Shown here piece after piece: positions 1 to 64,000 of a DNA stretch of 64,000 nucleotides. Source of the stretch: Anaerolineae bacterium (GTDB lineage Bacteria > Chloroflexota > Anaerolineae > Epilineales > JAHCIE01); assembly GCA_039810085.1 (NCBI GenBank), contig JBDHWG010000002.1:96281-160280 (forward strand), in the 5' to 3' direction. Under the pieces are notes generated by a model. That model was not told the DNA's origin and ran no database searches. It was given only the letters and a program-made list of their open reading frames with translations. Within the stretch, counting starts at the first letter, position 1. The number at the start of each line of letters is the position of its first letter. A program made the translations under genes and the position numbers.

Positions 1-1227
1 GAGTAACAGCAAGAGAGCCAGCAGCCAGCCCCACCAGGGCATATCGCAGAACGGGCCGAGCCGCGAGTTGGCAGCTGCGGCCGCGCCCGCTGTCTGGGGA
101 ATGACGACAGGCGCAATCGGGCGGAGCGTTGGGAACGGGGTGGATGTAGGAACCGGCGTTGCTGTCGGCGGCGCTTGAACCGCAACTGACATCTCTGGCG
201 GTAGGCGAAGTTCCTGGGGTGTATCACCACATCGCGTATATCTGATGAGGTCGCCACGATCAACGGAGTACGTTCCGGGAGCGCGGGGGCGCAGCCGGTA
301 GCTCAGGACGATGGATTGATTAAGCACGTCCTTGAGCTTCCACGTGATACGGTCCCCATTGACCGTCCCACTTGGGCTGACGGAGCCGGGGACAACCTCC
401 ATCGTCGTGGCATCAAACGTATGCTCGACGACCACATCCGAGGCCGCGTTGGCCTGCAGAACCGTCTCGGCGATTGTGGCGTAAATCCGGTCCAGGTCAC
501 CGGCGGAGGGGGCATAGTAGGAATCCGAGGGTTGCGACGCCATATCGCGCAGAAGCGACTGATCGGCGTCCGCGCCAAGACCGATAGTGATCAGGCGGAC
601 ACCATCATCACGCGCTTTCTTGGCCGCAGCCAACGGCGCTGCCCCGCTTTGCTTCCCGTCCGTGAGAAGAACGATTATCTGGTTCGCCTCCGGCCGCGCG
701 CGCGCCGTCTTCAGCTCGCGCTGCGCCATGACAATGCCCTGGTCCATTGCGGTGCCACCGTTGGCGTCAAATTGGTTGATTGCATCCGTGAGGCTTTGCA
801 GATCGCTGCTCAGGGGATGAGCGACGCTGGCCGCCGATTGGAACTCGACAAGCCCGACGTGATCGCGGCCAAGGTTGATTTTGCTCAAGAATGTCTTTGC
901 CGCGTCTTTGGTCCGGCTCATTTTCGTCGCGGACGTGCCGTCGCCAGCCGACTCACCCATGCTGCCAGAGTGGTCGATGACCAGGATGATGTCGGACGAC
1001 TTCTGAACGACTTTCCGCTCGCAGACGGCATTGTTGCCGGTCAGCTGGAGGGAGACAGTGAACTCATCCTTGCCCAGCGTGGCCGTGGGGGGTGTCACCT
1101 GGCGGCTAACCGCCAGCGCCTCGGGCGCCTGGCCCTGCGCCAGCGGGGTGTTGCCGGGGAGCAGGGTCAGGCCGACGAGCGCCAACACCAGCAGGACTAT
1201 CAAGGATCTCGGGTGGCTGATGCTCAT
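1..1227 (-). CDS. von Willebrand factor A (vWA) domain protein, membrane-anchored; 3' end (C-terminus) runs off the window edge
   Basis: Not in the ORF track because it is open to the window edge. My reverse-complement translation from the ATG at 1227 gives MSISHPRSLIVLLVLALVGLTLLPG... (signal/TM), then a vWA MIDAS motif VIDHSGSMG and later LLTDGKQSG. A TP-rich linker and a C-terminal hydrophobic stretch WWGWLLALLLLL lie at the window start. The plus-strand ORF 316..1557 is its antisense shadow. Confidence 0.7.
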   Translation of the reverse strand, partial: MSISHPRSLIVLLVLALVGLTLLPGNTPLAQGQAPEALAVSRQVTPPTATLGKDEFTVSLQLTGNNAVCERKVVQKSSDIILVIDHSGSMGESAGDGTSATKMSRTKDAAKTFLSKINLGRDHVGLVEFQSAASVAHPLSSDLQSLTDAINQFDANGGTAMDQGIVMAQRELKTARARPEANQIIVLLTDGKQSGAAPLAAAKKARDDGVRLITIGLGADADQSLLRDMASQPSDSYYAPSAGDLDRIYATIAETVLQANAASDVVVEHTFDATTMEVVPGSVSPSGTVNGDRITWKLKDVLNQSIVLSYRLRPRAPGTYSVDRGDLIRYTRCGDTPQELRLPPEMSVAVQAPPTATPVPTSTPFPTLRPIAPVVIPQTAGAAAAANSRLGPFCDMPWWGWLLALLLLL

Positions 1228-1329
1228 GACGGGCTCTCTAGGTGTTCTCAGCGCCGGGGCGAGCCATGCCGGCTGTGGATGTCAGCAACGGCTCGTCCCG
1301 GCAGCAGTCAGGCTCTTCTCAACGTGCGC

Positions 1330-4300
1330 TCATGCGACGGCGGGTTGACGCCTCGGCGCCCCGCACTCCGGGCAGAACCTGGCGTTCGGTGGCATCTCGT
1401 GGCCGTTCTCGCACACGGGCGTGGCTGGCCGCCTTGGCGCGCCGCACTCGGGGCAGAACTTGGCGTTCGGCGGCATCTCGTGGCCGTTCTCACACACAGC
1501 CACTGGCTCAGGGAGCTTGGGCGGCTCTGGCTTACGCTCGGGCTTCCCGCACTCTAGACAGAACTTGGCGTTCGGCGGCATCTCGTGGCCCTCTTCGCAG
1601 TAGCGAACGGGAGCCGGAGGCTCTAGCTTACGCTCAGGCTGCGGCTCCGGCGGGGTCTTGGTTTGAGATGAGACTCCTACGCTGGTCTTGCCGTCGGCCA
1701 CCAACGTTAGTCTCTCTCCACACTCCTCCACCTGCTTAGGCAGGGGGCCAGGCTCACCGCATTGGGTACAGAACTTCTTGACCGCTTGGTTCACGTGGCC
1801 TGATGGACACACCCACTGGCCATCGTCCAGCCACTTCGAGACTGGCGCATCCTCTTTGCCGTTATTCTCCACGCCGCTGACAGTTTCGGTCTCCTTACTT
1901 GTGTCCGCTTGGGCCGTGATCTCCAGCTCCGGTTCAGGCTGACGTTCGTCCGTTGGGATCTCCCCGGTCCATGCAGCCAAATCGAAGAAGCGGTCCTCAA
2001 GCGCCTTCAGTTCCTCGTACGCCGCGCCGCGCAAAGCCGTCCACAAATCCACGGCTTCCTGGATAGCGGCGCGCTGCTCAGGCTGCATGTCGCTGGGCGG
2101 CTGCGCGCCTTCACGCCACGCCCAGGAGTACCTCTGCAGCTCCTTCTGGGCGCGATCAATCAGGCCGTTGAGCCGGATGATGCGCGCCGCCTTGTCAGTG
2201 GCTTCCGCTTTCAACTGCGCATCGCGACGGTTCGCGGGTAGGAGGGACCAGCCCATATCTCCCTGCGCAGCGAGCATGTCGCGGTGTTCCTGGGACCGCC
2301 GCTCCAGGGTCGCCTCCACCTGCTTCCAGTCGATCTTCGTCGTCTTGTCAAATTCGACTTGCCGGCAGACGAGCTGAACAATGGCCTCCATCAGGCTGGG
2401 TTGATTGGAGGGTGGAGTGAGAGGGTATTCGACAGGGTAGGCGCGGCCGCGTAAGGTATAGACATCGCCATCCGCGCGGCGCTGCCCTTCAGGGTCAACC
2501 ATCAACCGCCAGTAGCTATATCCGCGCGGGTTGTCTTGCGGCGGCGTGTAGCGGTGCAGGAGGATGCCCCGCTCACCGCCAAGCTTCCAGTCATAGTTGG
2601 TCGAGCCGTAGGCGAGGCAGCGCATGGCAAGGTGGAAGCGGTCAATGTCCTCCATCGTGACAACTACCTTCTCGCTCAGCTGCCGCCGCCGCTGCCGCAT
2701 CGTCCTGTCGCCGGTGCTCAACCCACACTCGATCTGGAGCGCGTTGGACTCGGCGGGCAGGACGTGCAGCTCCCGCCAGCGGCTGCCCTGGGCGCTGACG
2801 GTGTGATAGCTCGGCTCGGCGTCGGCGTAGCCCTCGATTTGCGTCGGCCTGAGCAGGTCACCGAACATGACAAACGTGAGCTTGAAGCGGTCGCGCGACT
2901 CCTGGCCCGAGCTGGAAAGGTAATTCTGCTTCGCAGCCACCTGAATTTCACTTGCCGCGACCTCCTTGAACCTTACCGCCACTTCCCGCCGCACATCCTC
3001 CAGGAAAGCCTCGTCTTCGGGTTTTAGAGCGACTTTGTAGACGCGCATGATCGTCGTGCGCATGGGCGGCTCTTCCTGGGACGTTCGCTTCAGCAGATAG
3101 CCGCTATTCCTGAACACCCTGTCGCCCAAATCGCCGACTCGGTGTACATAATTGACGCGCAGATACTCGGTGACCGACATCTCTGTCCAGGCGTTATCGT
3201 AGACAGCGCGGCATTGGTTGAGGATGGTGTTCAGGTTGCGCAGCCCCAGGACTTGCTGGCCCGAGGCGCCGGCGCGGCGGTCCCAAGCTTTGCCGCCGAC
3301 CTTGAAGTCCACCCGCAGCCCCCCGCCTTCCTGCGGGACGACGCTCCACTCCATGGATTGCAAGACGTCGTCGAGCTTGCCGCGACTCAGCGCCTCGCGC
3401 TTCTGGCTGAGGTATTCGTCCTTCTCTTCATTGTCTTCGATGACCCAGCGCGCTGCGTTCTTGCTCTGGTTGCGGTCCACCTGGACCTCGCGCTGCCCAT
3501 CGAGGAGCAGGGCGTACGCTCCGCCATCGGCGGCGTAGGAAGTCGCCAGGGCGCGTTCCCACGTCGTCAGCTCCTTGAGCGCCCCCTCGACGGACTTCTG
3601 CAGGCGCTCGATCAGCTCGTAGACCACCTGGCGCGCGACGTCGGCCTTCTGGAACTGCATCAGCCGGTCGGCCGCCTCGCGGTACTTCTTGCGGTTGGAG
3701 TTCTGGAAGCCGGCGCCGCGCCGCATCTGCGTCGCCGCCTCTTTATAGGCGAGCTCAAGACCGTCATACTGCGGCTTGCGCTTTGTCTGGCTCTCCGCCC
3801 CTGCGCGGGCCAGGACGGCGGCGGCATCCTTGAGGATTTTGTCCACGCGCTGGAGGAAAGCCAGGGCGTAGCCGAGCTTTGCCTGCTTGCGCGTCTGCGG
3901 CGTCCCCTGGTTGGGGTCGCCGTTCAGCGTCAGGCGCAGCCACTTCAGCAGCACATCGTCGAAGCTGGTGACATGGTGGCTGCCCAGGATGACAAGGGCG
4001 CGGCGGAAGTCCCCGCCTGCGCGCAGCCAGACTTCGCGCGGCTCGCCGAGCATCTGGCGGTGCTTCACCCCGACCTCGGTCTCCATATTGCTGGCTTGCT
4101 GCTCGTTGGTCTTGCCTGGCTGGTTGTGGTCAACGTAGTACTTGCCGCTCTGCTTGTTGTTGACGCTGCCGTCTAGCTCTTCCTGGGCCTGCGCCACATA
4201 GTTTTGCCAGTTGGAATCTGACGGCGCGAGGCGCTGCTGCCACCCGCGCGCATCCTCGGCGAGGATCGCGGCGACGACTTGCTCGCGTTGGGCAGCGGTG

Positions 4301-5637
4301 CGGTCGGCCACGAGGCCCCACTCAGCCAGTTGGGCGACAAGGGCGGTCGTGTTCAACTTCAGCCAGCTCTCCGCGTCCCGACTCGGGTCGCGGGCCAATC
4401 CTTCGGGCTGCCCCGTCTCTAGTTGAAGCGGGAACAGCACGTCTTTCTCGTCCCGTTTCGGTTTAAGCAGCACATCTAACGCTTCGCGGGCCAGGCTGTG
4501 GCTCCACCCCTCGACGATGTGATAGATGGGCAGCTCGATGGTGTACGTCCCGACACTGCCGTAAGTGACCACGCCGTCGGGAATGTTGAAGGCGGGATAG
4601 AAGGACTTGTAGTTGACGGAGTGGCTGCAGAACGCGCTGCCCGACCGATCGTCCACGTACGAGACGATGACATCGGCGATCGAGGGCGCCAGCCCTTTCT
4701 CAAGCTCAAGAATGTTGAGGGGGTTGCGCTCGCGCTGGCCGTCGTAGAGATAGACGACGCTGTACGGGCTGCCCTGGAGCCGGGAGTTCAACGGCCCGGT
4801 TTTGGTGGGGTCGTAGACCATGGGGTAGCCGCCGATCTGGCGCGTCGTGACGCCGTCGAGGCGGGTCAGCTCGCGTAGGGCGGCGTAGGAGCGGGCCTCG
4901 AAGTCCTGCCGCACGGTCGGCTGGCTGATTTGCACCGCTGGGGTGCCGCGGAACGCCTCGGGCAGCACGAAGTGACCGATGATGACCGGCTCGGTGCGGA
5001 AGCCGGCGCTAGGGGCCAGGGCGTGGACCAGGTGGGCCACATCGGCGACCAGGGCGGCGCCCGTGCCCCCGGCGAGCGAGCCGGTGATGTGGACGTAGAC
5101 CTGGCTTGCCCCACTCTGGTAGATGGCGCGGAGCGACCCGAGGAGCAGGGTATTGAGCTGGGTCATGTTGGTGAACAGCGCCAGGCGGCCAAACTGGCGG
5201 AGGCGGCCCGCGCCGACATTGAGGTTCCACGTAGACGGCTCGACGTTCTTGACGTCGAGGTAGTAGCGGGCCTGGAACCAGCTGCTAATATGGCGGTTGG
5301 GCTGATTCTGGAGCAGGGAGTCGTTGCCCTCGGCCTTGATTTGCTCGGCCTTGACCGTCGCGCCAAGGGATCTGACGGTTCCGGTCAGCGGCACGTACTC
5401 GCCGCCCTCGATGCTGACCGGCCCGGTCTGGTGGTGCTGGTCGCGCTCGTTGCCCCAGCCGCCTACTTTGAACTGGTATTGCTGCTCTGTATCCAGGACA
5501 AGGAGGGCCATGCCGTCGGGCAGCTGGTTCCGATTAGTTTCCAGCAGCCCCTTCTTGACGAAGGTGACGACTTTCAGCCCCGTCCCCCCTAGACCGATGA
5601 CAAGCGACGGGATCGCTTTGAAGCTGTTATCCGCCAT
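1330..5637 (-). CDS. Giant FtsZ/tubulin-like GTPase (FtsZl-1-like) with long helical middle region and four C-terminal tandem zinc-ribbon modules
   Basis: The N-terminus MADNSFKAIPSLVIGLGGTGLKVV resembles the FtsZ/tubulin glycine-rich T1 loop. HITGSLAGGTGAALVADV resembles the GGGTG(S/T)G T4 signature. The protein is 1435 aa. The C-terminus carries four C-x2-GH-x(6-7)-FC-x2-CG repeats (WVCPSGH...FCTQCG, YCEEGHEMPPNAKFCLECG, VCENGHEMPPNAKFCPECG x2). It sits in an operon with vWA proteins, as reported for the FtsZl-1 family. Confidence 0.7.
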   Translation of the reverse strand: MADNSFKAIPSLVIGLGGTGLKVVTFVKKGLLETNRNQLPDGMALLVLDTEQQYQFKVGGWGNERDQHHQTGPVSIEGGEYVPLTGTVRSLGATVKAEQIKAEGNDSLLQNQPNRHISSWFQARYYLDVKNVEPSTWNLNVGAGRLRQFGRLALFTNMTQLNTLLLGSLRAIYQSGASQVYVHITGSLAGGTGAALVADVAHLVHALAPSAGFRTEPVIIGHFVLPEAFRGTPAVQISQPTVRQDFEARSYAALRELTRLDGVTTRQIGGYPMVYDPTKTGPLNSRLQGSPYSVVYLYDGQRERNPLNILELEKGLAPSIADVIVSYVDDRSGSAFCSHSVNYKSFYPAFNIPDGVVTYGSVGTYTIELPIYHIVEGWSHSLAREALDVLLKPKRDEKDVLFPLQLETGQPEGLARDPSRDAESWLKLNTTALVAQLAEWGLVADRTAAQREQVVAAILAEDARGWQQRLAPSDSNWQNYVAQAQEELDGSVNNKQSGKYYVDHNQPGKTNEQQASNMETEVGVKHRQMLGEPREVWLRAGGDFRRALVILGSHHVTSFDDVLLKWLRLTLNGDPNQGTPQTRKQAKLGYALAFLQRVDKILKDAAAVLARAGAESQTKRKPQYDGLELAYKEAATQMRRGAGFQNSNRKKYREAADRLMQFQKADVARQVVYELIERLQKSVEGALKELTTWERALATSYAADGGAYALLLDGQREVQVDRNQSKNAARWVIEDNEEKDEYLSQKREALSRGKLDDVLQSMEWSVVPQEGGGLRVDFKVGGKAWDRRAGASGQQVLGLRNLNTILNQCRAVYDNAWTEMSVTEYLRVNYVHRVGDLGDRVFRNSGYLLKRTSQEEPPMRTTIMRVYKVALKPEDEAFLEDVRREVAVRFKEVAASEIQVAAKQNYLSSSGQESRDRFKLTFVMFGDLLRPTQIEGYADAEPSYHTVSAQGSRWRELHVLPAESNALQIECGLSTGDRTMRQRRRQLSEKVVVTMEDIDRFHLAMRCLAYGSTNYDWKLGGERGILLHRYTPPQDNPRGYSYWRLMVDPEGQRRADGDVYTLRGRAYPVEYPLTPPSNQPSLMEAIVQLVCRQVEFDKTTKIDWKQVEATLERRSQEHRDMLAAQGDMGWSLLPANRRDAQLKAEATDKAARIIRLNGLIDRAQKELQRYSWAWREGAQPPSDMQPEQRAAIQEAVDLWTALRGAAYEELKALEDRFFDLAAWTGEIPTDERQPEPELEITAQADTSKETETVSGVENNGKEDAPVSKWLDDGQWVCPSGHVNQAVKKFCTQCGEPGPLPKQVEECGERLTLVADGKTSVGVSSQTKTPPEPQPERKLEPPAPVRYCEEGHEMPPNAKFCLECGKPERKPEPPKLPEPVAVCENGHEMPPNAKFCPECGAPRRPATPVCENGHEMPPNARFCPECGAPRRQPAVA
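1363..1600. repeat. Three tandem degenerate DNA repeats (~84-110 bp period) encoding the zinc-ribbon modules of the FtsZl-1-like protein
   Basis: The unit cagaac(t/c)tggcgttcgg(t/c)ggcatctcgtggcc recurs near 1367, 1451 and 1561. Confidence 0.6.
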
Positions 5638-5661
5638 CTCACTCCTCCAGGTGCTCTAGGA

Positions 5662-8286
5662 TTAGCGCGTGCCGCTATCCATGTCGAACGATTCCAGCAC
5701 TGCCCCGGATCCCTCCATCACGACTGCGCGCGGCCCCTTCTCGACGTAGTACCCCAGGCCCACCGACAGGGCGGGTGTGTTGGGGCCGAGAACAGTCGCC
5801 GGCCGGCCGCCATCTTTCAGCTCCACTTCCACCAGCGCACGTCCCGCTTTGGAGTCTTCGTCATTGGAGCACGTGACGATGATGCGCTTGACCGGGTTGG
5901 CATCGCTGCCGCGCCGGAGCAGGCCGCCGCTCACGTTGATGACGTGCCGGTTGCGCTGTGTGGGCAGCTCCTCTCTGAGAATGCGCTTACGGTAGCTCGT
6001 TTCCTCTGTCCCGTCGTTCGAGCCATACAGTGGGTCGAACATCGCCAGCTCGTAGACCTCGATCCAACCTGAGAGCGGGTGCGCGCGTTGCTTTATCTCT
6101 CGCCGTCCGACGCCGACCCCCGCCACACCGACCAGCCCGACAGCGGCCAGGACGCCAAAGAACCACGGGTTGATTCGGCCATCAGCCGAGGTCTTCCACT
6201 CCGAGCTGGCCCACTCGTAATCCTCGGCCAGCTGCGTGTTGGGTATCACTGCGATCTCATAGTGGCCGCGCCCGAGCGTGTTCGGCTCGAGCCGGTACAG
6301 ACCGGGCTTACCCGTGTTGCTCATCTTCGTCTCGGCGCTGCGGTCGTTGTTCTGAGCGTCGAGGATGCGCAGCTTGAACGGGTACATTGGGTCCACGGCG
6401 CCCACTTCGCCAGGCCCAATCGCCCTGCCGTCGTCCGTCTTGAGCTGAACTTCGAGGGGGAGACCCGTCGGGCGCAAGAATGGATCCGTCGCAATGAACT
6501 GTCCACCCTCGGGCGCGACGATCTCGGCGCGGACGAGCTTCGTCGGCGTCACGTCGAAGGACAGTTTGTCCTGGCCCAGGGTGACCGGGCCCTTCGGCGT
6601 ATCGATGCTGAAACGGTACGCGAGCTCGTGGCGGCCTGAAACCGCCGGCTTAAACGTGACGGAGTAGACGCCGTCCGGGCCTTCGGTGATCGGCACTGCC
6701 TGGGAACCGGTAGGGCTGGTGAGCGTGACTGTCCCAGTGATAGGCAGATCTGGCTTGACCGGCTGCTGGTTGGCCGTGACGCTGAACTTTACGGTGGAGG
6801 GGCGGTATTGCTTCGTGCTCCCCTTGACCGCGTCGGTGACAGCCAACTGCACTGGCGCGACCTGGAATGTAGCGATGGGTTGGTCGAAGACGACGAAGTC
6901 GGTATTGTCCGGGTTGCGCGTGGTCGCTTTGACGCGCAGTTCATTCGCGCCCGCTTCGAGGGGAATGACCTCACCGTTGAACTGGTAGCCCGGCTGGCTC
7001 TGGAGGGTGATAGGAAGGGCGGCCTTGGACGGCCCCACCAGGCTCGTTACAGTCTGCACCGTGTAGCGCGGGTCAGCATAATCCGGCAGGGGCGACTCCG
7101 AGGCGTCTCGAATAAGCATTTGAATCGGGGTGCGCTTGAACTGTACGAGGTTCGCGCCAGGGCCAGGCGCTGCGAGCTTCGGAGCCGCATTGAACCTGGA
7201 CACACGCACCTGACAGCGCGCTAGAGCGTCCGGCGACAGCTGGCTCTGGACTTGCCACAAGCCTGGCAGTGGGTTATTCACCGTGAGCGTCTCGATCGGA
7301 TCTTTGAGGCCGCTCACCCCCACCTTGACGTCTGTTCGGCCCGGCTCAAGCCGCCCTGTTTGGTCCCGCACGTCGAGGTGCTGGTCGGGGCTGGACTTGA
7401 TAAGCGTGAGCTCGACTTGCTGCACGAAAGGCGGAATGGAAATGGAGCCGCCTTTGTAGCACTCCTGGTTGAAGCCGGTGCGCCCGCCGCTTAGGTTGCT
7501 GGTCAACTGGCTGGTGATGCCTTGCAGGCGGCTCGTCATGTCCTGTTGGTCCACGGCGCGCACTGCGCGACTCGGGTCGCCTACAACGCGGTCCCAGTAC
7601 GGCTTCACATCGTTCCAGTACGTGTTGTCTTTGTCGATGCCGATGACAAAAATCTGGTGGGAGGAAGGTGGCATGTAGTTCTGCACATAGTCCGCCAGCT
7701 CAGTCATGTGATCTTGCCAGGAGAAGCCGGCCCGATTCAGCGCCGGCTGACCATCGGTTAACACGACGACGGCTCTCACGGGGCAGCCGTTGACTTGCGG
7801 CTGCGCCTGGTCGAATAGCGACGAGGCGGTCTGAAATGCGGCCAGAAAGTTCGTGTTACCAAGGGATTTCATAGGCGTGAACGACGGCGCCAGGTCACGG
7901 AGCTGCTGGTCGTGCTCGCTTTGGCTGGTAGACTTGAACTGGGTCCAGTCAAGCCCGACTTGTGGGCGGTCTCCGAAGTGAACCAGCGCCATCTGCATCG
8001 TGCTGGACGGGAAGATGATGTAGTGCAGAGTGCTGAGAAGCCGGGCCGTGTCGGCGGAGCCGAAGAAGCGTAACCCTTCCGGGTCACTTGGCGCTCGGCC
8101 GTTGATCACTTGAGACATCGAGCCGCTCTCGTCCACAATCAGGACGACTTGAAGCGCATTGCAGCCCGCCTGGGGCGACTGCTGCGCAGGGCGGGCGAAC
8201 GATCCGTCGCCTCGGGCCGGTAGGCTAGTGGCAAAAAGGGTAGTCAAGAGGACTACTAGGAGCAGGGCCACTCTCAATGATCGCAT
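5662..8286 (-). CDS. Secreted vWA domain protein with Ig-like/beta-rich region, C-terminal TM helix and ~130-aa cytoplasmic tail
   Basis: Signal peptide MRSLRVALLLVVLLTTLFATSLPARG. MIDAS motif LIVDESGSMS, later VLTDGQP. The TM segment WFFGVLAAVGLVGVAGVGVG lies near the C-terminus and is followed by a tail. The stop is 25 nt from the start of the FtsZl-1-like gene. Confidence 0.75.
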   Translation of the reverse strand: MRSLRVALLLVVLLTTLFATSLPARGDGSFARPAQQSPQAGCNALQVVLIVDESGSMSQVINGRAPSDPEGLRFFGSADTARLLSTLHYIIFPSSTMQMALVHFGDRPQVGLDWTQFKSTSQSEHDQQLRDLAPSFTPMKSLGNTNFLAAFQTASSLFDQAQPQVNGCPVRAVVVLTDGQPALNRAGFSWQDHMTELADYVQNYMPPSSHQIFVIGIDKDNTYWNDVKPYWDRVVGDPSRAVRAVDQQDMTSRLQGITSQLTSNLSGGRTGFNQECYKGGSISIPPFVQQVELTLIKSSPDQHLDVRDQTGRLEPGRTDVKVGVSGLKDPIETLTVNNPLPGLWQVQSQLSPDALARCQVRVSRFNAAPKLAAPGPGANLVQFKRTPIQMLIRDASESPLPDYADPRYTVQTVTSLVGPSKAALPITLQSQPGYQFNGEVIPLEAGANELRVKATTRNPDNTDFVVFDQPIATFQVAPVQLAVTDAVKGSTKQYRPSTVKFSVTANQQPVKPDLPITGTVTLTSPTGSQAVPITEGPDGVYSVTFKPAVSGRHELAYRFSIDTPKGPVTLGQDKLSFDVTPTKLVRAEIVAPEGGQFIATDPFLRPTGLPLEVQLKTDDGRAIGPGEVGAVDPMYPFKLRILDAQNNDRSAETKMSNTGKPGLYRLEPNTLGRGHYEIAVIPNTQLAEDYEWASSEWKTSADGRINPWFFGVLAAVGLVGVAGVGVGRREIKQRAHPLSGWIEVYELAMFDPLYGSNDGTEETSYRKRILREELPTQRNRHVINVSGGLLRRGSDANPVKRIIVTCSNDEDSKAGRALVEVELKDGGRPATVLGPNTPALSVGLGYYVEKGPRAVVMEGSGAVLESFDMDSGTR

Positions 8287-8298
8287 GGCGCATTCCCT

Positions 8299-9273
8299 CT
8301 AGTCAGGAGGCTCCCCTGGCGCTCGTAGATGAGCGATAATTGTGGGGGGATAGCGTTTCTCAGTCATTTCTTTGCGGACCGACGCCCGGTCATAACAAGC
8401 TGCGTGGAATGTGACGCTGCCGCCACCGTCTGGCTCTAGCGTCAACACGGCGTAGCTGGCCTTCCTCTCCCCACTCTTCTCACGCGAGAAGCCAACGCTG
8501 CCAGGCGAGAGGAGCGCCGGCTCGCTCGGCGACAGGGCTAACTCGTACGGTTCATCGAGGTATACCGCTGCTTCCCATTGATGAGCGTAAGCCCCCTCGC
8601 GGTAGAGAGAGCGGCGGTGTTCGTGTCCCACCAACGCCAGCCGAGGCAGCGCCAGGTCAGCGCCCTGCACCCGAAGCTCGGGCGCCACCGCGGGGCCGGT
8701 CGCCAGCCAGCTCAGCAACGCCAGGGTGTACCGGGCGTGTTGCGCCTCTTTGACATAGCCCCAGACATACGACCACAGAATATCATCGCTCAAGGGCTGG
8801 CGGAGCATATTCACATCCAGGTCTCGCACGGCGCCCCCGTGTATCAAGTAGATACCAGGTCGCGGCGCGCAGACAAGCGGCCACTTCTCGATCTCTGGTG
8901 CCACGCTCCTGGTATCGTTATCTCTGCCTAGCTCGCCAAATCGCATGAGCTCCCGCTGATGCAGGCGGATAATCTCCCAATCCGTTCGGTTGAACCCACC
9001 GTCTGCGCCGCGCTCGGTTTCGACGGTCTCTATCTTCCCGATAATGCCCCAATCGTGATTGCCGGCGACAACCCAGGACGGCCGATAACTGCGCATCAAA
9101 CGGTTCCAGGCTTGCCAGGGGCGTGGGCCGCGGCCGAAGATATCGCCGAGAAACCATAGCTCGGAAAAGGGCGTCGCTGCGTAACGGCTATGTGCGTCGT
9201 TCCAGGCCGCTCTCAACGCCAGTTCATCCGCGTGAACGTCCGCGAGCACAAGAACGCGTTCGATGCCGCTCAC
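8299..9273 (-). CDS. Calcineurin-like metallophosphoesterase (PPP-type phosphatase motifs) with uncharacterised C-terminal domain
   Basis: Motifs VLADVHAD, GDIFGRGP and GNHD (GDxHG / GDxxDRG / GNH[DE]) in the first ~75 aa. Its start overlaps the stop of the upstream 1480-aa gene (ATGA). Confidence 0.75.
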   Translation of the reverse strand: MSGIERVLVLADVHADELALRAAWNDAHSRYAATPFSELWFLGDIFGRGPRPWQAWNRLMRSYRPSWVVAGNHDWGIIGKIETVETERGADGGFNRTDWEIIRLHQRELMRFGELGRDNDTRSVAPEIEKWPLVCAPRPGIYLIHGGAVRDLDVNMLRQPLSDDILWSYVWGYVKEAQHARYTLALLSWLATGPAVAPELRVQGADLALPRLALVGHEHRRSLYREGAYAHQWEAAVYLDEPYELALSPSEPALLSPGSVGFSREKSGERKASYAVLTLEPDGGGSVTFHAACYDRASVRKEMTEKRYPPTIIAHLRAPGEPPD

Positions 9274-12200
9274 CCAGGCCTCGATGTCGTGTCACGACGA
9301 ATCAAGCCAGGCGGGGTCATCTCGAACTTCTCCTCGACTCGCCTGAGCGCGGCCTGGTATTCGACATACTTAGGCGCGATGGGGTAGAACTCATGGGCCA
9401 CCTGCGTAAACTTTCTCCACTCCTCAGTGTTCGCAACCGCCGATTTCCCCCTCAGGTTCATCAGCTTGTTGTAGGCGGTCTGGAATCGGAGCCACACAAC
9501 CGGGTACTGGTCTCTACGCTGTTGGATGATGCTGCCCGTCGTTATACAAGCGTCGAACTGCGCTTGATAGTGAGCCTGCATTGCCTGACGTTGCCGGTCC
9601 GCGCGTTGGACGACCTCGTACAGCCGGATCCGCTCTCGACTGGATGCGCTCGCGTCGGTCTGCTGGCGAAGGAACCGCTCAAACTCCTCCGATGACAGAG
9701 CCATCTTAGCCTTCAATAGGCACCATACCGTTTTTCCGTCTTGCTTCAGTTGGCTCTGCTTGACGCCCATGGCTGTTTCCTGGCACAAGGTGTACGCCTG
9801 CTGAAGCTCACCCAAATCGGACAGCTCGAGGATAACCAACTTTTGCTTTTCCCAATCCACAATGCCGTGAACGTCCTGATCTTCCTCGGTCGCGGTAACT
9901 CTGAATCGATGTAGCCAGCCCCTCAGCATCACGAGTTGCTGCACCTTGGCTTCGACAATCGGGATGATCACCGTCAGCGAGCGGTAGACCCGGTGGGTAT
10001 CCGGGTCATCGTACTCGATATCATCCTGCAAGCCGCAGGCGTCCTGGGATTCTTCCATTTGCATCCGCCGCATCTTTAGGAGGGCGGTCTCAATAGGGTA
10101 GATTGGAGGCTGCTGTTGCAGGTCTTGTCGTATTTGGTCTACCAGCCGCATCTCGGCCGGATCCTCCAACTGGGTTGGCAGGTCGTCCAACTGGGTCACA
10201 CGTTCGTGCAACAGCAACAGCCGAATCTCGTTCGCCAGTGTTTCTTGATGCTGCCGTCGCAGTTCCGCTTGCTCCAGGCTCTTGACCTGCGAGCGGTACG
10301 AGGGATGATCGCTGTCCCGGAAACCGGCTGGAATCTGGAGGAAAGTTGCGCTGACTTGTCCGCCCTTTAGGCGCAGGATGTAGCGCGCGTTTTCGAAACC
10401 CCGTGTGTCGCGCAGGCCCAGTTGGATTTGAGCCTCTACATTGTCCAGGGCATCCTGGAACTGGTTCAACTCTGCCAGCCAATCGTCGGCTTTCTCCTCC
10501 TCCTGAGGGCTAATTGCCAGGGCCGGACCTCGCCCCCCCAGTGTGGTCATTTGGAGTTGCAGGCGCTCCAAAGCGCCGCGCGTCACGTCGCGCTCGTTGA
10601 CCAGCTGTTTTGCCATTACCAGCTGGCGGTCCAGCACATTAGCGTCTGGTGTCGTCTTGTCATGCCTTCTGAATTGTTGCGCCGAGTAGTCGTAGGTGAC
10701 TTGCTGGATTCTCTGGCGCAACTCGGACCCGGCGCGCACAACAAGATCCTGAAGCTCCTGCACTCGAAGACCCTGGGCCGCCTCGTCATCCTCTTGGAAC
10801 AGGATAACAATGCCCAGTTGGGCGTCAATCCGATCGAAGATACTTCGCGCTCGTCGGGCCTGTCCCTCCAGTCGTGCCTGCGCCGCATAACGCCCCTGAT
10901 CCCACAATGTCCTCAGGACACGACGCGGCTCGACGGTATGCTTCGGTGACTGTTCCAACTGCCGAGTAGCCCCATCATAGGCGAGGCGCGCCTGCCGGCA
11001 TGCCTCTGCCGTCAGGGTAGCGCCAGTTCGTAGATGTTTGTAAATGTTCGTCCCAGCGCGGCCGATAATGCTCCAAGGCTGCCATTCCTCCTGCCGCTGG
11101 TTAACCAGGGTTTGATCGCCGATATCCGACGCCAGGCCGCGCGCTTTAGCCAGCGATTTGTCGGCGCGGTCGAGGTAGTCAACCCCCTTCTCGACCGTGT
11201 CCTCGCCCCGCAACGCGCGCCTGGCAAGCTCGAAGCACGCGTCACCGTGGAGCTTCCAAACCTCCCAATCCTCCTGGAACAGCGGGTCGTTACAGAGGCT
11301 GGCGTAGATGACCTCAGCCTCTTCCGGCTGGGCGAGCCGGGCGCGGGCGATGCGACTTTGCTTCTGAGCCTCCCTGGCCTTGCGTTCGCAGAACTCGCGT
11401 ACCTCCTCGCCAACGGAAGCGAGTTGCCTGACGCGTTCCCAGGCGCTGCTCACGCGCTCCCAGTCCTTGCTGGTAATGCTGGTGGCTGGCAGCCCCCGCT
11501 GGGCGTCCCACGCTTTCACGACCTCACGCGGCTCGGCGAGCAGCTCCAGCACCCCGTCGCCGTCACGCATCTCTAGCCGCTCATAGCGGCGCTGCAAACC
11601 TTCCAACTCGTCACGCGTGAGGTGTTCATAGAATGTGCCTCGATGCGCCCGGATTAGCTCGCGGATTTGCTCAGCAAGCATCTCAGCCAGTCTGCGCTGT
11701 GCTTCCTGCTGCGCCCCTATCAGGTCCGGGCGGAGGGAAGACGGTTGGTCGATGGCATTACGGAGCAGCCGCAATGCCTCGTCCAATTCCCTAAGACTCC
11801 CGCCCTCTACCAGACGTTGGGCGCGTTCCAGGGCTCCTCGGGCCGCTGGCTCGTTGCGCCGGATTCGATCAAGTTTTTGTTGGAGTTGGGCAGCCCGCGC
11901 CGCAGCGGCGGCTCCCATATCCCCCATGGCTGCCTGAAGCCCAGTTTCGACGACATACAGGTCGGGGACGAGCCAGGCGTCGCCCGTGTTCCCTGCTCGA
12001 TTGTCCAGTTTAGCCATCTCATCCCGAGCGCGCGCATATCCCTGCCATGCCGTGAGTTTGTCCACCGCGCCGCTCAATGCTTGACGCTGAGTTGACGACA
12101 AATCGCTTGTCTGAGATAGACGCCGTGTGTAGTCCAGGGTGGCCTTTTCGACCGTCTCGAGTGGCGTGCCGGGTTGACAGATGCGGCGTAGCTCATCCTG

Positions 12201-13712
12201 AATTTTGCTTTCATCCAACCGCACTTGCAGCTCGGCCAGACGGTCTTGCCGCTTGTGCCAGTGCTGCCAATACTCAGGGTAATCGCGCTGGAGCGACTGG
12301 AGCGTCTCCATCTCGGCCTGGTAACTCATGCCGCCACCGCTGCCGTCCAGCGGCCGCACGCGACTATAGAGCCTATTGAGCGCCTCATAGCGCTCGGCCA
12401 GTTCTGTTTCTACTTCGGGGACCATGTCAATCAAGCTCTTCGCCTGGACCATGCGCCGGGAGATCCCAGACCAGTTATCGTTCTTAAGAAGATTATCAAT
12501 CTCGTCGAGTATTTCAGCAGCAGCGGCTTGGGCGCGCGGAACAATGTTCTGGCGGAGCTCGTCCAGGGCGGGAAGCCAGCGGTAGGTATTTTGCGCGTCT
12601 TGCCACAACTTGTAGGCACGCACCGGGTCGGATTGCAGCCGGGCCTGCCCGGCCAGTCCCTGGGCTTTGAGATAAGCGTCTAGTTCCGGTTGAATCGCCT
12701 CTTCCATTGCCTCAATCTTTTGCTTGTACTCAGCCGGAACTTCGATGCCTATGCGGCTGTCATTGATGCCGCCAATCTCTTTCCATTTTGCCAGCTCCGC
12801 CTGGGCGTCGGAGGGGCGATGCGCATCCAGCCGCTCGCGGGCTGCCTGCACATACTCCTCAATCTTGGGCCGCCAGAACAGCTCAAGCATCCGCCGCCGA
12901 GCGACCGGCAAGGCCCTGGAAACTTCCATCGCTCGCGCCGCCTGACCTTTTGTGGCATCCGGATAGTAGGTGACCAACTCGTTGGGGTTGCGCTCCACCC
13001 GCGCCGTGAAATCAAGAAGCAGCTCGACGAATTCATTGCCGGTGTCACGGGTTTTTGTCACTTCGTGCCGTGTCCGCAGATCATCGTAGATTTGCTTCGC
13101 TCGGTCGCGCAGTTGCATGAGAGCGTCGCGCTGCTCCTGCTCCCACACCTGTCCCGCACCAAGAGCGCCAGTTACCTTCGTGAAGGCCTCTTCCGCGAAG
13201 GGAATAACCTGCTCGCCCTTCTCGCCTTCTTCGTCGCGCACCCGGTCCCACAGTGCGTTGACCTCTTTTTGAAGCGCCGCGAAGCGCTGGGCGCTCAAGG
13301 CACGGCTTTGGAGGGTCTGGAGACGCTCGTCGAGGCGGAGAGTATCGGATGGGGCAGTCCGCCCGGCTCGAAGCGCGCGGATATTGTCTAGAAGCTCGCC
13401 AACCTGGCGCAGCTCATCTTGGGACACATCATCGGCCAAGGTTGGCCGCCGCTCGAGCTGGCTCAGACGGTCGTTAGCCTCGTTCTCCAGCCGATCGATG
13501 AGCGGCTCAACCAGCGCCTCGTAGCGCCGCCGCAGGTCGCGGATGCGGGGCTGGTCTTGCAGCGTAAGGTTCGCTGCATCATCATTGCATTGCTTCAACA
13601 CGACCGGAATAGCGGCGAGATCGGCGAGGGACTTCCGAATCTCGCCGATGGACGATTGGGTGAACGCATCGAGTTGCTGACCGATGCGGTTCAATTTCTC
13701 ACTCACGGCCAT
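9270..13712 (-). CDS. 1480-aa all-alpha / coiled-coil protein (R/E/L/Q/A-rich), no recognisable catalytic motif; first gene of the FtsZl-1/vWA operon
   Basis: Long uninterrupted ORF. Its composition is typical of extended helical or coiled-coil scaffolds. It is translationally coupled to the phosphoesterase gene. Confidence 0.6.
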   Translation of the reverse strand: MAVSEKLNRIGQQLDAFTQSSIGEIRKSLADLAAIPVVLKQCNDDAANLTLQDQPRIRDLRRRYEALVEPLIDRLENEANDRLSQLERRPTLADDVSQDELRQVGELLDNIRALRAGRTAPSDTLRLDERLQTLQSRALSAQRFAALQKEVNALWDRVRDEEGEKGEQVIPFAEEAFTKVTGALGAGQVWEQEQRDALMQLRDRAKQIYDDLRTRHEVTKTRDTGNEFVELLLDFTARVERNPNELVTYYPDATKGQAARAMEVSRALPVARRRMLELFWRPKIEEYVQAARERLDAHRPSDAQAELAKWKEIGGINDSRIGIEVPAEYKQKIEAMEEAIQPELDAYLKAQGLAGQARLQSDPVRAYKLWQDAQNTYRWLPALDELRQNIVPRAQAAAAEILDEIDNLLKNDNWSGISRRMVQAKSLIDMVPEVETELAERYEALNRLYSRVRPLDGSGGGMSYQAEMETLQSLQRDYPEYWQHWHKRQDRLAELQVRLDESKIQDELRRICQPGTPLETVEKATLDYTRRLSQTSDLSSTQRQALSGAVDKLTAWQGYARARDEMAKLDNRAGNTGDAWLVPDLYVVETGLQAAMGDMGAAAAARAAQLQQKLDRIRRNEPAARGALERAQRLVEGGSLRELDEALRLLRNAIDQPSSLRPDLIGAQQEAQRRLAEMLAEQIRELIRAHRGTFYEHLTRDELEGLQRRYERLEMRDGDGVLELLAEPREVVKAWDAQRGLPATSITSKDWERVSSAWERVRQLASVGEEVREFCERKAREAQKQSRIARARLAQPEEAEVIYASLCNDPLFQEDWEVWKLHGDACFELARRALRGEDTVEKGVDYLDRADKSLAKARGLASDIGDQTLVNQRQEEWQPWSIIGRAGTNIYKHLRTGATLTAEACRQARLAYDGATRQLEQSPKHTVEPRRVLRTLWDQGRYAAQARLEGQARRARSIFDRIDAQLGIVILFQEDDEAAQGLRVQELQDLVVRAGSELRQRIQQVTYDYSAQQFRRHDKTTPDANVLDRQLVMAKQLVNERDVTRGALERLQLQMTTLGGRGPALAISPQEEEKADDWLAELNQFQDALDNVEAQIQLGLRDTRGFENARYILRLKGGQVSATFLQIPAGFRDSDHPSYRSQVKSLEQAELRRQHQETLANEIRLLLLHERVTQLDDLPTQLEDPAEMRLVDQIRQDLQQQPPIYPIETALLKMRRMQMEESQDACGLQDDIEYDDPDTHRVYRSLTVIIPIVEAKVQQLVMLRGWLHRFRVTATEEDQDVHGIVDWEKQKLVILELSDLGELQQAYTLCQETAMGVKQSQLKQDGKTVWCLLKAKMALSSEEFERFLRQQTDASASSRERIRLYEVVQRADRQRQAMQAHYQAQFDACITTGSIIQQRRDQYPVVWLRFQTAYNKLMNLRGKSAVANTEEWRKFTQVAHEFYPIAPKYVEYQAALRRVEEKFEMTPPGLIRRDTTSRPG

Positions 13713-13728
13713 GTCACCGCCTCCGCAT

Positions 13729-13757
13729 TCCTTGACTTCGAAACAGGCGTATGGTAA
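13729..13757 (+). promoter_or_regulatory. Candidate sigma70-type promoter (TTGACT-17-TAAAGT) upstream of sigma factor gene
   Basis: Read directly in the intergenic region between the divergent 9270..13712 and 13877..14806 genes. A GGAGGGAG Shine-Dalgarno precedes the ATG at 13877. Confidence 0.3.
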
Positions 13758-13876
13758 AGTAGTGTCTCACCTGAGAAGGAGACAGCTTTTATTTCTTAAT
13801 GCGGGCATCTTCGACTTTCTTTCACTTCGTCCCGTAACAAGCCGACTTCCGTTTCGTTATACTTAGAGGAGGGAGT

Positions 13877-14806
13877 ATGACGACTAGGTGCTGCTGGCAG
13901 TCCCACCACCACGTTCATGAGTTGCTGGACGGGTTGTGCGCAACGCAGGTTGAGCTGTGGTTGGAGCAGAGCAAAGAGCGTGGCGAAGTTGCGTCCCATG
14001 AGAACCTTACCGAGACGATTGCGCATTTGCTGCGTCAGAATCTGGCCAGCGGTCGGGTCGATCGTGTCTATCGCGCCTGTCAACCCGAGCCAAGCGTGAA
14101 TATGCCAGGTCTACTGACCAACGATGACGCGCGCGAGATACCTGACATCGAGAGTGAGACCCTCCGGCGAGCTGAGTCTCTGCACTTCTTGACGCAGTAC
14201 GTAGACCGACTCATCCGTTACTACGACCTTGAGCACAGACTGGTGACAAAACTCGGCGCGTCCGATCCACTCGCTTGGGAGCAACTGGGCAAAATGCTGA
14301 GGAATCGCGCCTATATCCTCCTCACCCGCCAGGGGGTGGACGTCAACCGCGCCATAGCTGAGGCCCCGGAATTTGCCCAGCAAGCGTGCGAAGTGATATG
14401 CAGCCACGCTTATTACTATGATGTTCCGTTCGCCGCCTGGGCCAATCTCATTCTGAAGAACCTCATCCTTCAACGCTATTGTCGCTCACACGACATCATG
14501 AGCCGGGTTGACCTGGAGCCGTTGGACAATGACGCGGATCAGGGCATCCATACCTGGGCGCTCCTTCACGAATGCTTAGCCAACCCGCACGAAGAGGACA
14601 TAGACAACATCGAGGAGTACGACTGGGTCGTAGACGCTATCTCTCGGATCAGGAGCAAATCGCAAAGATACGTTCTAACAGCTTCATTCTACGAGGAAGT
14701 GAGCGACGACGAGATTGCGCGACAGCTTGGGAAGAGTCGAAACGCGGTCTACATCTTGCGTCATAGGGCGCTGCAACATCTTCGCCGAACCCTTGATGGG
14801 GTTTAA
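13877..14806 (+). CDS. Sigma-70 family (ECF/group-4-like) RNA polymerase sigma factor with N-terminal extension
   Basis: Region-4 HTH ...RYVLTASFYEEVSDDEIARQLGKSRNAVYILRHRALQHLR. Region-2-like FAAWANLILKNLILQRY. Confidence 0.7.
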   Translation: MTTRCCWQSHHHVHELLDGLCATQVELWLEQSKERGEVASHENLTETIAHLLRQNLASGRVDRVYRACQPEPSVNMPGLLTNDDAREIPDIESETLRRAESLHFLTQYVDRLIRYYDLEHRLVTKLGASDPLAWEQLGKMLRNRAYILLTRQGVDVNRAIAEAPEFAQQACEVICSHAYYYDVPFAAWANLILKNLILQRYCRSHDIMSRVDLEPLDNDADQGIHTWALLHECLANPHEEDIDNIEEYDWVVDAISRIRSKSQRYVLTASFYEEVSDDEIARQLGKSRNAVYILRHRALQHLRRTLDGV

Positions 14807-14853
14807 AGAAAGCTAGATGGGCGTAAACTGAAAGAATTCTTAGTCATCTTGCA

Positions 14854-15258
14854 TTGACCTATAAAAGGATGGAGCGAATGAGTTTCAGGGTCAATGCATG
14901 GTACGATGCCGAGATTCTTCGCCCTCTGTTCGAGGAGCGTCAGGCAACGCTTCGGTCACTTGGCGTTCATCCCTTGTCTTGCGAGGAGTGCCGGGACGTC
15001 CTCGATATCTACGTGTCTGACGAGCTAGACGGCGAAGACGTTGAGAAAACCTACCCCGCGTTGTCTCACCACCTCAGGCGCTGCCCGCTGTGTCAGGACG
15101 TCTACGCTGACGTGAAGTGGTGCCTGGCGCAAGGGCTTGCCGATCACCCGAGATGGACACCACCTGCGTCGCCCGCCTCCGACTCGTCGCCTTCACATGA
15201 TTCGATAGAGAGTCATGTAGGTGCGCCGGAGTCTTCTCGTCACTCCCCTAATAAGTAG
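14854..15258 (+). CDS. Anti-sigma factor, putative zinc-finger (zf-HC2) type
   Basis: Immediately downstream of the sigma factor. HPLSCEECRDVLDIYVSDELD...HHLRRCPLCQD matches the H-x3-C-x2-C zf-HC2 pattern of ChrR/RsrA-like anti-sigma factors. Confidence 0.6.
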   Translation: MTYKRMERMSFRVNAWYDAEILRPLFEERQATLRSLGVHPLSCEECRDVLDIYVSDELDGEDVEKTYPALSHHLRRCPLCQDVYADVKWCLAQGLADHPRWTPPASPASDSSPSHDSIESHVGAPESSRHSPNK

Positions 15259-15854
15259 ACCCTGAGATAGACCTCCCCAACTTTGGGACGCGAGGAATCC
15301 GTAATATAATGGAGTCTCTCAATCGGTGCGTCTTTGAACAACGTCGGGACCGTTTCCTGGAGCAGTTTCGCCACCTCTTCCGACAACTGGTTGCCCTTGA
15401 TATAGTTTGGGTGATTGCCGAAGGAGATGACAAAGCCGGCGCGCCGGTTGCTCAGGCTCTGGTACTGGCTCCAGATTTGCTGTCGCAATTGCAGGCGTTC
15501 GGCATCCTTCGCCGGGCCATCTGGCCCGAGCAAGACATCGGCGTTGGTCACAAGCGTTGCCTCGCGCGGGGCAAGTTCGACGCCGGGGCGCGTCGGAACG
15601 GGTGTCGGCGGAATCACCTCGGTTGGTGTGGAGGTTGGTGTCGGTGTCAAGGTCGGCGTCAGCGTAGACGTTGGCCGGGGCGTGGGGGTGCTCGTCGGTG
15701 TCAGCGTTGGCGTTGGCGTTGGCGTTGGAACGGCAGGCGCACCCGGGCTAGCGACAAGGAAAAGCATAGCCAGGCCGAGGAGTAGGTCGGCAAAAAGCCA
15801 ACCGCTGAGCAGCGTCATGTCTCGAACTGTACCGTGAGAGCCAGATTGAGCCAT
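15240..15854 (-). CDS. Membrane/secreted protein with TP-rich linker and conserved C-terminal domain (hypothetical)
   Basis: The ORF 15240..16013 overlaps the upstream gene by 140 bp. Internal starts MAQSG (15854, preceded by a GGGGGG SD-like stretch) or MTLLSGWLFADLLLGLAMLFLVA (15818) give an N-terminal TM/signal segment followed by a (TPTP)n linker. The start is uncertain. Confidence 0.45.
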   Translation of the reverse strand: MAQSGSHGTVRDMTLLSGWLFADLLLGLAMLFLVASPGAPAVPTPTPTPTLTPTSTPTPRPTSTLTPTLTPTPTSTPTEVIPPTPVPTRPGVELAPREATLVTNADVLLGPDGPAKDAERLQLRQQIWSQYQSLSNRRAGFVISFGNHPNYIKGNQLSEEVAKLLQETVPTLFKDAPIERLHYITDSSRPKVGEVYLRVYLLGE

Positions 15855-15873
15855 CCCCCCGTCCCTTCTTGTG

Positions 15874-17343
15874 TTACGAGCTACCCTGGCCGCCGTTGGA
15901 CGTTGTACGACGCAGGGATTGCGAAATTGACTGAGCCGCCAGCTCCATAGCCTTGCTCGCGTCGGAGATGCGCTTGGTTGACGTTCCCTGCTGCTCCAGG
16001 ATGTAGCGGACATCGGCGCTGTAGTTGTCGGGCAGCGCTCGGATGGTATCCACCAGCTTGCGCATATCCGTTGCCATGGCGTGCAGGTTGGCGGCGTAGC
16101 TATTGACCTCTTTGAGCGACTGGTTGATGTCGCTGGCGGCGGCCGATACCATCCCCGCCACCTGGGTTTGGGTCTGGCCCTGGCTGGTCAGGGCGTCCAC
16201 AAGCTTGGTTTGCTCCTCGACCAGGCGCTGTGACAGGTCATGGAGCTTATCAGCCATATCGGACAGCCCTGGCATGGCCTCACTGATGGACTTGACCCCC
16301 TCATCCAGTGTGGAGCGCATCTCAGTCATGCCGGTCACGAGTTGCTGGTGGTTATCTGTCACCAACTTAAGCTGCGACACCGTCTGTTCGTAGGTGGAGA
16401 GCAGCTGGCTCTGCTGACCTGTGGACTTCGTTAGGAGATTAGTCAAACCAACCGCTGTTCCATTCAGCGCCCCGGCTGCCTCCTGTAGCGATTGGGCACT
16501 CATAGCCATCGTCTCGCTCACCGTTCGGAGATTTGTATGCGCCGAACTGAACCCGTCCACAACCTGCTTGAGCTTGTCGGTCTCTTGCTTCCGCAGTTCG
16601 GTGATCGCCATGAGTTCATCACGTGCTCCCACAATCGCCTCGACCGATTGCTGGGCCAGTTCCTTGAAATCCATAGTGACAGCCACCGGCTGGTTGGCCC
16701 GTTGGGTCTTGAGGAGGAGCGAGGCGAAGGCCAGGGTGTGCTCGATAGCGATCCGACAGCGCATGATATTTCTCTGCCGCATTCGCTGCACCCGGTTCGC
16801 ATACCAGTACGTCCCGAGGGTTAGCCCCAGCACGATGAGCAGAAGGAAAACGTCGAGACGAGCTACAAAACTGAGTGTCAAAGACGTTGTATCGCCGAAC
16901 CCGCCTTGCCAGAGGAGGAGAAACGGCTGCGTTGCCTGATCGGGATTCGCCTGTAGATACTGGTAGTAATGGTTCACAGCCTGCCAGATACCGAACCATG
17001 TTAGCAGGATAGGAACTAAAAAGGATGCATTCCGGATGGCCTCAAGCCAGCCCAGCCGTTTATCCGCCGCTGAGAAGTTCTCGATGTCTTCGGCAATGTG
17101 CTGCGGGTTGATGAGCGTGAAGAGTGGGCTGTCGGCCCACCCTGCAGCGTAGGATGCATTCGGTTGCTTGACAGCTGTGGCCAGGTTTCGCAGACGTATG
17201 CCAGCGCCTTCATCGCTGTCATCAACCTGATCGGCCAGGTTGATGAGGCGTTGAGACAGGTTCTCGCGATCCGCCTCGATTGTTGAGGATGTAGTGAACA
17301 AGCCATCAATAGGTGTGTCATAGGCTGTCGTCGAGGTCTCCAT
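15874..17343 (-). CDS. Two-TM membrane protein with long cytoplasmic coiled-coil (hypothetical)
   Basis: TM helices FLVPILLTWFGIWQAV and VFLLLIVLGLTLGTYWYA are followed by ~300 aa of heptad-like Q/L/S/T-rich sequence. Confidence 0.55.
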   Translation of the reverse strand: METSTTAYDTPIDGLFTTSSTIEADRENLSQRLINLADQVDDSDEGAGIRLRNLATAVKQPNASYAAGWADSPLFTLINPQHIAEDIENFSAADKRLGWLEAIRNASFLVPILLTWFGIWQAVNHYYQYLQANPDQATQPFLLLWQGGFGDTTSLTLSFVARLDVFLLLIVLGLTLGTYWYANRVQRMRQRNIMRCRIAIEHTLAFASLLLKTQRANQPVAVTMDFKELAQQSVEAIVGARDELMAITELRKQETDKLKQVVDGFSSAHTNLRTVSETMAMSAQSLQEAAGALNGTAVGLTNLLTKSTGQQSQLLSTYEQTVSQLKLVTDNHQQLVTGMTEMRSTLDEGVKSISEAMPGLSDMADKLHDLSQRLVEEQTKLVDALTSQGQTQTQVAGMVSAAASDINQSLKEVNSYAANLHAMATDMRKLVDTIRALPDNYSADVRYILEQQGTSTKRISDASKAMELAAQSISQSLRRTTSNGGQGSS

Positions 17344-17363
17344 AGATACGCCTCCGGGTGGGT

Positions 17364-19160
17364 CTACTTGGCAAGAACCCGATATGCAACGATGCTAATA
17401 ACGATGAGTAGGAGAAGAATGCCAGCTGTGATGAGCAGTCTGTCCAGCTGACTCGATCCACTAAAATACCCAATCTTCTCGTCGATAACACGGCCCATCG
17501 CAGGCTTCCAGAGCTTGCGTTCTTCGTCGGAAAGGTTCATGGCCTGGCTTATCGTAGCGATGTCGGCCCGACGCACGTTCTTCAACAACTTTATGGCGTT
17601 GTCCGCGAGGTCTCGCCTGGCCCCTCGCTGAGGCGGTTCCTGTAACTTATGTGGGTGCCGTACCAGCCACTCGACGTATGGAACAAGCGTCTTGGGTTGG
17701 CCGTTACGCCTGTACTCCGCAAGCGCCTCCTCCGCCAAATAATCGAATATGGTTTGGCCTTTAGGGTCTGCCGGCACTCGTGGGACGAGTCTGAGTCTCT
17801 GGACAACACTATCCAACTCATCATACGTTGTCACAGCCTTGACCAGGGCTTGAGTTAGTTCGTGACGCATCCCCGTGTGACTGGATTCGGTCCATAGCTG
17901 ATTCGAGGCCTTGGATGAGATCGGCAGAGCGATTGCCTTCCATACATCAGACGCCCGCCGCTGATCACCGTTAACACGCCAGCTTTCAACCTTTTCGACC
18001 GTGTAGTCCGCCAGCCGGTCCAGGGTCTCTTGCAAGGCGTCGTCGGGCTTCGTGAGTGCGACCACGCGAAGGGCCAGTAGACGGGCGTGTATCTTGTCGC
18101 GCCGCGCCGTGTCATCGGAGCTAAGCTCTAGAAGGTCTTTCTGGAAGGCCGGAAACGCTAGCATGTCTTTCGCCACACCAGGCGTCGTGAGAATCAACGT
18201 TCGGCCCTCGTCCGACCAGGGCGGCTTGACGATGCTTGCAAGGCGGCGATACGCCGTCAGGAAGCTGCCGGTGTCGGACAGCTGCGCGCCGTTGGCGAGC
18301 GTACGGATGGCTTCGAGGCGCGCCCGGCCATCGGCCGACCTCAGCTCCGAGCCGACGAACTTCGCGTACTCACGTACATCCCTGTCCTGAGCGATAGTTT
18401 CGGGGGGCACATTACAGTCAATCAGGATACCTCGCTCCTCAAAGGTGGAGCCGACAGGCCCCGTCCCGGACGGCCTCGATGTCTTTAGCCCTCCGTAGAG
18501 GCCGACAATCTGTTGCGGCGCTTGGTCAGGGTTCGCTTCGTACGTGCTGAAGGTGAGACCGGGCAGCAGGCACGCCGGGAGTGTGTGCGTCAGGCCGTAG
18601 ATAAGCACAGCCGCATCCTCGGCTGACGCCGAGATATACAGATGCTGTCCCTCATGCCGGGACAGGTAGGCTTCAAGAAGGGAGGGGAGATAGTATTGGG
18701 CGATGCGTGATTCAAGATCCGACAGATCCAGCGTTCCCTTTGGGATATCGGATGGGCGTATCTCCGACAGCATGTTCTCGGAGGCCGGCAGCGGGTCCGA
18801 CCGGTGCCAGAAGTTCGACCCCCACAGCTCAATCGCTTCGGCGGCAGTGAACTCAGCGGGCAAACCCGCCACGACATGAATGAAGTAATTACCAGGCCGA
18901 CCCGTGTAGTCTTTGCCGAGCGAGACCTTGTGCACGACGGCGCGCTCGTGGCCTGTGTCCACAAGCGCCAGGCAAACGGGCGCTTCGTCGGGCGCAAGGG
19001 CAACGCCGCCCTGTGGCAGAACGTATCGCAAGTAGGGATCGAGGGCGGCGATGCGCGGGTTGCGCCGGTCCCGCAGCTGACCGGACGCGGCGCGAACCTG
19101 GAAGCCTAGCGCCCCACCTAGACCGACAGGCGAGAACGTGTAGAACAGCTGGTCGGCCAT
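17364..19160 (-). CDS. GAP1-like (GTPase-associated protein) N-terminal domain protein with C-terminal TM anchor
   Basis: The N-terminus MADQLFYTFSPVGLGGALGFQVRAASGQL matches a Q-L-[YF]-Y-T-[SF]-x-x-G-L-x-G-x-x-G-F-Q-x-x-A-x-S-x-G pattern. I recall this from memory for partners of conflict-system GTPases. It lies 8 nt upstream of a GTPase gene. The C-terminus LLITAGILLLLIVISIVAYRVL is hydrophobic. Confidence 0.5.
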   Translation of the reverse strand: MADQLFYTFSPVGLGGALGFQVRAASGQLRDRRNPRIAALDPYLRYVLPQGGVALAPDEAPVCLALVDTGHERAVVHKVSLGKDYTGRPGNYFIHVVAGLPAEFTAAEAIELWGSNFWHRSDPLPASENMLSEIRPSDIPKGTLDLSDLESRIAQYYLPSLLEAYLSRHEGQHLYISASAEDAAVLIYGLTHTLPACLLPGLTFSTYEANPDQAPQQIVGLYGGLKTSRPSGTGPVGSTFEERGILIDCNVPPETIAQDRDVREYAKFVGSELRSADGRARLEAIRTLANGAQLSDTGSFLTAYRRLASIVKPPWSDEGRTLILTTPGVAKDMLAFPAFQKDLLELSSDDTARRDKIHARLLALRVVALTKPDDALQETLDRLADYTVEKVESWRVNGDQRRASDVWKAIALPISSKASNQLWTESSHTGMRHELTQALVKAVTTYDELDSVVQRLRLVPRVPADPKGQTIFDYLAEEALAEYRRNGQPKTLVPYVEWLVRHPHKLQEPPQRGARRDLADNAIKLLKNVRRADIATISQAMNLSDEERKLWKPAMGRVIDEKIGYFSGSSQLDRLLITAGILLLLIVISIVAYRVLAK

Positions 19161-19168
19161 AACAATGC

Positions 19169-20377
19169 CTACTTCTCGCCGCCGAGCGTGTGGGTGGGGT
19201 GCGCAGAGGAAGCAGCGGTGGACTCAGCGCACTCGACGATGCCCAACTGCGCCAGGCACCACACAAGAGGGTCGAGACAGCGAATCGGCCGCGGGTCAAC
19301 GTAGTGTCCCTCGAACGCGGCTTCGCCCGTCGCCGAGGTCGCGCAAGTCGTCACTGTCTCGAATTTGGAGCGCGCCGCCTCGATCAGGTTGCCCGCTCCG
19401 AAGCGGCGTAAGAACGCCTCTGTCTCCTGCCGCGTGCTCTCCATAGCCTCTTGTTGACAGCCACGCGGATAGCGCGTGTCTTGCAGCAGGGGCGAGTCGG
19501 GCGGCAATCCTCCGATGACAAACTCGAGCAAGTCGGACTTCGCGATGGTCAGGGCGAGGGGCACAGGAATACGGTGGCTGCGCCGTCCATCTCTATTGAG
19601 CGCAAAAACGGCGGTCAGCTTGCTCATCATCTGATACGCGTCGTCACTTGCCGCAGTGATTGCGTCGTCGGCCCGAAAATACTTGGGAAGAACCTCTACC
19701 ACGTTGGGCAGAGTGAGCGGGTCAATGAGCAGCAGGATGGCGGCTGCATTCACGATGTGGGCAACACCTCGCCGCAGGGTGTCCTGGTCCTGCAAGTCCT
19801 CCCCGGAGACATCGAAGAACACGAGATTGACCTTGCGGGGTTCGGCAGAACGCGAAGAAGTGCCCCCGGCAAATTCCGCTTCATAGACGAGCGGAACATA
19901 GACCTCGGATGTCCTTATTCGCTGCGTATGAATGAGCGGCTCACGGGAGACAAAGAGTGGGGCATAGTAGTCCGCTTTGTAGCGCACATCCACATCTTGG
20001 CTCGCCGCCCTGAAGCTCGAACAGCCCAGGCCAGACAGGCCGCCTTCTTTCAATGTCTTGATTAAGGCAGCCAGGTACTGGCTCTTCCCGGACGAACTCC
20101 CCCCGACAATGGCGATGGGGAGCATCTCAGCCTCGTCAGCGTTGGGCGGCAGGAGATTGCCGCAATCAGAGCAGCGCCAGGTTGCCAATGTCCTGTTGTA
20201 TTTCTCACCTCTTATCGAGGGCGTCCATATCCAGCCGATGCCTCGCGCGATCCCCGCAGGACGCGAGCGTAGGACACGCTCCCCCTCATCGACAGCCACG
20301 ATGTCACACTCGCCAAGGCGAATGGCGTGGAAACACGTCGGGCAGATAGTTTTCTCGAATGGGCTGGTGAATGGCAT
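19169..20377 (-). CDS. P-loop GTPase with N-terminal zinc ribbon
   Basis: CPTC...WRCSDCG is two CxxC pairs. Walker A/G1 is AIVGGSSSGKS. G3 (DxxG) is VFFDVSGED. G4-like is TIAKSD. Confidence 0.65.
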   Translation of the reverse strand: MPFTSPFEKTICPTCFHAIRLGECDIVAVDEGERVLRSRPAGIARGIGWIWTPSIRGEKYNRTLATWRCSDCGNLLPPNADEAEMLPIAIVGGSSSGKSQYLAALIKTLKEGGLSGLGCSSFRAASQDVDVRYKADYYAPLFVSREPLIHTQRIRTSEVYVPLVYEAEFAGGTSSRSAEPRKVNLVFFDVSGEDLQDQDTLRRGVAHIVNAAAILLLIDPLTLPNVVEVLPKYFRADDAITAASDDAYQMMSKLTAVFALNRDGRRSHRIPVPLALTIAKSDLLEFVIGGLPPDSPLLQDTRYPRGCQQEAMESTRQETEAFLRRFGAGNLIEAARSKFETVTTCATSATGEAAFEGHYVDPRPIRCLDPLVWCLAQLGIVECAESTAASSAHPTHTLGGEK

Positions 20378-20548
20378 AATGGCCCGCTCCCTAGCGGTAC
20401 TCCTTCCTGTGCATATCTCCTACGCCGGTCGGGCGAAAGCCTTAACAAGAAATATGCGAAAGTCGGGTTGAATCTTTCGCTTGCCCTCGTGAGCCGACGG
20501 CCAAACAAGGTCTGACACGCAAGCTCTTCGTTCCTTGACCCCGCTATG

Positions 20549-22483
20549 TTATGGAGCCAATGCGGCGCGGCTGTACTCGTTGGCCCGGCGCGCGAAAATA
20601 GGCAGCGGGGTGGCGCTCGGCTGTTCAGCTGGCAACCCGAGAAGCTCGTATGCCTGGTTGTAGTACACCGTCGCCAGGCGCTCATTGACCTGCCGATGCA
20701 GCGCGGGGTCGGTAGCGGCGTGTTGGTAGCATGCTCGTGCTTCGTCATACAGCCCAAAGGCTTCGTAGACCGCGCCGCGAAGAAGCCAGCCGCTCGCGTC
20801 TCTGCTGTCCGCGATCGACGGCTCTGCGAGCATCAAATCGAGCATCTGGCGTTCGTCCTGCGACAGAAGCCGGAAGGCCGCCCGACGAGTCACGCTCCGC
20901 TGCGTCACGTGCCCCTGAAAGTCAAGGCAGGGGTAGGTGACACTCAACTGCCAGCTGCACTTGCCTTCGCCGGCAAGCTGCGCCGCTATCTCGGCCGGGC
21001 AATTCAAGCGGTGAACCCGCTCGGCCTCGGCTCTCGTGTCGAAAGGCGCCTCCAAATCCAGGACGACGACCGACGATGTCCAGACGACCGCATTGCCAGC
21101 GCGAATTGTCACTTGGGCTGTCAACGGCGGCAGGCTCCCTTCCTGGTCCAGCACATCCTGGCAGGCGTCCATGATCTCCTGGCCGACAGTCCACTGGAAC
21201 ACAGGCGACTCACGCAGTGAGCAGCTTGCGGGCGCAAGCAGCTCTGGCGTCGCACCCAAGTGGAACTCTACCTTGACGTGAATCTCAACGTGGAGTCTAC
21301 ACAGAAACCCCACAACCCGCCGCAGCCGCCGTCGCGCCTCGGGCTGTGGCGCTGACGCCCGCCGCTCAAGTTTCGCCCGTGTCGCAAGATTGAAATCGCC
21401 CAGGCCAGGGAAGCACGCCGAATCGAACAGCCGCCCGTCCGAGGCGCGCATAAAGAGCACAGGGATGCTCCATTCGGCCTGGGTGAGGTCAGTTTGCAGG
21501 AGCGCTTTGCGGCCCTCTGTGACAGCCGCATCGACCGCCAGCCCGCCAGCGACGGCCTCGTAGAACTCGCTGGCAAAAATGCCAGCTTGCCAGTCACGCG
21601 GGCTGCCCCACATTCCAACCACCGCCGGAACCCCCGCCTGGATGAGCGCTGGTCCCACGCCCTGGCTCACATTGCTGTGGGCCGGCTCAGCGGTGTGACA
21701 CGCATTCAGAACCGCCAGCCGAACCTGGGTGTCGCTGAGCATTTGGGCCAGCTCCACCGCTGACAAACGGTCTAGCGGTTGATGGTCGCCGAGCAGATAC
21801 AGTTCGCCGCCTTTATTCGCGTTATATCTCCCATGGCCAATGAAATGGAATACGTGATAGCCCTGGCGAAGCTTATCCTGCAATGCTGCCCGTGTAGTCT
21901 CCTCGATGCAGTCCAGGACGAGTAGCCCCCTCTCCAACAGAGGCTCTAGCGCCTTCGTGACTCGGTTGCGCTCCTCGGCTGTGTCCAACGTGCTTAAGCC
22001 AGATGACGAGCCAGTCACGAGCAAGACCCGCAGCGGCAATTGGACCATGAGCGGCTGGATCGGGTACGGCGCCGGCAGGTAACGCACGAGGGGTGTGTTG
22101 AGAGACAGGGCGACGAAGTTTCTGGCGTTGATACCATCATACAGCATCTCCCAGCGGAGACGCGCTACGTCCGGCTCGGGTAAATGCAGACGGACGCGCA
22201 GCCCTTGATCGGCCCCCAGTCTGGCTCGACTGGTGGTATAGCATTGCACCACGTCCTCGGTAAATGCAAAGCCATACGGCTCGCCCGCTGCTGCCCGATC
22301 CCCGTGGACGTTCAACAGCAGACCCAGTCCACCTGCATCAGACGGCGCTCCAGGCTTCACGGGTACGCGGTACAGCCCGCCGCTCGCGTCTCCCGCGAGG
22401 TCAGATCGCGCCTCCACTCTGTACTGGCACTCGCCCGGCGCCTGGTTCTGCGTGACGCGTAGGTCGAAATTCACATATCTCAT
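20549..22483 (-). CDS. CHAT domain (caspase-like) peptidase with C-terminal TPR-like helical region
   Basis: YHVFHFIGHG (His) and LAVLNACHT (Cys) form the characteristic CHAT/caspase dyad. The C-terminal ~150 aa is helical repeats. Confidence 0.75.
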   Translation of the reverse strand: MRYVNFDLRVTQNQAPGECQYRVEARSDLAGDASGGLYRVPVKPGAPSDAGGLGLLLNVHGDRAAAGEPYGFAFTEDVVQCYTTSRARLGADQGLRVRLHLPEPDVARLRWEMLYDGINARNFVALSLNTPLVRYLPAPYPIQPLMVQLPLRVLLVTGSSSGLSTLDTAEERNRVTKALEPLLERGLLVLDCIEETTRAALQDKLRQGYHVFHFIGHGRYNANKGGELYLLGDHQPLDRLSAVELAQMLSDTQVRLAVLNACHTAEPAHSNVSQGVGPALIQAGVPAVVGMWGSPRDWQAGIFASEFYEAVAGGLAVDAAVTEGRKALLQTDLTQAEWSIPVLFMRASDGRLFDSACFPGLGDFNLATRAKLERRASAPQPEARRRLRRVVGFLCRLHVEIHVKVEFHLGATPELLAPASCSLRESPVFQWTVGQEIMDACQDVLDQEGSLPPLTAQVTIRAGNAVVWTSSVVVLDLEAPFDTRAEAERVHRLNCPAEIAAQLAGEGKCSWQLSVTYPCLDFQGHVTQRSVTRRAAFRLLSQDERQMLDLMLAEPSIADSRDASGWLLRGAVYEAFGLYDEARACYQHAATDPALHRQVNERLATVYYNQAYELLGLPAEQPSATPLPIFARRANEYSRAALAP

Positions 22484-22492
22484 GCGCCTCCC

Positions 22493-25400
22493 TTAGCCCT
22501 CGACTGGCGCGACAGATTGCGGCCCGACGGACATCGGCAGGAGCGGCGCGCCAACTCCGTCCCTGAGCGTCTTAATGCGGTAAAGGTGGTTTATCTCCGA
22601 GAGACGCATGCCCTGGGGGCGTGTCTCGAACTGTTTCGCTACAAATGCGATCCAATCGTAGGTTTGCTGCGGGACAATGTCTTCAGTTGTACCCGTAGCC
22701 GTGTCCACGCCGGCGCGGACCGCCACGTCGGCAAGCCCCTGGGTGAGAGTGCAGCACCCCAGGAACGTCTTATCCCCGCGAGCCTGGGTAATGTCGTTCG
22801 GGCTTATCTTGCCGCCTTTAGACACCATGTTGTTGTTCGCATCCATGTGTCCGATGATAAAGACATCGACGCCTGGGCGACTCAGCTCGGCGAGGACCTT
22901 CTCGCGGTCGTTGGCCTGGCCTCTGATACCTACGATTTGCGCTCCCTGCCGTTTCAACGGCTCTACCGCTGTGTCGAAAGCTGCGCGGCTGCGCTCAGCC
23001 TCTTCTGGCGTGAGTCGGGGGTCCTCCAGGTTCACGACGACCATCTGGCTCGGCATGATATTGGCTTCCGCATTGATGACGGCCCTGGCGTGCAGGGGTG
23101 TCGAGGTCTCTCCCACCAGTCGCACGTTGTTCGCTCCCAGTTCGTTGTGAGCGAATGCACCCAGGTCGGGGCGCATGTCGAGAAGCACAGGCCCATCCCC
23201 CGGCAGCAGCCAGCGAAACTGCTCATCATAGATCGGCGGGAGCTTCACCACCTCGCCCGACTGACCCGCGCGACTGAGACTGGCTTCAACCGCCCCCTTC
23301 ACCCTCTCCCGAACCGCCGCGTCGCCGATGACGCGGAGGCCGGGGTAGAACTCGTCAACCCGCTGCAGGATGTCGTGGGGATCCGCCGCCGGCGCCTGCT
23401 GTGTGAAGGTGGCTTCGATTGCGTCGCGCATGAGCATGCTCATCTCTCGCGTGACCTGCCTGCCACTCTCGTGAGACGTCGCTTGCACCTGGGCTAACTC
23501 CTGCCCTTTCGTCATGACTTCTGGGGATGTTGGCGCAAGCTCGCCGCCCCCAGTAAGCCAGGCAAATGTGCGGCGGCTATCCGCGCCATCCGTCTTGGTA
23601 TCCACTTCGAAGATGCCGGTGACACGCAGCCCCTTCGCCTGTGCGCCCACATCCGCAACCAAGCGGACGGCATCGTCCTGAGGGTGCGCGAGCCTGTCGA
23701 AATGGCGCTCCACGAGCGCCCCGTCCGTCCCCGCAACGAGGACCACCACCTCCGCCGCGCCCTCGTTCACCCCGCCAACGGCGCCGCTTTGCACATCAAG
23801 AAGACGCGTCGCATAACCGCGCTCCTTAAGCTGTGTCAACGCCGGTTGCGCTTTGACCAGCGCGTCCTGCGCCTCTTTGGAGTCCAGCCGACCGTCGATG
23901 ACGGCCGTGTCGCCCGCGAAGCGGAGAGCAAACTTGCCCGTCAGCTCGATAATCGCCGTCTTGCTTCCCTGTTTGGCGAATCCGGACCAGTCCAACTTTG
24001 AGCTATCGGACAGTGCCTGATACAGGATGCTGTTGAGTTCGAGCTTCACGCCCTGCAGCGCCTTCCGCGCCTCGGCAGGGTCGGCGGTCTGCTTTGTCTC
24101 AGTGACTGAAACCTCGGTTACCTTTGCCTGTCGGTTCCGTTGGATCGTGATGGTTCGCCGCTGCGAGTCTCGGACGACCTCGATCATGGAGCCATCCGGG
24201 TTGTAGCTAATTGCGTGGACAGAGCCATTGTCCTGATACCAGGTGACGCGGCCTATGTCATCGATGCGGGTCACGATCACCTTGTCCTGGAGTTGGAACC
24301 GGCTGGGGGAGCCGTTGGCGTAGTTGACCCGAAGCACGCGTCCGTCCGACCCGCTGACGTCCGTCAGACGCTCGCCGTCGTACGTCAGGTTGGCGCTTTT
24401 GCCGTTCGAGCCGACGATGTGCGTCAGCTTGTTGTTGTCATACTGGAACTCAATCTGACCGCCAGAGGAATGCGCGGCTTTCGTCAGGTGGTCCGCCGCA
24501 TCATACTTGTAGTCAATATGCTCGCCATCTCGCGCCTGGGAGCGCAACTGACCGTCTTCATCAAAGGTGTACTGATCCAGGCCATCCTGGTGCACGAAGG
24601 TGTGCGTCTCCCTATCGTACCTTATCTCGCTCGGCGCCGCGTTACCCTCCGCCGCATAGATGATGCGTCCGTCCCCGTCGATCCGTTTCGTGTTGTAGAA
24701 GCGTTGCTGGCGGCCCGTTGCGTCGTCCACAACGGTAAGCGAGTCGTAGAGCTTGATGGGCTGACCATTCATGATGAATGTATCGCCGCCGTCCAGGGTC
24801 ATCCGTTTCTGCTCCAGCCGCCACCCCTTGCCGAGAGGTGACGTCTCCTGGTCCACGGAGGTATAACCAATGACCGTGTTGAGCGGCAGTTGGCCCTTCA
24901 CCGCAATATCCATCACCTTCTCGCGGACGGTCAAAGCGCCCGGTAGCAGTGTCGGCTGCATCGAAATAGCGACACCGGTCACGGTCTTACCATCTCCATT
25001 AGCCGATGTTTTCGCGCTGTCGAGAGGCGTGTTCTCGACAGCCTCGCGTATGCCGCGCACGCTGCCGTCCTCTTTTAACGGCAGGGGCTTGTTGCGGAAG
25101 GCATAGTCAACGCCCCCGAATACGGCAGAGATTTGAGTCCAAATCTTGTCGCTCGACTGCTCTGATTTCGACCGCTGCACCGCGTGTCCGGGAGTCGTCT
25201 TCGGTGTCTCAGCGCCAATCGGGTAGCTCGCGAGCCAGTTGAGGTCAACCGGAGCATTGTTGTCGTGCAGCCACCGGGCTACGCTGAGTAGCTTAGCTAA
25301 CTGCTTCAGCGCGCCGACCTCGGGCTTTTCAGCCGCGAATGCGTCGAAGTGGGTGTTGAAGTGATTGACAAAGGCATCAACGACCGGGTCGGAACCGGCC

Positions 25401-26464
25401 ACGTCGTGCTTGTTCCCCTGGCTGTCGAATTGCACAAAACGCGCTTCGATGCCCAGCGGCACATCGTCGAAGAGCATGACCTGGCGGTCGTCGCTGACGC
25501 GCACATCAAGCTTCTGATCCTTGAGCAAGTACCACATGCGGTGCCACTGCGGGTTGGTCTGTTGTCCGCCAAGCTGCAGGCGCAGATCGACTTCACTCTG
25601 GTAGCCTGGCACCGCCAGCGTGACAGGTTCGTGGGTTATCGTGTCCTCGCCCAGGCCCAGTGTCTTGAGATAGCGGTCTGCCTCATACATCACCAGGCCG
25701 AAATGGGTCCCTTCCGTCTGGCCGTAGTAGCTCACTTTCATAGTCCCAGACGGGTTACGCGGGTCTATCGGATCAATACTGACGCCGGCGTCCTCGTGAC
25801 TCGAGTATACTGACCGCAACGCCACGACCAGGTCGCTCGGGTCGAGCTCGGGCAGGGACGGATTGTGGACGCCTAGCAGAAAGAGACGGCCTGTCGAAGG
25901 CTCATAAACCGCGCCGGTCAGGTCATTGATGTGCGCCAGCTGGGGCAGGCTGATCGACGGAGAGAGACCGCCCAACCCACCCCCGACGTCATAGTCCTTC
26001 GACGATACGCCGAGTTGCGCCAACAGGTCCGCAGCTTTGGAGGCCGGGTTGGCCGTGTTGAATGTGTAGCGGGTGGTCTTGTCTACAGCAAAGAGGATCT
26101 GGATGCTGGGGCCTGGTGGGGGCAATGACGCGGGGGACGCGGCGGCTGAGCTGCTCCCTAACCCACCGCCAGGCGGCGCATTTGCGCCGGTCGTTGGAGC
26201 GTTACTGGCCTGTGATGCCTTTGGCCTGGCATCGGCGGCGGGCGATGAGGGGCGGCTCAGGACGGATGGCAGCGTCGGCAACTTGGCCGCTAATGGTCGC
26301 AGTGGCCCGACGAGAATCAGACCCGCCACGAGGGCGACGAGAGCAAGGCCCACAACTGCCGCGATGATCAGCCATCGTCGAGACTTCGACGCGCGGCGGT
26401 ATGTGTACGGCGTCCCACTTTCATTCGTGGGCGTGTAGCGGAGACTATCCCAATCATCGCTCAT
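22493..26464 (-). CDS. 1323-aa membrane-anchored protein with YD/RHS-like repeats and possible C-terminal caspase-like His/Cys dyad
   Basis: N-terminal TM WLIIAAVVGLALVALVAGLILV. Multiple YD-type repeats (YTFDEDGQL, YKYDAADHL, QYDNNKL, YDGERLTDV, SYNPDGSM). The C-terminus has FIIGHMD and then FLGCCT ~35 aa later. It lies 10 nt downstream of the CHAT gene. Confidence 0.6.
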   Translation of the reverse strand: MSDDWDSLRYTPTNESGTPYTYRRASKSRRWLIIAAVVGLALVALVAGLILVGPLRPLAAKLPTLPSVLSRPSSPAADARPKASQASNAPTTGANAPPGGGLGSSSAAASPASLPPPGPSIQILFAVDKTTRYTFNTANPASKAADLLAQLGVSSKDYDVGGGLGGLSPSISLPQLAHINDLTGAVYEPSTGRLFLLGVHNPSLPELDPSDLVVALRSVYSSHEDAGVSIDPIDPRNPSGTMKVSYYGQTEGTHFGLVMYEADRYLKTLGLGEDTITHEPVTLAVPGYQSEVDLRLQLGGQQTNPQWHRMWYLLKDQKLDVRVSDDRQVMLFDDVPLGIEARFVQFDSQGNKHDVAGSDPVVDAFVNHFNTHFDAFAAEKPEVGALKQLAKLLSVARWLHDNNAPVDLNWLASYPIGAETPKTTPGHAVQRSKSEQSSDKIWTQISAVFGGVDYAFRNKPLPLKEDGSVRGIREAVENTPLDSAKTSANGDGKTVTGVAISMQPTLLPGALTVREKVMDIAVKGQLPLNTVIGYTSVDQETSPLGKGWRLEQKRMTLDGGDTFIMNGQPIKLYDSLTVVDDATGRQQRFYNTKRIDGDGRIIYAAEGNAAPSEIRYDRETHTFVHQDGLDQYTFDEDGQLRSQARDGEHIDYKYDAADHLTKAAHSSGGQIEFQYDNNKLTHIVGSNGKSANLTYDGERLTDVSGSDGRVLRVNYANGSPSRFQLQDKVIVTRIDDIGRVTWYQDNGSVHAISYNPDGSMIEVVRDSQRRTITIQRNRQAKVTEVSVTETKQTADPAEARKALQGVKLELNSILYQALSDSSKLDWSGFAKQGSKTAIIELTGKFALRFAGDTAVIDGRLDSKEAQDALVKAQPALTQLKERGYATRLLDVQSGAVGGVNEGAAEVVVLVAGTDGALVERHFDRLAHPQDDAVRLVADVGAQAKGLRVTGIFEVDTKTDGADSRRTFAWLTGGGELAPTSPEVMTKGQELAQVQATSHESGRQVTREMSMLMRDAIEATFTQQAPAADPHDILQRVDEFYPGLRVIGDAAVRERVKGAVEASLSRAGQSGEVVKLPPIYDEQFRWLLPGDGPVLLDMRPDLGAFAHNELGANNVRLVGETSTPLHARAVINAEANIMPSQMVVVNLEDPRLTPEEAERSRAAFDTAVEPLKRQGAQIVGIRGQANDREKVLAELSRPGVDVFIIGHMDANNNMVSKGGKISPNDITQARGDKTFLGCCTLTQGLADVAVRAGVDTATGTTEDIVPQQTYDWIAFVAKQFETRPQGMRLSEINHLYRIKTLRDGVGAPLLPMSVGPQSVAPVEG

Positions 26465-26507
26465 AGCGCCTCCCCATGCGATAAGCCCTCAAGCGCCCCA
26501 GCATTTC

Positions 26508-27239
26508 CTACGTCTTCGCCGCGCTTTCGTTTGGCCCAGTTTGTAGACCCAGTTGACGAGTAACCTCTTGCGTTGACAACGTCAGAGGTTCACCCAAGGC
26601 GAGGCACACGCGGCCCACAATCCGGCTCATGGTTCGATTAGCGTAATGCACGATCCACACTTCGCGCACCAGCATCCGACCGATATTCCGGCGCGCAACC
26701 TCGCGCAGCCCCGCCGCGAATCGCTCGCGCTCAACGGCCGAGGCAAAGGGCTGTGCGTTGTTCAGGTAGCCGATAGAGACGTGCAACCCGGTCTGATGCT
26801 TTGGCGCATCGAATCGCGGATAGTGCGCCAAACAGGCCGCGAGACGCTGCGCCAGCGTATCCTCATTGGCGAGCACCATCCCGCTGTCCGCCAGGTGAAC
26901 GCCACCAAGCGCCAATTGGAAAGGCGCGGCGCGGCTGCATATAGTAGCCACATCGGCGATGAAGCCAGGCAAGTCGGCCGGCAGCTCGGAGACCTCAAGT
27001 GGCGGGGCGTCGCGGTATCGCCCCCGCAGCGGTGCGGCTAGGGTCACATGCAGCTGCGGCGTTTCATACCAGACGAAGCGCCCCGGCAGCAAGCCCTCCA
27101 GGTCGTCTTGAATCGCCTGAACGCGATCACAGAGGGGTTCGGCGAGAGGCAAGCCCGCGACAAGACTGAGGCCATAGCTCGTTGCGCTGTTTCTGGCGGT
27201 GGTCTCGCGCACCTTGTCCTCGTCCAGCCATACGCCCAC
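26508..27239 (-). CDS. 2H phosphoesterase superfamily protein (LigT/2'-5' RNA ligase-like)
   Basis: Two H-x-[TS]-x motifs, LHVTLA and LHVSIGY, about 95 aa apart. Confidence 0.6.
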   Translation of the reverse strand: MGVWLDEDKVRETTARNSATSYGLSLVAGLPLAEPLCDRVQAIQDDLEGLLPGRFVWYETPQLHVTLAAPLRGRYRDAPPLEVSELPADLPGFIADVATICSRAAPFQLALGGVHLADSGMVLANEDTLAQRLAACLAHYPRFDAPKHQTGLHVSIGYLNNAQPFASAVERERFAAGLREVARRNIGRMLVREVWIVHYANRTMSRIVGRVCLALGEPLTLSTQEVTRQLGLQTGPNESAAKT

Positions 27240-27286
27240 GTCCTTAGCCTCCGCCTGCCCTATCGCGCAGCACTTACGAACGGGAA

Positions 27287-27790
27287 TTACTGTCTCGTCA
27301 CACTGATCCGCGCCTGTTCCGTTGCTCCGGGCGGTAGTAGTGTGCCAACATAGGTCTTGGTTTTCCGTGTTTCAGTAAGGTAGTCCTCAAAGGCTTTGTT
27401 GGCGCCCCGGTCGGCCGTGACGATTACCAACTGAAATACCTGGCCCTTGGATTGAGCACAGTCCCCGAACTGAACATTGCCTCGCCAAGTACCCTCTGCT
27501 TTTACAGCAGACTTACCAGAGCCTTGCGGTGTATCTTGCGGGTGGTATACACCATCCACATAGACAAGAGGCCATATCGCGTCCGTAACACTTGGCGGGT
27601 AAGCGCCTTCAATCGCAAGTCTACATGGCACTTCCTGTCCATCCTTTAGATTTGTTAGTGTAACAGTTCCCGTTCCAGTGCTAGCTGCCGGTTGGCTCGG
27701 CGAGCCTCCTCCCCCACAACCGCTGAGCGCGAGCAGGATGACGAAAAGCAGCGCAACGACTCGCCACGACACTCTATCAAGTATTCGCAT
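27287..27790 (-). CDS. Lipoprotein, paralog of the C-terminal ecto-domain of the 27827..29803 product
   Basis: Signal plus lipobox LALSGCGG. The mature region aligns along its length with the C-terminal ~130 aa of the adjacent 658-aa protein (e.g. QEVPCRLAIEGAYPPSVTDAIWPLVYVDGVYHPQDTPQGSGK vs QQVPCRTAIRGMYTPDVTDAIWPVIYVNGLYHPADTPQGSGK). Confidence 0.55.
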   Translation of the reverse strand: MRILDRVSWRVVALLFVILLALSGCGGGGSPSQPAASTGTGTVTLTNLKDGQEVPCRLAIEGAYPPSVTDAIWPLVYVDGVYHPQDTPQGSGKSAVKAEGTWRGNVQFGDCAQSKGQVFQLVIVTADRGANKAFEDYLTETRKTKTYVGTLLPPGATEQARISVTRQ

Positions 27791-27826
27791 GATATCCTCC
27801 CCTCACATTTTCATATTGACATGCAA

Positions 27827-29803
27827 TCACTGCCGCACAACCTCGACCCGCAGTCGTATGTCGGCACCATCGGGTAGTAGCATCCCCGGGAAGGATTGGG
27901 TCTTGCGGGTTTCCGCCAGATAGTTCTCGAATGCTGCATTTGCGCTACGATCCGCTATAACGATCAGCAGCTCAAACCGGTCTCCTCTCGAGAGAGTGCA
28001 GTCGCCAAATTGAACGACAGACTCCCAGGTACCGTTTGTCTTTTGCGCAGGCTTGCCCGAACCTTGAGGCGTATCTGCTGGATGGTACAAGCCATTCACA
28101 TAGATCACAGGCCAGATCGCATCTGTGACATCGGGAGTATACATACCCCTAATAGCAGTTCTGCACGGCACTTGTTGGCCAGGCTGCACGGTGGCAAGCG
28201 TGACTTTGTCGTCTCCGACAATCATCGTGGGCGTTGTGGGCGTGGGCCCGGTTACTGGAATTGTTGGGGGAGGCAGCGCGATTATTGGAGCCTGCTGCTT
28301 ATCGAACATCCCGGGTAGTAGAAATACTGCGACAACCACGACGGCAATCAAGACAGCTGCAATTGATAGTACGTACTTCCAAGAAGCCCATGTTGGCCGC
28401 CCAGGCACGGTTACTGTCGTTGTTGTTTCCAAGGGCAAAGGAGGTGTTAATGTGGGCGACGGAGTGGAGGAGGGCGGGGCCGAGTCTTCCAATGTGGGCG
28501 ACGAAGTGGAGGATATCGGGGCCGAGTCTTGCAATGTGGGCGACGGAGTGGAGGATATAGGAGTCGAGTCTTGCAATGTGGGCGACGGAGTGGAGGCGAT
28601 AGATGATATACCTGGTGTAGCCGGTAGACATGGACATGGGTGCGTGACGATGCGCGAGTAGACAATTGGCGTTGCCATCTCAATCTCCCAGGGCAGTTTC
28701 AGGTCCCGAATGGCAACGCGGCCCTTGGTTGTCTGTACTGCTAAACACTCTAGGGAGTAGTAATCCGCCCGATCTGAGGGACCTGTCAGGAAGGCATCTA
28801 CAAAGGCGCGGGCAGCCTTCGTGGAGATGGTCGTCTGCATGGCAATGACGACGCCCGCCTTGAGCAGCAGGAGGTCGAGATCTTCCTGGTCCAGTTTACC
28901 CAGGTCGCAGACCAACAGGAATAGGATATCTATCTGTCTGTGTGGCAAGTGCTCCGTGAAGTCAGAGATGGGCGAGGCTTGGAATTTTCCCGACCCTTCT
29001 TTGAAAGAAAGGACACCCGCCTCTCCATGCGTGATTAGCATAAGAAGCCCGGTCGATGGAGCGTCTACCAACGTTGCCTTAAGGCTGTCTAAATCCCCAT
29101 TGGTGGTGGAAAGCCGACCAACCTCGCTGAACCACCTCCGCCGCGTCCCTGTCACGGCGCTAATTTGCTCAATAAAGTCCTCTAAATTGTCATGACGGAC
29201 ATACTGGATCAGCCACTTTGATTCGTTGGTTCCACACAACCGATGAGCTGCTGACACGTCCTCTGGCCTAATCCGAATAATTGAGATCTTCTCATAGCAG
29301 CCTGAAAAAGGAGATTTCTTGCCTAGAAGATAAATGGTCTCCCAGTTATACCTCTGTATGTCCGCGCACAAAGCAAGCTCAATGATGAGGCAGTCGGACG
29401 AACGAACAACATTCTTCCACCAGCCCCGAAGCCCTTCGGCATTCTCTTCTCCCCAGACATCTGCTTCCCAGAATACTTCGGCGAGTTTGCCAGCCTGCTC
29501 TACCAGGACGGCTCTAAACTCCTCAATCGTTTCTAGCACAGCCTCAGATTGCTCCAATTCTCTATCTGGCTTGTAATCTGTCCCCTTCTGGAACCGTTCC
29601 TGGAATTTCCGAAGGTATTGCTTATGCTTATCAATCTTTTTGTACGTCTTGTTGGCTTCAAGCTCCGCGACCGTGCTCCACGTGCCCTCTGTACACGGCG
29701 GCGTCTCGAGGCCCGCTGGTGCGCGGCAGGCGACGAGTTTGACATCGTACCCATTCGGGGCGTTCGTTATGATGAGCCGAACAACAGAGATGTCTTGCGT
29801 CAT
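27827..29803 (-). CDS. Single-pass membrane protein: N-terminal cytoplasmic caspase/CHAT-like domain, S/T/P-rich tandem-repeat linker, TM helix, C-terminal extracellular beta-domain
   Basis: LLMLITHGEAGV (His) and ILFLLVCDLG (Cys) lie ~42 aa apart, a caspase-like arrangement. There are three STPSPTLQDSxPISS repeats. The TM segment is YVLSIAAVLIAVVVVAVFLL. The C-terminal domain is paralogous to the adjacent lipoprotein. Local GC is visibly lower (28.8-29.8 kb). Confidence 0.55.
   Translation of the reverse strand: MTQDISVVRLIITNAPNGYDVKLVACRAPAGLETPPCTEGTWSTVAELEANKTYKKIDKHKQYLRKFQERFQKGTDYKPDRELEQSEAVLETIEEFRAVLVEQAGKLAEVFWEADVWGEENAEGLRGWWKNVVRSSDCLIIELALCADIQRYNWETIYLLGKKSPFSGCYEKISIIRIRPEDVSAAHRLCGTNESKWLIQYVRHDNLEDFIEQISAVTGTRRRWFSEVGRLSTTNGDLDSLKATLVDAPSTGLLMLITHGEAGVLSFKEGSGKFQASPISDFTEHLPHRQIDILFLLVCDLGKLDQEDLDLLLLKAGVVIAMQTTISTKAARAFVDAFLTGPSDRADYYSLECLAVQTTKGRVAIRDLKLPWEIEMATPIVYSRIVTHPCPCLPATPGISSIASTPSPTLQDSTPISSTPSPTLQDSAPISSTSSPTLEDSAPPSSTPSPTLTPPLPLETTTTVTVPGRPTWASWKYVLSIAAVLIAVVVVAVFLLPGMFDKQQAPIIALPPPTIPVTGPTPTTPTMIVGDDKVTLATVQPGQQVPCRTAIRGMYTPDVTDAIWPVIYVNGLYHPADTPQGSGKPAQKTNGTWESVVQFGDCTLSRGDRFELLIVIADRSANAAFENYLAETRKTQSFPGMLLPDGADIRLRVEVVRQ
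28452..28610. repeat. ~3.7 copies of a 42-bp tandem repeat (gtgggcgacggagtggagga...gagtcttccaat)
   Basis: Direct reading. It encodes the STPSPTLQDSxPISS repeats on the minus strand and is in-frame (42 = 14 codons). Confidence 0.7.
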
Positions 29804-29821
29804 GACTCCCCTGGTTCGCGC

Positions 29822-31492
29822 CTACGGCTGGGGTGTGCGCGTGAAACAGCCATAGATGAAAGAGGTAGCCGATGTGGTATCGCCAGCGCCAACGAACTTC
29901 AGTCCGGATGGCTCGATCTGGAATAGCGCGACGGGAATCACACCAATTCGATACGTCCTGGCGTCATCATCGAACCATCCACGAGCGGCGATGGCTTTGA
30001 ACCTCGGCAAGCCGCGAAACGCAATCGTACCCTTCTCTAGCGGGAAGGCTCGTCGGGCAAGCAGGTCAATGAACACCTTGAACTTGCTCATAGCAAAGCC
30101 AAGATCAATATCGGGTGAGGAACCAATGTCCACGCTGAGCGCTCGGTTTGTCACCACGGTTTTGGCATACAGATCGGCCAGGACTTCGCGGTCGAGGTGC
30201 TCATCTGTGGCCTGCCCCTCGACGCACCGGCGAATAACCAGGTCTACCGTTAAGCTGTGGATATAGATGCGATCCAGCGCCAGCACCGACGCCAGCCACA
30301 TGCCCAAATCCAGGATGTACTCGACGTGTGCAACCTCACTGTCCTCGTCCAGGGGCTCCGGAAAGGGGATCATCCGTCGTTCGCCCGTCGCCGCCAGGTT
30401 TTGTCGGACAGCATCGGCGAAGCCCACGACATCGTCGTAGTTGACGCCAATGCTGTGGACATACTCCTTCACGATGCACTGGAACCAGGGTAAGAGCGCC
30501 GGGGAGGCAATTTCCACGTGGAGCGTCACGTGCGGTCGCGCCTGTTGGAGAGCTGTCTCGACCGCTTGCTTCTCGCGCTTGTCGGAGAGACTCTGTATTC
30601 CACCGAGAATCCAGTATGGGTAGTCTTCGGCGACCGGCTCGGCGCACGTCGGGCCTGTGTGGATATCGGCAGCGAGAATGTGCTCGAAGTGTGGGTCGAA
30701 GTTCTGGCTGCGCGAAAGGTCCACCTCGCCTGAATCGGTGTAGTAGCGGTAGCCAGGGGCGACAGCAATGACGCGGTCGCTCGTTTGGACAACCCCCTCC
30801 CAAAGTACCTCGCCCTGAGCCTCCAGCTTGAGAGAAGTCCCCTTGGCGAACTCCATCGAGTAGTTGATGATTGTAGGGTCATCAGGGCGCGCCGCCGCGT
30901 GGACAGGGAGAACCTGCCAGTGACACTCCTTGTCGAGCGTCAAGTACTTCGTCTTGGCATTGAACAGCCGCGCCTGTGCCTGTGACAGATAGGGTGTCCA
31001 GAACACGACATTCGGCTCGCCTATTTGCGTCAAGACGTCGGCAATGATGGCTGGCGCGCCGCCTACCTGTCCAGGCGATGAGCCTGCTTGAGAGCGATAC
31101 CACTCGTGGAGGAAGTCGAGAACGTACAGGGCCGTGGCCTGGATATAGACCCGGTCAGGCGTCTGGCCGCCGTACACAATTCGGGCCAGGAGCGCCTTGA
31201 GCACATCTGTCGCGGACACGGCTTCTCGCCGGCCGGCGGCGGGGGACTTGGTTGCCGCTTCAACAAGCTCGCGCACCACCTCAGGCGGGGCGCAGTTGTC
31301 GTAGCGAGCGGCCAGGTCAATAGCAAACGCGAGCGATTTCTGATCGATGCGGATGACGCGGTCTATCGTACAGGCATAGTGGCTGAGAATGCGCTTATTG
31401 GTGGGGGGGAGTTGGCTGGCGACTACCTGGCGCCAGAACCAAATGCGCATTAGTCTCGACAACTCAGATGGTGGCAGGAACTCGGCTGCCAT
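29822..31492 (-). CDS. ADP-dependent sugar kinase family (ADP-PFK/ADP-GK, ribokinase-like) homologue with N-terminal extension
   Basis: The C-terminal motif FVGAGDTTSATSFIYGCF closely matches the GxGDTISSxAF anion-hole / catalytic-Asp motif of archaeal ADP-dependent glucokinases and phosphofructokinases. Length is 556 aa. Confidence 0.55.
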   Translation of the reverse strand: MAAEFLPPSELSRLMRIWFWRQVVASQLPPTNKRILSHYACTIDRVIRIDQKSLAFAIDLAARYDNCAPPEVVRELVEAATKSPAAGRREAVSATDVLKALLARIVYGGQTPDRVYIQATALYVLDFLHEWYRSQAGSSPGQVGGAPAIIADVLTQIGEPNVVFWTPYLSQAQARLFNAKTKYLTLDKECHWQVLPVHAAARPDDPTIINYSMEFAKGTSLKLEAQGEVLWEGVVQTSDRVIAVAPGYRYYTDSGEVDLSRSQNFDPHFEHILAADIHTGPTCAEPVAEDYPYWILGGIQSLSDKREKQAVETALQQARPHVTLHVEIASPALLPWFQCIVKEYVHSIGVNYDDVVGFADAVRQNLAATGERRMIPFPEPLDEDSEVAHVEYILDLGMWLASVLALDRIYIHSLTVDLVIRRCVEGQATDEHLDREVLADLYAKTVVTNRALSVDIGSSPDIDLGFAMSKFKVFIDLLARRAFPLEKGTIAFRGLPRFKAIAARGWFDDDARTYRIGVIPVALFQIEPSGLKFVGAGDTTSATSFIYGCFTRTPQP

Positions 31493-31544
31493 GCGGCCTC
31501 CTCGTGAACTGGCAGGCGACGGATGATTAGGGAAACAACATCTC

Positions 31545-32537
31545 TTAGGGGTTGTCTAGCTCTTCCTCTTGGCGTCGCGCGGATTCTTCGCTCAGCGCGT
31601 CTATAATCGTCTCGGCCTGCCAGCGTTCTAGCAACAGGCTGATGGCTAATGCCCGTTGAGGCCTGTCATAAGTTCGTCCGCTCAATTTCTCGATCCGTCT
31701 GAAAGCTGCATTCAAGACGATGTCGTCTTCCCCTTGCTTCAGGGCCTGCGTGATGGCAGCGCGTTCGTGTCGGGGGATAAGATCGTCGAGAGCAGAGACG
31801 AGACCGAGCGTTGCGACCGGCATTGGTGGTTTCGGCTCCGGCGCATTCAGCAGCTCCGCCAGCATGTTTCTGCGGGGCAGCTCCAGGCCTCGAACGGCGA
31901 ACTGGGCAAGCGCGCTCGTGACCGCCGACTGAAGGTTCGGATCTGGGAAGCGATGTTGCAGAAGGTCGTCCAGCAACTGGCTGGCAACGAGGACAAGATC
32001 TCCTTCTGGTTGTTGAAACCGCCTGATCGTCCGGCCGTCCATAGCCTGCCCAAGCGCCTGAACCAACTCGGCGCGTACGTCGTCGCTTGCTTCGGGCGCA
32101 TGATCAACAAAGACCGCCTTCGCGCGCCGCAACAACTCCCGCCCGGCTTCGAAGCCGCCAATTTGGCCGAGCGCCCAGGCCATCGCAGCGCGCTGTTCCG
32201 CCCCGATACTCTGGTCCTCTAGCGCCTGCCCTAGTATGCGGACGGCCTTCAGAGCATCCAGGTCGAGATCGCTCGCGCGCTCCTCCAATTCCCTACGCAG
32301 CTTGGCGCCGTATCGCCCGAGAACGGTGGCGGCGCGTAGCAAGACTGGCATCTCAATCTGATCTGACGCCTCGGGCGCTCGCTGCTCGATATACTCTGTC
32401 AATTGACCGATCGTTGGCATGGTAGGCTCGCTTCGTGGAGGGACGCGAAAAGTGCCCCTTGCTGGCATCTCACGCTCGACTGCTGTCCGGACTGCGGGAG
32501 TTGCCATAGCGGATAGGTTTAAGATACCACATGGCAA
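31545..32537 (-). CDS. Alpha-helical repeat (HEAT/armadillo-like) protein, hypothetical
   Basis: Repetitive A/L/E/R-rich helices. The start may be the internal MPTIGQ (~32420). Confidence 0.45.
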   Translation of the reverse strand: MPCGILNLSAMATPAVRTAVEREMPARGTFRVPPRSEPTMPTIGQLTEYIEQRAPEASDQIEMPVLLRAATVLGRYGAKLRRELEERASDLDLDALKAVRILGQALEDQSIGAEQRAAMAWALGQIGGFEAGRELLRRAKAVFVDHAPEASDDVRAELVQALGQAMDGRTIRRFQQPEGDLVLVASQLLDDLLQHRFPDPNLQSAVTSALAQFAVRGLELPRRNMLAELLNAPEPKPPMPVATLGLVSALDDLIPRHERAAITQALKQGEDDIVLNAAFRRIEKLSGRTYDRPQRALAISLLLERWQAETIIDALSEESARRQEEELDNP

Positions 32538-32604
32538 GCGTTGCGAGCGTTAAGATGCCACAACGCCATGTGCTATTTTCTTTACCGATAACGACGCGCC
32601 AAAA

Positions 32605-33378
32605 TTACGCGCCAGATGGCTGTTTGGTAACTCCGCGCTCGCTGCGGCGGATGATGTACCTGTATTCAAACTTGTCGGCGCGGTCGATGGAGTGCAACAC
32701 CTCGAAGACCTGGCCGGTCTGATCGTAGGAGATCCGGTCCCGCACCACAACTGCCGTCCCCTCCTCGATCTCCAACAACCTCGCCTCCTCCACCGTCGCG
32801 TTCCCCACGCGGATCAACTCGTCCGCCTCCACAATCTGCCGCCCATAGCGCTTTTCATATAGCTCGAAGAGGTGGAGCAGGTCCTGCTCCAGGATATCGG
32901 GGCACAGCTCAGGCAAGACATACACCGTCTGGATAGCGAAGGGGACGTTGTTGCCTTTCTTGAGCCGGCAAATCTCGATAACGTCCGCATCTGGCTCAAG
33001 CTCAAAGCCCTCCATGACCCGCGTGCGCCGGGCGTCGGAGGCCTTAATCATGCCTTTGCTCAGGAGGACCGTCGAGGGCGTGATCTGGGCATCCGATAAT
33101 TGCGCGTTAAAGGACTTGATCTTTCCAAACTTGGCAACCGCCGGCGTCTTGCGCAGAACGACCGTACCACGCTTGGGGTAGCGGCGCAGGTAGCCCTCCT
33201 GTGAGAGCTGCTTCAGCGCCTCGCGCACCGTGACCCGGCCTACCCCATACAGTTCGGTCAGCTCATCTTCAGTGGGGATATTCTCCCCAACTTTCCAAAC
33301 CTCACGCTCAATACGTGAGAGAATGTCCTTCTTGACCTGGAGATACAGCGGCTCAGCGCTGCTTGATTGACGCAACAT
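32605..33378 (-). CDS. GntR family transcriptional regulator, HutC subfamily (wHTH + UTRA effector domain)
   Basis: PLYLQVKKDILSRIEREVWKVGENIPTEDELTELYGVGRVTVREALKQLSQEGYLRRYPKRGTVV is a classic GntR HTH. The C-terminal ~150 aa is UTRA-like. The ORF extends to 33423, but the ATG at 33378 (MLRQSS...) lies downstream of a candidate promoter. Confidence 0.8.
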   Translation of the reverse strand: MLRQSSSAEPLYLQVKKDILSRIEREVWKVGENIPTEDELTELYGVGRVTVREALKQLSQEGYLRRYPKRGTVVLRKTPAVAKFGKIKSFNAQLSDAQITPSTVLLSKGMIKASDARRTRVMEGFELEPDADVIEICRLKKGNNVPFAIQTVYVLPELCPDILEQDLLHLFELYEKRYGRQIVEADELIRVGNATVEEARLLEIEEGTAVVVRDRISYDQTGQVFEVLHSIDRADKFEYRYIIRRSERGVTKQPSGA

Positions 33379-33407
33379 AGCTCGCCTTCTATTCCCTGGT
33401 ATTTGTT

Positions 33408-33438
33408 CGTATGATACCGCCAAGAGAGGCGCTTGTCA
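33408..33438 (-). promoter_or_regulatory. Candidate promoter for GntR gene (TTGACA-17-TATCAT read on minus strand)
   Basis: The minus-strand reading is cTTGACAag-cgcctctcttggcgg-TATCAT. Its -35 box is the inverted mirror of the plus-strand -35 box at 33511. Confidence 0.35.
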
Positions 33439-33510
33439 AGGGGGATTGCCAGGGCAGAGCGGAGAGAGGGAAGAACATCGTGATTGGGAGGAGATATTTC
33501 AGATTCCCTC

Positions 33511-33539
33511 TTGACAAGCCCAGATAGCTGTGCTAAACT
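33511..33539 (+). promoter_or_regulatory. Candidate sigma70 promoter (TTGACA-17-TAAACT) for the E2/E1/Ubl operon
   Basis: ccctcTTGACAagcccagatagctgtgcTAAACT. A GGGAGG SD lies 6 nt before the ATG at 33595. Confidence 0.4.
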
Positions 33540-33547
33540 AAAGAAAT

Positions 33548-33561
33548 GTTACTATTGTAAC
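33548..33561. promoter_or_regulatory. Palindromic operator candidate GTTAC-N4-GTAAC at the predicted transcription start
   Basis: tGTTACtattGTAACg lies immediately 3' of the -10 element. GntR-family operators are typically short GT...AC palindromes. Confidence 0.35.
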
Positions 33562-33594
33562 GAATAAATAGAAAGATTAAGAAGGGAGGCTGCG

Positions 33595-34764
33595 ATGTCC
33601 GAGTGGTCCGGGAAGGCCGCCGATCGGGAGAACTATGCCTTCCTTCGCCATAGGCAAGAACGCAACGACCGGAAATGCTTGCAGGACACGCTCGACCAGT
33701 CGTGCGCTCGAATTGCAGCGCTGCAGAAACGGATTTTCGATGCCACGTTGCGGCCGCAGACTCAGCCTAACTCGCTTCTCCAGCGTATTCTGGGCGCTCG
33801 CTCCCTTGCCGGCCACGCGGCCAACGAGTTCGATGCCCTTAACGTGTCGCTGTCCATCGCCCGCATTGGGTGTACGCGCACTACTAGGACGCTCGTCATC
33901 ACAACGGCCACTGAGCCGGAGATGCACATAACCGTTAATCTTGCGAACGGGTCAGTTGAGGTGGATCAGCCAATTCTGATCCTGCGGGATATGGCCGTTC
34001 GCTCGGTGTGCGCTGCCCTCGTCGCGGCCGGCGAGCTTGACGCCGTTGTGGCACTCGTGGCGGGGCATGCGCCTCTTTCGCGGTCGGCGGCGTACTCCCG
34101 CCCGCAGTTCGAGCCGCGCGCCCGTCAGGGATACATCGCTATCCGGTCCGAAGTGCTCATGCGCGCGCTCGTTTCCGCGCCCAGCCAGCAGGAAGTGGAG
34201 CAGCAGCTTCGGGTGTGCGCGGCTGAGCTTGAGGCAGAGCTGACCCACTATAGGCTCCTTCAGCAGGCATTGCGTCAATTTGACAGGTCTGCTTGCATTG
34301 TCTCCGCTGACTATGGGCGGGAGTTTGATCTCCTGTGCGAGCTGCCAGGTGTGAGGCGGATCGAGGTATTGCGGGGCGGCCCAATCCGTGTCGAGACTGA
34401 GCCAGTGATTGTGTCCTACAGCGGCGCCTCGCAACTGCTGGGATGCTATCGCATCGAGATTACGGTCTCCGCCGCGCCGCATTTGACCATCATCAACCTG
34501 GATCGTCCTGTCTGGCGTAGCGACCGCCGGTATGACCACCCGCACGTCGCCGACGGCGTCCCGTGCTGGGGCAATGCAGCAAGTTACGTCGCTCAAGAAC
34601 TCGCCGCCGCGAACTATCCCGCCGTCGTCCAGCAGAGCGTCGAATTTCTCAACTCTTACAACCCCGACAATCCCTTTCTTGGCATCGAGAACTGGTTCTC
34701 GGCTGGCAGCTCGTCAGCATCGGTCTGCTACAGCTACGCCGACGATGGTGGCTGGGGCGAGTAG
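33595..34764 (+). CDS. E2-like ubiquitin-conjugating (UBC-fold) protein with ~280-aa N-terminal uncharacterised region
   Basis: The C-terminal segment ...RYDHPHVADGVPCWGNAASYV matches the E2 HPN-x5-G-x-C catalytic motif (HPNV...G.ICL). It sits in an operon with the E1 and Ubl genes. Confidence 0.6.
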   Translation: MSEWSGKAADRENYAFLRHRQERNDRKCLQDTLDQSCARIAALQKRIFDATLRPQTQPNSLLQRILGARSLAGHAANEFDALNVSLSIARIGCTRTTRTLVITTATEPEMHITVNLANGSVEVDQPILILRDMAVRSVCAALVAAGELDAVVALVAGHAPLSRSAAYSRPQFEPRARQGYIAIRSEVLMRALVSAPSQQEVEQQLRVCAAELEAELTHYRLLQQALRQFDRSACIVSADYGREFDLLCELPGVRRIEVLRGGPIRVETEPVIVSYSGASQLLGCYRIEITVSAAPHLTIINLDRPVWRSDRRYDHPHVADGVPCWGNAASYVAQELAAANYPAVVQQSVEFLNSYNPDNPFLGIENWFSAGSSSASVCYSYADDGGWGE

Positions 34765-34786
34765 CAAGGCACAAGGAAGGTCTGTT

Positions 34787-34903
34787 ATGGAGAAGCTCAT
34801 CGGCAGAGTGGGAGCCTGCAGCGGCTATAGGTCAGCCGAGTCGTGTGTCTGCAAGGACGATGGTTGCCAGCCGTGCGACACGCGCCAGGCAAGGAAGGGC
34901 TAG
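34787..34903 (+). CDS. 38-aa cysteine-rich microprotein (putative zinc-binding), translationally coupled to E1 gene
   Basis: MEKLIGRVGACSGYRSAESCVCKDDGCQPCDTRQARKG. An AAGGAAGG SD lies 8 nt upstream. Its TAG stop abuts the E1 ATG (ctagATG). It is below the 60-aa cutoff of the ORF track. Confidence 0.4.
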   Translation: MEKLIGRVGACSGYRSAESCVCKDDGCQPCDTRQARKG

Positions 34904-35566
34904 ATGTTGGATCGAACTCGGCAGCAGGACATCGCCGATCCGGCCGTCTTGCGAGCGGTGGGGGTTGATGTTGTCGGCGTGGGGGCCGTGGGCGGAATGA
35001 CTGCCGTGACGCTGGCAAAGATGGGCGTGGGCCGTCTGCGACTGTTTGACCCGGATATTGTCGAGACTGTCAATCTGGCTTGCCAGATGTACGCCCTGGC
35101 GGACCTCAGTGTGGCGAAAGCTCTCGCCGCACAGCGTCTGTGCCGCGAGCTAGGCGACGCCGAGGTGGAGGCTGTCGTTGGGCGAGGCGAAGACTCCGTG
35201 CTCGAAGGGATCGTTGTCCTGGCAGTGGATAGCATGGTGGCGCGTCGGAGCATCTGGGAGCGGCGCATTGTCAGCAGCCCGCGGGTGGCGTGGCTCATTG
35301 ATGCGCGCATGGGCGCCGAGACCGGCACGATCTACACCGTTCGGCCTGGCCTTTCCTCGCAGCGCCGTATGTATGAGATGAGCCTCTACACAGATGAGGA
35401 AGCCATGCCGCTGCCGTGTACAGGTCGCGCCATTATCTACAACACGCTCTGGATCGCGGCCCTCATCAGCCGCCAGGTCAAGCGCATAGCGATGCGGCAG
35501 CTCGTTGAGTGGAGAATCGATTTCTCCCTGGACGACTTGACCTTGTTTGTCGACTCGCACGTCTGA
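34904..35566 (+). CDS. E1-like ubiquitin-activating enzyme, minimal ThiF/MoeB-type (220 aa)
   Basis: The Rossmann glycine motif is VVGVGAVGGMTAVTLAKMGVGRL. The E1 signature is LFDPDIVETVNLACQ (D-x-D-x-V-E-x-x-N-L-x-R-Q). Confidence 0.8.
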   Translation: MLDRTRQQDIADPAVLRAVGVDVVGVGAVGGMTAVTLAKMGVGRLRLFDPDIVETVNLACQMYALADLSVAKALAAQRLCRELGDAEVEAVVGRGEDSVLEGIVVLAVDSMVARRSIWERRIVSSPRVAWLIDARMGAETGTIYTVRPGLSSQRRMYEMSLYTDEEAMPLPCTGRAIIYNTLWIAALISRQVKRIAMRQLVEWRIDFSLDDLTLFVDSHV

Positions 35567-35584
35567 GCAAGAAAGGAGAGCAAC

Positions 35585-35866
35585 GTGGACATATTGAGGG
35601 AACGAACAGTTCGGTTGGAAACACCCAATGCTAACGGGAACGGCCACGCCGCCGAGGGCAGCGTCATCATCGCGGCGGTCGGGGTCTTCCGCGAGGCGGA
35701 ACCTGGTCACACCGTGCGTGAGACGCTGGCTGGCGTTGGGGTGCCCGGCCCTGCGCCGGGCCAGGCGCTTCGGGTGAACCAGGAGGAACTTCAGGCGAAC
35801 GACATGGACCGGGTCTTGAGGCCGGGCGATAAAGTGACCATTGTCAATCGCGTCGTGGGTGGGTAG
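35585..35866 (+). CDS. Ubiquitin-like beta-grasp protein (ThiS/MoaD-like) ending in Gly-Gly
   Basis: GTG start with AAAGGAGAG SD. The C-terminus is ...RVLRPGDKVTIVNRVVGG followed directly by a stop. It lies 18 nt downstream of the E1 gene. Confidence 0.7.
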   Translation: MDILRERTVRLETPNANGNGHAAEGSVIIAAVGVFREAEPGHTVRETLAGVGVPGPAPGQALRVNQEELQANDMDRVLRPGDKVTIVNRVVGG

Positions 35867-35931
35867 GTGTCCCGATGGGGGTATTCGGGATACGCCAGTA
35901 CCCCCATCTCACATCTTATACGGAGGAACGC

Positions 35932-36840
35932 ATGCGCCACATCGCCGTGGTTGGGGCGGGTTACGTCGGTGTAACAACTGCCATCGGGCTTGCGAGCCTG
36001 GGCTACCGTGTCATTGTTGTGGACATTGATGGAGATCGCATCGCGCAGCTTCAGCAGGGCCAAGTCCCGTTCTATGAACCGGGGCTGCCTGAGATGCTCC
36101 GCGAGATGCAACTCGTCGGCCGCCTGAGCTTCACGACAAGCTACCAGGCAGCCCTCCACGATGCCGACATCGCGTTTGTCGCTGTCGGCACTCCGTCGGG
36201 CGACCGGGGCGAGGCCGACCTGTCCTACATGCGAATCGGTCGCGCATTTCTGCAAGCTGGACTCGGATTTGGCGGCTCGTGCTTTCCAAAGGATGTCAAA
36301 GCGCTCCGGCACACCCTGGACACGTTCGGCTGCAATACGATGCTCGTGGATGCGATCCTCGGCATCAATGCCGAGCAGCGCCAGCGTGCCATCCAGGTGG
36401 TTGAGCGCCTCTTGGGTGGTTTGTCGCTCCGCACCGTCGCCGTGCTTGGTCTGGCGTTCAAGCCAAACACCTCTGACGTGCGGGAGTCGCCGGGGTTGGA
36501 GATTGTCCGCCTGCTTCACGCTGGGAATGCCCTTGTGCGCGCCCACGATCCTGTCGTCGGCCCCCAGGCGGTTGGACTGCCGCCAGCTGTGGCGTACTTC
36601 GACGATGTGTACGAGATGGTCACGGACTGTGACGCCATTATCATTGCCACAGAGTGGGATGAGTACAAGAAGCTCGACTTGCCGCGCCTCAAAGAGCTGA
36701 TGCGCCAGCCGGTGCTGGTAGATGGTCGCAACATCTTCGAGCCGGCGCGAATGCTAGAGTTGGGGTTCTGCTACCGTGGTATCGGCCGAGGGCATATGCC
36801 CTCGGCCGATATTATTTCGGCCCACGCCCGATGCTCTTGA
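35932..36840 (+). CDS. UDP-glucose/GDP-mannose dehydrogenase family protein with ~130-aa internal deletion (possible pseudogene)
   Basis: The N-terminus is MRHIAVVGAGYVGVTTAIGLA...IDGDRIAQLQQGQVPFYEPGLPEML. The catalytic motif GFGGSCFPKDV and C-terminal UDP-binding domain LGLAFKPNTSDVRESPG are present. Only ~35 aa separate the VGTP strand from GGSCFPKD, where family members have ~165 aa. Confidence 0.5.
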   Translation: MRHIAVVGAGYVGVTTAIGLASLGYRVIVVDIDGDRIAQLQQGQVPFYEPGLPEMLREMQLVGRLSFTTSYQAALHDADIAFVAVGTPSGDRGEADLSYMRIGRAFLQAGLGFGGSCFPKDVKALRHTLDTFGCNTMLVDAILGINAEQRQRAIQVVERLLGGLSLRTVAVLGLAFKPNTSDVRESPGLEIVRLLHAGNALVRAHDPVVGPQAVGLPPAVAYFDDVYEMVTDCDAIIIATEWDEYKKLDLPRLKELMRQPVLVDGRNIFEPARMLELGFCYRGIGRGHMPSADIISAHARCS

Positions 36841-36961
36841 TGAGACGGTCTTCTCGCTGCCAGACACCCAGTGTCACCCCCTTTTTCGAAAGCTTCACAC
36901 CTCGGCGATCAATACTCCGCTGACAAACTTCGCTGGTGGCGAAATTTCCCCCCTTTACCCC

Positions 36962-36990
36962 CTTGACAATAGCATGAATAGGATGTATAA
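36962..36990 (+). promoter_or_regulatory. Perfect-consensus sigma70 promoter TTGACA-17-TATAAT
   Basis: Read directly: cTTGACAatagcatgaataggatgTATAATatatat. It is followed by an AT-rich stretch with direct repeats tatatataga. Confidence 0.5.
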
Positions 36991-37175
36991 TATATATAGA
37001 CTAAATGGTATATATAGAATGTATATGCTTACTGCTTCGCGTCGCGCGCGTAAGACTTCGCTGCCATCCCAGCCGCCGGCCACCGTCTGGGTCAGAACCA
37101 AGTTCGTGGACTTTGGGGCGCCCTGCTATGTGGACAGGTTCGACACCGTCATCGTTCCAATGGAGGAACCCGCTC

Positions 37176-37370
37176 ATGACGACCTATACCCGCTCCCATT
37201 CGAAGTCCCGCCTGCTCATGCTCCTGCCGGCCCTGGCCGTGGTCGTGTTCATCGCAACGTCCGACCTGCCGCACAAGTCGCCCCACAGCTTCACTTGCGT
37301 CTCGGGCCAGCACACTCAATCCAAGGGTGTTTGCGAGATGAAGCCGAATGGCGAGGTGCCCTTCATCTAG
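37176..37370 (+). CDS. 64-aa small secreted/membrane peptide with two Cys (hypothetical)
   Basis: A GGAGGAA SD lies 7 nt before the ATG. MTTYTRSHSKSRLLMLLPALAVVVFIATSDLPHKSPHSFTCVSGQHTQSKGVCEMKPNGEVPFI has signal-peptide-like features. It is in-frame with the longer ORF 37005..37370, whose first 57 aa look like GC-frame noise. Confidence 0.35.
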   Translation: MTTYTRSHSKSRLLMLLPALAVVVFIATSDLPHKSPHSFTCVSGQHTQSKGVCEMKPNGEVPFI

Positions 37371-37517
37371 TCATACCGCGTGCTCGTGATACCCCTCGAC
37401 AACTACATACGACTCTTGCGTGTGGGCGACGGCGCGTCCCGTCGCCCACCTTCATTTCCTTCCTGGCCCTTCGCTGCACCGTCCATGCGCCCGTCTACTC
37501 GCCTGCATGCGTAGTTT

Positions 37518-39006
37518 GTGACGTAAGAAGAGTGAGACCAGCTGGGGTCGAGTCGGTAGGAGAACCATCACAACCCCAGGAGGTCTCAGACAATGATGCA
37601 GCAAGACGTCGGCCAGCGCAAGGATGAGATAGATGATAGCAAGTTGTCGGCAGCGCTGAGCCAGCAGATGATCGCCTTTCTCGCCCCTCTGCTGGTACGG
37701 TTGGATGCCTACTTGGACAAGCGATTAGTGCGTACATTCGTCAGAACCTTGGACCCCATGCTCATCTTCCGCCAGCGCCCTGGGGGGCTGTTGCTCAGTG
37801 AGTTGGGCGCCTTCATCACATCGCCGGCTCATGCCCCGGCGGGCACCAAGCGGCTGGGCAACCTCATCCGCTCGCCGCGTTGGAGTGCCAGCTTGCTCGA
37901 CGCCTATCACTGGCATCTGGCACAGCAGCGCCAAACCGAGTTGGAAGCGGCGGGCGAGGCGAGCCTCGTCATCTGGGACACCAACGAACTCGAGAAGGCC
38001 GAGAGCCGCCAACTCGAAGGACTGTGCGCGGTACGCTCCTTGAAGGCGGCGCGCCTCACTCGTCATCGCCCCGGCTTCACGCAGCCGCCGCTGGGGCACA
38101 AGCGTGTCTTCGTCCCCAGCTGCCACTGGCTCAGCCTCATGGTCAGTGGTATGAGTGGGCCGCCCACCCTCGCGGCCATGCGCTGGTGGACGAGCCGCGG
38201 CCCGCTCGCCTCCGACATGCGCACCGAGGAAGGGGCGCTGGTGGAGGACTGTCGGCGGCTGTGGGTACGACGCGTACGCCATGTCTTCGACCGTGGCTTC
38301 GCCGGCAACCCGTGGTTGACCCGCTTGCGGCAGGCGGATGTCCGCTTCGTCCTGCGCTCGCCTGGTCGCTATCACCTCCTCGATGCTCAGGGTCGTGACC
38401 GACCCGCCTAGCGGGTGGCGTTCGGGAAGCGAACCCAAGACTACCGTTACCTGCGCGACACCCGTCGCAGTTGTCCACGCAAGATCGGCTTGCTGGTTCT
38501 GCCGGTCACCCATCCCGAGCATCCCGACTGGCCGCTGTGGCTCTTGGTCTCGCGCCAAGGCCAGGGCCGCTCGCCCTGGTATCTGCTGACCAACGATCCT
38601 ATCACCACGCTTGATGAAGGCTGGCAGAGGGTCTTGGCCTACGCCCGTCGCTGGCAGATCGAGCAGACGTGGCGCTTCAGCAAGAGTGAGTTAGCGATGG
38701 AGAGCCCTCACGTCTGGCGCTGGGCGGATCGCCGCAAGTTGCTCCTGATGGCGTCCCTCGCCTGTGCCTTCCTGTTGCTCCTCCTGCGTCAGTGGTGCCA
38801 TCGCACGGGGCAACGTCTCCGCCAGGTACGCTTGCCCCTCTATCGCTTGCGCTCGGCCCTCAGTCGTTTGTGGCTGGCTCATGCCCCGCCATCCCTCGAC
38901 TTCGCCTTGTTAAATTCGGGATGACTCAGGTGGCTGCTTTTCCTCCCCCTCTCCTTCATTTAGAATACAACTCATCTGTAGCCGCCCATGTTACTTACGA
39001 CGTCAC
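37518..39006. mobile_element. IS4/IS701-like insertion sequence (~1.49 kb) with imperfect terminal inverted repeats
   Basis: The left end GTGACGTAAGAAG (37518-) and right end CTTACGACGTCAC (38994-39006) are inverse complements sharing GTGACGT..AAG. Together they enclose a DDE-type transposase reading frame. Confidence 0.5.
37593..38924 (+). pseudogene. IS4/IS701-family DDE transposase interrupted by an in-frame TAG stop (38409-38411)
   Basis: ORFs 37593..38411 (272 aa) and 38415..38924 (169 aa) are in the same frame and are separated only by TAG. The combined ~442 aa is typical of full-length IS701/IS4 transposases. The second part carries the conserved YARRWQIEQTWRFSK motif. Confidence 0.55.
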
Positions 39007-39086
39007 CGGCGCATCATCGAGTACGAGTTTTCCGACAACTATCATACCCAAACAAACCAGCAACGCGGTGACGTGGCGTACCACGA

Positions 39087-39527
39087 TCATGCCTTGGAAG
39101 AGCTCTTCGCTTTGTCTTCTTTCAACAGCCGATCGTAGCAGCCGCCCCAGAGATCGGGCGTGCGCGTCATCTTTGTGAGCTTGATATCGCTGAAGCGCGG
39201 CAGCAGCAGCGCGAGCACCGTCGGCAAGTCGTTCCACCGCTCTCGCACCAGCACGACCTCCAACTGCCGCGCCATGGGCTCAACCCACGCCCACTGGAGC
39301 CTAAAACGATCCGCCTTCATGTAATAATCTCGCTTCTCCCACGCCGCGGCACTTGTATCCACACCCTGCTCGATACCCCGCAGCGAGTAGACGATGAGCG
39401 CCGCGAGGTCTCGGGCCTCGTCGTCAATGGCTTGCTTCTGACCGAGCAGCCGCAGAGCTTCAGCAATTGTCCGCCGCAGCCGATTGCGCTCGGCGCCTGC
39501 ACTATCGGTATTCACCACCCTACCCAT
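39087..39527 (-). CDS. Hypothetical 146-aa protein whose 3' half is duplicated in inverted orientation 400 bp away
   Basis: ORF of reasonable composition. The duplicated copy at 39666..39947 (+) encodes a ~90%-identical C-terminal segment. Confidence 0.4.
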   Translation of the reverse strand: MGRVVNTDSAGAERNRLRRTIAEALRLLGQKQAIDDEARDLAALIVYSLRGIEQGVDTSAAAWEKRDYYMKADRFRLQWAWVEPMARQLEVVLVRERWNDLPTVLALLLPRFSDIKLTKMTRTPDLWGGCYDRLLKEDKAKSSSKA

Positions 39528-39900
39528 ATCGCCTCCATGGACTTGAACAAGCGTTCGAGAGTCTACTCTGCTTTGATGCTCAGGTCAAACGTCAGGAGCA
39601 AGGTTCTTGGGACGTGTGTATGAGAGACTCATCAGTGTCAAGCGGCGCTGGGCGTCACCAGTATCGTGAGAACTTGGAGTAAGTCGACGGGCGAGAGCGT
39701 ATACCTATTGTGGCGGAACGCAGATCGTTTTAGGCTCGAGTGGGCGTGGGTTGAGCCCATGGCGCGGCAGTTGGAGGTCGTGCTGGTGCGAGAGCGGTGG
39801 AACGACTTGCCGACGGTGCTCGCGCTGCTGCTGCCGCGCTTCAGCGATATCAAGCTCACAAAGATGACGCGCACGCCCGATCTCTGGGGCGGCTGCTACA
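39135..39900. repeat. Inverted duplication: arms ~39135-39318 and ~39716-39900 (about 90% identical) flanking a ~400-bp spacer
   Basis: Overlapping ORFs on both strands give near-identical peptides: RFRLQWAWVEPMARQLEVVLVRERWNDLPTVLALLLPRFSDIKLTKMTRTPDLWGGCY and MERLADGARAAAAALQRYQAHKDDAHARSLGRLL, each seen twice in opposite orientation. Confidence 0.7.
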
Positions 39901-40222
39901 ACCGACTACGGAGAGAGGAGAAAGCCAAGACCGCTTCCAAGGCATGATCGTGACGGGTAGTGTCGTTTCCTCATCCTTCATGCTTGCCGCTGCTCTCGCC
40001 GCACTCCCTGCGCCTCATCACGCGGCCAGACGAAACACGATCTCACCAGACCTCCATGCCGTAACGGTAGGTGGAGTTTCATCGTCTTACACAATAGATC
40101 ACCTTTTCTCCCGTCTGGTTCGGCATGCCGCTGCGCACTCGCCTCACGCCTTCGCCATATCCTAGGGCCTGCCTGAAAAGCAGTAAACACGTAGTCTGGA
40201 GCCGAGCGCAAAGGAGTGCTCA

Positions 40223-42757
40223 ATGTCCGGCCGTCTATGCTTTGTCCTCCTCGCAGTCCTCGGATTGTGCGTGGCTTTTGCCGTTCTAGCATGGAATGGA
40301 AATGGCGTGGATGTCGCGCGGGCTGACAGCAGCGAGTATACCCTGCTCGCCGCCGAATACTGGCAAGGCGGACTATACGCCATCGATCCGCAGACGGGGG
40401 CCTACGGCTTGCTGGCCGGACTTATCCGTGCGCCCGAGATCGTCGTTGACGCGGCGCTGGTCCCCGGCACGCGCCGCCTCATTATGAGCAGTGAGCCGCA
40501 CTCGGTCTCGGATCCAAGTCGTCTGTGGCAGCTGGACCTCGACGCGCCGAACCGGCGGTTTCTCCCGGTTCTCTCGGACCTGGACGGGGCCGCCGGGGTG
40601 GCCATCAAGCCTGATGGGTCGGGCGTGCTCGTGGCCGAGTTTCGCGGCGACTTGTCGGGCCACTTCTGGCTGACCGAGTGGAACTGGACCACCGGACAAA
40701 CGCGCCGCGTCGCGACGTTCACCCGCCAACTCTGGAGCCCACAGTATACGGCGACCGGCCGCCTGTTCGTCTCGGATGGAAACGGCGATCAGTGTGAGAT
40801 CCAGGAGCTCAATCCGGCGACCTACGTCTCGCTGCATCGCTGGCCGATCCGCTGCAACCCCCAGTTCGGCTCACCATCGGCCTTTGGCTACGACCCCAGC
40901 ACGGGCGACCTGCTCATTGCGGACGGCCACACATACCTGTCGCGCTTCAACCCCGAACGCGACAGCCAGCCCCGTCTCTGGATGACCTGGCCGGACACGT
41001 GGGAGGGCGCGCCCCAGTCGCTGGCTGTGGCGCCGGATGGGACGATATTTAGCGTCTCGTGGGGATCGGACATCAACGGCGGCCAGACGATGGGCATCCT
41101 CAAGATCCTCCCCGACAAGACGTACTCTTGGCTCGTCCCGCCAGGCAGCCGTAATCTCCAGAGCAATCTTGGCTTGTGGAACAGCCTGGTCATCCTGCCC
41201 GATCCCCGGCCGTCTACCATCAGCCCCATGATGACTTATACCCCGACGGCTTACCCCTCGCCGACCCTGTCGCCGACAGCGACCGGCTCGCCCACGCCAA
41301 CGGCGACACCGCGCCCCGACCAGGTGGACATCGAGATTACGCCCGCGCCGCAGCAGGCAGGATACTTCAGCACCGTCCACGGCGCGAACCTCGGCGCGGC
41401 CACCCTGTTTAGTGGCGTCCTCGGCGGCAGCGACGTGTACCACGCCGTGGCCCAATTCGACCTGCCGACGCTCCCGCCCGGCGCGCAGATCATCGACGCC
41501 AGCATCAGCTTCACCGGCAAGACCGACGACTTCCTGCACCGCGACCAGCCGGGCGACTGGAAGCTCTTTGTCCTGGCGGAGCAATATGACGCTATGCTGC
41601 CGACACTGACCTATAGTGATGTGCATAACGCCGGTGTCGAAGCAGGTCTCAAAGAACTTTTCCGGCCAGGTGACCTGTCCGTTGGCGCGCCCAATACCTG
41701 GCACTTTGCCGGCCTGGACATGACGTCGCTGTACCGCAATCTCCGCCATAGTGACAAGGTCACCGTGCGGCTGGATGGGCCGGCCAGCCTCACGCCGCCG
41801 GACCAGCTCTTCGGGTGGTATGGCGCGACGGATGGGGCGAAGGCGCCAAGGCTGCGGATCAGCTATGTCGCGCCCGTGACGCAGACCCTCACCCCCAGCC
41901 CCTCTCCCACAGCGGTAGAAGAAACGCCGACGCTAACCGCGACGCCGACGGCAACCCTCACCCCCAGCCCCTCTCCCACACAGGGCGAGGGGAGTCAGAC
42001 GCCGACGGCGACCTCCACTCCTAGCCCGACGGCGACCCGTGAGCCGACCGCAACACCGACGCCCACCATCCCGACCGTGTCCGTCCGGTTCGATAAGCCG
42101 TACTACGTCGGGCCGAGCGACGTCGCCCGCGTCTACGTCTTCGACCCCACCGTCAGCCGGGGGCCGATTTTCGCGCGCGCCTCCAGCAGCGGCGCGTTTG
42201 GGAGCGCCGTACTCACCCTCTGGTCCAGCCCTACCACGCCGGGTGTCTTCATCTCCGACGAAGATATCTCCTTCTGCCTGCCCAACACCTGCGGCAGTAG
42301 TGGGGCGAACCCAACGGCCCATCTGCGTGTCTCGCCACCCTCGACCGACCTGATCGTCGAGTACCCGGCCACGAACCCGAAGACCACCGGCCAGGCGCAG
42401 TGGTTCGAAGTCGCTCCGCCGACCGCCACGCCGACACTCACACCCAGCCCCTCACCCACTTTGGGGCCCAGCCAGACGCCAACGCCGACGATGACCATAA
42501 CGGCGACGAGTACAAGCACATGGACGCCAACGGCGACGGCGAGCGTGACTGTTACGCCTAGCCCTTCGCTCACCCCAAGCGAGGCGAGTTCAACACCGAC
42601 CCCAACTGCAACGTCAACGGCCACACCCGGCCAGTCGCCGACGGCCACCCTCACCCCCAGCTCGTCACCGACAGCGACGGCCACGCTCACGCCGACAGCC
42701 ACGCCGACCCGTCCGACAGGTCAGCACACGGTGTACCTACCCCTCGTGAGCCGCTAG
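40223..42757 (+). CDS. Secreted beta-propeller-like protein with TP-rich linkers and C-terminal ...VYLPLVSR motif
   Basis: Signal peptide MSGRLCFVLLAVLGLCVAFAVLA. The N-terminal ~330 aa has repeated beta-strand-like motifs (DG-rich, six-bladed-propeller-like). There are multiple (T/S)P(T/S) linkers. It ends QHTVYLPLVSR. Confidence 0.6.
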   Translation: MSGRLCFVLLAVLGLCVAFAVLAWNGNGVDVARADSSEYTLLAAEYWQGGLYAIDPQTGAYGLLAGLIRAPEIVVDAALVPGTRRLIMSSEPHSVSDPSRLWQLDLDAPNRRFLPVLSDLDGAAGVAIKPDGSGVLVAEFRGDLSGHFWLTEWNWTTGQTRRVATFTRQLWSPQYTATGRLFVSDGNGDQCEIQELNPATYVSLHRWPIRCNPQFGSPSAFGYDPSTGDLLIADGHTYLSRFNPERDSQPRLWMTWPDTWEGAPQSLAVAPDGTIFSVSWGSDINGGQTMGILKILPDKTYSWLVPPGSRNLQSNLGLWNSLVILPDPRPSTISPMMTYTPTAYPSPTLSPTATGSPTPTATPRPDQVDIEITPAPQQAGYFSTVHGANLGAATLFSGVLGGSDVYHAVAQFDLPTLPPGAQIIDASISFTGKTDDFLHRDQPGDWKLFVLAEQYDAMLPTLTYSDVHNAGVEAGLKELFRPGDLSVGAPNTWHFAGLDMTSLYRNLRHSDKVTVRLDGPASLTPPDQLFGWYGATDGAKAPRLRISYVAPVTQTLTPSPSPTAVEETPTLTATPTATLTPSPSPTQGEGSQTPTATSTPSPTATREPTATPTPTIPTVSVRFDKPYYVGPSDVARVYVFDPTVSRGPIFARASSSGAFGSAVLTLWSSPTTPGVFISDEDISFCLPNTCGSSGANPTAHLRVSPPSTDLIVEYPATNPKTTGQAQWFEVAPPTATPTLTPSPSPTLGPSQTPTPTMTITATSTSTWTPTATASVTVTPSPSLTPSEASSTPTPTATSTATPGQSPTATLTPSSSPTATATLTPTATPTRPTGQHTVYLPLVSR

Positions 42758-42763
42758 AAGGAG

Positions 42764-45700
42764 ATGCCCAGCATGTCCAAGGCTTTTCGCGCCACCATTG
42801 TGACAGTCCTGGCGCTCGCTCTCGCGCTCTTTGCTCTCGGGTTGCTGCGCGTCGAGGCGGGATCACCCGCGACGCCGACCGGGCAGCCGACGGCTGACTT
42901 CGCCTGGGACGACCTGGCCCGTCCGCCCATGACCTCCAACGTCCGCTTCTCAGGCCGCTACCTCGTGCAGCTCGCCGACCCGCCCCTCGCCAGCTACAAA
43001 GGCGGTATCACGGGGCTGGCGGCGACGGCGCCGTCGGCGACCGGAGCCGCCAAGCTCGCAACGGCGTCAGCCGCCACCCAGGCGTATGTAAGCCACCTCC
43101 AGGCGCAGCAGGCGGCCGTCGAAGCCGCCTTGAAGCAAGCCGCCCCCGCCTCAACAGTCGAGCGGCACTATCAGACCCTCTTCAACGGCCTGGCAGTGCG
43201 CATGAGCGCGTCCGACGCCGAGAAAGTGCGCGGGCTGGCGGGGGTCAAAGCCGTCGTCCCCGATCAGTCCTACAGCCTCCTGATGGACCACAGCCTGCCG
43301 CTGATCGGCGCGCCCCAGTTGTGGCAACAGCTCGGCGGCGCGGCTGAGGCCGGGCGCGGGGTGAAGGTGGCCGTCGTGGATACAGGCATCTACATCTCCC
43401 ATACCCTGTTCAACCCGGCCGGCTTCCAGTATCCGCCTGGCTTCCCGAAAGGCGACACGCGCTTCACGACGCCCAAGGTCATCGCCTCCCGCGCCTATTT
43501 CCGCCCCAACGACCCGCCAAGGCCCGGCCACGAGACACCCCTGCCCGACCCTGGCGCCGACTTCTCCCACGCGACGCACGTCGGCGGCACCATCGCCGGC
43601 GCCGTGAACACCACGGCGATCTTGACCGGCGAGGTGGGCGCGACCTATGGCGTCACCCACACCATTAGCGGCGTCGCGCCCGGCGCCTGGCTCATGAACT
43701 ACAAGGTCTTCTACGCTGGCGTCAGCGGCGAGAAGGATGCGTACAGCGCCGAGCTGATCGCGGCCCTGGAGGACGCCGTCCTCGATGGCGCCGACGTCAT
43801 CAGCAACTCGTGGGGCGGCGATCATATCGGCGCGAGCTGGGTGGACCCCATCGTCCAGGCGGCAGAGGCAGCGGTAGATGCCGGGGTGGTCGTCGTGTTC
43901 GCGGCGGGCAACAGCGGCTCCGCGCCCGTCACCCTCAGCAGCCCGGCCGTCTCGCCGCGCGTCATCACCGTCGGGGCCAGCTCCACGCCTATTACCCTGA
44001 CCTACCCCGCCGGCCGCATCAACGTCACCGCGCCGACCCCCGTCATCACCAGTGTCGTCGGGCTTATCATGAAAGGGATGGTGGACCTCGGCCCGCCGGT
44101 GACGCGAACGGTTGGCCCGCTGCCCTATGTCTGGGCGGGCGCGGTCACCGACGACCATGACCCTGATGGCTGTCACCTGGACGGGACCAGCCCGTACACC
44201 GGCCAGGCGCTAGAGGGCAAGATTCTGCTTGTCCAGCGCGGGACGTGCCTGGCGGTGGAGAAGGTCCGCCACGCCCAGGCAGCTGGGGCGCGGGCCGTCG
44301 TCATCTACGAGCGGACCGACTGGTCGTGGGACAGCAACTGCTACACGTGCCAGGACGTGGTCATCCCCGTCGTCTCCACCCTGAAAGACGAGGGCCACGC
44401 CCTCGTGGACTGGTACACCCGCTACCCCACCGAGGCACAGCTCGAGATCAGCGTCGAGCCGCGCTACGTGCCCGTCCCGGCCGACGCGGTCACGTACTTC
44501 AGCTCGCGCGGCCCGACGCCCGACCTGCGCCTCAAGCCCGACGTCATCGCGCCGGGTCTGTATATCGTCTCCGGCGGCTACGGGCCAGGCGACAACCCCC
44601 ACGCCGGCTTCGGCGTCGCATCGGGCACAAGCATGGCGACGCCCCACGTCGCGGGCAGCGCCGCTCTGCTGCGCCAGCTTCACCCGGACTGGTCGCCCGA
44701 CCAGGTCAAGTCGGCGCTGATGACGACGGCCAGGATCGAGGGCCTGCATGCGGAAAGCTCGGGCAAGGTCTCGACGCTTCTAGACACGGGTGCGGGACGC
44801 ATTGACCTCAGACACGCGGGCGATCCGGGCGTGACGCTGGACACGCCGAGTCTGGTCGCGCAGCCCCGCCAGGGCACGACCTTGCGCCAGACGGTACACG
44901 GTAAGAGCGTCGCCGAAGACGAGGAGACCTACGCCGTCACCATCAGCCGAACGGTCGGCGCGGATACAGGTGTCATCCTGCGGCCCGCCGTTTCCCAGGT
45001 ACAGGTTGCGCCGGGCGCGAGCCTCGACCTGGAGGTGCAGTGGGCGGTCGCGCCAGACGCTGCACCGGGCGACTACGAGGGCCTGATCTGGTTGCGAGGC
45101 GCGCATCACACGGCGCACATCCCCTATTGGGTGCGCGTCCTGCCCGCTCAGCGGCACAGTGTCCTCCTGCTTGACCAGGACGGCTCGAGCGCCACAACCA
45201 GCGGTGGCCCGTACCCCGACTACGCCCGCGTCTACACTGAGACACTGGAGCGGCTGGGCATTCGCTACACCTACTTTGACGGCGACAAGGAGCACCTCGC
45301 CGAGCGATTCAGCGTCGGCGACCTGCTCCAGTACCAGGCGGTGATCTGGTTCACCGGCGATAGCCGCATCACCCACGGGGATTTCAAGACCTGGCTGGAC
45401 CAGCAGTGGCTGATAGACTACCTCAACAGCGGCGGGCGCCTTCTAGCGACGGGCCAGAACCTGGCGACCGTTGCCTCACTCTACTCGGCGCCGGGCGAGA
45501 GCCTGCTCTACCAGGGCTACCTCGCGGCCGAGCACGTCCAGGACAACGTCTTCGCGGGGCAGGGGGGAGCGCCGACGCCGACGCAGCGGACTGTTCGCGC
45601 GCTGGAGGCCGCACCGTTCCTGGCGGGGATGACACTCGACCTGAGCGGCGGCAACCAGGACGCCATAGACGAGATCGCGCCCAACGAGGGCTGGGACGTA

Positions 45701-46264
45701 TTCATGGGCGGGTATGGGCACACGCAGCCGCTCTTCCGAGCGCTTGGGGACAGCGCGGTGCGCGAGGGTGTGGTCGGTGTGGCGGTCTCCGCCGAGCCGA
45801 CGCTGGCCGAAGGGCGCCAGGCGCTCGCCCACCGCGCGGTCTACCTGTCCTTTGGGTTGGAGGGGGTGCAGGCGACGCCGGGCTACACGTCGCGGGACGA
45901 AGTGACGCGCCAGCTGCTCGGCTGGCTGACGGACGAGACCACGCTGAGGCTGAGCGAACCAATGACCACGACCGTTGGGACACCGACGACGCTGACGGCG
46001 ACGGCCACGTCGTCTATCGACGACGCGACGTTCGACCTCTTCCGCTGGGACTTTGGCGACGGCACGATGGTGCAGGAGACGCTCCGTCCCTCGGTTCTCC
46101 ACACCTATTCTCGCCCTGAGACATACACGGTGCGGGTGGAGATGACCGACAGCTATTGGCACACAGCGCTCGCATCGAAAGAAATGGTCATAGTGCGGCC
46201 AACCAGAGATGATCGGCGGCAGCTCTATCTTCCTTATGTGCTGAGAGCTGCTGGTTCTCCGTGA
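42764..46264 (+). CDS. Subtilisin-like serine peptidase (S8 family) with PA-domain insert, large C-terminal region and PKD domain
   Basis: Catalytic triad motifs VAVVDTGI (Asp), HATHVGGTIAG (His) and GTSMATPHVAGSAALL (Ser). The PA-like insert is GKILLVQRGTCLAVEKV...AVVIYE. The PKD-like segment is FDLFRWDFGDGT...YTVRVEMTD. It has a signal/TM N-terminus and ends ...QLYLPYVLRAAGSP. Confidence 0.85.
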   Translation: MPSMSKAFRATIVTVLALALALFALGLLRVEAGSPATPTGQPTADFAWDDLARPPMTSNVRFSGRYLVQLADPPLASYKGGITGLAATAPSATGAAKLATASAATQAYVSHLQAQQAAVEAALKQAAPASTVERHYQTLFNGLAVRMSASDAEKVRGLAGVKAVVPDQSYSLLMDHSLPLIGAPQLWQQLGGAAEAGRGVKVAVVDTGIYISHTLFNPAGFQYPPGFPKGDTRFTTPKVIASRAYFRPNDPPRPGHETPLPDPGADFSHATHVGGTIAGAVNTTAILTGEVGATYGVTHTISGVAPGAWLMNYKVFYAGVSGEKDAYSAELIAALEDAVLDGADVISNSWGGDHIGASWVDPIVQAAEAAVDAGVVVVFAAGNSGSAPVTLSSPAVSPRVITVGASSTPITLTYPAGRINVTAPTPVITSVVGLIMKGMVDLGPPVTRTVGPLPYVWAGAVTDDHDPDGCHLDGTSPYTGQALEGKILLVQRGTCLAVEKVRHAQAAGARAVVIYERTDWSWDSNCYTCQDVVIPVVSTLKDEGHALVDWYTRYPTEAQLEISVEPRYVPVPADAVTYFSSRGPTPDLRLKPDVIAPGLYIVSGGYGPGDNPHAGFGVASGTSMATPHVAGSAALLRQLHPDWSPDQVKSALMTTARIEGLHAESSGKVSTLLDTGAGRIDLRHAGDPGVTLDTPSLVAQPRQGTTLRQTVHGKSVAEDEETYAVTISRTVGADTGVILRPAVSQVQVAPGASLDLEVQWAVAPDAAPGDYEGLIWLRGAHHTAHIPYWVRVLPAQRHSVLLLDQDGSSATTSGGPYPDYARVYTETLERLGIRYTYFDGDKEHLAERFSVGDLLQYQAVIWFTGDSRITHGDFKTWLDQQWLIDYLNSGGRLLATGQNLATVASLYSAPGESLLYQGYLAAEHVQDNVFAGQGGAPTPTQRTVRALEAAPFLAGMTLDLSGGNQDAIDEIAPNEGWDVFMGGYGHTQPLFRALGDSAVREGVVGVAVSAEPTLAEGRQALAHRAVYLSFGLEGVQATPGYTSRDEVTRQLLGWLTDETTLRLSEPMTTTVGTPTTLTATATSSIDDATFDLFRWDFGDGTMVQETLRPSVLHTYSRPETYTVRVEMTDSYWHTALASKEMVIVRPTRDDRRQLYLPYVLRAAGSP

Positions 46265-46298
46265 CCGAGACGGCCAGAGGCGCTTCTGGCCGTCTCGG
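46265..46298. terminator. GC-rich hairpin (14-bp perfect stem, 6-nt loop) between convergent genes; probable bidirectional intrinsic terminator lacking a U-tract
   Basis: CCGAGACGGCCAGA-ggcgct-TCTGGCCGTCTCGG lies immediately after the TGA of the S8 protease gene and 80 nt from the end of the convergent LVIVD gene. Confidence 0.45.
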
Positions 46299-46380
46299 CC
46301 CACAGTCGGCATACCACCCTTGGAGCTACACCACCCAGGGGTGTGCGCCCCTGGGTCTGTCATGTTGGATCAAGACGGTC

Positions 46381-48300
46381 CTACTGGCCGGCGGCCCTTA
46401 CCACCAACAACCCATTCGAGGTGTCCGCCAGGTAGACGAGGCCGTTTTCCAGGTCGAGACTTGCCACCCGGCCATTGTCGCTTGGGTCATAGGAGGCCAC
46501 CTCGCGCACCTTGTTCGGGTCGGCGACGTCCAGCACGCGCAGGCCGGCGTCTCCATTCGCCAGGTAGGCGTAACGTCCGACCACTTTGAGGTCCCCCGTA
46601 GTTCCCGCCATTGCGTAAGTCGCCAGAAGCGTCGGCGCGGCTGGGTTAGACACATCCAGGATGCGCAGGCCCGCGTTATACGCCTGGAGGTACGCCCGAT
46701 TACCCTGAACGTCCAGGACTTCAGAGGGACTACTGTATACCCCTACCATGCGCGGCGCGGCGGGGTCCGACACGTCGATGATCCAGAAGCTGCCCCCCAC
46801 CACATAGGCATACTGCCCGACGACCTTCACATCGCGGAAAGGTTGATACTCTGGATTCGGAACAGTAAAAGCTCCCACTTCATGGGGAGAAGCCGGGTCT
46901 ACCACGTCGATGATGCGAAGGCCGCTTCTATGGTCGGCAATGTAGGCATAATGGCCCTGCACAAAGACGCCGGCGGCTTCGCTAGGCATATCGTAAAAGC
47001 TGAGCTCGCGCACGTGGCGCGGGTCAGTGATGTCGAGGATGCGCAGGCCATCCCCATCCGTCAGATAGGCCAGGTGGCCGAGGATCATCATATCGGTGGG
47101 CGCCCACTGTGCGTAGTTCGCTACTTCCACCGGCTGCGCGGGCTGCGTCACATCCACAACGTGCAGCCCCGTCCAACTGGCGGCGACGTAGGCCATCGAG
47201 CCTGCTACGCGAACCAGATAAGCCTGCTCCGGCGCGAGATACGCACCCAGGAGGGTCGGCGCCGACGGCTGCGCGACGTCGAGGATTTGCAGCCCCGCGC
47301 CCGCGGCCAGGTAAGCCTTGTCGCCCACCACCTGGGTCATCGTCACACTCGTGTCGAAAGCGGCCACCCGCACCGGGTTGGTCGGGTCTGCGATGTCGAC
47401 GACCCGCAAACGAAACCCCGCCACCAGGGCGTAGTGGCCGACGATGTCCACATCCACGGACGTCGACAGGCGGATGGCGCCGACTTGCGTCGGCTGGGTC
47501 GGGTCGCTCACGTCGATGATGCCCAGGCCATAGTCGTCATCGACGATGTAGACGTAGTGGCCCGCGACCGTCAGGGCCACGGCGTCACTCTGCGCGTCTA
47601 GGTGGCTCACCCGCGTCGGCGCGGTGGGTGTGCTCACGTCGAGAATCCACAGCCCGCTGTTGTTGTCGGCAATGTAGGCGTAGCGCCCCACCACGACCAC
47701 ATCGTTGAAGTAGTCGGCGTCGAAGTGGCCGATCTCGACTGGGGCCGTCGGCTGGGTCAGGTCCAGGACGCGCAGTCCGCCCTGGTAGTCAGCGACGTAG
47801 GCCAGGTGGTCGACGATGTCGATGGCCGAGGCCGAGCCAGGCGTGTCGTAGACAGCGACGGGCTGCGGCGCTGTCGGCGTGACCAGGTCCAGAATGTGAA
47901 TGCCCGACGGACCGGCCGCTATGTAGGCATAACGGCCGACAACAACAATATCGCCCACGTGCTCATAACCCAACCACAGGGGGGTGCCCACCGGGTGGGG
48001 CGTCGTAGGGTCGGCGATGTCGAACACGAGCAGTTGAGGACCGAGCGCGACATAGGCCAGACTGCCGCTGACAGCAACGGCGGTAGCCCCGCCGCCAAAC
48101 TGGCCGACGCGTTCCAACTCCTGGGGCGGGGGCAAGTGGCTGCCCTGCATCACCAGGGGGAAGTAGAGCTGCGTATTGGCGGGCGGCTCGGCGGCGCGCG
48201 ACGAGCTGGTCAGGAAACCCAGTAGGACGAGGCTGACAACGAAGGCCAGCGTTTGCAGCAATAGGCCAGCACGTCTAGGCCCTGCCAACCAACGAGACAT
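46381..48300 (-). CDS. LVIVD-repeat beta-propeller protein, secreted
   Basis: More than ten repeats of the pattern G.YAY.A....GL.I.DVS.P..P... The N-terminal signal sequence is followed by ...TQLYFPLVMQG. Confidence 0.75.
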   Translation of the reverse strand: MSRWLAGPRRAGLLLQTLAFVVSLVLLGFLTSSSRAAEPPANTQLYFPLVMQGSHLPPPQELERVGQFGGGATAVAVSGSLAYVALGPQLLVFDIADPTTPHPVGTPLWLGYEHVGDIVVVGRYAYIAAGPSGIHILDLVTPTAPQPVAVYDTPGSASAIDIVDHLAYVADYQGGLRVLDLTQPTAPVEIGHFDADYFNDVVVVGRYAYIADNNSGLWILDVSTPTAPTRVSHLDAQSDAVALTVAGHYVYIVDDDYGLGIIDVSDPTQPTQVGAIRLSTSVDVDIVGHYALVAGFRLRVVDIADPTNPVRVAAFDTSVTMTQVVGDKAYLAAGAGLQILDVAQPSAPTLLGAYLAPEQAYLVRVAGSMAYVAASWTGLHVVDVTQPAQPVEVANYAQWAPTDMMILGHLAYLTDGDGLRILDITDPRHVRELSFYDMPSEAAGVFVQGHYAYIADHRSGLRIIDVVDPASPHEVGAFTVPNPEYQPFRDVKVVGQYAYVVGGSFWIIDVSDPAAPRMVGVYSSPSEVLDVQGNRAYLQAYNAGLRILDVSNPAAPTLLATYAMAGTTGDLKVVGRYAYLANGDAGLRVLDVADPNKVREVASYDPSDNGRVASLDLENGLVYLADTSNGLLVVRAAGQ

Positions 48301-48429
48301 CTTTACTCTCCCTTGAGCAGATAGTTGAGGTGTCGGTAATTCCGACGTAACACCATCTTAACTCAAAAACAGAGCGTTGAGAATAGGAAGTATCCAGGGT
48401 GTCATACCCCTGAAAACCCTGGTGTCAAG

Positions 48430-49122
48430 TTAGGACGTGTTTCGCTTGCCACGCATCTCGCGCTCGACGTACCAGCGCACAGCCTCCGTGCGCCCACGCA
48501 CTCCGAGTCTTGCATATACCTGCGACAGGTGCTCCTCGACGGTCGATCGTTGCACCCCCAGCGCCTGGGCGATCTCCTTGTTGGCCTGTCCCTCGGCTGC
48601 CAGACGCAATACGTCCCACTGTCGAGGTGTTAGCGACGGCTCATCTGTTACCCCAAGTCCCATGTGAGGCCAATGGTGGCGCGAGCAACCGGGTCGTCCC
48701 CGGAGCAGGAACGGCACGATAGCCGAACTGTACCACGTCTGGTCGCTTGCAATGGCCCGCACCGCATCGCCCACCCGCGCCAGATCTTCACCGTGGTACA
48801 GATAACCATGCACCCCAGCTGCCACCATCTGGAGGACACACTCCTCGTCTAAGGGACCGAAGGCCAGCACCGCAGTGTGTGGCATCAACCGGACGATGGT
48901 ATCCACACGCGCATCCAGGCTGTCGCTTAGGTCGCAGTCCAGAACGACAACATCAGGCCGCAGAACCACAACAGCCCGTGCGGCCGCGTCCGCATCATCC
49001 ACCTCAGCCACAATCTCGACCTCGTTCTCCGCCTCCAGCACCTCTCTCAACCCGTTGCGTTCGATGGGCTTCGCCAGCGCCAGCACCACCCGCACCGGGT
49101 AAGACGGCATATCTTGGGACAC
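48430..49122 (-). CDS. LuxR/NarL-family response regulator (receiver + LuxR-type HTH)
   Basis: The N-terminal receiver-like domain has the acidic pocket VVLDCDL. The C-terminal HTH is LTPRQWDVLRLAAEGQANKEIAQALGVQRSTVEEHLSQVYARLGV. Confidence 0.7.
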   Translation of the reverse strand: MSQDMPSYPVRVVLALAKPIERNGLREVLEAENEVEIVAEVDDADAAARAVVVLRPDVVVLDCDLSDSLDARVDTIVRLMPHTAVLAFGPLDEECVLQMVAAGVHGYLYHGEDLARVGDAVRAIASDQTWYSSAIVPFLLRGRPGCSRHHWPHMGLGVTDEPSLTPRQWDVLRLAAEGQANKEIAQALGVQRSTVEEHLSQVYARLGVRGRTEAVRWYVEREMRGKRNTS

Positions 49123-49263
49123 GTCTCTCTCCTACCCCCTGACATCGTAGCTTCCACCGTCCATCAGTAGGACGCATATTATTGTCATTTTCTTCCTCTA
49201 TCAAGCCGTCGATGATAGCTGGACGGGAGGCAAGTTTGAGCGACGGCTTATAGCGGTATACAA

Positions 49264-50166
49264 TTGGGCCATATGTCCAGTAAGTGCCCTGGTTTGCGCT
49301 GCCTCAGCGCCCTCATCGTTCTGCTGCTGGCCCTGTGGCTCATGCCGCTGACGGCCTTTGCCCACGGCGTGACCGTCGACGGCAGCCCGGCCGACTGGGT
49401 TGGCAAGCCGCCGACCAACGGCTACGATCCGGCCAGCGGCGAGTGGCTCTGGCGCGCGCCGTCATCCACCAACGCCATCCAGGAGATGCGCGTCACGGGC
49501 GACGCCGGCTACCTCTATCTGCTGGTGCGGCTGAATGAGTTGCGCGCCAATACGGGCGACGGCGCGCCCCTCGTGCAGGTCGCCGTGGACACGGACCGTC
49601 AGCCCAACTCAGGCGCGTCGGTCTTTGCCGGCCTGACCTCGACGCGCCTGATGCCCAGCGTCGCCACCTGGGAGCGCCTCGTCCGCACCTCGTTTGGCAA
49701 GAACCAGGCGCGGCCTGCCGTCCTCGACACCAACTTCAACGATGTCGGCGCTGAGGACAATCTCGCCATCCTGTCCCCGGTGCACAAGAGCATCGAGATG
49801 CGCATCCGCTGGAGCGACCTGGGCGTTCGGCCCCCCGCTGTGTTGCGCTTCACCGTGGCGGCCTTCACCGCCGACCACCGCGACAACGTCTTGCCCGAAG
49901 GTGCGCCGGCGCTCGGCGTCGTCGCCGTCGGCGATGACCCCGGCATCGTCGGCGACCGCGTTGCGGCCTACGTGGACATCAACTTCCGCGCGGACGGCTC
50001 GGCCGGCGCACCACCGCCGCCCCTGCATGTAGGCGAGTGGAACATACCCCTTCCGCCGCTCCTGCGTGAGCCGCTCATCTACGCGGCAGCGATTGGGATT
50101 GTGCTGGTCATCCTTGGGATTCTTCTGAAATGGCGGGGGCGTCCTCGGTCGTACTGGTGGGGATAG
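49264..50166 (+). CDS. Secreted hypothetical protein with C-terminal TM anchor
   Basis: Signal peptide LSALIVLLLALWLMPLTAFAHG. The C-terminal helix YAAAIGIVLVILGILL is followed by KWRGRPRSYWWG. Confidence 0.5.
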   Translation: MGHMSSKCPGLRCLSALIVLLLALWLMPLTAFAHGVTVDGSPADWVGKPPTNGYDPASGEWLWRAPSSTNAIQEMRVTGDAGYLYLLVRLNELRANTGDGAPLVQVAVDTDRQPNSGASVFAGLTSTRLMPSVATWERLVRTSFGKNQARPAVLDTNFNDVGAEDNLAILSPVHKSIEMRIRWSDLGVRPPAVLRFTVAAFTADHRDNVLPEGAPALGVVAVGDDPGIVGDRVAAYVDINFRADGSAGAPPPPLHVGEWNIPLPPLLREPLIYAAAIGIVLVILGILLKWRGRPRSYWWG

Positions 50167-50172
50167 CGAGGG

Positions 50173-50823
50173 TTAGTTGTCGCGGATGAAGATGCGCTCG
50201 GCGGTCGCGCGGCTGATGGTATGAAGCTCATCCCCGATGCGGACCGTGAGGTCCCCTGACGGCGTGCGGCCGACAACCTCGACCACCACGCCCGGCAGGA
50301 GGCCGATAGAAGCTAGGTAGCGCAACAGGGCCGCATCCTCGTCGATGACCTCGGCCACGATGACGCGCTGCTCCGCAAGCGCATTCGACAGGCGGCGCGT
50401 CGGCTCGGCGGCAATCGAGCCGTCTTTGTCGGGAATAGGCGCGCCATGCGGGTCCACGCGCGGGTTGCCCAGGGCGGCGGCCATGCGGTCGGCCACCGAC
50501 GGCGAGATGGCATGCTCGAGGCGGTTGGCCTCCGCGTGGACCTCATCCCACGGTACGCCCAGCGCCTCGGCCAGGTACAGCTCGACCAGCCGATGGTGGC
50601 GGATGACCTCGAGCGCGATCTTGCGCCCGGCGGGGGTCAGGATGACGCCGCGATACGGCGTGTGCTCCACGAGGCGCATCTCGGCCAGCTTCTTGATCAT
50701 GCCGCTCACCGAGGCCGGCGCGACATCGAGGCGCTCGGCAATGGCCGATGTCGTCGCCTCCCCCTCTTCGCGCACAAGCTCGTAGATGACCTTCAAATAG
50801 TCTTCGACTGCGGACGTAACCAT
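50173..50823 (-). CDS. DtxR/IdeR/MntR-family metal-dependent transcriptional repressor with C-terminal FeoA/SH3-like domain
   Basis: MVTSAVEDYLKVIYELVREEGEATTSAIAERLDVAPASVSGMIKKLAEMRLVEH is the DtxR wHTH. The dimerisation region is HRLVELYL. The start is probably the internal ATG at 50823 rather than the ORF start at 50841. Confidence 0.8.
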   Translation of the reverse strand: MVTSAVEDYLKVIYELVREEGEATTSAIAERLDVAPASVSGMIKKLAEMRLVEHTPYRGVILTPAGRKIALEVIRHHRLVELYLAEALGVPWDEVHAEANRLEHAISPSVADRMAAALGNPRVDPHGAPIPDKDGSIAAEPTRRLSNALAEQRVIVAEVIDEDAALLRYLASIGLLPGVVVEVVGRTPSGDLTVRIGDELHTISRATAERIFIRDN

Positions 50824-50931
50824 GCTGACTCCTGGGTACACACCGGGCCGCGCCTTCGATTATAGGCGATAGACGTGCGACTGTCAAAGGCACTCCCTAC
50901 TGGCGTGAAACAGTCTACCGCCAGCGCCTCT

Positions 50932-50961
50932 TTGACCGTCAGACCCGTCGAGTGCTAGAAT
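50932..50961 (+). promoter_or_regulatory. Candidate promoter (TTGACC-18-TAGAAT) upstream of aldehyde dehydrogenase gene
   Basis: Direct reading of the intergenic region. A GGAGGT SD lies 7 nt before the ATG at 51007. Confidence 0.3.
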
Positions 50962-51006
50962 ACGAGCCAATCATTTTCCCGAATCACCACTTTGGAGGTT
51001 ATCCCA

Positions 51007-52497
51007 ATGCTAGAGCTTGAACCCATTCTACCATCGGTGGAAACGTGGCTGTCGCAGCCACGCAAGATGCTCATTGGCGGCGAGTGGGTGGACGCGGCCA
51101 GCGGCAAGACCTTCCCGGCCTACAACCCGGCGACGGGTGAGGCGCTTGCCCAGGTTGCCGAGGCCGACGCGGAGGACATCAACCGTGCCGTTCGCGCCGC
51201 CCGCGCCGCCTTCGCCGACGGCAGCCCGTGGCGCCGCATGACACCGGCCCAGCGTGGGAAGTTGCTGTGGCGCGTGGCTGACCTGATGGACGCGAACCGC
51301 GAAGAGCTGGCCCAACTAGAGACGCTCAACAATGGGCGCTCCATCCGCGTCAGCCGCAGCGACGTGCCGTTTAGCGCCGAGTGGTTCCGCTACTACGCCG
51401 GTTGGCCGACCAAGCTCCAGGGCGACACGATCCCCGTCTCTATCCCCAACCGCCTCAACTACACGCTGCGCGAGCCGGTCGGCGTCGTCGGCCTGATTAT
51501 CCCGTGGAACTTCCCTTTGATGATGGCCGTCTGGAAGCTCGCGCCAGCCCTCGCAGCGGGCTGCACCGTCATCCTCAAGCCCGCCGAGCAGACGCCCCTG
51601 TCGGCGCTCCGCCTGGGCGAGATGTTCCTCGAAGCGGGCTTCCCGCCCGGCGTCGTCAACGTCGTCCCCGGCTATGGTGAGACGGCGGGCGCGGCGCTCA
51701 CGTCGCACCCTGACGTGGACAAGGTTGCGTTCACAGGCTCGACCGAGGTCGGGCGCAAGATCGTCCAGGCAGCGGCGGGCAACCTCAAGCGCGTCTCCCT
51801 GGAACTGGGCGGCAAGTCGCCCGACGTCGTGTTCGCCGATGCCAATCTCGACGCAGCCGCGCGCGGCGCGACCTTCGCTATCTTCTCCAACATGGGCCAG
51901 TCGTGCATCGCCGGCTCGCGCCTGTTCGTGGAGAGCAGCGTGCGCGAGGAGTTCGTCGAGCGCGTGGCCGAGCGCACCCGCGGCCTGCGCGTCGGACCGG
52001 GGCTGAGCACGAAAGCCCACCTTGGCCCCCTCATCAGCCAGGAGCAGCTTGCCCGCGTCCAGAGTTACATCAGCAGTGGCGTCGAGGAAGGCGCGCGCAT
52101 CCACATTGGCGGCGAGCGCATCGCCGAGCTGGGCAATGGCTACTTCCTCCAGCCGACCATCTTCACGGACGTGCACGACGACATGCGCATCGTCCAGGAG
52201 GAAATCTTCGGCCCGGTCGTCGCCGTCACTACCTTTGAGAGCATAGAGGATCTGGCGCCGCGCGCTAACGGGACGCAATATGGCCTGGCGGCCGGCATTT
52301 GGACGCGTGACATCGGCAAGGCGCATCGGCTGGCCGCGGCGCTCAAGGCGGGCACGGTGTGGATCAACTGCTACGACCAGTTCGATGCGGCAGCCCCCTT
52401 CGGCGGCTACAAGCAGAGCGGCTGGGGGCGTGAGATGGGCCGCGCGGCGCTCGACCTGTACACAGAGACCAAGTCGGTCTGGGTCGCGCTCGACTGA
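51007..52497 (+). CDS. NAD(P)+-dependent aldehyde dehydrogenase
   Basis: Catalytic Glu motif VSLELGGKSP. Catalytic Cys motif FSNMGQSCIAGSRLFV. NAD-binding FTGSTEVGRKI. The SD favours the start at 51007. Confidence 0.9.
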   Translation: MLELEPILPSVETWLSQPRKMLIGGEWVDAASGKTFPAYNPATGEALAQVAEADAEDINRAVRAARAAFADGSPWRRMTPAQRGKLLWRVADLMDANREELAQLETLNNGRSIRVSRSDVPFSAEWFRYYAGWPTKLQGDTIPVSIPNRLNYTLREPVGVVGLIIPWNFPLMMAVWKLAPALAAGCTVILKPAEQTPLSALRLGEMFLEAGFPPGVVNVVPGYGETAGAALTSHPDVDKVAFTGSTEVGRKIVQAAAGNLKRVSLELGGKSPDVVFADANLDAAARGATFAIFSNMGQSCIAGSRLFVESSVREEFVERVAERTRGLRVGPGLSTKAHLGPLISQEQLARVQSYISSGVEEGARIHIGGERIAELGNGYFLQPTIFTDVHDDMRIVQEEIFGPVVAVTTFESIEDLAPRANGTQYGLAAGIWTRDIGKAHRLAAALKAGTVWINCYDQFDAAAPFGGYKQSGWGREMGRAALDLYTETKSVWVALD

Positions 52498-52498
52498 G

Positions 52499-54571
52499 AT
52501 GAGCACGCCTCCTAGGCGTTCCGTTTCGTCCCGGCGGACGCAGGTCAGCGATGACCTCTCCGCCGGGTGGCTCAAGCAGCGCTTCCGACGGCGTGAACCC
52601 CGCTATCTGCTGCTCACCCTGCTGGCGCTGCTGGCGGGGTTTGCGCTGCGTGTCTATCTCCTCAACGGCCAGGACCTATGGGGCGACGAGGCGTTCACCC
52701 TGTCGGTCATCAGTTTGCTGTTCCGCCAGGTGCTCTCCACCAGTATCGACACCCACCCGCCATTCTACTATGCGCTGCTCCATCCCTGGGGACAGCTTGG
52801 CCTCAACGTCTTTAGCCTGCGCTTCCTGTCCGTCGCCCTCTCCCTGCCCATGATCCCTCTCGCCTACCTGACGGGGGCCTGGCTGTTCGACCGTCGGGCG
52901 GGCGTCGCGGCAGCGTGGCTCATGGCCTTCGCCCCGCTCCAGGTGTATTACGCCCAGGAGCTGCGCATGTACTCGGCGGCGGGGCTGTTCGCCCTCGCCT
53001 CCACCGTCTTGCTCATCGCCCTGGTTCGCGGGCGCGGCAGGCGCTGGTGGGCGGCCTACGTCGTTGTCACCCTGCTGGGCATGTACACCCACTACGAGGT
53101 GTTCTACATCTTTCCTGCCCAGGCCGCCGCTGCTCTCATCGCCTGGCGTCCGCGCCGCAATCAGCAGTTCAGTACGACCCAACTCACCCAGACCATCGAG
53201 GCGCCAGTCGTGACTCCAGTGGGCGCCAACGGCTATACGTCTGCCAACGGCGCCATGGCAAACGGGCGGACAACTCGCCGCGAGACGCATGGGCGACACC
53301 TATGGCTCTGGCTGGGCGTGATGGCAGTGCTCGCCCTGGCCTACGTGCCGTGGGTCGTCGGCCACGCGAGCTTCCTGCTTGGCCACTCCAGCGGCAAGCC
53401 GTGGGCGTGGAGCCTCGGCGAGTTCGGTACAATCTGGGATCGCGGCCTGGAGTCGTATGCCACCGGGCTGACGCTGCCGTGGGGCGCGAATATCGCCGTC
53501 GTATTATGGCTGGGCCTGGCTATCGTGGGCCTGGCGGCCCTGTACCAGCGTAACCGCCTGTGGGCGCTGGCCTTGCTGGGCCTGGGTGTCCTCTCGCCGC
53601 TGTTCCTCGGCTGGCTGGTGGATCCGGCCATGCCCTTCTTCCACGAGCGGTTCGTCCTTGTCGGCGCAGCCTCGCTGCTGGTCGCCGTTGCCGGTGGCAT
53701 CGAGGCGCTGTGGCGCATCCGCCACTGGCTCGGCCCGGCTGCGATGCTCCTTCTCCTCGCCATCGACGCCGTCGCGCTCTTCAACTGGTACACCAACCTT
53801 GAGTACGTTAAGAGTGACTATGGGCAGGCGATGGCGCAGATTAAGGCGCAGGCTGCGCCCGGCGACCTGATTGCTCTGAGCAACGCGGAGCAGACGGCGC
53901 TGTTCGACTTTTACGCCCCGCCGGGCATTCCCAGCGTCGTCCTCGACCCGCAGCGCCTCGACCCGCAGCTCGCGCAGGCCACTCAGGGCAAGGCGCGCGT
54001 CTGGCTGGTCACCTACGGGTCGGCCGTCAACGACCCGCAGCGGCCGGCGGAGGCGTGGCTGTCGGCCCACGGCTACCGCGCCGGCTTCGAGTCCCACAAG
54101 GGCTTCGAGGTCGCGCAGTATCTCCTAGCGAGCGCGACACCTACCACGCCCGCCCTCCCCCTGGATGCACGCTTTGCCGACGGTATCCACCTCGTCGGCG
54201 CGGATGTCACGCCCCAGACAATTCAGCCGGGCGGCACACTCCTGGTGACGCTGTTCTGGCAGGCCGACACCCCGCCCCAGAAGCGCTACACGGTCTTTAC
54301 CCAGCTCATCGACGCTGGCGGCCGCCTGGTCGCCGGGTTCGACGGCGAGCCGGCCGGCGGGAGCGCGCCGACCACCGGCTGGAAGCCGAATACAACCGTC
54401 ATCGACCGCCGCGCCATCGCCCTGCCCGCCGACCTTCCACCCGGCCCCCTGAGCGTTCGTGTTGGACTGTATGCCTGGCCGGACACGACGCGCTTGCCCG
54501 TCACGTCCGCTAGCACGCCCATTACCGACAACGCCGTCGAAGTCATGACGGTGCAAGCGTCGCCGCGCTAA
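52499..54571 (+). CDS. Polytopic membrane glycosyltransferase, GT39/ArnT-like (PMT_2 family), with C-terminal extracytoplasmic domain
   Basis: The ATG is 1 nt after the ALDH stop. It has more than ten TM helices. The DE-containing first loop (LWGDEAF) and the architecture fit ArnT/PMT-type lipid-linked-sugar transferases. Confidence 0.65.
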   Translation: MSTPPRRSVSSRRTQVSDDLSAGWLKQRFRRREPRYLLLTLLALLAGFALRVYLLNGQDLWGDEAFTLSVISLLFRQVLSTSIDTHPPFYYALLHPWGQLGLNVFSLRFLSVALSLPMIPLAYLTGAWLFDRRAGVAAAWLMAFAPLQVYYAQELRMYSAAGLFALASTVLLIALVRGRGRRWWAAYVVVTLLGMYTHYEVFYIFPAQAAAALIAWRPRRNQQFSTTQLTQTIEAPVVTPVGANGYTSANGAMANGRTTRRETHGRHLWLWLGVMAVLALAYVPWVVGHASFLLGHSSGKPWAWSLGEFGTIWDRGLESYATGLTLPWGANIAVVLWLGLAIVGLAALYQRNRLWALALLGLGVLSPLFLGWLVDPAMPFFHERFVLVGAASLLVAVAGGIEALWRIRHWLGPAAMLLLLAIDAVALFNWYTNLEYVKSDYGQAMAQIKAQAAPGDLIALSNAEQTALFDFYAPPGIPSVVLDPQRLDPQLAQATQGKARVWLVTYGSAVNDPQRPAEAWLSAHGYRAGFESHKGFEVAQYLLASATPTTPALPLDARFADGIHLVGADVTPQTIQPGGTLLVTLFWQADTPPQKRYTVFTQLIDAGGRLVAGFDGEPAGGSAPTTGWKPNTTVIDRRAIALPADLPPGPLSVRVGLYAWPDTTRLPVTSASTPITDNAVEVMTVQASPR

Positions 54572-54608
54572 AAATGGAACCACGGAAGGCACAGAATAAA
54601 GAATTCTA

Positions 54609-55133
54609 TCAAAGATCAAGGGCTGGCAGACCATTCATGCCCAGGATTAACGAGACTTCGCTGCCATGATGCAGGTCGTGTTCCAGGACATGGTAAATCA
54701 CCCAGCTGCGCGAGACCTCATATACCTGACCGTCCCACTCATCCGGGAAGGTCATGGCGCAGTCGTCAGGTGTCCAGCGTTGTAAGCGGGCTTCAATGAA
54801 GGCCCAGGTCTCATCGAGGCCACGTACCAGTTCCGCCGCGGTGCGCCCCGGTGACTCACGTTGGCCCCAGAGCATATACTCGTTCATCGCCGCGTCGTCA
54901 TCCTGTAACGTACCACTAAACCACCCCGCTCTGACAGAAATGATGTGCTGCACAATCTGACCCAACGGCCACATGTGCGGGGCCGGTTGCAGCGAGAGTT
55001 GCTCATTCGTCAGCGGCGCGACGCAGTTGCGCAGCTTTTCTTGATAGCCGTGCCAGTTCTCATAGATCACATCCAATGTCGACGGGGTTTGATGTTGCAC
55101 CTGTTCCTCCCTGAGAATCAGTATTCTCATCAT
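54609..55133 (-). CDS. DinB_2/DUF664-like metal-dependent four-helix-bundle protein
   Basis: The spacing of His residues (HIISVRAGW...; HVLEHDLHHGSEV) is typical of the DinB/YfiT family. Confidence 0.6.
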   Translation of the reverse strand: MMRILILREEQVQHQTPSTLDVIYENWHGYQEKLRNCVAPLTNEQLSLQPAPHMWPLGQIVQHIISVRAGWFSGTLQDDDAAMNEYMLWGQRESPGRTAAELVRGLDETWAFIEARLQRWTPDDCAMTFPDEWDGQVYEVSRSWVIYHVLEHDLHHGSEVSLILGMNGLPALDL

Positions 55134-55175
55134 TGACTGTATGAGGGCAGTTTATGTTACGGGGTTCTGTCTCTG

Positions 55176-55748
55176 CTACTCGAATTTCTTCTCGCCAGCG
55201 CGGATGGCAGCGGTCAGGCGGTTCTCGGTGGGGGGAATGGGACACACCCACATCTCATTGTAGGCGCAGTAGGGGTTGTAGGCTTTGTTGAAGTCGATGC
55301 GAATGAGCGTCTTGCCGTCCTCTGTCCCCGCCCCTTCGACCTCGACGTAGCGCCCCGCGCCATAGGTCTCGCCGCCGCTCGTCGCATCGGTGAACGGCAG
55401 GAACAAGCTCTCGCCCGCCTCGTCCTGGAACAGGGTCAGCGCCTGCGGATCGCCGTCGATGGTGAAGCGCAGCTTGCCAATGCCGAAGAATTGCTGGACA
55501 TCGCCCTGGCTAGTGATGAGGGTCACTGGCCGCGCATCGGCAAACGGCTCGAACTCGGCGACCACGTCGTAGGCCGGGTCCTCCGGGTAATAGCCCAGGC
55601 CGGTGAACGTCTCCCGCTGCTCCGGCGTCAGCGGCGACATGTCGGTGTAGCGAAAAAAGTGGTCCTTTTCCGCCCGCAACTCATCAACTTCAGACATCGC
55701 ACCTCCCACATCCATTGAACTTCCAAACTTGTATGCGCCACCCGCCAA
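55176..55748 (-). CDS. DUF1684 family protein
   Basis: The conserved C-terminal block IDFNKAYNPYCAYNEMWVCPIPPTENRLTAAIRAGEKKF matches my memory of this family's signature. The probable start is the internal MSEVDEL. Confidence 0.6.
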   Translation of the reverse strand: MAGGAYKFGSSMDVGGAMSEVDELRAEKDHFFRYTDMSPLTPEQRETFTGLGYYPEDPAYDVVAEFEPFADARPVTLITSQGDVQQFFGIGKLRFTIDGDPQALTLFQDEAGESLFLPFTDATSGGETYGAGRYVEVEGAGTEDGKTLIRIDFNKAYNPYCAYNEMWVCPIPPTENRLTAAIRAGEKKFE

Positions 55749-55773
55749 AACTACCTAAGGAGCGAAGAACATA

Positions 55774-55923
55774 TGGATGACGTGAATACCAGAGATCCCA
55801 TTCCAGAGTTCGAGACGCTGGAGGAAATTGCCGAATTTTGGGATACCCATAGTACGGCGGATTATGACAACGTCACTCACAAAGTTCACTTCGAGGTACG
55901 GCTCGATCGAGCGAAGCCACTTT
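55774..55923 (+). CDS. Possible 49-aa BrnA/COG3514-like ribbon-helix-helix antitoxin (orphan)
   Basis: MDDVNTRDPIPEFETLEEIAEFWDTHSTADYDNVTHKVHFEVRLDRAKPL. The ...EFWDTH..TDY motif is characteristic of BrnA-type antitoxins. No BrnT partner was seen. It is below the ORF-track size cutoff. Confidence 0.3.
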
Positions 55924-56263
55924 AGTTCCGAATGAGCCTCAATGTAGGGTTGAGCACGCAAAGGATACGCCCCCAGGCAACGATAGTCGGCCCCTCTTGC
56001 ACAGTGAACCGCATCCCTTCGAACAACCGTCCTTGCTGAAGTTCTGGCGCGAGGAACCACATTTCTGCTCGCACAGTATCGCCCGGCGCAACTTGCTCTA
56101 CATCGAGATACCGATGCTTTGCACCGTTCAGTGTACCCGCGAGCTGCATGTCATGGTCCGGGTGATAGCCGGAATACACTGGGCTTTGCCTTCCACCCGC
56201 CTCTGTTGGTAGGAAGTGGATCTCAGCTTCGATATCCGGCGGTTTTTCCAAGCGGCCCATCAC
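55922..56263 (-). CDS. Hypothetical 113-aa protein
   Basis: ORF with plausible composition. Its start overlaps the stop of the vapC-like gene by 4 nt. Confidence 0.35.
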   Translation of the reverse strand: MMGRLEKPPDIEAEIHFLPTEAGGRQSPVYSGYHPDHDMQLAGTLNGAKHRYLDVEQVAPGDTVRAEMWFLAPELQQGRLFEGMRFTVQEGPTIVAWGRILCVLNPTLRLIRN

Positions 56264-56673
56264 GTTCCCAACAGATCCTCAGGCGTCAGGACACGCAGCC
56301 CTGTCACACGTCGGTAATGCTCGGGATTCCGCGTGAGCAATGGAATCCCTTCTGCCAGGCAGGTTCCAGCTATGAGCGTGTCGGGCAACCCAATACCAAT
56401 GCCTTGCGCAGCGAGATCTCGCCATACCTCAGCCGCCAAGGTAGCGGCTTGAGCGTCAAAAGGGAGAACCGTTATGACGGAGCTTAGTCGGCTGAGTAGT
56501 TGGTCTTGGCGCTCTGACCGAACGGTTATCGCTCTCAGTTCGTAGAGCGTCACCGCCGTGATTGCACACTCGAATTGGAGTAGAGCCTGTTCCAGTGTTG
56601 CTGTTCCACGCCGCAGGTAATCCACGATTATACTGGTGTCTACGACGACGCGCTGGATTGCCAAGTCTCCCAC
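56260..56673 (-). CDS. vapC: PIN-domain toxin (VapC-like)
   Basis: RVVVDTSIIVDYL (first catalytic Asp), ...TLYELRAITV..., later acidic residues. Its 5' end overlaps the AbrB-type antitoxin gene. Confidence 0.75.
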   Translation of the reverse strand: MGDLAIQRVVVDTSIIVDYLRRGTATLEQALLQFECAITAVTLYELRAITVRSERQDQLLSRLSSVITVLPFDAQAATLAAEVWRDLAAQGIGIGLPDTLIAGTCLAEGIPLLTRNPEHYRRVTGLRVLTPEDLLGT

Positions 56674-56906
56674 ATCTCCTTGCGCCCGCGCTCGAACACT
56701 TCTCCATCCTCATCGGACCAGATTCCACGTAGAGACCGTAGTACCTCCAACCGTCGTGCCCGCTCATTAGCCTCCGGCGCAGCCTCTTCGGTCTCAGTCA
56801 CGCGCCGAATCTCCACGGTGTCCCCCGGCTTCACACCAAGTTGTCGAAGAAGCTCTCGTGAGATAACCAGGTCCTCATCGTCGACTCTCTGAATGATGCT
56901 CTCCAT
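56640..56906 (-). CDS. vapB: AbrB/SpoVT-fold antitoxin (VapB-like)
   Basis: MESIIQRVDDEDLVISRELLRQLGVKPGDTVEIRRV is a swapped-hairpin AbrB motif with an acidic C-terminal tail. Start taken at the internal ATG 56906. Confidence 0.6.
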   Translation of the reverse strand: MESIIQRVDDEDLVISRELLRQLGVKPGDTVEIRRVTETEEAAPEANERARRLEVLRSLRGIWSDEDGEVFERGRKEMWETWQSSASS

Positions 56907-56931
56907 GACTCTCCCTCTACTATCAGCAGCA

Positions 56932-57387
56932 CTATCCCTGTACATGCCTGGGATCGGAAATTCTGGTTAGCCAGTTAATCCGCTCGAAGTCCATGTCAAA
57001 CGTCACAATAGCATCAATGCCAAGCTCGCGGCATCCTACAGCAATCAGGGCGTCGTGGAAGTTGAGCGTTCCGTTTGTCTGACGCACTAGATCGATCACT
57101 GCGGGGTAGAGCCGCCGAGTTTCGAGGGACAACCACGTAATCGTATCATCTGGAACGAAGCTCGCCAACTTATCGAGGAGTGGCATGAACTCGGATAACC
57201 GGCGCTGTTCCTCTGCTCGTCTCCCTAGCGCACTGATCGCTTCGTTCATCACGCAGTCGACATATACGAACCTGGCATCCTGAGCCTTGAGCGCAGCATG
57301 AAGAACATGAGCCTGGCGATGCCATTTGTCCCGTGTGTCCACAAGAGCGACGAGGACGTTCGTATCAATGACTACTTGTCTACTCAT
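56932..57387 (-). CDS. vapC: PIN-domain toxin (VapC-like), second copy
   Basis: MSRQVVIDTNVLVALVD...FHDALIAVGCRELGIDAIVTFDMDF. It overlaps the upstream antitoxin gene by 8 nt. The ORF 5' extension to 57498 is rejected. Confidence 0.75.
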   Translation of the reverse strand: MSRQVVIDTNVLVALVDTRDKWHRQAHVLHAALKAQDARFVYVDCVMNEAISALGRRAEEQRRLSEFMPLLDKLASFVPDDTITWLSLETRRLYPAVIDLVRQTNGTLNFHDALIAVGCRELGIDAIVTFDMDFERINWLTRISDPRHVQG

Positions 57388-57634
57388 CGTCGTACAAGCG
57401 TTCGGTGTCGACGACGGCGTCTCCCCCCCATGATACGATACCCACAAGAGGGTCAAGGTGTGAGGCCGGAACGCTCTTGACCTCGATACGCCTCTCATCC
57501 CGCGTGCGCGTCTGCTGGCGCTGCTTGAGGAACAGCGCGAAGTCTAGCACCTCGGCGAGTTGCTCGTCTGACAGATCATCCAGGACGCGGATGACGGCCT
57601 CTTTTGGGTCAATGTTTTGCGCTTGCATCGTCAC
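57380..57634 (-). CDS. DUF2281-type antitoxin partner of PIN toxin
   Basis: AVIRVLDDLSDEQLAEVLDFALFLKQRQ is the DUF2281 signature helix. Its position and 8-nt overlap with the PIN gene fit a toxin-antitoxin pair. Confidence 0.6.
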   Translation of the reverse strand: MTMQAQNIDPKEAVIRVLDDLSDEQLAEVLDFALFLKQRQQTRTRDERRIEVKSVPASHLDPLVGIVSWGGDAVVDTERLYDDE

Positions 57635-57689
57635 CTCCCACTAGCCAGCATTATACCCGGTATCCGCTTCACCATAACAAGGCGCATAG

Positions 57690-58448
57690 TTATGTCGAAG
57701 TCTCCTGGAGCAGCCCCTCGAAGCGGCGGACGGTGGTCGGCGAGTTGCCTTCGTACTTGTTGTTGACGAAGACGAATACCTCGGCGCTGTTCTCGCGTAG
57801 GTCAACCACCTCGTCGCGCCAGCGCAGCAAGTCCTGCGTGCGGTCGTGGACAATCTCGCCCATGTCACCGGGTATCTTGCGTCGGTCGCCGAGCAGACGA
57901 ATATACGCGAAGTCGGCGGTGCGGACCGTCATGCGCGGCATGTAGTACAGGTCGGACATGACGAAGGCGACGTTGCGCTCGCGGAGGGCGTTGTAGTAAC
58001 CGTCGTTTAGCCAACTCCGGTGCCGCACTTCGACGCCGTAGCGCAGATCGGTGGGGAGGCCGTCCAAGTAGTCGGTCAGGAGCGGCAACTGATCGCCGTG
58101 GAACGTATAGTCGAACTGGAGGACGAGCGGGCCGAGCTTCGGGCCGAGGATACGCATCGTTTCCAGGAACAGCCCGGTCTCTAGCTCACAGTCGGTCAAC
58201 CGCTTCTGGTGCGTAATGAGCTGTGGGAACTTGGGGCAGAAGAGGAAGCCCTCGGGCGTCTTGGCGTCCCAGCCCGAGACGACGCTCTCGCGCGGGATGG
58301 CGTAGAACGTGCTGTCGATCTCGACGGCGCGGAACTGCTTCGCGTACTCGGTGATGTAGTTGGCCGGCTTCGTGCCCGGCGGGTAGAAAGGCCCGACCCA
58401 CGAGTCGAACGCCCACGCCGTTGTCCCTAGCCAGATGTGTTCGTCCAA
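57690..58448 (-). CDS. DUF72 family protein (YecE-like)
   Basis: IWLGTTAWAFDSW matches the DUF72 N-terminal IGTSGW motif. The ORF 5' extension to 58691 is Arg/Cys-rich noise and overlaps the NUDIX gene. A TTG start is likely at ~58448. Confidence 0.55.
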   Translation of the reverse strand: MDEHIWLGTTAWAFDSWVGPFYPPGTKPANYITEYAKQFRAVEIDSTFYAIPRESVVSGWDAKTPEGFLFCPKFPQLITHQKRLTDCELETGLFLETMRILGPKLGPLVLQFDYTFHGDQLPLLTDYLDGLPTDLRYGVEVRHRSWLNDGYYNALRERNVAFVMSDLYYMPRMTVRTADFAYIRLLGDRRKIPGDMGEIVHDRTQDLLRWRDEVVDLRENSAEVFVFVNNKYEGNSPTTVRRFEGLLQETST

Positions 58449-58482
58449 TGCAAAATCCGCCTTTCCCTCAAGCGAGTCGCGC

Positions 58483-59148
58483 TTACGGTGATGACGAGCT
58501 GTGCGCCGCAGCCTCCAGAAGCGCCGTGAACTCGGCCAGCACCATCGCTGTCGCGCCCCACACCTTATGGCCCGCCAGGCGATAGAACGGCACGAGGGTC
58601 GGCATGCCGCGAATCTCCCAGGTCTCCTCCGCGCGAGTGTCCGCCGCGAATAAGACCGACAACGGGACTTCCAGCAGCTCGGCCACCTCACCCGAATCCG
58701 GCGCGAACGTCGGGCGGGCCGACAGATAGGCGACGACGGGGTGAATCAAGTAGTTGCTGGGCGGGATATAGAGCGGCGTCAACTCGCCCATGACAGTCAT
58801 CTGGTCGGTGACGATGCCCAATTCCTCGCGCGCCTCCCGCAACGCCGCATCTTCCGGTGTCTCCCCCGCCTTCAGGCCGCCGCCCGGCAGCGAGATCTGG
58901 CCGCGATGGGTCGCCAGGTCTTCCGTGCGTCGCGTAAGGACCATGTAAAGGCTGTCATCGAATGGGTAAAGCAGGATGAGGACGCCTGCCAGGCGTGGTG
59001 TGGCATCCTCCGGCGGCATGAGATTGCGGTGTCGTGGGGCCATGTGCATCCAAGCCTCGATGCCCGGACGTTGAAGGGTAAGCGCCTGCTGAATTTGCGC
59101 AATTGATACCACTGGGGTCATAATAGTCCTATCTTCTGCGTCAACCAT
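58483..59148 (-). CDS. NUDIX hydrolase (CoA pyrophosphatase/NudL-like)
   Basis: The Nudix box is GQISLPGGGLKAGETPEDAALREAREELGI. An alternative start is at 59121 (MTPVVS). Confidence 0.75.
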   Translation of the reverse strand: MVDAEDRTIMTPVVSIAQIQQALTLQRPGIEAWMHMAPRHRNLMPPEDATPRLAGVLILLYPFDDSLYMVLTRRTEDLATHRGQISLPGGGLKAGETPEDAALREAREELGIVTDQMTVMGELTPLYIPPSNYLIHPVVAYLSARPTFAPDSGEVAELLEVPLSVLFAADTRAEETWEIRGMPTLVPFYRLAGHKVWGATAMVLAEFTALLEAAAHSSSSP

Positions 59149-59219
59149 CCCTTATTATATACCTATCTCTTTGATCGGTCAGGGCCAGCGCGCGTGGCCT
59201 ACTACTAGAAGGAGACTAC

Positions 59220-59483
59220 ATGGCAAGGAAACCAGTTCAGTCTGATAAGCTCGAAACCGAAGGCGTCGTTATTGAGGCCCTTCCCAATGCCTCGTTCCGG
59301 GTTGCCCTGGACGGCGGGGTCGAGACGCTCGCCTATCTGGCGGGGCGTCTGCGCAAGAACAACATCCGCGTTCTGCTTGGCGACCGGGTTCGAGTGGAGC
59401 TGACGCCCTATGATCTCACCCGTGGACGCATCGTTTATCGCCTCAGCAATCGTCCTTCTCCCCAGAGTGATCGCCCGGCCTAA
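59220..59483 (+). CDS. infA: Translation initiation factor IF-1
   Basis: [61 protein letters not shown] is a near-canonical IF-1 S1-fold sequence. Confidence 0.9.
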
Positions 59484-59676
59484 TCTTTCCTCCCTTCAGG
59501 GCGCGCCCATCGTTTCAAGCTTCGTGTATCATGTTGCGCTTCAACGCCGACGCGACGTGACACACGAGGCTTGAAGCCTTTCTTTAGGCTCCTGCCCGTT
59601 GTGCTCCAGGGGAGCCGATAAGCCTCTGGGAGCATAGTGAGCAGCATGGATGTAGTTTAAGGCGAGAGGAGAGTGT

Positions 59677-60072
59677 ATGATTGACCAACTGATGGCGCCG
59701 GATGTTGATCTGACCGATGCGGACCGCGAGACCATTGGACGCAAGGTCGCCAAGCTGGACAAGTTGCTCACTCACTGGGATGACGACACGGTGTGGATTC
59801 GTGTCGCCCTCCGCCAGGACCAGGCGCGGAACCGGACGGTTCACGCCCTGCTCAGCGTTGGAATCCCCGGTACGACCCTCGTCACCGAGGATACTGGCGA
59901 CTCCCCGACCGAGGCCGTCAGCCGTGCCGTCGATGAGATGGAGCGCGAGCTGCGCAAGCGCAAAACACGCTATGAGCAGAAACGGCGTGTGCCCGGTACT
60001 GGCCGCGCTCTGGCCGACGAAATGGCGAATGAGCCGGACGAAGAGGATTATGCTCCCCCGGCTGAGCCGTGA
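59677..60072 (+). CDS. hpf: Ribosome hibernation-promoting factor / RaiA (YfiA/HPF family), short form with acidic tail
   Basis: ...LTDADRETIGRKVAKLDKL..., then TEDTGDSPTEAVSRAVDEMERELRKRKTRYEQKRR, matches the conserved AID-x-AVDKLERQLRK-x-K C-terminal helix of HPF/RaiA. Confidence 0.7.
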   Translation: MIDQLMAPDVDLTDADRETIGRKVAKLDKLLTHWDDDTVWIRVALRQDQARNRTVHALLSVGIPGTTLVTEDTGDSPTEAVSRAVDEMERELRKRKTRYEQKRRVPGTGRALADEMANEPDEEDYAPPAEP

Positions 60073-60096
60073 TTAAATCACTCGCGTAAATATCGG

Positions 60097-60130
60097 GCGG
60101 AGGCCACGCGGCCTCCGCCTCATTTATTTC
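60097..60130. terminator. Rho-independent terminator hairpin between convergent hpf and methyltransferase genes
   Basis: GCGGAGGCC-acgc-GGCCTCCGC is followed by ctcatttatttcgg. The window comment names this 'cggaggccacgcggcctccgcctcatttattt'. Confidence 0.55.
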
Positions 60131-60969
60131 GGCTTCCCCTTTTCCCACCAGATAACCGCCGCCCACGCCTGGCGCGGGCGAATCAGCAGTTCGCCGCCAC
60201 GTTCTTCCACATCCGGCGCGAGCGCCGCGCGCAGCCGGCGGTCGCGCTCCGGCTCTGGCTCCAACCCAAGGCGCTTGCGGTAGAAGGTGACGAGCGCATC
60301 CCCGTCCGCGAACGCGAGCGTGGCGTGCGTCGGGACGAGCGTGACGTTGCACGGGATACCCTGCTCGAAAATGACCGCCGCCGCGTCCAGGTACGTCGGG
60401 CCTTGCGGCGGCTGCCAGTTGCGAAATGTCTTCCACAGGTTGGCAATCTGGCCGACGGGATGGGTGAGTGTCAGGTACAGCGCGACCAGCCGCTCGGCGG
60501 CCTGGTCCAGCGCGGCGACGAACGGCGCAAGCTCGGCGACATCGTAGGCAACGTTGGCGCAGAGGACGACCTGCGCCGACAATGTTGCAGGGCCAGGCCA
60601 GCGCTCGGCCACTAGCTCGACCGCCAGGCCGCGCGCCTTGGCGGCCCCACGCAGCACCTCGGCCATCGCAGGCGACGGTTCGACGGCCATGACACGCGCG
60701 CCTCGCGTCGCCAGAGGCAGGGCGAACCGGCCACCACCTGCTCCGACATCCAACACCGATATGCCTGGCGTTAGCCACGGGGCGAGAAATTGTAGAAACG
60801 GCTCCTCTCGCTCGCGCTGGCGGTCATTGAGGGCGCGGAAGCGGTCGGCGTGGGCGTGCCAGCCGTCGGATACAGGTTGTGGAAGAGGTTGGGATTCGGG
60901 AAGCGGAGCAGTCCAGCGCAGCAGGCTGTCGCGCCAGCGGGTTGCAGCGTCAGTGTTGGTCATAAGCAA
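60124..60969 (-). CDS. Class I SAM-dependent methyltransferase
   Basis: Motif I is VLDVGAGGGRFALPLA, followed by MAVEPS (motif II region). Confidence 0.75.
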   Translation of the reverse strand: MLMTNTDAATRWRDSLLRWTAPLPESQPLPQPVSDGWHAHADRFRALNDRQREREEPFLQFLAPWLTPGISVLDVGAGGGRFALPLATRGARVMAVEPSPAMAEVLRGAAKARGLAVELVAERWPGPATLSAQVVLCANVAYDVAELAPFVAALDQAAERLVALYLTLTHPVGQIANLWKTFRNWQPPQGPTYLDAAAVIFEQGIPCNVTLVPTHATLAFADGDALVTFYRKRLGLEPEPERDRRLRAALAPDVEERGGELLIRPRQAWAAVIWWEKGKPK

Positions 60970-61121
60970 GCTCTCAGTGATCGCACGCCGCCTGCCGCCC
61001 GTGGCAGCGCGGGTCAGTATAGTTTACCTCCAATCGCGGAAATGAGCATTGCGAGCGTCGCGCCCCCTCTTCACAGGGAAGAGAGCGCTGCCGACGCTCG
61101 CAATGTTAGCTTACGGGCGCG

Positions 61122-63992
61122 TTACGGCTGAACCGTCGGCCGAGCGAGCGAAGCCAGGTTCCAGCGGAAGTCCACCTCCTTGTTGCCGAAGAAGGTGAAC
61201 TGCGACGTCGAGATTGTCTGCTGGCTCGACACGCAGGGAATCAGACTGTTATTCGTCGCCTGCATCCACGTCGGGAGCGGCGGGTTGTCGGCGGTAACCG
61301 TTATCGACTGGCCCGGCGCCAGGTAGATACCCGTGACATAGGCATCGCCATGCGCGTCCGATATGGCCGTCCGCGTTGTGCCATCCGGCAGCGTCACTGT
61401 GACTGTAGTTCCGGGCAGCGGCAAGTCGAACGTGCCGTCGCAGTAGCGGTCGATGTACGTGCGAATGTAGAGGATACCGGCGCACACACTCCCCGCAGCT
61501 GAACAGTTGACCGGCGCCGAGGTTGGCCGTGGTGTGACCGTGACGGTCGGCGTCGTGGTCGCGGTTGGCGGAACTGCGGTCGCCGTCGCCGTCGTGGTTG
61601 CGGTCATCGTCGGCGGAACTGCGGTCGCCGTTACCGTGGCGGTCATCGTCGGCGGAACTGCGGTCGCCGTCGCCGTCGCCGTCATCGTCGACGGAACCGT
61701 GGTCGCCGTCACCGTGGCAGTCATCGTCTCCTCAGTTGTCGGCGTCGTCGTTACAGTTGTTGTGCCCGTCGGGGCGACAGTCGTGCTGGTGCCTGTCGGT
61801 GTTGGCGTCGTGGTTTCCTCCGGCCCTTCCACCACCCGCACGATGCCGTGCATGTTCGGGTGGACCGAGCAGTGGTATGGGAAGTCGCCGAGGGTGTTGA
61901 ACGTGAACGAGAAGCTCTGGTTCGTGAGCAGGAGGCCGCTGTCCCAGACCCCTGTGTCCGAGGTCGATGTGTGCGGTGCGGTATCAAAGTTTGTCCAGCG
62001 CACCGTCGCGCCCCGGCAGACCGTGATGTCCGACGGCACGAAAGCGAAGTTGCGGATGGCGATATCGACTGTGCCGGATTGGCACGTCCCTGGCGTCCCG
62101 GTTGTCGTCGGTGTCGGTGTTGTCGTGGTGGTAGCCGCCGTGCCCGTCGTCGTCGGCGTCGCCGTCATGGGCGTGCCGGTCGTCGTCGGCGTCGTGGTTA
62201 CCTCGACCGCGCGGCGGACGCGGAACACGGTGCCAGGAACACCCGGCCCCTCGCCACCGAAATCGAGGATGTACATCGCGTTGCCCTCAGGGCTGAACTT
62301 CACATCAATGGGATGGTTCAAGCCGCGGCTCATGTCGGCCATAGGGGTGAAGGCGAAGGTGGTTTGAGTCCAGCTAATGGTACCGGTCTCGGTCAACATG
62401 GGATGCAGCCGCTGCACGCTCGGCCCAGGGCCTGTGCCTGGACCGCGCCCGCCCTGCCAGTAGGCGATGAACAGGTCATTGACGAAGCCAAAGCTCGGGT
62501 TGGTACTGACGGCCATGCCTGTCGGCACAACGCTGTAGCCAAGGACCCCTGACATCATGCTCAGTGGCGGGTGCGTCTGCAACACGAGGCCCTGGGTCGG
62601 GCTGAAGTACGCAGTGTCAGTGACCGGGTGGCCGGCGAAGTAGTCAGGCCAGCCGAACCAGGGCGCTGTGGCCGCCGTGTTCGCCGAGGGGCTGAGAACA
62701 AGGTTCAGAGTATCCGGCGCGTAGATGGGGCGCACGCCGATGCCGTTGGTTCCGTTGTTATCCACGAGAAGCGCCCCCGCCAATGGTGAGTTGAGCGGCG
62801 CGAAGGTGATGCCGTAGGGGTTGAAGAAGCCCCAGGCAGCTACGTCGAGGCCGCTGCCGTCGGGGTTCGCACGCAGAACCGCCCCGTTGCATTTTGTCGA
62901 ACCCTGCACTACTTGCCCTGGCGTCGATTGGACGCCGTAGTTCTGGAAGGCGCCCGTGACAACACCGAACGTGTCAGTGTAGTTCCGACCAACCAGTGTG
63001 ATATCCCGACACGGAATGTCGTGGATGGCGGGTGGCGGCTCAGGCGTCGCACCCGGCGGAGCTTCGAACGTGAGGCGTTCCATGACGCCAGTCTCACTCC
63101 GTGTGCCGACCGCGACATACAGCTTACCATCTGGGCCGAACGCGATGTTGTTGTTGGAGTTCTGTACGCCCACCGGCAAATCGGTGATGACCGGTGTCAG
63201 ACTACCATCGGGATTTACGCGCACGACGCGACCGCTGTCCGACGCATATAGGAAACCGTTAGGCCCCCACGCGATACCGAGCAGCGGCGGGATGAACTGG
63301 TCGCTGCCCGAAGGAGCGACGACCGTCTTCGAGCCGTCGGCGTTGATGCGAATGATTCGGGCGGGAGGTCCGGCAATGCCCGACTCGGCGACGTAGACGC
63401 GGCCCTGGTCGTCCACCGTCATCGCGGAGGGTGCGACAAACCCGGTTGCGAGAACATCAACAGTATAGCCTGCGGGAACCTGAACCTGACTTGGGTCCGG
63501 CACATATGGCTCCGAGGTGGGCGAAGCCGTCTCCTGCGGAGCCGCCAGAACAACAACCTGTCCTTGCGTGAAGCCGCCGCCGGGCTGCTCCAGGAAGTCG
63601 GAGCGGTAGGTGTAAATGCCTGGCTTGGCGAAGGCGTGCTCGAAAGTGGCGCCGGGCGGAACAAGCCCCGAGTTCCAGGTCCCGTCAACAGAGGCGACAA
63701 TGTGGGGCCGGCTGTCCCGGTTCACCCAACTGACTTTTCCACCAGCCTGAACGGTAATACTTCGGGGCAGTGATGCTGCGTTGGACATCTGAACTGTGGC
63801 GTGGGATGCTTCGGCTGCGCTCGGGGGAATGGCGAGCGCCAGCGCTAGGGCCGTTAAGGCGACCGCCCCAACACTGAACAGCGTGAGGATAGCGAGGCGT
63901 CGGCGACCGGGGGCTAACAGGCGATCCAACATCGAGTACCTCCTTGAGCAAGTGGGTGACAAACAGTACGTGACACAGGCAGGGGGGTCCAC
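61122..63992 (-). CDS. Secreted multidomain protein: cupredoxin-like domain / soluble glucose-sorbosone-dehydrogenase-like beta-propeller / type-1 copper (plastocyanin-like) domain / TP-rich linker / C-terminal domain
   Basis: N-terminal TM/signal. The first cupredoxin-like domain lacks Cu ligands. The propeller segment includes IAFGPDGKLYVAVG. The second cupredoxin has the H...C..H..M ligand set (APHTSTSD...YHCSVHPNMHG). TP/TT-rich linkers. Confidence 0.65.
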   Translation of the reverse strand: MDPPACVTYCLSPTCSRRYSMLDRLLAPGRRRLAILTLFSVGAVALTALALALAIPPSAAEASHATVQMSNAASLPRSITVQAGGKVSWVNRDSRPHIVASVDGTWNSGLVPPGATFEHAFAKPGIYTYRSDFLEQPGGGFTQGQVVVLAAPQETASPTSEPYVPDPSQVQVPAGYTVDVLATGFVAPSAMTVDDQGRVYVAESGIAGPPARIIRINADGSKTVVAPSGSDQFIPPLLGIAWGPNGFLYASDSGRVVRVNPDGSLTPVITDLPVGVQNSNNNIAFGPDGKLYVAVGTRSETGVMERLTFEAPPGATPEPPPAIHDIPCRDITLVGRNYTDTFGVVTGAFQNYGVQSTPGQVVQGSTKCNGAVLRANPDGSGLDVAAWGFFNPYGITFAPLNSPLAGALLVDNNGTNGIGVRPIYAPDTLNLVLSPSANTAATAPWFGWPDYFAGHPVTDTAYFSPTQGLVLQTHPPLSMMSGVLGYSVVPTGMAVSTNPSFGFVNDLFIAYWQGGRGPGTGPGPSVQRLHPMLTETGTISWTQTTFAFTPMADMSRGLNHPIDVKFSPEGNAMYILDFGGEGPGVPGTVFRVRRAVEVTTTPTTTGTPMTATPTTTGTAATTTTTPTPTTTGTPGTCQSGTVDIAIRNFAFVPSDITVCRGATVRWTNFDTAPHTSTSDTGVWDSGLLLTNQSFSFTFNTLGDFPYHCSVHPNMHGIVRVVEGPEETTTPTPTGTSTTVAPTGTTTVTTTPTTEETMTATVTATTVPSTMTATATATAVPPTMTATVTATAVPPTMTATTTATATAVPPTATTTPTVTVTPRPTSAPVNCSAAGSVCAGILYIRTYIDRYCDGTFDLPLPGTTVTVTLPDGTTRTAISDAHGDAYVTGIYLAPGQSITVTADNPPLPTWMQATNNSLIPCVSSQQTISTSQFTFFGNKEVDFRWNLASLARPTVQP

Positions 63993-64000
63993 AGAGCGAG

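Follow-up and report, generated by a model that had tools for sequence, protein, structure and literature searches.

A compact gene cluster within the 64,000-nt stretch of Anaerolineae DNA analysed here (hereafter, the window) raises the question of whether it specifies a bacterial Ubl conjugation pathway, as a first-pass annotation had proposed, or some other chemistry, such as that of a sulfur-carrier system. In our assessment, the locus is likely to be a Ubl conjugation cassette with three enzyme steps, representing a reduced, JAB-less copy of a distinct and uncharacterised bacterial and phage family. Four co-directional ORFs occupy positions 33595-35866 of the forward strand. The gaps between them, at 22, 0 and 18 nt, bear out their annotated compactness, and a Shine-Dalgarno-like sequence precedes every one. 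In order, they encode a 389-aa E2 protein (33595-34764), a Cys-rich 38-aa ORF with five cysteines (34787-34903) whose coding status is uncertain, a 220-aa single-domain ThiF-type E1 (34904-35566) and a 93-aa beta-grasp Ubl (35585-35866). The locus is present in identical form in at least 10 metagenome assemblies. Among these metagenome copies, strain variation was found in the E1 only (8-9 substitutions that alter just two residues), and the 38-aa ORF showed zero variants.

At the C-terminus of the 389-aa protein, some 160 residues (34285-34764) form a UBC fold. This domain contains the sequence HPHVADGVPCWG, with H315-P316-H317 encoded at 34537-34545 and the predicted catalytic Cys324 at 34564-34566, and it displays the N-terminal helix, beta-meander and C-terminal helices of the fold as well as an HPN-type motif with a cysteine at the 7-10-residue distance typical of E2s, both conserved across the family. 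A phmmer search of 1.84 billion cluster representatives retrieved 682 relatives (E <= 1e-3); HPH...C was found in 141 of the 150 best matches, and H315, P316, H317 and C324 were invariant in an alignment of 86 sequences. The E2 motif noted at the outset, whose loss in homologues would have spoken against an E2, is thus a conserved feature. A profile of the C-terminal domain matched only E2s among PDB sequences, save for one marginal designed protein (E = 0.95), and the confident AlphaFold2 model of the UBC domain matched E2 structures as well. By both sequence profile and structure, the closest solved proteins were eukaryotic E2s. In the alignment to UBE2L3 (UbcH7), HPH lies over HPN and the E2 cysteine over the catalytic Cys86, and the likeness extends to the cysteine spacing, the following helices and an ...L..SYNP...P motif that resembles ...L...P.P..P. 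Ready-made models did not capture the protein: none in Pfam, NCBIfam, PADLOC or PHROGs covered the E2, and none of the 86 family members matched a Pfam Prok-E2 family at E <= 0.01. A word-indexed homologue search returned only the query itself, so that a full HMMER scan was required to find the relatives, and a later word-index profile search was likewise unproductive.

An additional region does precede the UBC domain, yet it comprises about 230 aa (33595-34284) instead of the 280 aa originally assigned to it. Apart from a short beta-rich segment it is helical and coiled-coil-like, and it is conserved among the closest homologues only, of which P0046-P0050 have alignments to the E2 that begin at about residue 6-15. 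In this N-terminal part, the full-length family profile matched coiled-coil proteins only; when run against PDB sequences, the full-length profile was swamped by coiled-coil noise, and it was the C-terminal domain profile that proved informative. Single-sequence AlphaFold2 modelling of the whole E2 gave low confidence (pLDDT 39). Family-wide, the region varies while staying coiled-coil-like. There is no sign of the substrate-recognition module that had been suspected here.

Pfam assigns the E1 to ThiF (PF00899) at 7.6e-15, with a score of 55.1 bits where 28.1 would suffice. Its scores for the NCBIfam ThiF and MoeB equivalogs fall far below the cut-offs. Its GxGxxG loop (34976-34993) reads GVGAVGG, and G25, G27, G30, D109, R135, C172 and T173 are invariant in the family alignment. 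In an hhalign comparison with E. coli ThiF (98.3% probability), the crossover-loop cysteine Cys172 (35417-35419) was placed over ThiF C184. Of the E1 signatures claimed initially, the GxGxxG loop stands, but the NLxRQ motif is incomplete: it reads DPDIVETVNLACQ, without the classical arginine, and the family consensus is NLPNQ.

Judged by its sequence, the 93-aa protein is a ThiS/SAMP-like, predicted beta-grasp Ubl ending in GG. As a single sequence it scored below the Pfam ThiS cut-off (0.0021; 19 bits versus 22.5), and a profile of its orthologues matched ThiS (1.1e-5), PF1061 (1.6e-5) and SAMP2 (4e-5) with the terminal GG aligned. The ORF ends VVGG-stop, with Gly92-Gly93 at 35858-35863, exactly as annotated, and because it ends at GG the window copy should need no processing. 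Orthologues retain GG (or AG/GA), either at the terminus or followed by 1-19 residues, in which case a protease would be needed; an absence of GG from orthologues, which would have pointed away from conjugation, was hence not what we saw.

The three genes belong to a widespread family, whose members occur in bacteria as well as in phage-like contigs. Some 60 related loci of bacterial or viral-contig origin share the module (Ubl)-E2-JAB-E1-(Ubl). Across 39 loci from GTDB, 13 from IMG/VR and others from metagenomes retrieved via E1 or E2, the E2 gene lies directly upstream of the E1 gene in nearly all that have enough upstream sequence, a JAB gene sits between them in most, and the Ubl gene is found either upstream of E2 or downstream of E1. 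A branch from Myxococcota and Planctomycetota has the full Ubl-E2-JAB-E1 order, and the extra gene of the closest relatives encodes an Mpa/ARC-like AAA+ ATPase (pup_AAA 4e-51, below cut-off). In the window, a family JAB HMM found nothing in any frame, in agreement with the initial impression that a JAB/DUB gene is lacking. We found no description of the family in the searchable literature; Burroughs et al. 2011 (PMC5938088) may contain an earlier one. The architecture had been called undescribed. Applied to the entire family this is plausible, given the absence of any E2 model and of such a description, but it does not hold for the combination of microprotein and GntR regulator on which that claim was built.

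What, then, speaks for other readings of the locus? By sequence, the Ubl and E1 have their closest counterparts in ThiS and ThiF, a sulfur-carrier pair, which counts against a conjugation cassette. The ThiF-like enzyme might adenylate the ThiS-like protein to generate a thiocarboxylate for cofactor or natural-product biosynthesis, and the "389-aa E2" would then be an accessory. With ThiS-ThiF, MoaD-MoeB and SAMP-UbaA, the window pair shares a small single-domain E1, a crossover-loop cysteine and a GG-ending beta-grasp carrier. The best profile matches of the Ubl are ThiS, MoaD and TtuB-type carriers, that of the E1 is ThiF, whose acyl-disulfide cysteine is the very Cys184 that Cys172 overlies, and in two Dehalococcoidia loci (L007, L015) an E1-Ubl pair lies beside a DsbA-like gene, with neither E2 nor JAB. 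We nevertheless regard a sulfur carrier as quite unlikely. Unlike in those systems, nearly all loci show tight linkage to a UBC-fold protein whose HPH...Cys is invariant, in most cases along with a JAB peptidase; the Zn-binding CxxC site of ThiF/MoeB is missing from the E1 in the hhalign comparison with E. coli ThiF; and sulfur-transfer partners are lacking, as no rhodanese, ThiG, ThiH, MoaE or cysteine desulfurase was present among the window ORFs scanned against Pfam. Nor are there nearby thiamine or Moco genes, which the first-pass annotation had named as a sign of a ThiS/MoaD role. Besides, SAMP-type carriers are also conjugated to proteins (in archaea without an E2), so the similarity to ThiS is compatible with conjugation.

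The window copy could also be a decaying remnant, because it is devoid of the JAB and AAA+ genes of its nearest relatives and adjoins both a ugd-like gene that is probably truncated and a pair of ORFs of transposase size. A complete (AAA)-E2-JAB-E1-Ubl operon would have lost JAB (and AAA) by deletion and become nonfunctional, with the 38-aa ORF arising accidentally in the scar. The nearest relatives are indeed organised as AAA-E2-JAB-E1-Ubl or E2-JAB-E1-Ubl, and where they carry a JAB gene of ~200 aa the window has a mere 139-nt spacer, occupied by the 38-aa ORF; the downstream ugd-like ORF has a gap in its Pfam domain coverage, and the transposase-sized ORFs (without Pfam match) and a 237-nt inverted duplication follow. 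Decay is still unlikely in our view, as the E2, E1 and Ubl ORFs are all intact and keep every family-invariant residue, ribosome-binding sequences and a strong predicted promoter are in place, and the Ubl requires no maturation. Tblastn and the JAB HMM revealed no JAB-derived sequence in the six frames of 34651-35000; for the 38-aa ORF itself, this leaves descent from a JAB gene neither favoured nor disfavoured. JAB-less E2-E1-Ubl operons occur independently in Methylomirabilota (L012-L018, with a gap of just 5-12 nt), which sets a precedent for the window copy. A third option, RiPP-like modification with the Cys-rich peptide as the substrate of an E1-like adenylating enzyme, as for MccB or PaaA, takes the 38-aa ORF at face value: it has an SD-like AAGGAAGG 6 nt 5' of its start, a stop codon abutting (and so coupled to) the E1 ATG and a coding-like in-frame GC3 of 0.79, and the E1 profile matches MccB and PaaA, as it does other E1-type enzymes, at about 1e-14. 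This we consider highly improbable, given that an N-terminal peptide-clamp domain is missing from the 220-aa E1 and that the peptide, seen solely in copies of the same locus, occurs in none of the related loci, where conservation extends to E2, E1 and Ubl. Gene finders left the ORF uncalled on the metagenome copies, and a Pfam-type scan gave no homologue. The microprotein, put forward earlier as a component of the system, in all likelihood plays no part in how it works. Some family E2s bear Cys-rich DCVxCxDxxCPY repeats on their tails; the idea that the 38-aa ORF is such a repeat in detached form was rejected, with 806 of 2000 shuffles scoring at least as well.

For the conjugation cassette, we infer chemistry, regulation, targets and role from the folds, motifs, family-wide conservation and gene linkage observed. 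The 220-aa E1, probably a ThiF/MoeB-like homodimer, would adenylate the Ubl at Gly93 and hold it as a thioester on Cys172, from where it would move to Cys324 in the UBC domain of the E2. The E2 would then pass the Ubl to amino groups of targets without a dedicated E3, and its N-terminal coiled-coil region may serve oligomerisation or partner binding. No target or E3 could be identified, and without a JAB no operon-encoded enzyme would reverse the modification.

As far as its sequences tell, such a system would work like Bil-type ubiquitination, yet it lacks the hallmarks of Bil, Bub and Cap2 alike. With Bil, of which Type I corresponds to class 6d of Iyer 2006 and Type II to CEHH/6c, the family shares separate Ubl, E2, JAB and E1 genes (its E2-JAB-E1 order equals BilB-C-D), the C-terminal glycine on the Ubl, a conflict-island gene context and, presumably, stepwise thioester transfer via cysteines of the E1 and the E2. 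Bil E1s, however, are multidomain proteins with IAD, AAD and a mobile CYS domain, plus a Prok-E2_C N-terminal domain in Type II (PMC10557695), whereas the window E1 is a single 220-aa ThiF domain. Similarly, Bil E2s of class 6d have no classical histidine and those of class 6c belong to the CEHH type (PMC1779556, PMC10557695), whereas the window E2 combines a classical HPH-x6-C with its N-terminal extension; this comparison with BilB is by description only. The gene order differs too (Ubl-E2-JAB-E1 in Bil; E2, 38-aa ORF, E1, Ubl and no JAB here), and no Bil protein was among the PDB sequence matches of the E1 or E2 profiles. Bub systems (6e/DUF6527) resemble the locus as bacterial E1, E2 and Ubl operons with an optional JAB and single-domain Ubls. 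They operate through oxyester (Ser) intermediates, with fused Ubl-E2, JAB-E1 or E2-E1 proteins and a DUF6527 serine protease (PMC11601596, PMC11601603). In the window, by contrast, both predicted catalytic positions are cysteines, the genes are separate, DUF6527 was not among the Pfam matches of neighbouring ORFs, and the E1 profile matched BubCD only weakly (2.7e-7). In Type II CBASS Cap2/Cap3, too, a JAB accompanies the E1 and E2 domains, and the PADLOC Cap2 "E1-E2" models matched the window E1 (6e-13), over the Rossmann part alone. In Cap2, however, E2 and E1 are fused, the gene lies beside those for a CD-NTase and an effector, and it is the CD-NTase and not a Ubl that is conjugated, while E2 and E1 are separate in the window and there is no CD-NTase near the operon.

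Upstream, the operon faces a divergently transcribed gene for a GntR/HutC-type regulator of 257 aa (32605-33378, reverse strand), which has the N-terminal GntR wHTH (Pfam 1.7e-17, 63.3 bits) and C-terminal UTRA effector domain (1.8e-29, 102.8 bits; both above cut-offs) of the HutC subfamily. Its nearest solved relatives are NagR/YvoA (1.2e-22) and DasR (4e-21). Translation most likely starts at ATG 33378, the gene being called as 257 aa on one metagenome copy (L003); an alternative start at TTG 33423 (272 aa) is disfavoured because it overlaps the gene's own -10 element. A consensus scan found two sigma-70-like promoters in the region versus 0.9 expected: TTGACA-17-TATCAT for the GntR gene (33439-33411, reverse strand; 11/12 positions match) and TTGACA-17-TAAACT with an extended TG (33511-33539, forward strand; 10/12), from which the E2 operon is probably expressed. 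The two back-to-back promoters do mirror each other, as had been claimed, because a 15-nt inverted repeat (arms 33431-33445 and 33505-33519; 93% complementary, 59 nt between arms) covers both -35 hexamers. The GTTAC-N4-GTAAC palindrome GTTACTATTGTAAC (33548-33561) is likewise present at the predicted transcription start, but it is not unusual in itself, with one exact match within the window and 0.62 sites expected per window at <=1 mismatch. Only its position singles it out as a candidate for a GntR operator, for which GT-Nx-AC is the general form. From gene position, the divergent NagR/DasR-like repressor may control the operon. It is lineage-specific, and this part of the annotated architecture is not conserved: L009 and L051, the closest relatives for which upstream sequence is at hand, instead share a different divergent regulator, of sigma70_r4 type and homologous between the two.

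Few bacterial Ubl conjugation families have been studied so far, namely Cap2, Bil I and II, and Bub, and work on them has changed views on the origin of ubiquitination and on bacterial antiphage defence. It is possible, though we put this forward tentatively, that E2-(JAB)-miniE1-Ubl constitutes a further major, undescribed family of prokaryotic ubiquitination in bacteria and large phages, with an E2 closer to eukaryotic E2s than those of Cap2, Bil and Bub, a minimal single-domain E1 and fuller forms coupled to an Mpa/PAN-like unfoldase. If so, the fuller forms would be a ubiquitin-proteasome-like tagging pathway, with related operons tying Ubl tagging to a proteasome-type ATPase and the family extending to phage-like contigs. 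The window copy would be the smallest self-sufficient version, a natural "minimal" system with a pre-matured GG Ubl and no deconjugating protease. At three proteins and about 700 residues in total, it would offer a very small experimental system for E1-to-E2 transfer, and its classical-looking E2 bears on the ancestry of eukaryotic E2s. As to its role, it most likely serves in conflict between genomes, or in a stress-linked form of tagging that leads to unfolding or degradation. The neighbours in the window form a conflict island (GAP1-N2/DO-GTPase/tubulin/vWA/CHAT/RHS), and by this context and by analogy the cassette may act in defence. A conserved linkage to HEAT and ADP-PFK-like genes was considered but set aside, as these genes recur in one other locus only, L009.

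The candidate conjugation operon consists of four plus-strand ORFs, namely E2 (33595-34764, 389 aa), a small Cys-rich ORF (34787-34903, 38 aa with 5 Cys), E1 (34904-35566, 220 aa) and the ubiquitin-like protein Ubl (35585-35866, 93 aa, ending in VVGG directly before the stop). The spacers between them measure 22, 0 and 18 nt, and a Shine-Dalgarno-like sequence lies 5' of all four. Coordinates and spacers were re-derived and agree with the ORFs of the first-pass annotation, whose core call of a Ubl-conjugation operon also proved right, with the E2, E1 and Ubl assignments backed by profiles and conserved residues. Judged from sequence, this is a real Ubl-conjugation operon.

The 389-aa E2 had no match in Pfam, NCBIfam, PADLOC or PHROGs, and a word-indexed homologue search returned only the protein itself. 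Scanning all 1.84 billion cluster representatives with HMMER yielded 682 relatives at E <= 1e-3, which have residues of about 200-370 in common. An HPH-x(5-8)-C motif is present in 141 of the 150 best matches, and an 86-sequence alignment shows no variation at G283, H315, P316, H317 or C324. Searched against PDB sequences, the E2-domain profile matched E2s and, marginally, one designed protein. UBE2L3 scored best (E = 0.0018) and was covered over the whole UBC core, with HPH opposite HPN and Cys324 opposite the catalytic Cys86. The comparison of the domain with UBE2L3 by hhalign gave 89% probability (E = 2.2e-6), and one family member reached Pfam UQ_con (7e-5). Besides, an AlphaFold2 model built with the family alignment (pLDDT 88.8) retrieved UbcH7 structures at Foldseek ranks 1-6 (probability 0.89-1.00). 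Profiles and model thus agree with the original E2 call, and the conserved domain is predicted to be a UBC fold and the protein an E2. The N-terminal domain had been put at 280 aa, whereas about 230 aa precede the UBC core; this part behaves as a coiled coil in profile searches and is conserved among the closest homologues only. A subset of the E2 family (P0087, P0071, P0113, P0145, P0167, P0179, P0188, P0192 and P0110) carries C-terminal extensions of ~120-140 aa made of ~27-aa Cys-rich repeats with the consensus (D/E)C(V/I)xCxDxxCPY, which probably bind metal.

E1 consists of one ThiF domain, which scores 55.1 bits in Pfam (cut-off, 28.1). Its family, whose members measure 215-240 aa, shows no variation in the glycines of GxGxxG, in D109 and R135 or in a P-C-T motif. 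By hhalign it aligns to E. coli ThiF with 98.3% probability, Cys172 lying opposite ThiF Cys184, which sits on the crossover loop, the site of catalytic cysteines in E1 enzymes; the Zn CxxC of ThiF is missing from the window protein in this comparison. Its profile is at a similar distance to ThiF, Uba1/5/6 and MccB, with Cap2 and BubCD far off. The ThiF-type assignment of the first-pass annotation therefore stands on Pfam and hhalign, but not the full classical motif that it reported: the protein has DPDIVETVNLACQ instead, without the classical Arg. The Ubl shows a ThiS-like pattern (RVN...L..GD.V.IV...GG), and its orthologue profile matches ThiS (1.1e-5) and SAMP2 (4e-5) with the terminal GG aligned. 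Orthologues end in VVGG-stop (loci L009 and L049), in GG followed by 1-19 residues (L053, L051, L012-L018 and L007) or, in further cases, in AG or GA variants, a mix that would be expected if a JAB peptidase, the usual de-tagging protease of related operons, matures some of the precursors.

The best-supported reading of the operon is a thioester cascade from E1 through E2 to target. E1 would adenylate Gly93 of the Ubl, which would pass to E1 Cys172, move on to Cys324 of E2 and be transferred to target amines without an E3; in this copy, the operon itself encodes no deconjugase. We infer all of this chemistry from homology and conservation. A sulfur-carrier pathway of the ThiS/ThiF type would instead leave the Ubl as a carrier of sulfur, and is argued against by the tight linkage of E2 and JAB and by the lack of sulfur-transfer partners. 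The catalytic residues are intact and expression signals are present, both of which speak against a decaying remnant. A RiPP-type role for the 38-aa peptide is argued against by its lack of conservation. As for the purpose of the cascade, the island context, an Mpa-like ATPase in relatives and the occurrence of the module on viral contigs suggest that it may serve in conflict or in tagging for degradation.

To place the operon in its family, loci fetched via E1 and E2 (from 39 GTDB genomes, 13 contigs of IMG/VR and several from metagenomes) were scanned with locally built HMMs of the module components. A module of the form (Ubl)-E2-JAB-E1-(Ubl) is near-universal among them, most having a JAB with an HxH-x7-S-xx-D motif between E2 and E1, and its hosts include Chloroflexota, Methylomirabilota, Myxococcota, Planctomycetota, Gammaproteobacteria, Omnitrophota and Patescibacteria. 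E2-JAB-miniE1(-Ubl), with the single-domain mini-E1, also occurs on viral contigs of 10-200 kb (IMG/VR, L055-L067), some of which have three to five additional E2 paralogues (several, downstream, in L057 and L058). A JAB/mini-E1 pair is found in cultured Flavobacterium phages such as FpV4 (L068, NC_041872); there, the mini-E1 is annotated as 'thiamine biosynthesis protein ThiF', and a neighbouring 289-aa protein contains ...VKSGG as an internal motif.

The closest relatives of the window E2 share 32-36% identity with it; among them, three loci read AAA-E2-JAB-E1-Ubl (L049, L051 and L053) and one reads E2-JAB-E1-Ubl (L009). The AAA+ ATPase gene lies directly upstream of E2 (L051 6349-8001, L049 1064-2713, L053 235-1896, L005 2136-3881 and L010 3678-5318). 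In L051, its product has a sub-cut-off match of 4e-51 to the proteasome-ATPase model for Mpa/ARC (NCBIfam pup_AAA) that spans almost the entire length, and a locally built HMM grouped the other four with it, which suggests coupling of Ubl tagging to unfolding or degradation. L051 additionally encodes, at 1957-6352, a second ThiF-domain protein (471 aa), a Cys-rich protein with a weak Prok-RING_1 match, a second JAB-like protein (341 aa) and a 95-aa protein not ending in GG. Together these may form an additional tier of Ubl machinery, and the last three have homologues in L005 and L010. In Dehalococcoidia, L007 (6001-7587) and L015 (2249-3259) have a mini-E1 and a Ubl, the latter with GG and then a 19-aa tail, without E2 or JAB. 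A DsbA-like gene follows the pair in L007, and these loci may represent a different use of the E1-Ubl pair.

Neither a JAB nor an AAA+ gene was found in the window, the former as already stated in the first reading. E2-E1-Ubl operons without JAB and with a gap of 5-12 nt exist independently in Methylomirabilota, so the reduced layout is not unique to this genome. Here, the 139-nt E2-E1 spacer contains the 38-aa ORF, for which a good Shine-Dalgarno-like sequence, a stop abutting the E1 ATG and an in-frame GC3 of 0.79 speak as coding signals. It is present in none of the related loci, was not called by gene finders on metagenome copies and showed no similarity to JAB; we also considered it as a relative of the Cys-rich E2-tail repeats and found no significant similarity. 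We treat it as a putative gene that lies outside the conserved system. The locus is intact: its identical sequence occurs in at least 10 metagenome assemblies, and the sole strain variation found changes two residues of E1. This variation separates the window from metagenome copies L001 and L002, where all 8-9 differences fall within 63 nt of the E1 gene (35137-35199; R to G and V to T), the remainder of the 1.9-kb overlap being identical.

A consensus scan placed a sigma-70-like promoter upstream of the operon (TTGACA-17-TAAACT, 33511-33539, plus strand), back-to-back with a second one (TTGACA-17-TATCAT, 33439-33411, minus strand), and the two -35 regions form a 15-nt inverted repeat. The palindrome GTTACTATTGTAAC (33548-33561) sits at the predicted transcription start; with 0.62 such sites expected by chance per window (one mismatch allowed), its position alone is suggestive. 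The divergent regulator is of the GntR/HutC type with a UTRA domain (Pfam), has NagR and DasR as nearest solved relatives and probably starts at ATG 33378. L009 and L051 share a homologous divergent regulator of the sigma70_r4 type (1e-27), and the GntR regulator is lineage-specific. The microprotein and GntR switch, proposed earlier as part of the system's architecture, are local features and not conserved, the ORF being absent from relatives and the L009/L051 regulator being a different one.

Bacterial Ubl-related operons were divided into classes 6a-6e (Iyer et al. 2006, PMC1779556), which correspond in order to 6A-MBL operons, Type II CBASS Cap2, Type II Bil, Type I Bil and Bub (PMC10557695, PMC11601603, PMC11601596), the equation of 6d with Type I Bil being our own reading of published descriptions. 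According to the later assignments (PMC10557695, PMC11601603, PMC11601596), Type II Bil has a CEHH E2 and a multidomain E1, Type I Bil an E2 without the classical His, and Bub oxyester chemistry and DUF6527. The window-type family follows the logic of these systems, and one of its branches has the Bil gene order. It differs in its E1, a single 220-aa domain, in an E2 that combines a classical HPH-Cys motif with a long N-terminal extension, in having Cys at both catalytic positions and in its unfused proteins; it fails the defining features of each of them. The searchable literature yielded no account of this family, though an earlier one is possible. Kaur et al. (PMC7159879) mention in passing that Thermofonsia and Planctomycetes have a Ubl system with coupling to Pup components, which might overlap with it.

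Directly downstream of the GntR gene, a tightly packed minus-strand array (22493-32537) encodes a HEAT-repeat protein (31545-32537), an ADP-PFK/GK-like protein (29822-31492, 556 aa), a LigT/2H phosphoesterase (26508-27239), a 1323-aa RHS-repeat protein and two proteins of 658 and 167 aa without Pfam match. From 32537 to about 1330, the minus-strand order is HEAT, ADP-PFK-like, LigT/2H, RHS, CHAT protease (20549-22483), DO-GTPase (19169-20377), GAP1-N2/M protein (17364-19160), metallophosphoesterase (8299-9273), vWA protein (5662-8286) and a Tubulin_2 plus zinc-ribbon protein (1330-5637); a 1480-aa protein (9270-13712, minus strand) had no Pfam match. Packing is tight from HEAT to about 15240, and a long minus-strand operon may begin with GntR. 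Among the GTPase-centric conflict systems with GAP1-N2 that Kaur et al. 2020 (PMC7159879) describe, the stretch 1330-22483 fits the theme that includes tubulin. An ADP-PFK-like gene also neighbours the E2 operon in L009, along with HEAT_2 and CHAT (Pfam), and was seen in no other locus.

On the plus strand, a 321-aa UDP-glucose/GDP-mannose dehydrogenase-like ORF (35875-36840) lies downstream of the operon. Since its Pfam matches leave out the latter half of the N-terminal domain and the first half of the central one, it is probably internally deleted or degenerate. Two ORFs of 272 and 169 aa without Pfam match (37593-38924 and 39082-39952) suggest, by size and layout, a transposase split in two. 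After this pair lies a 237-nt inverted duplication (arms 39082-39318 and 39716-39952, 94% complementary), which copies part of a small ORF.
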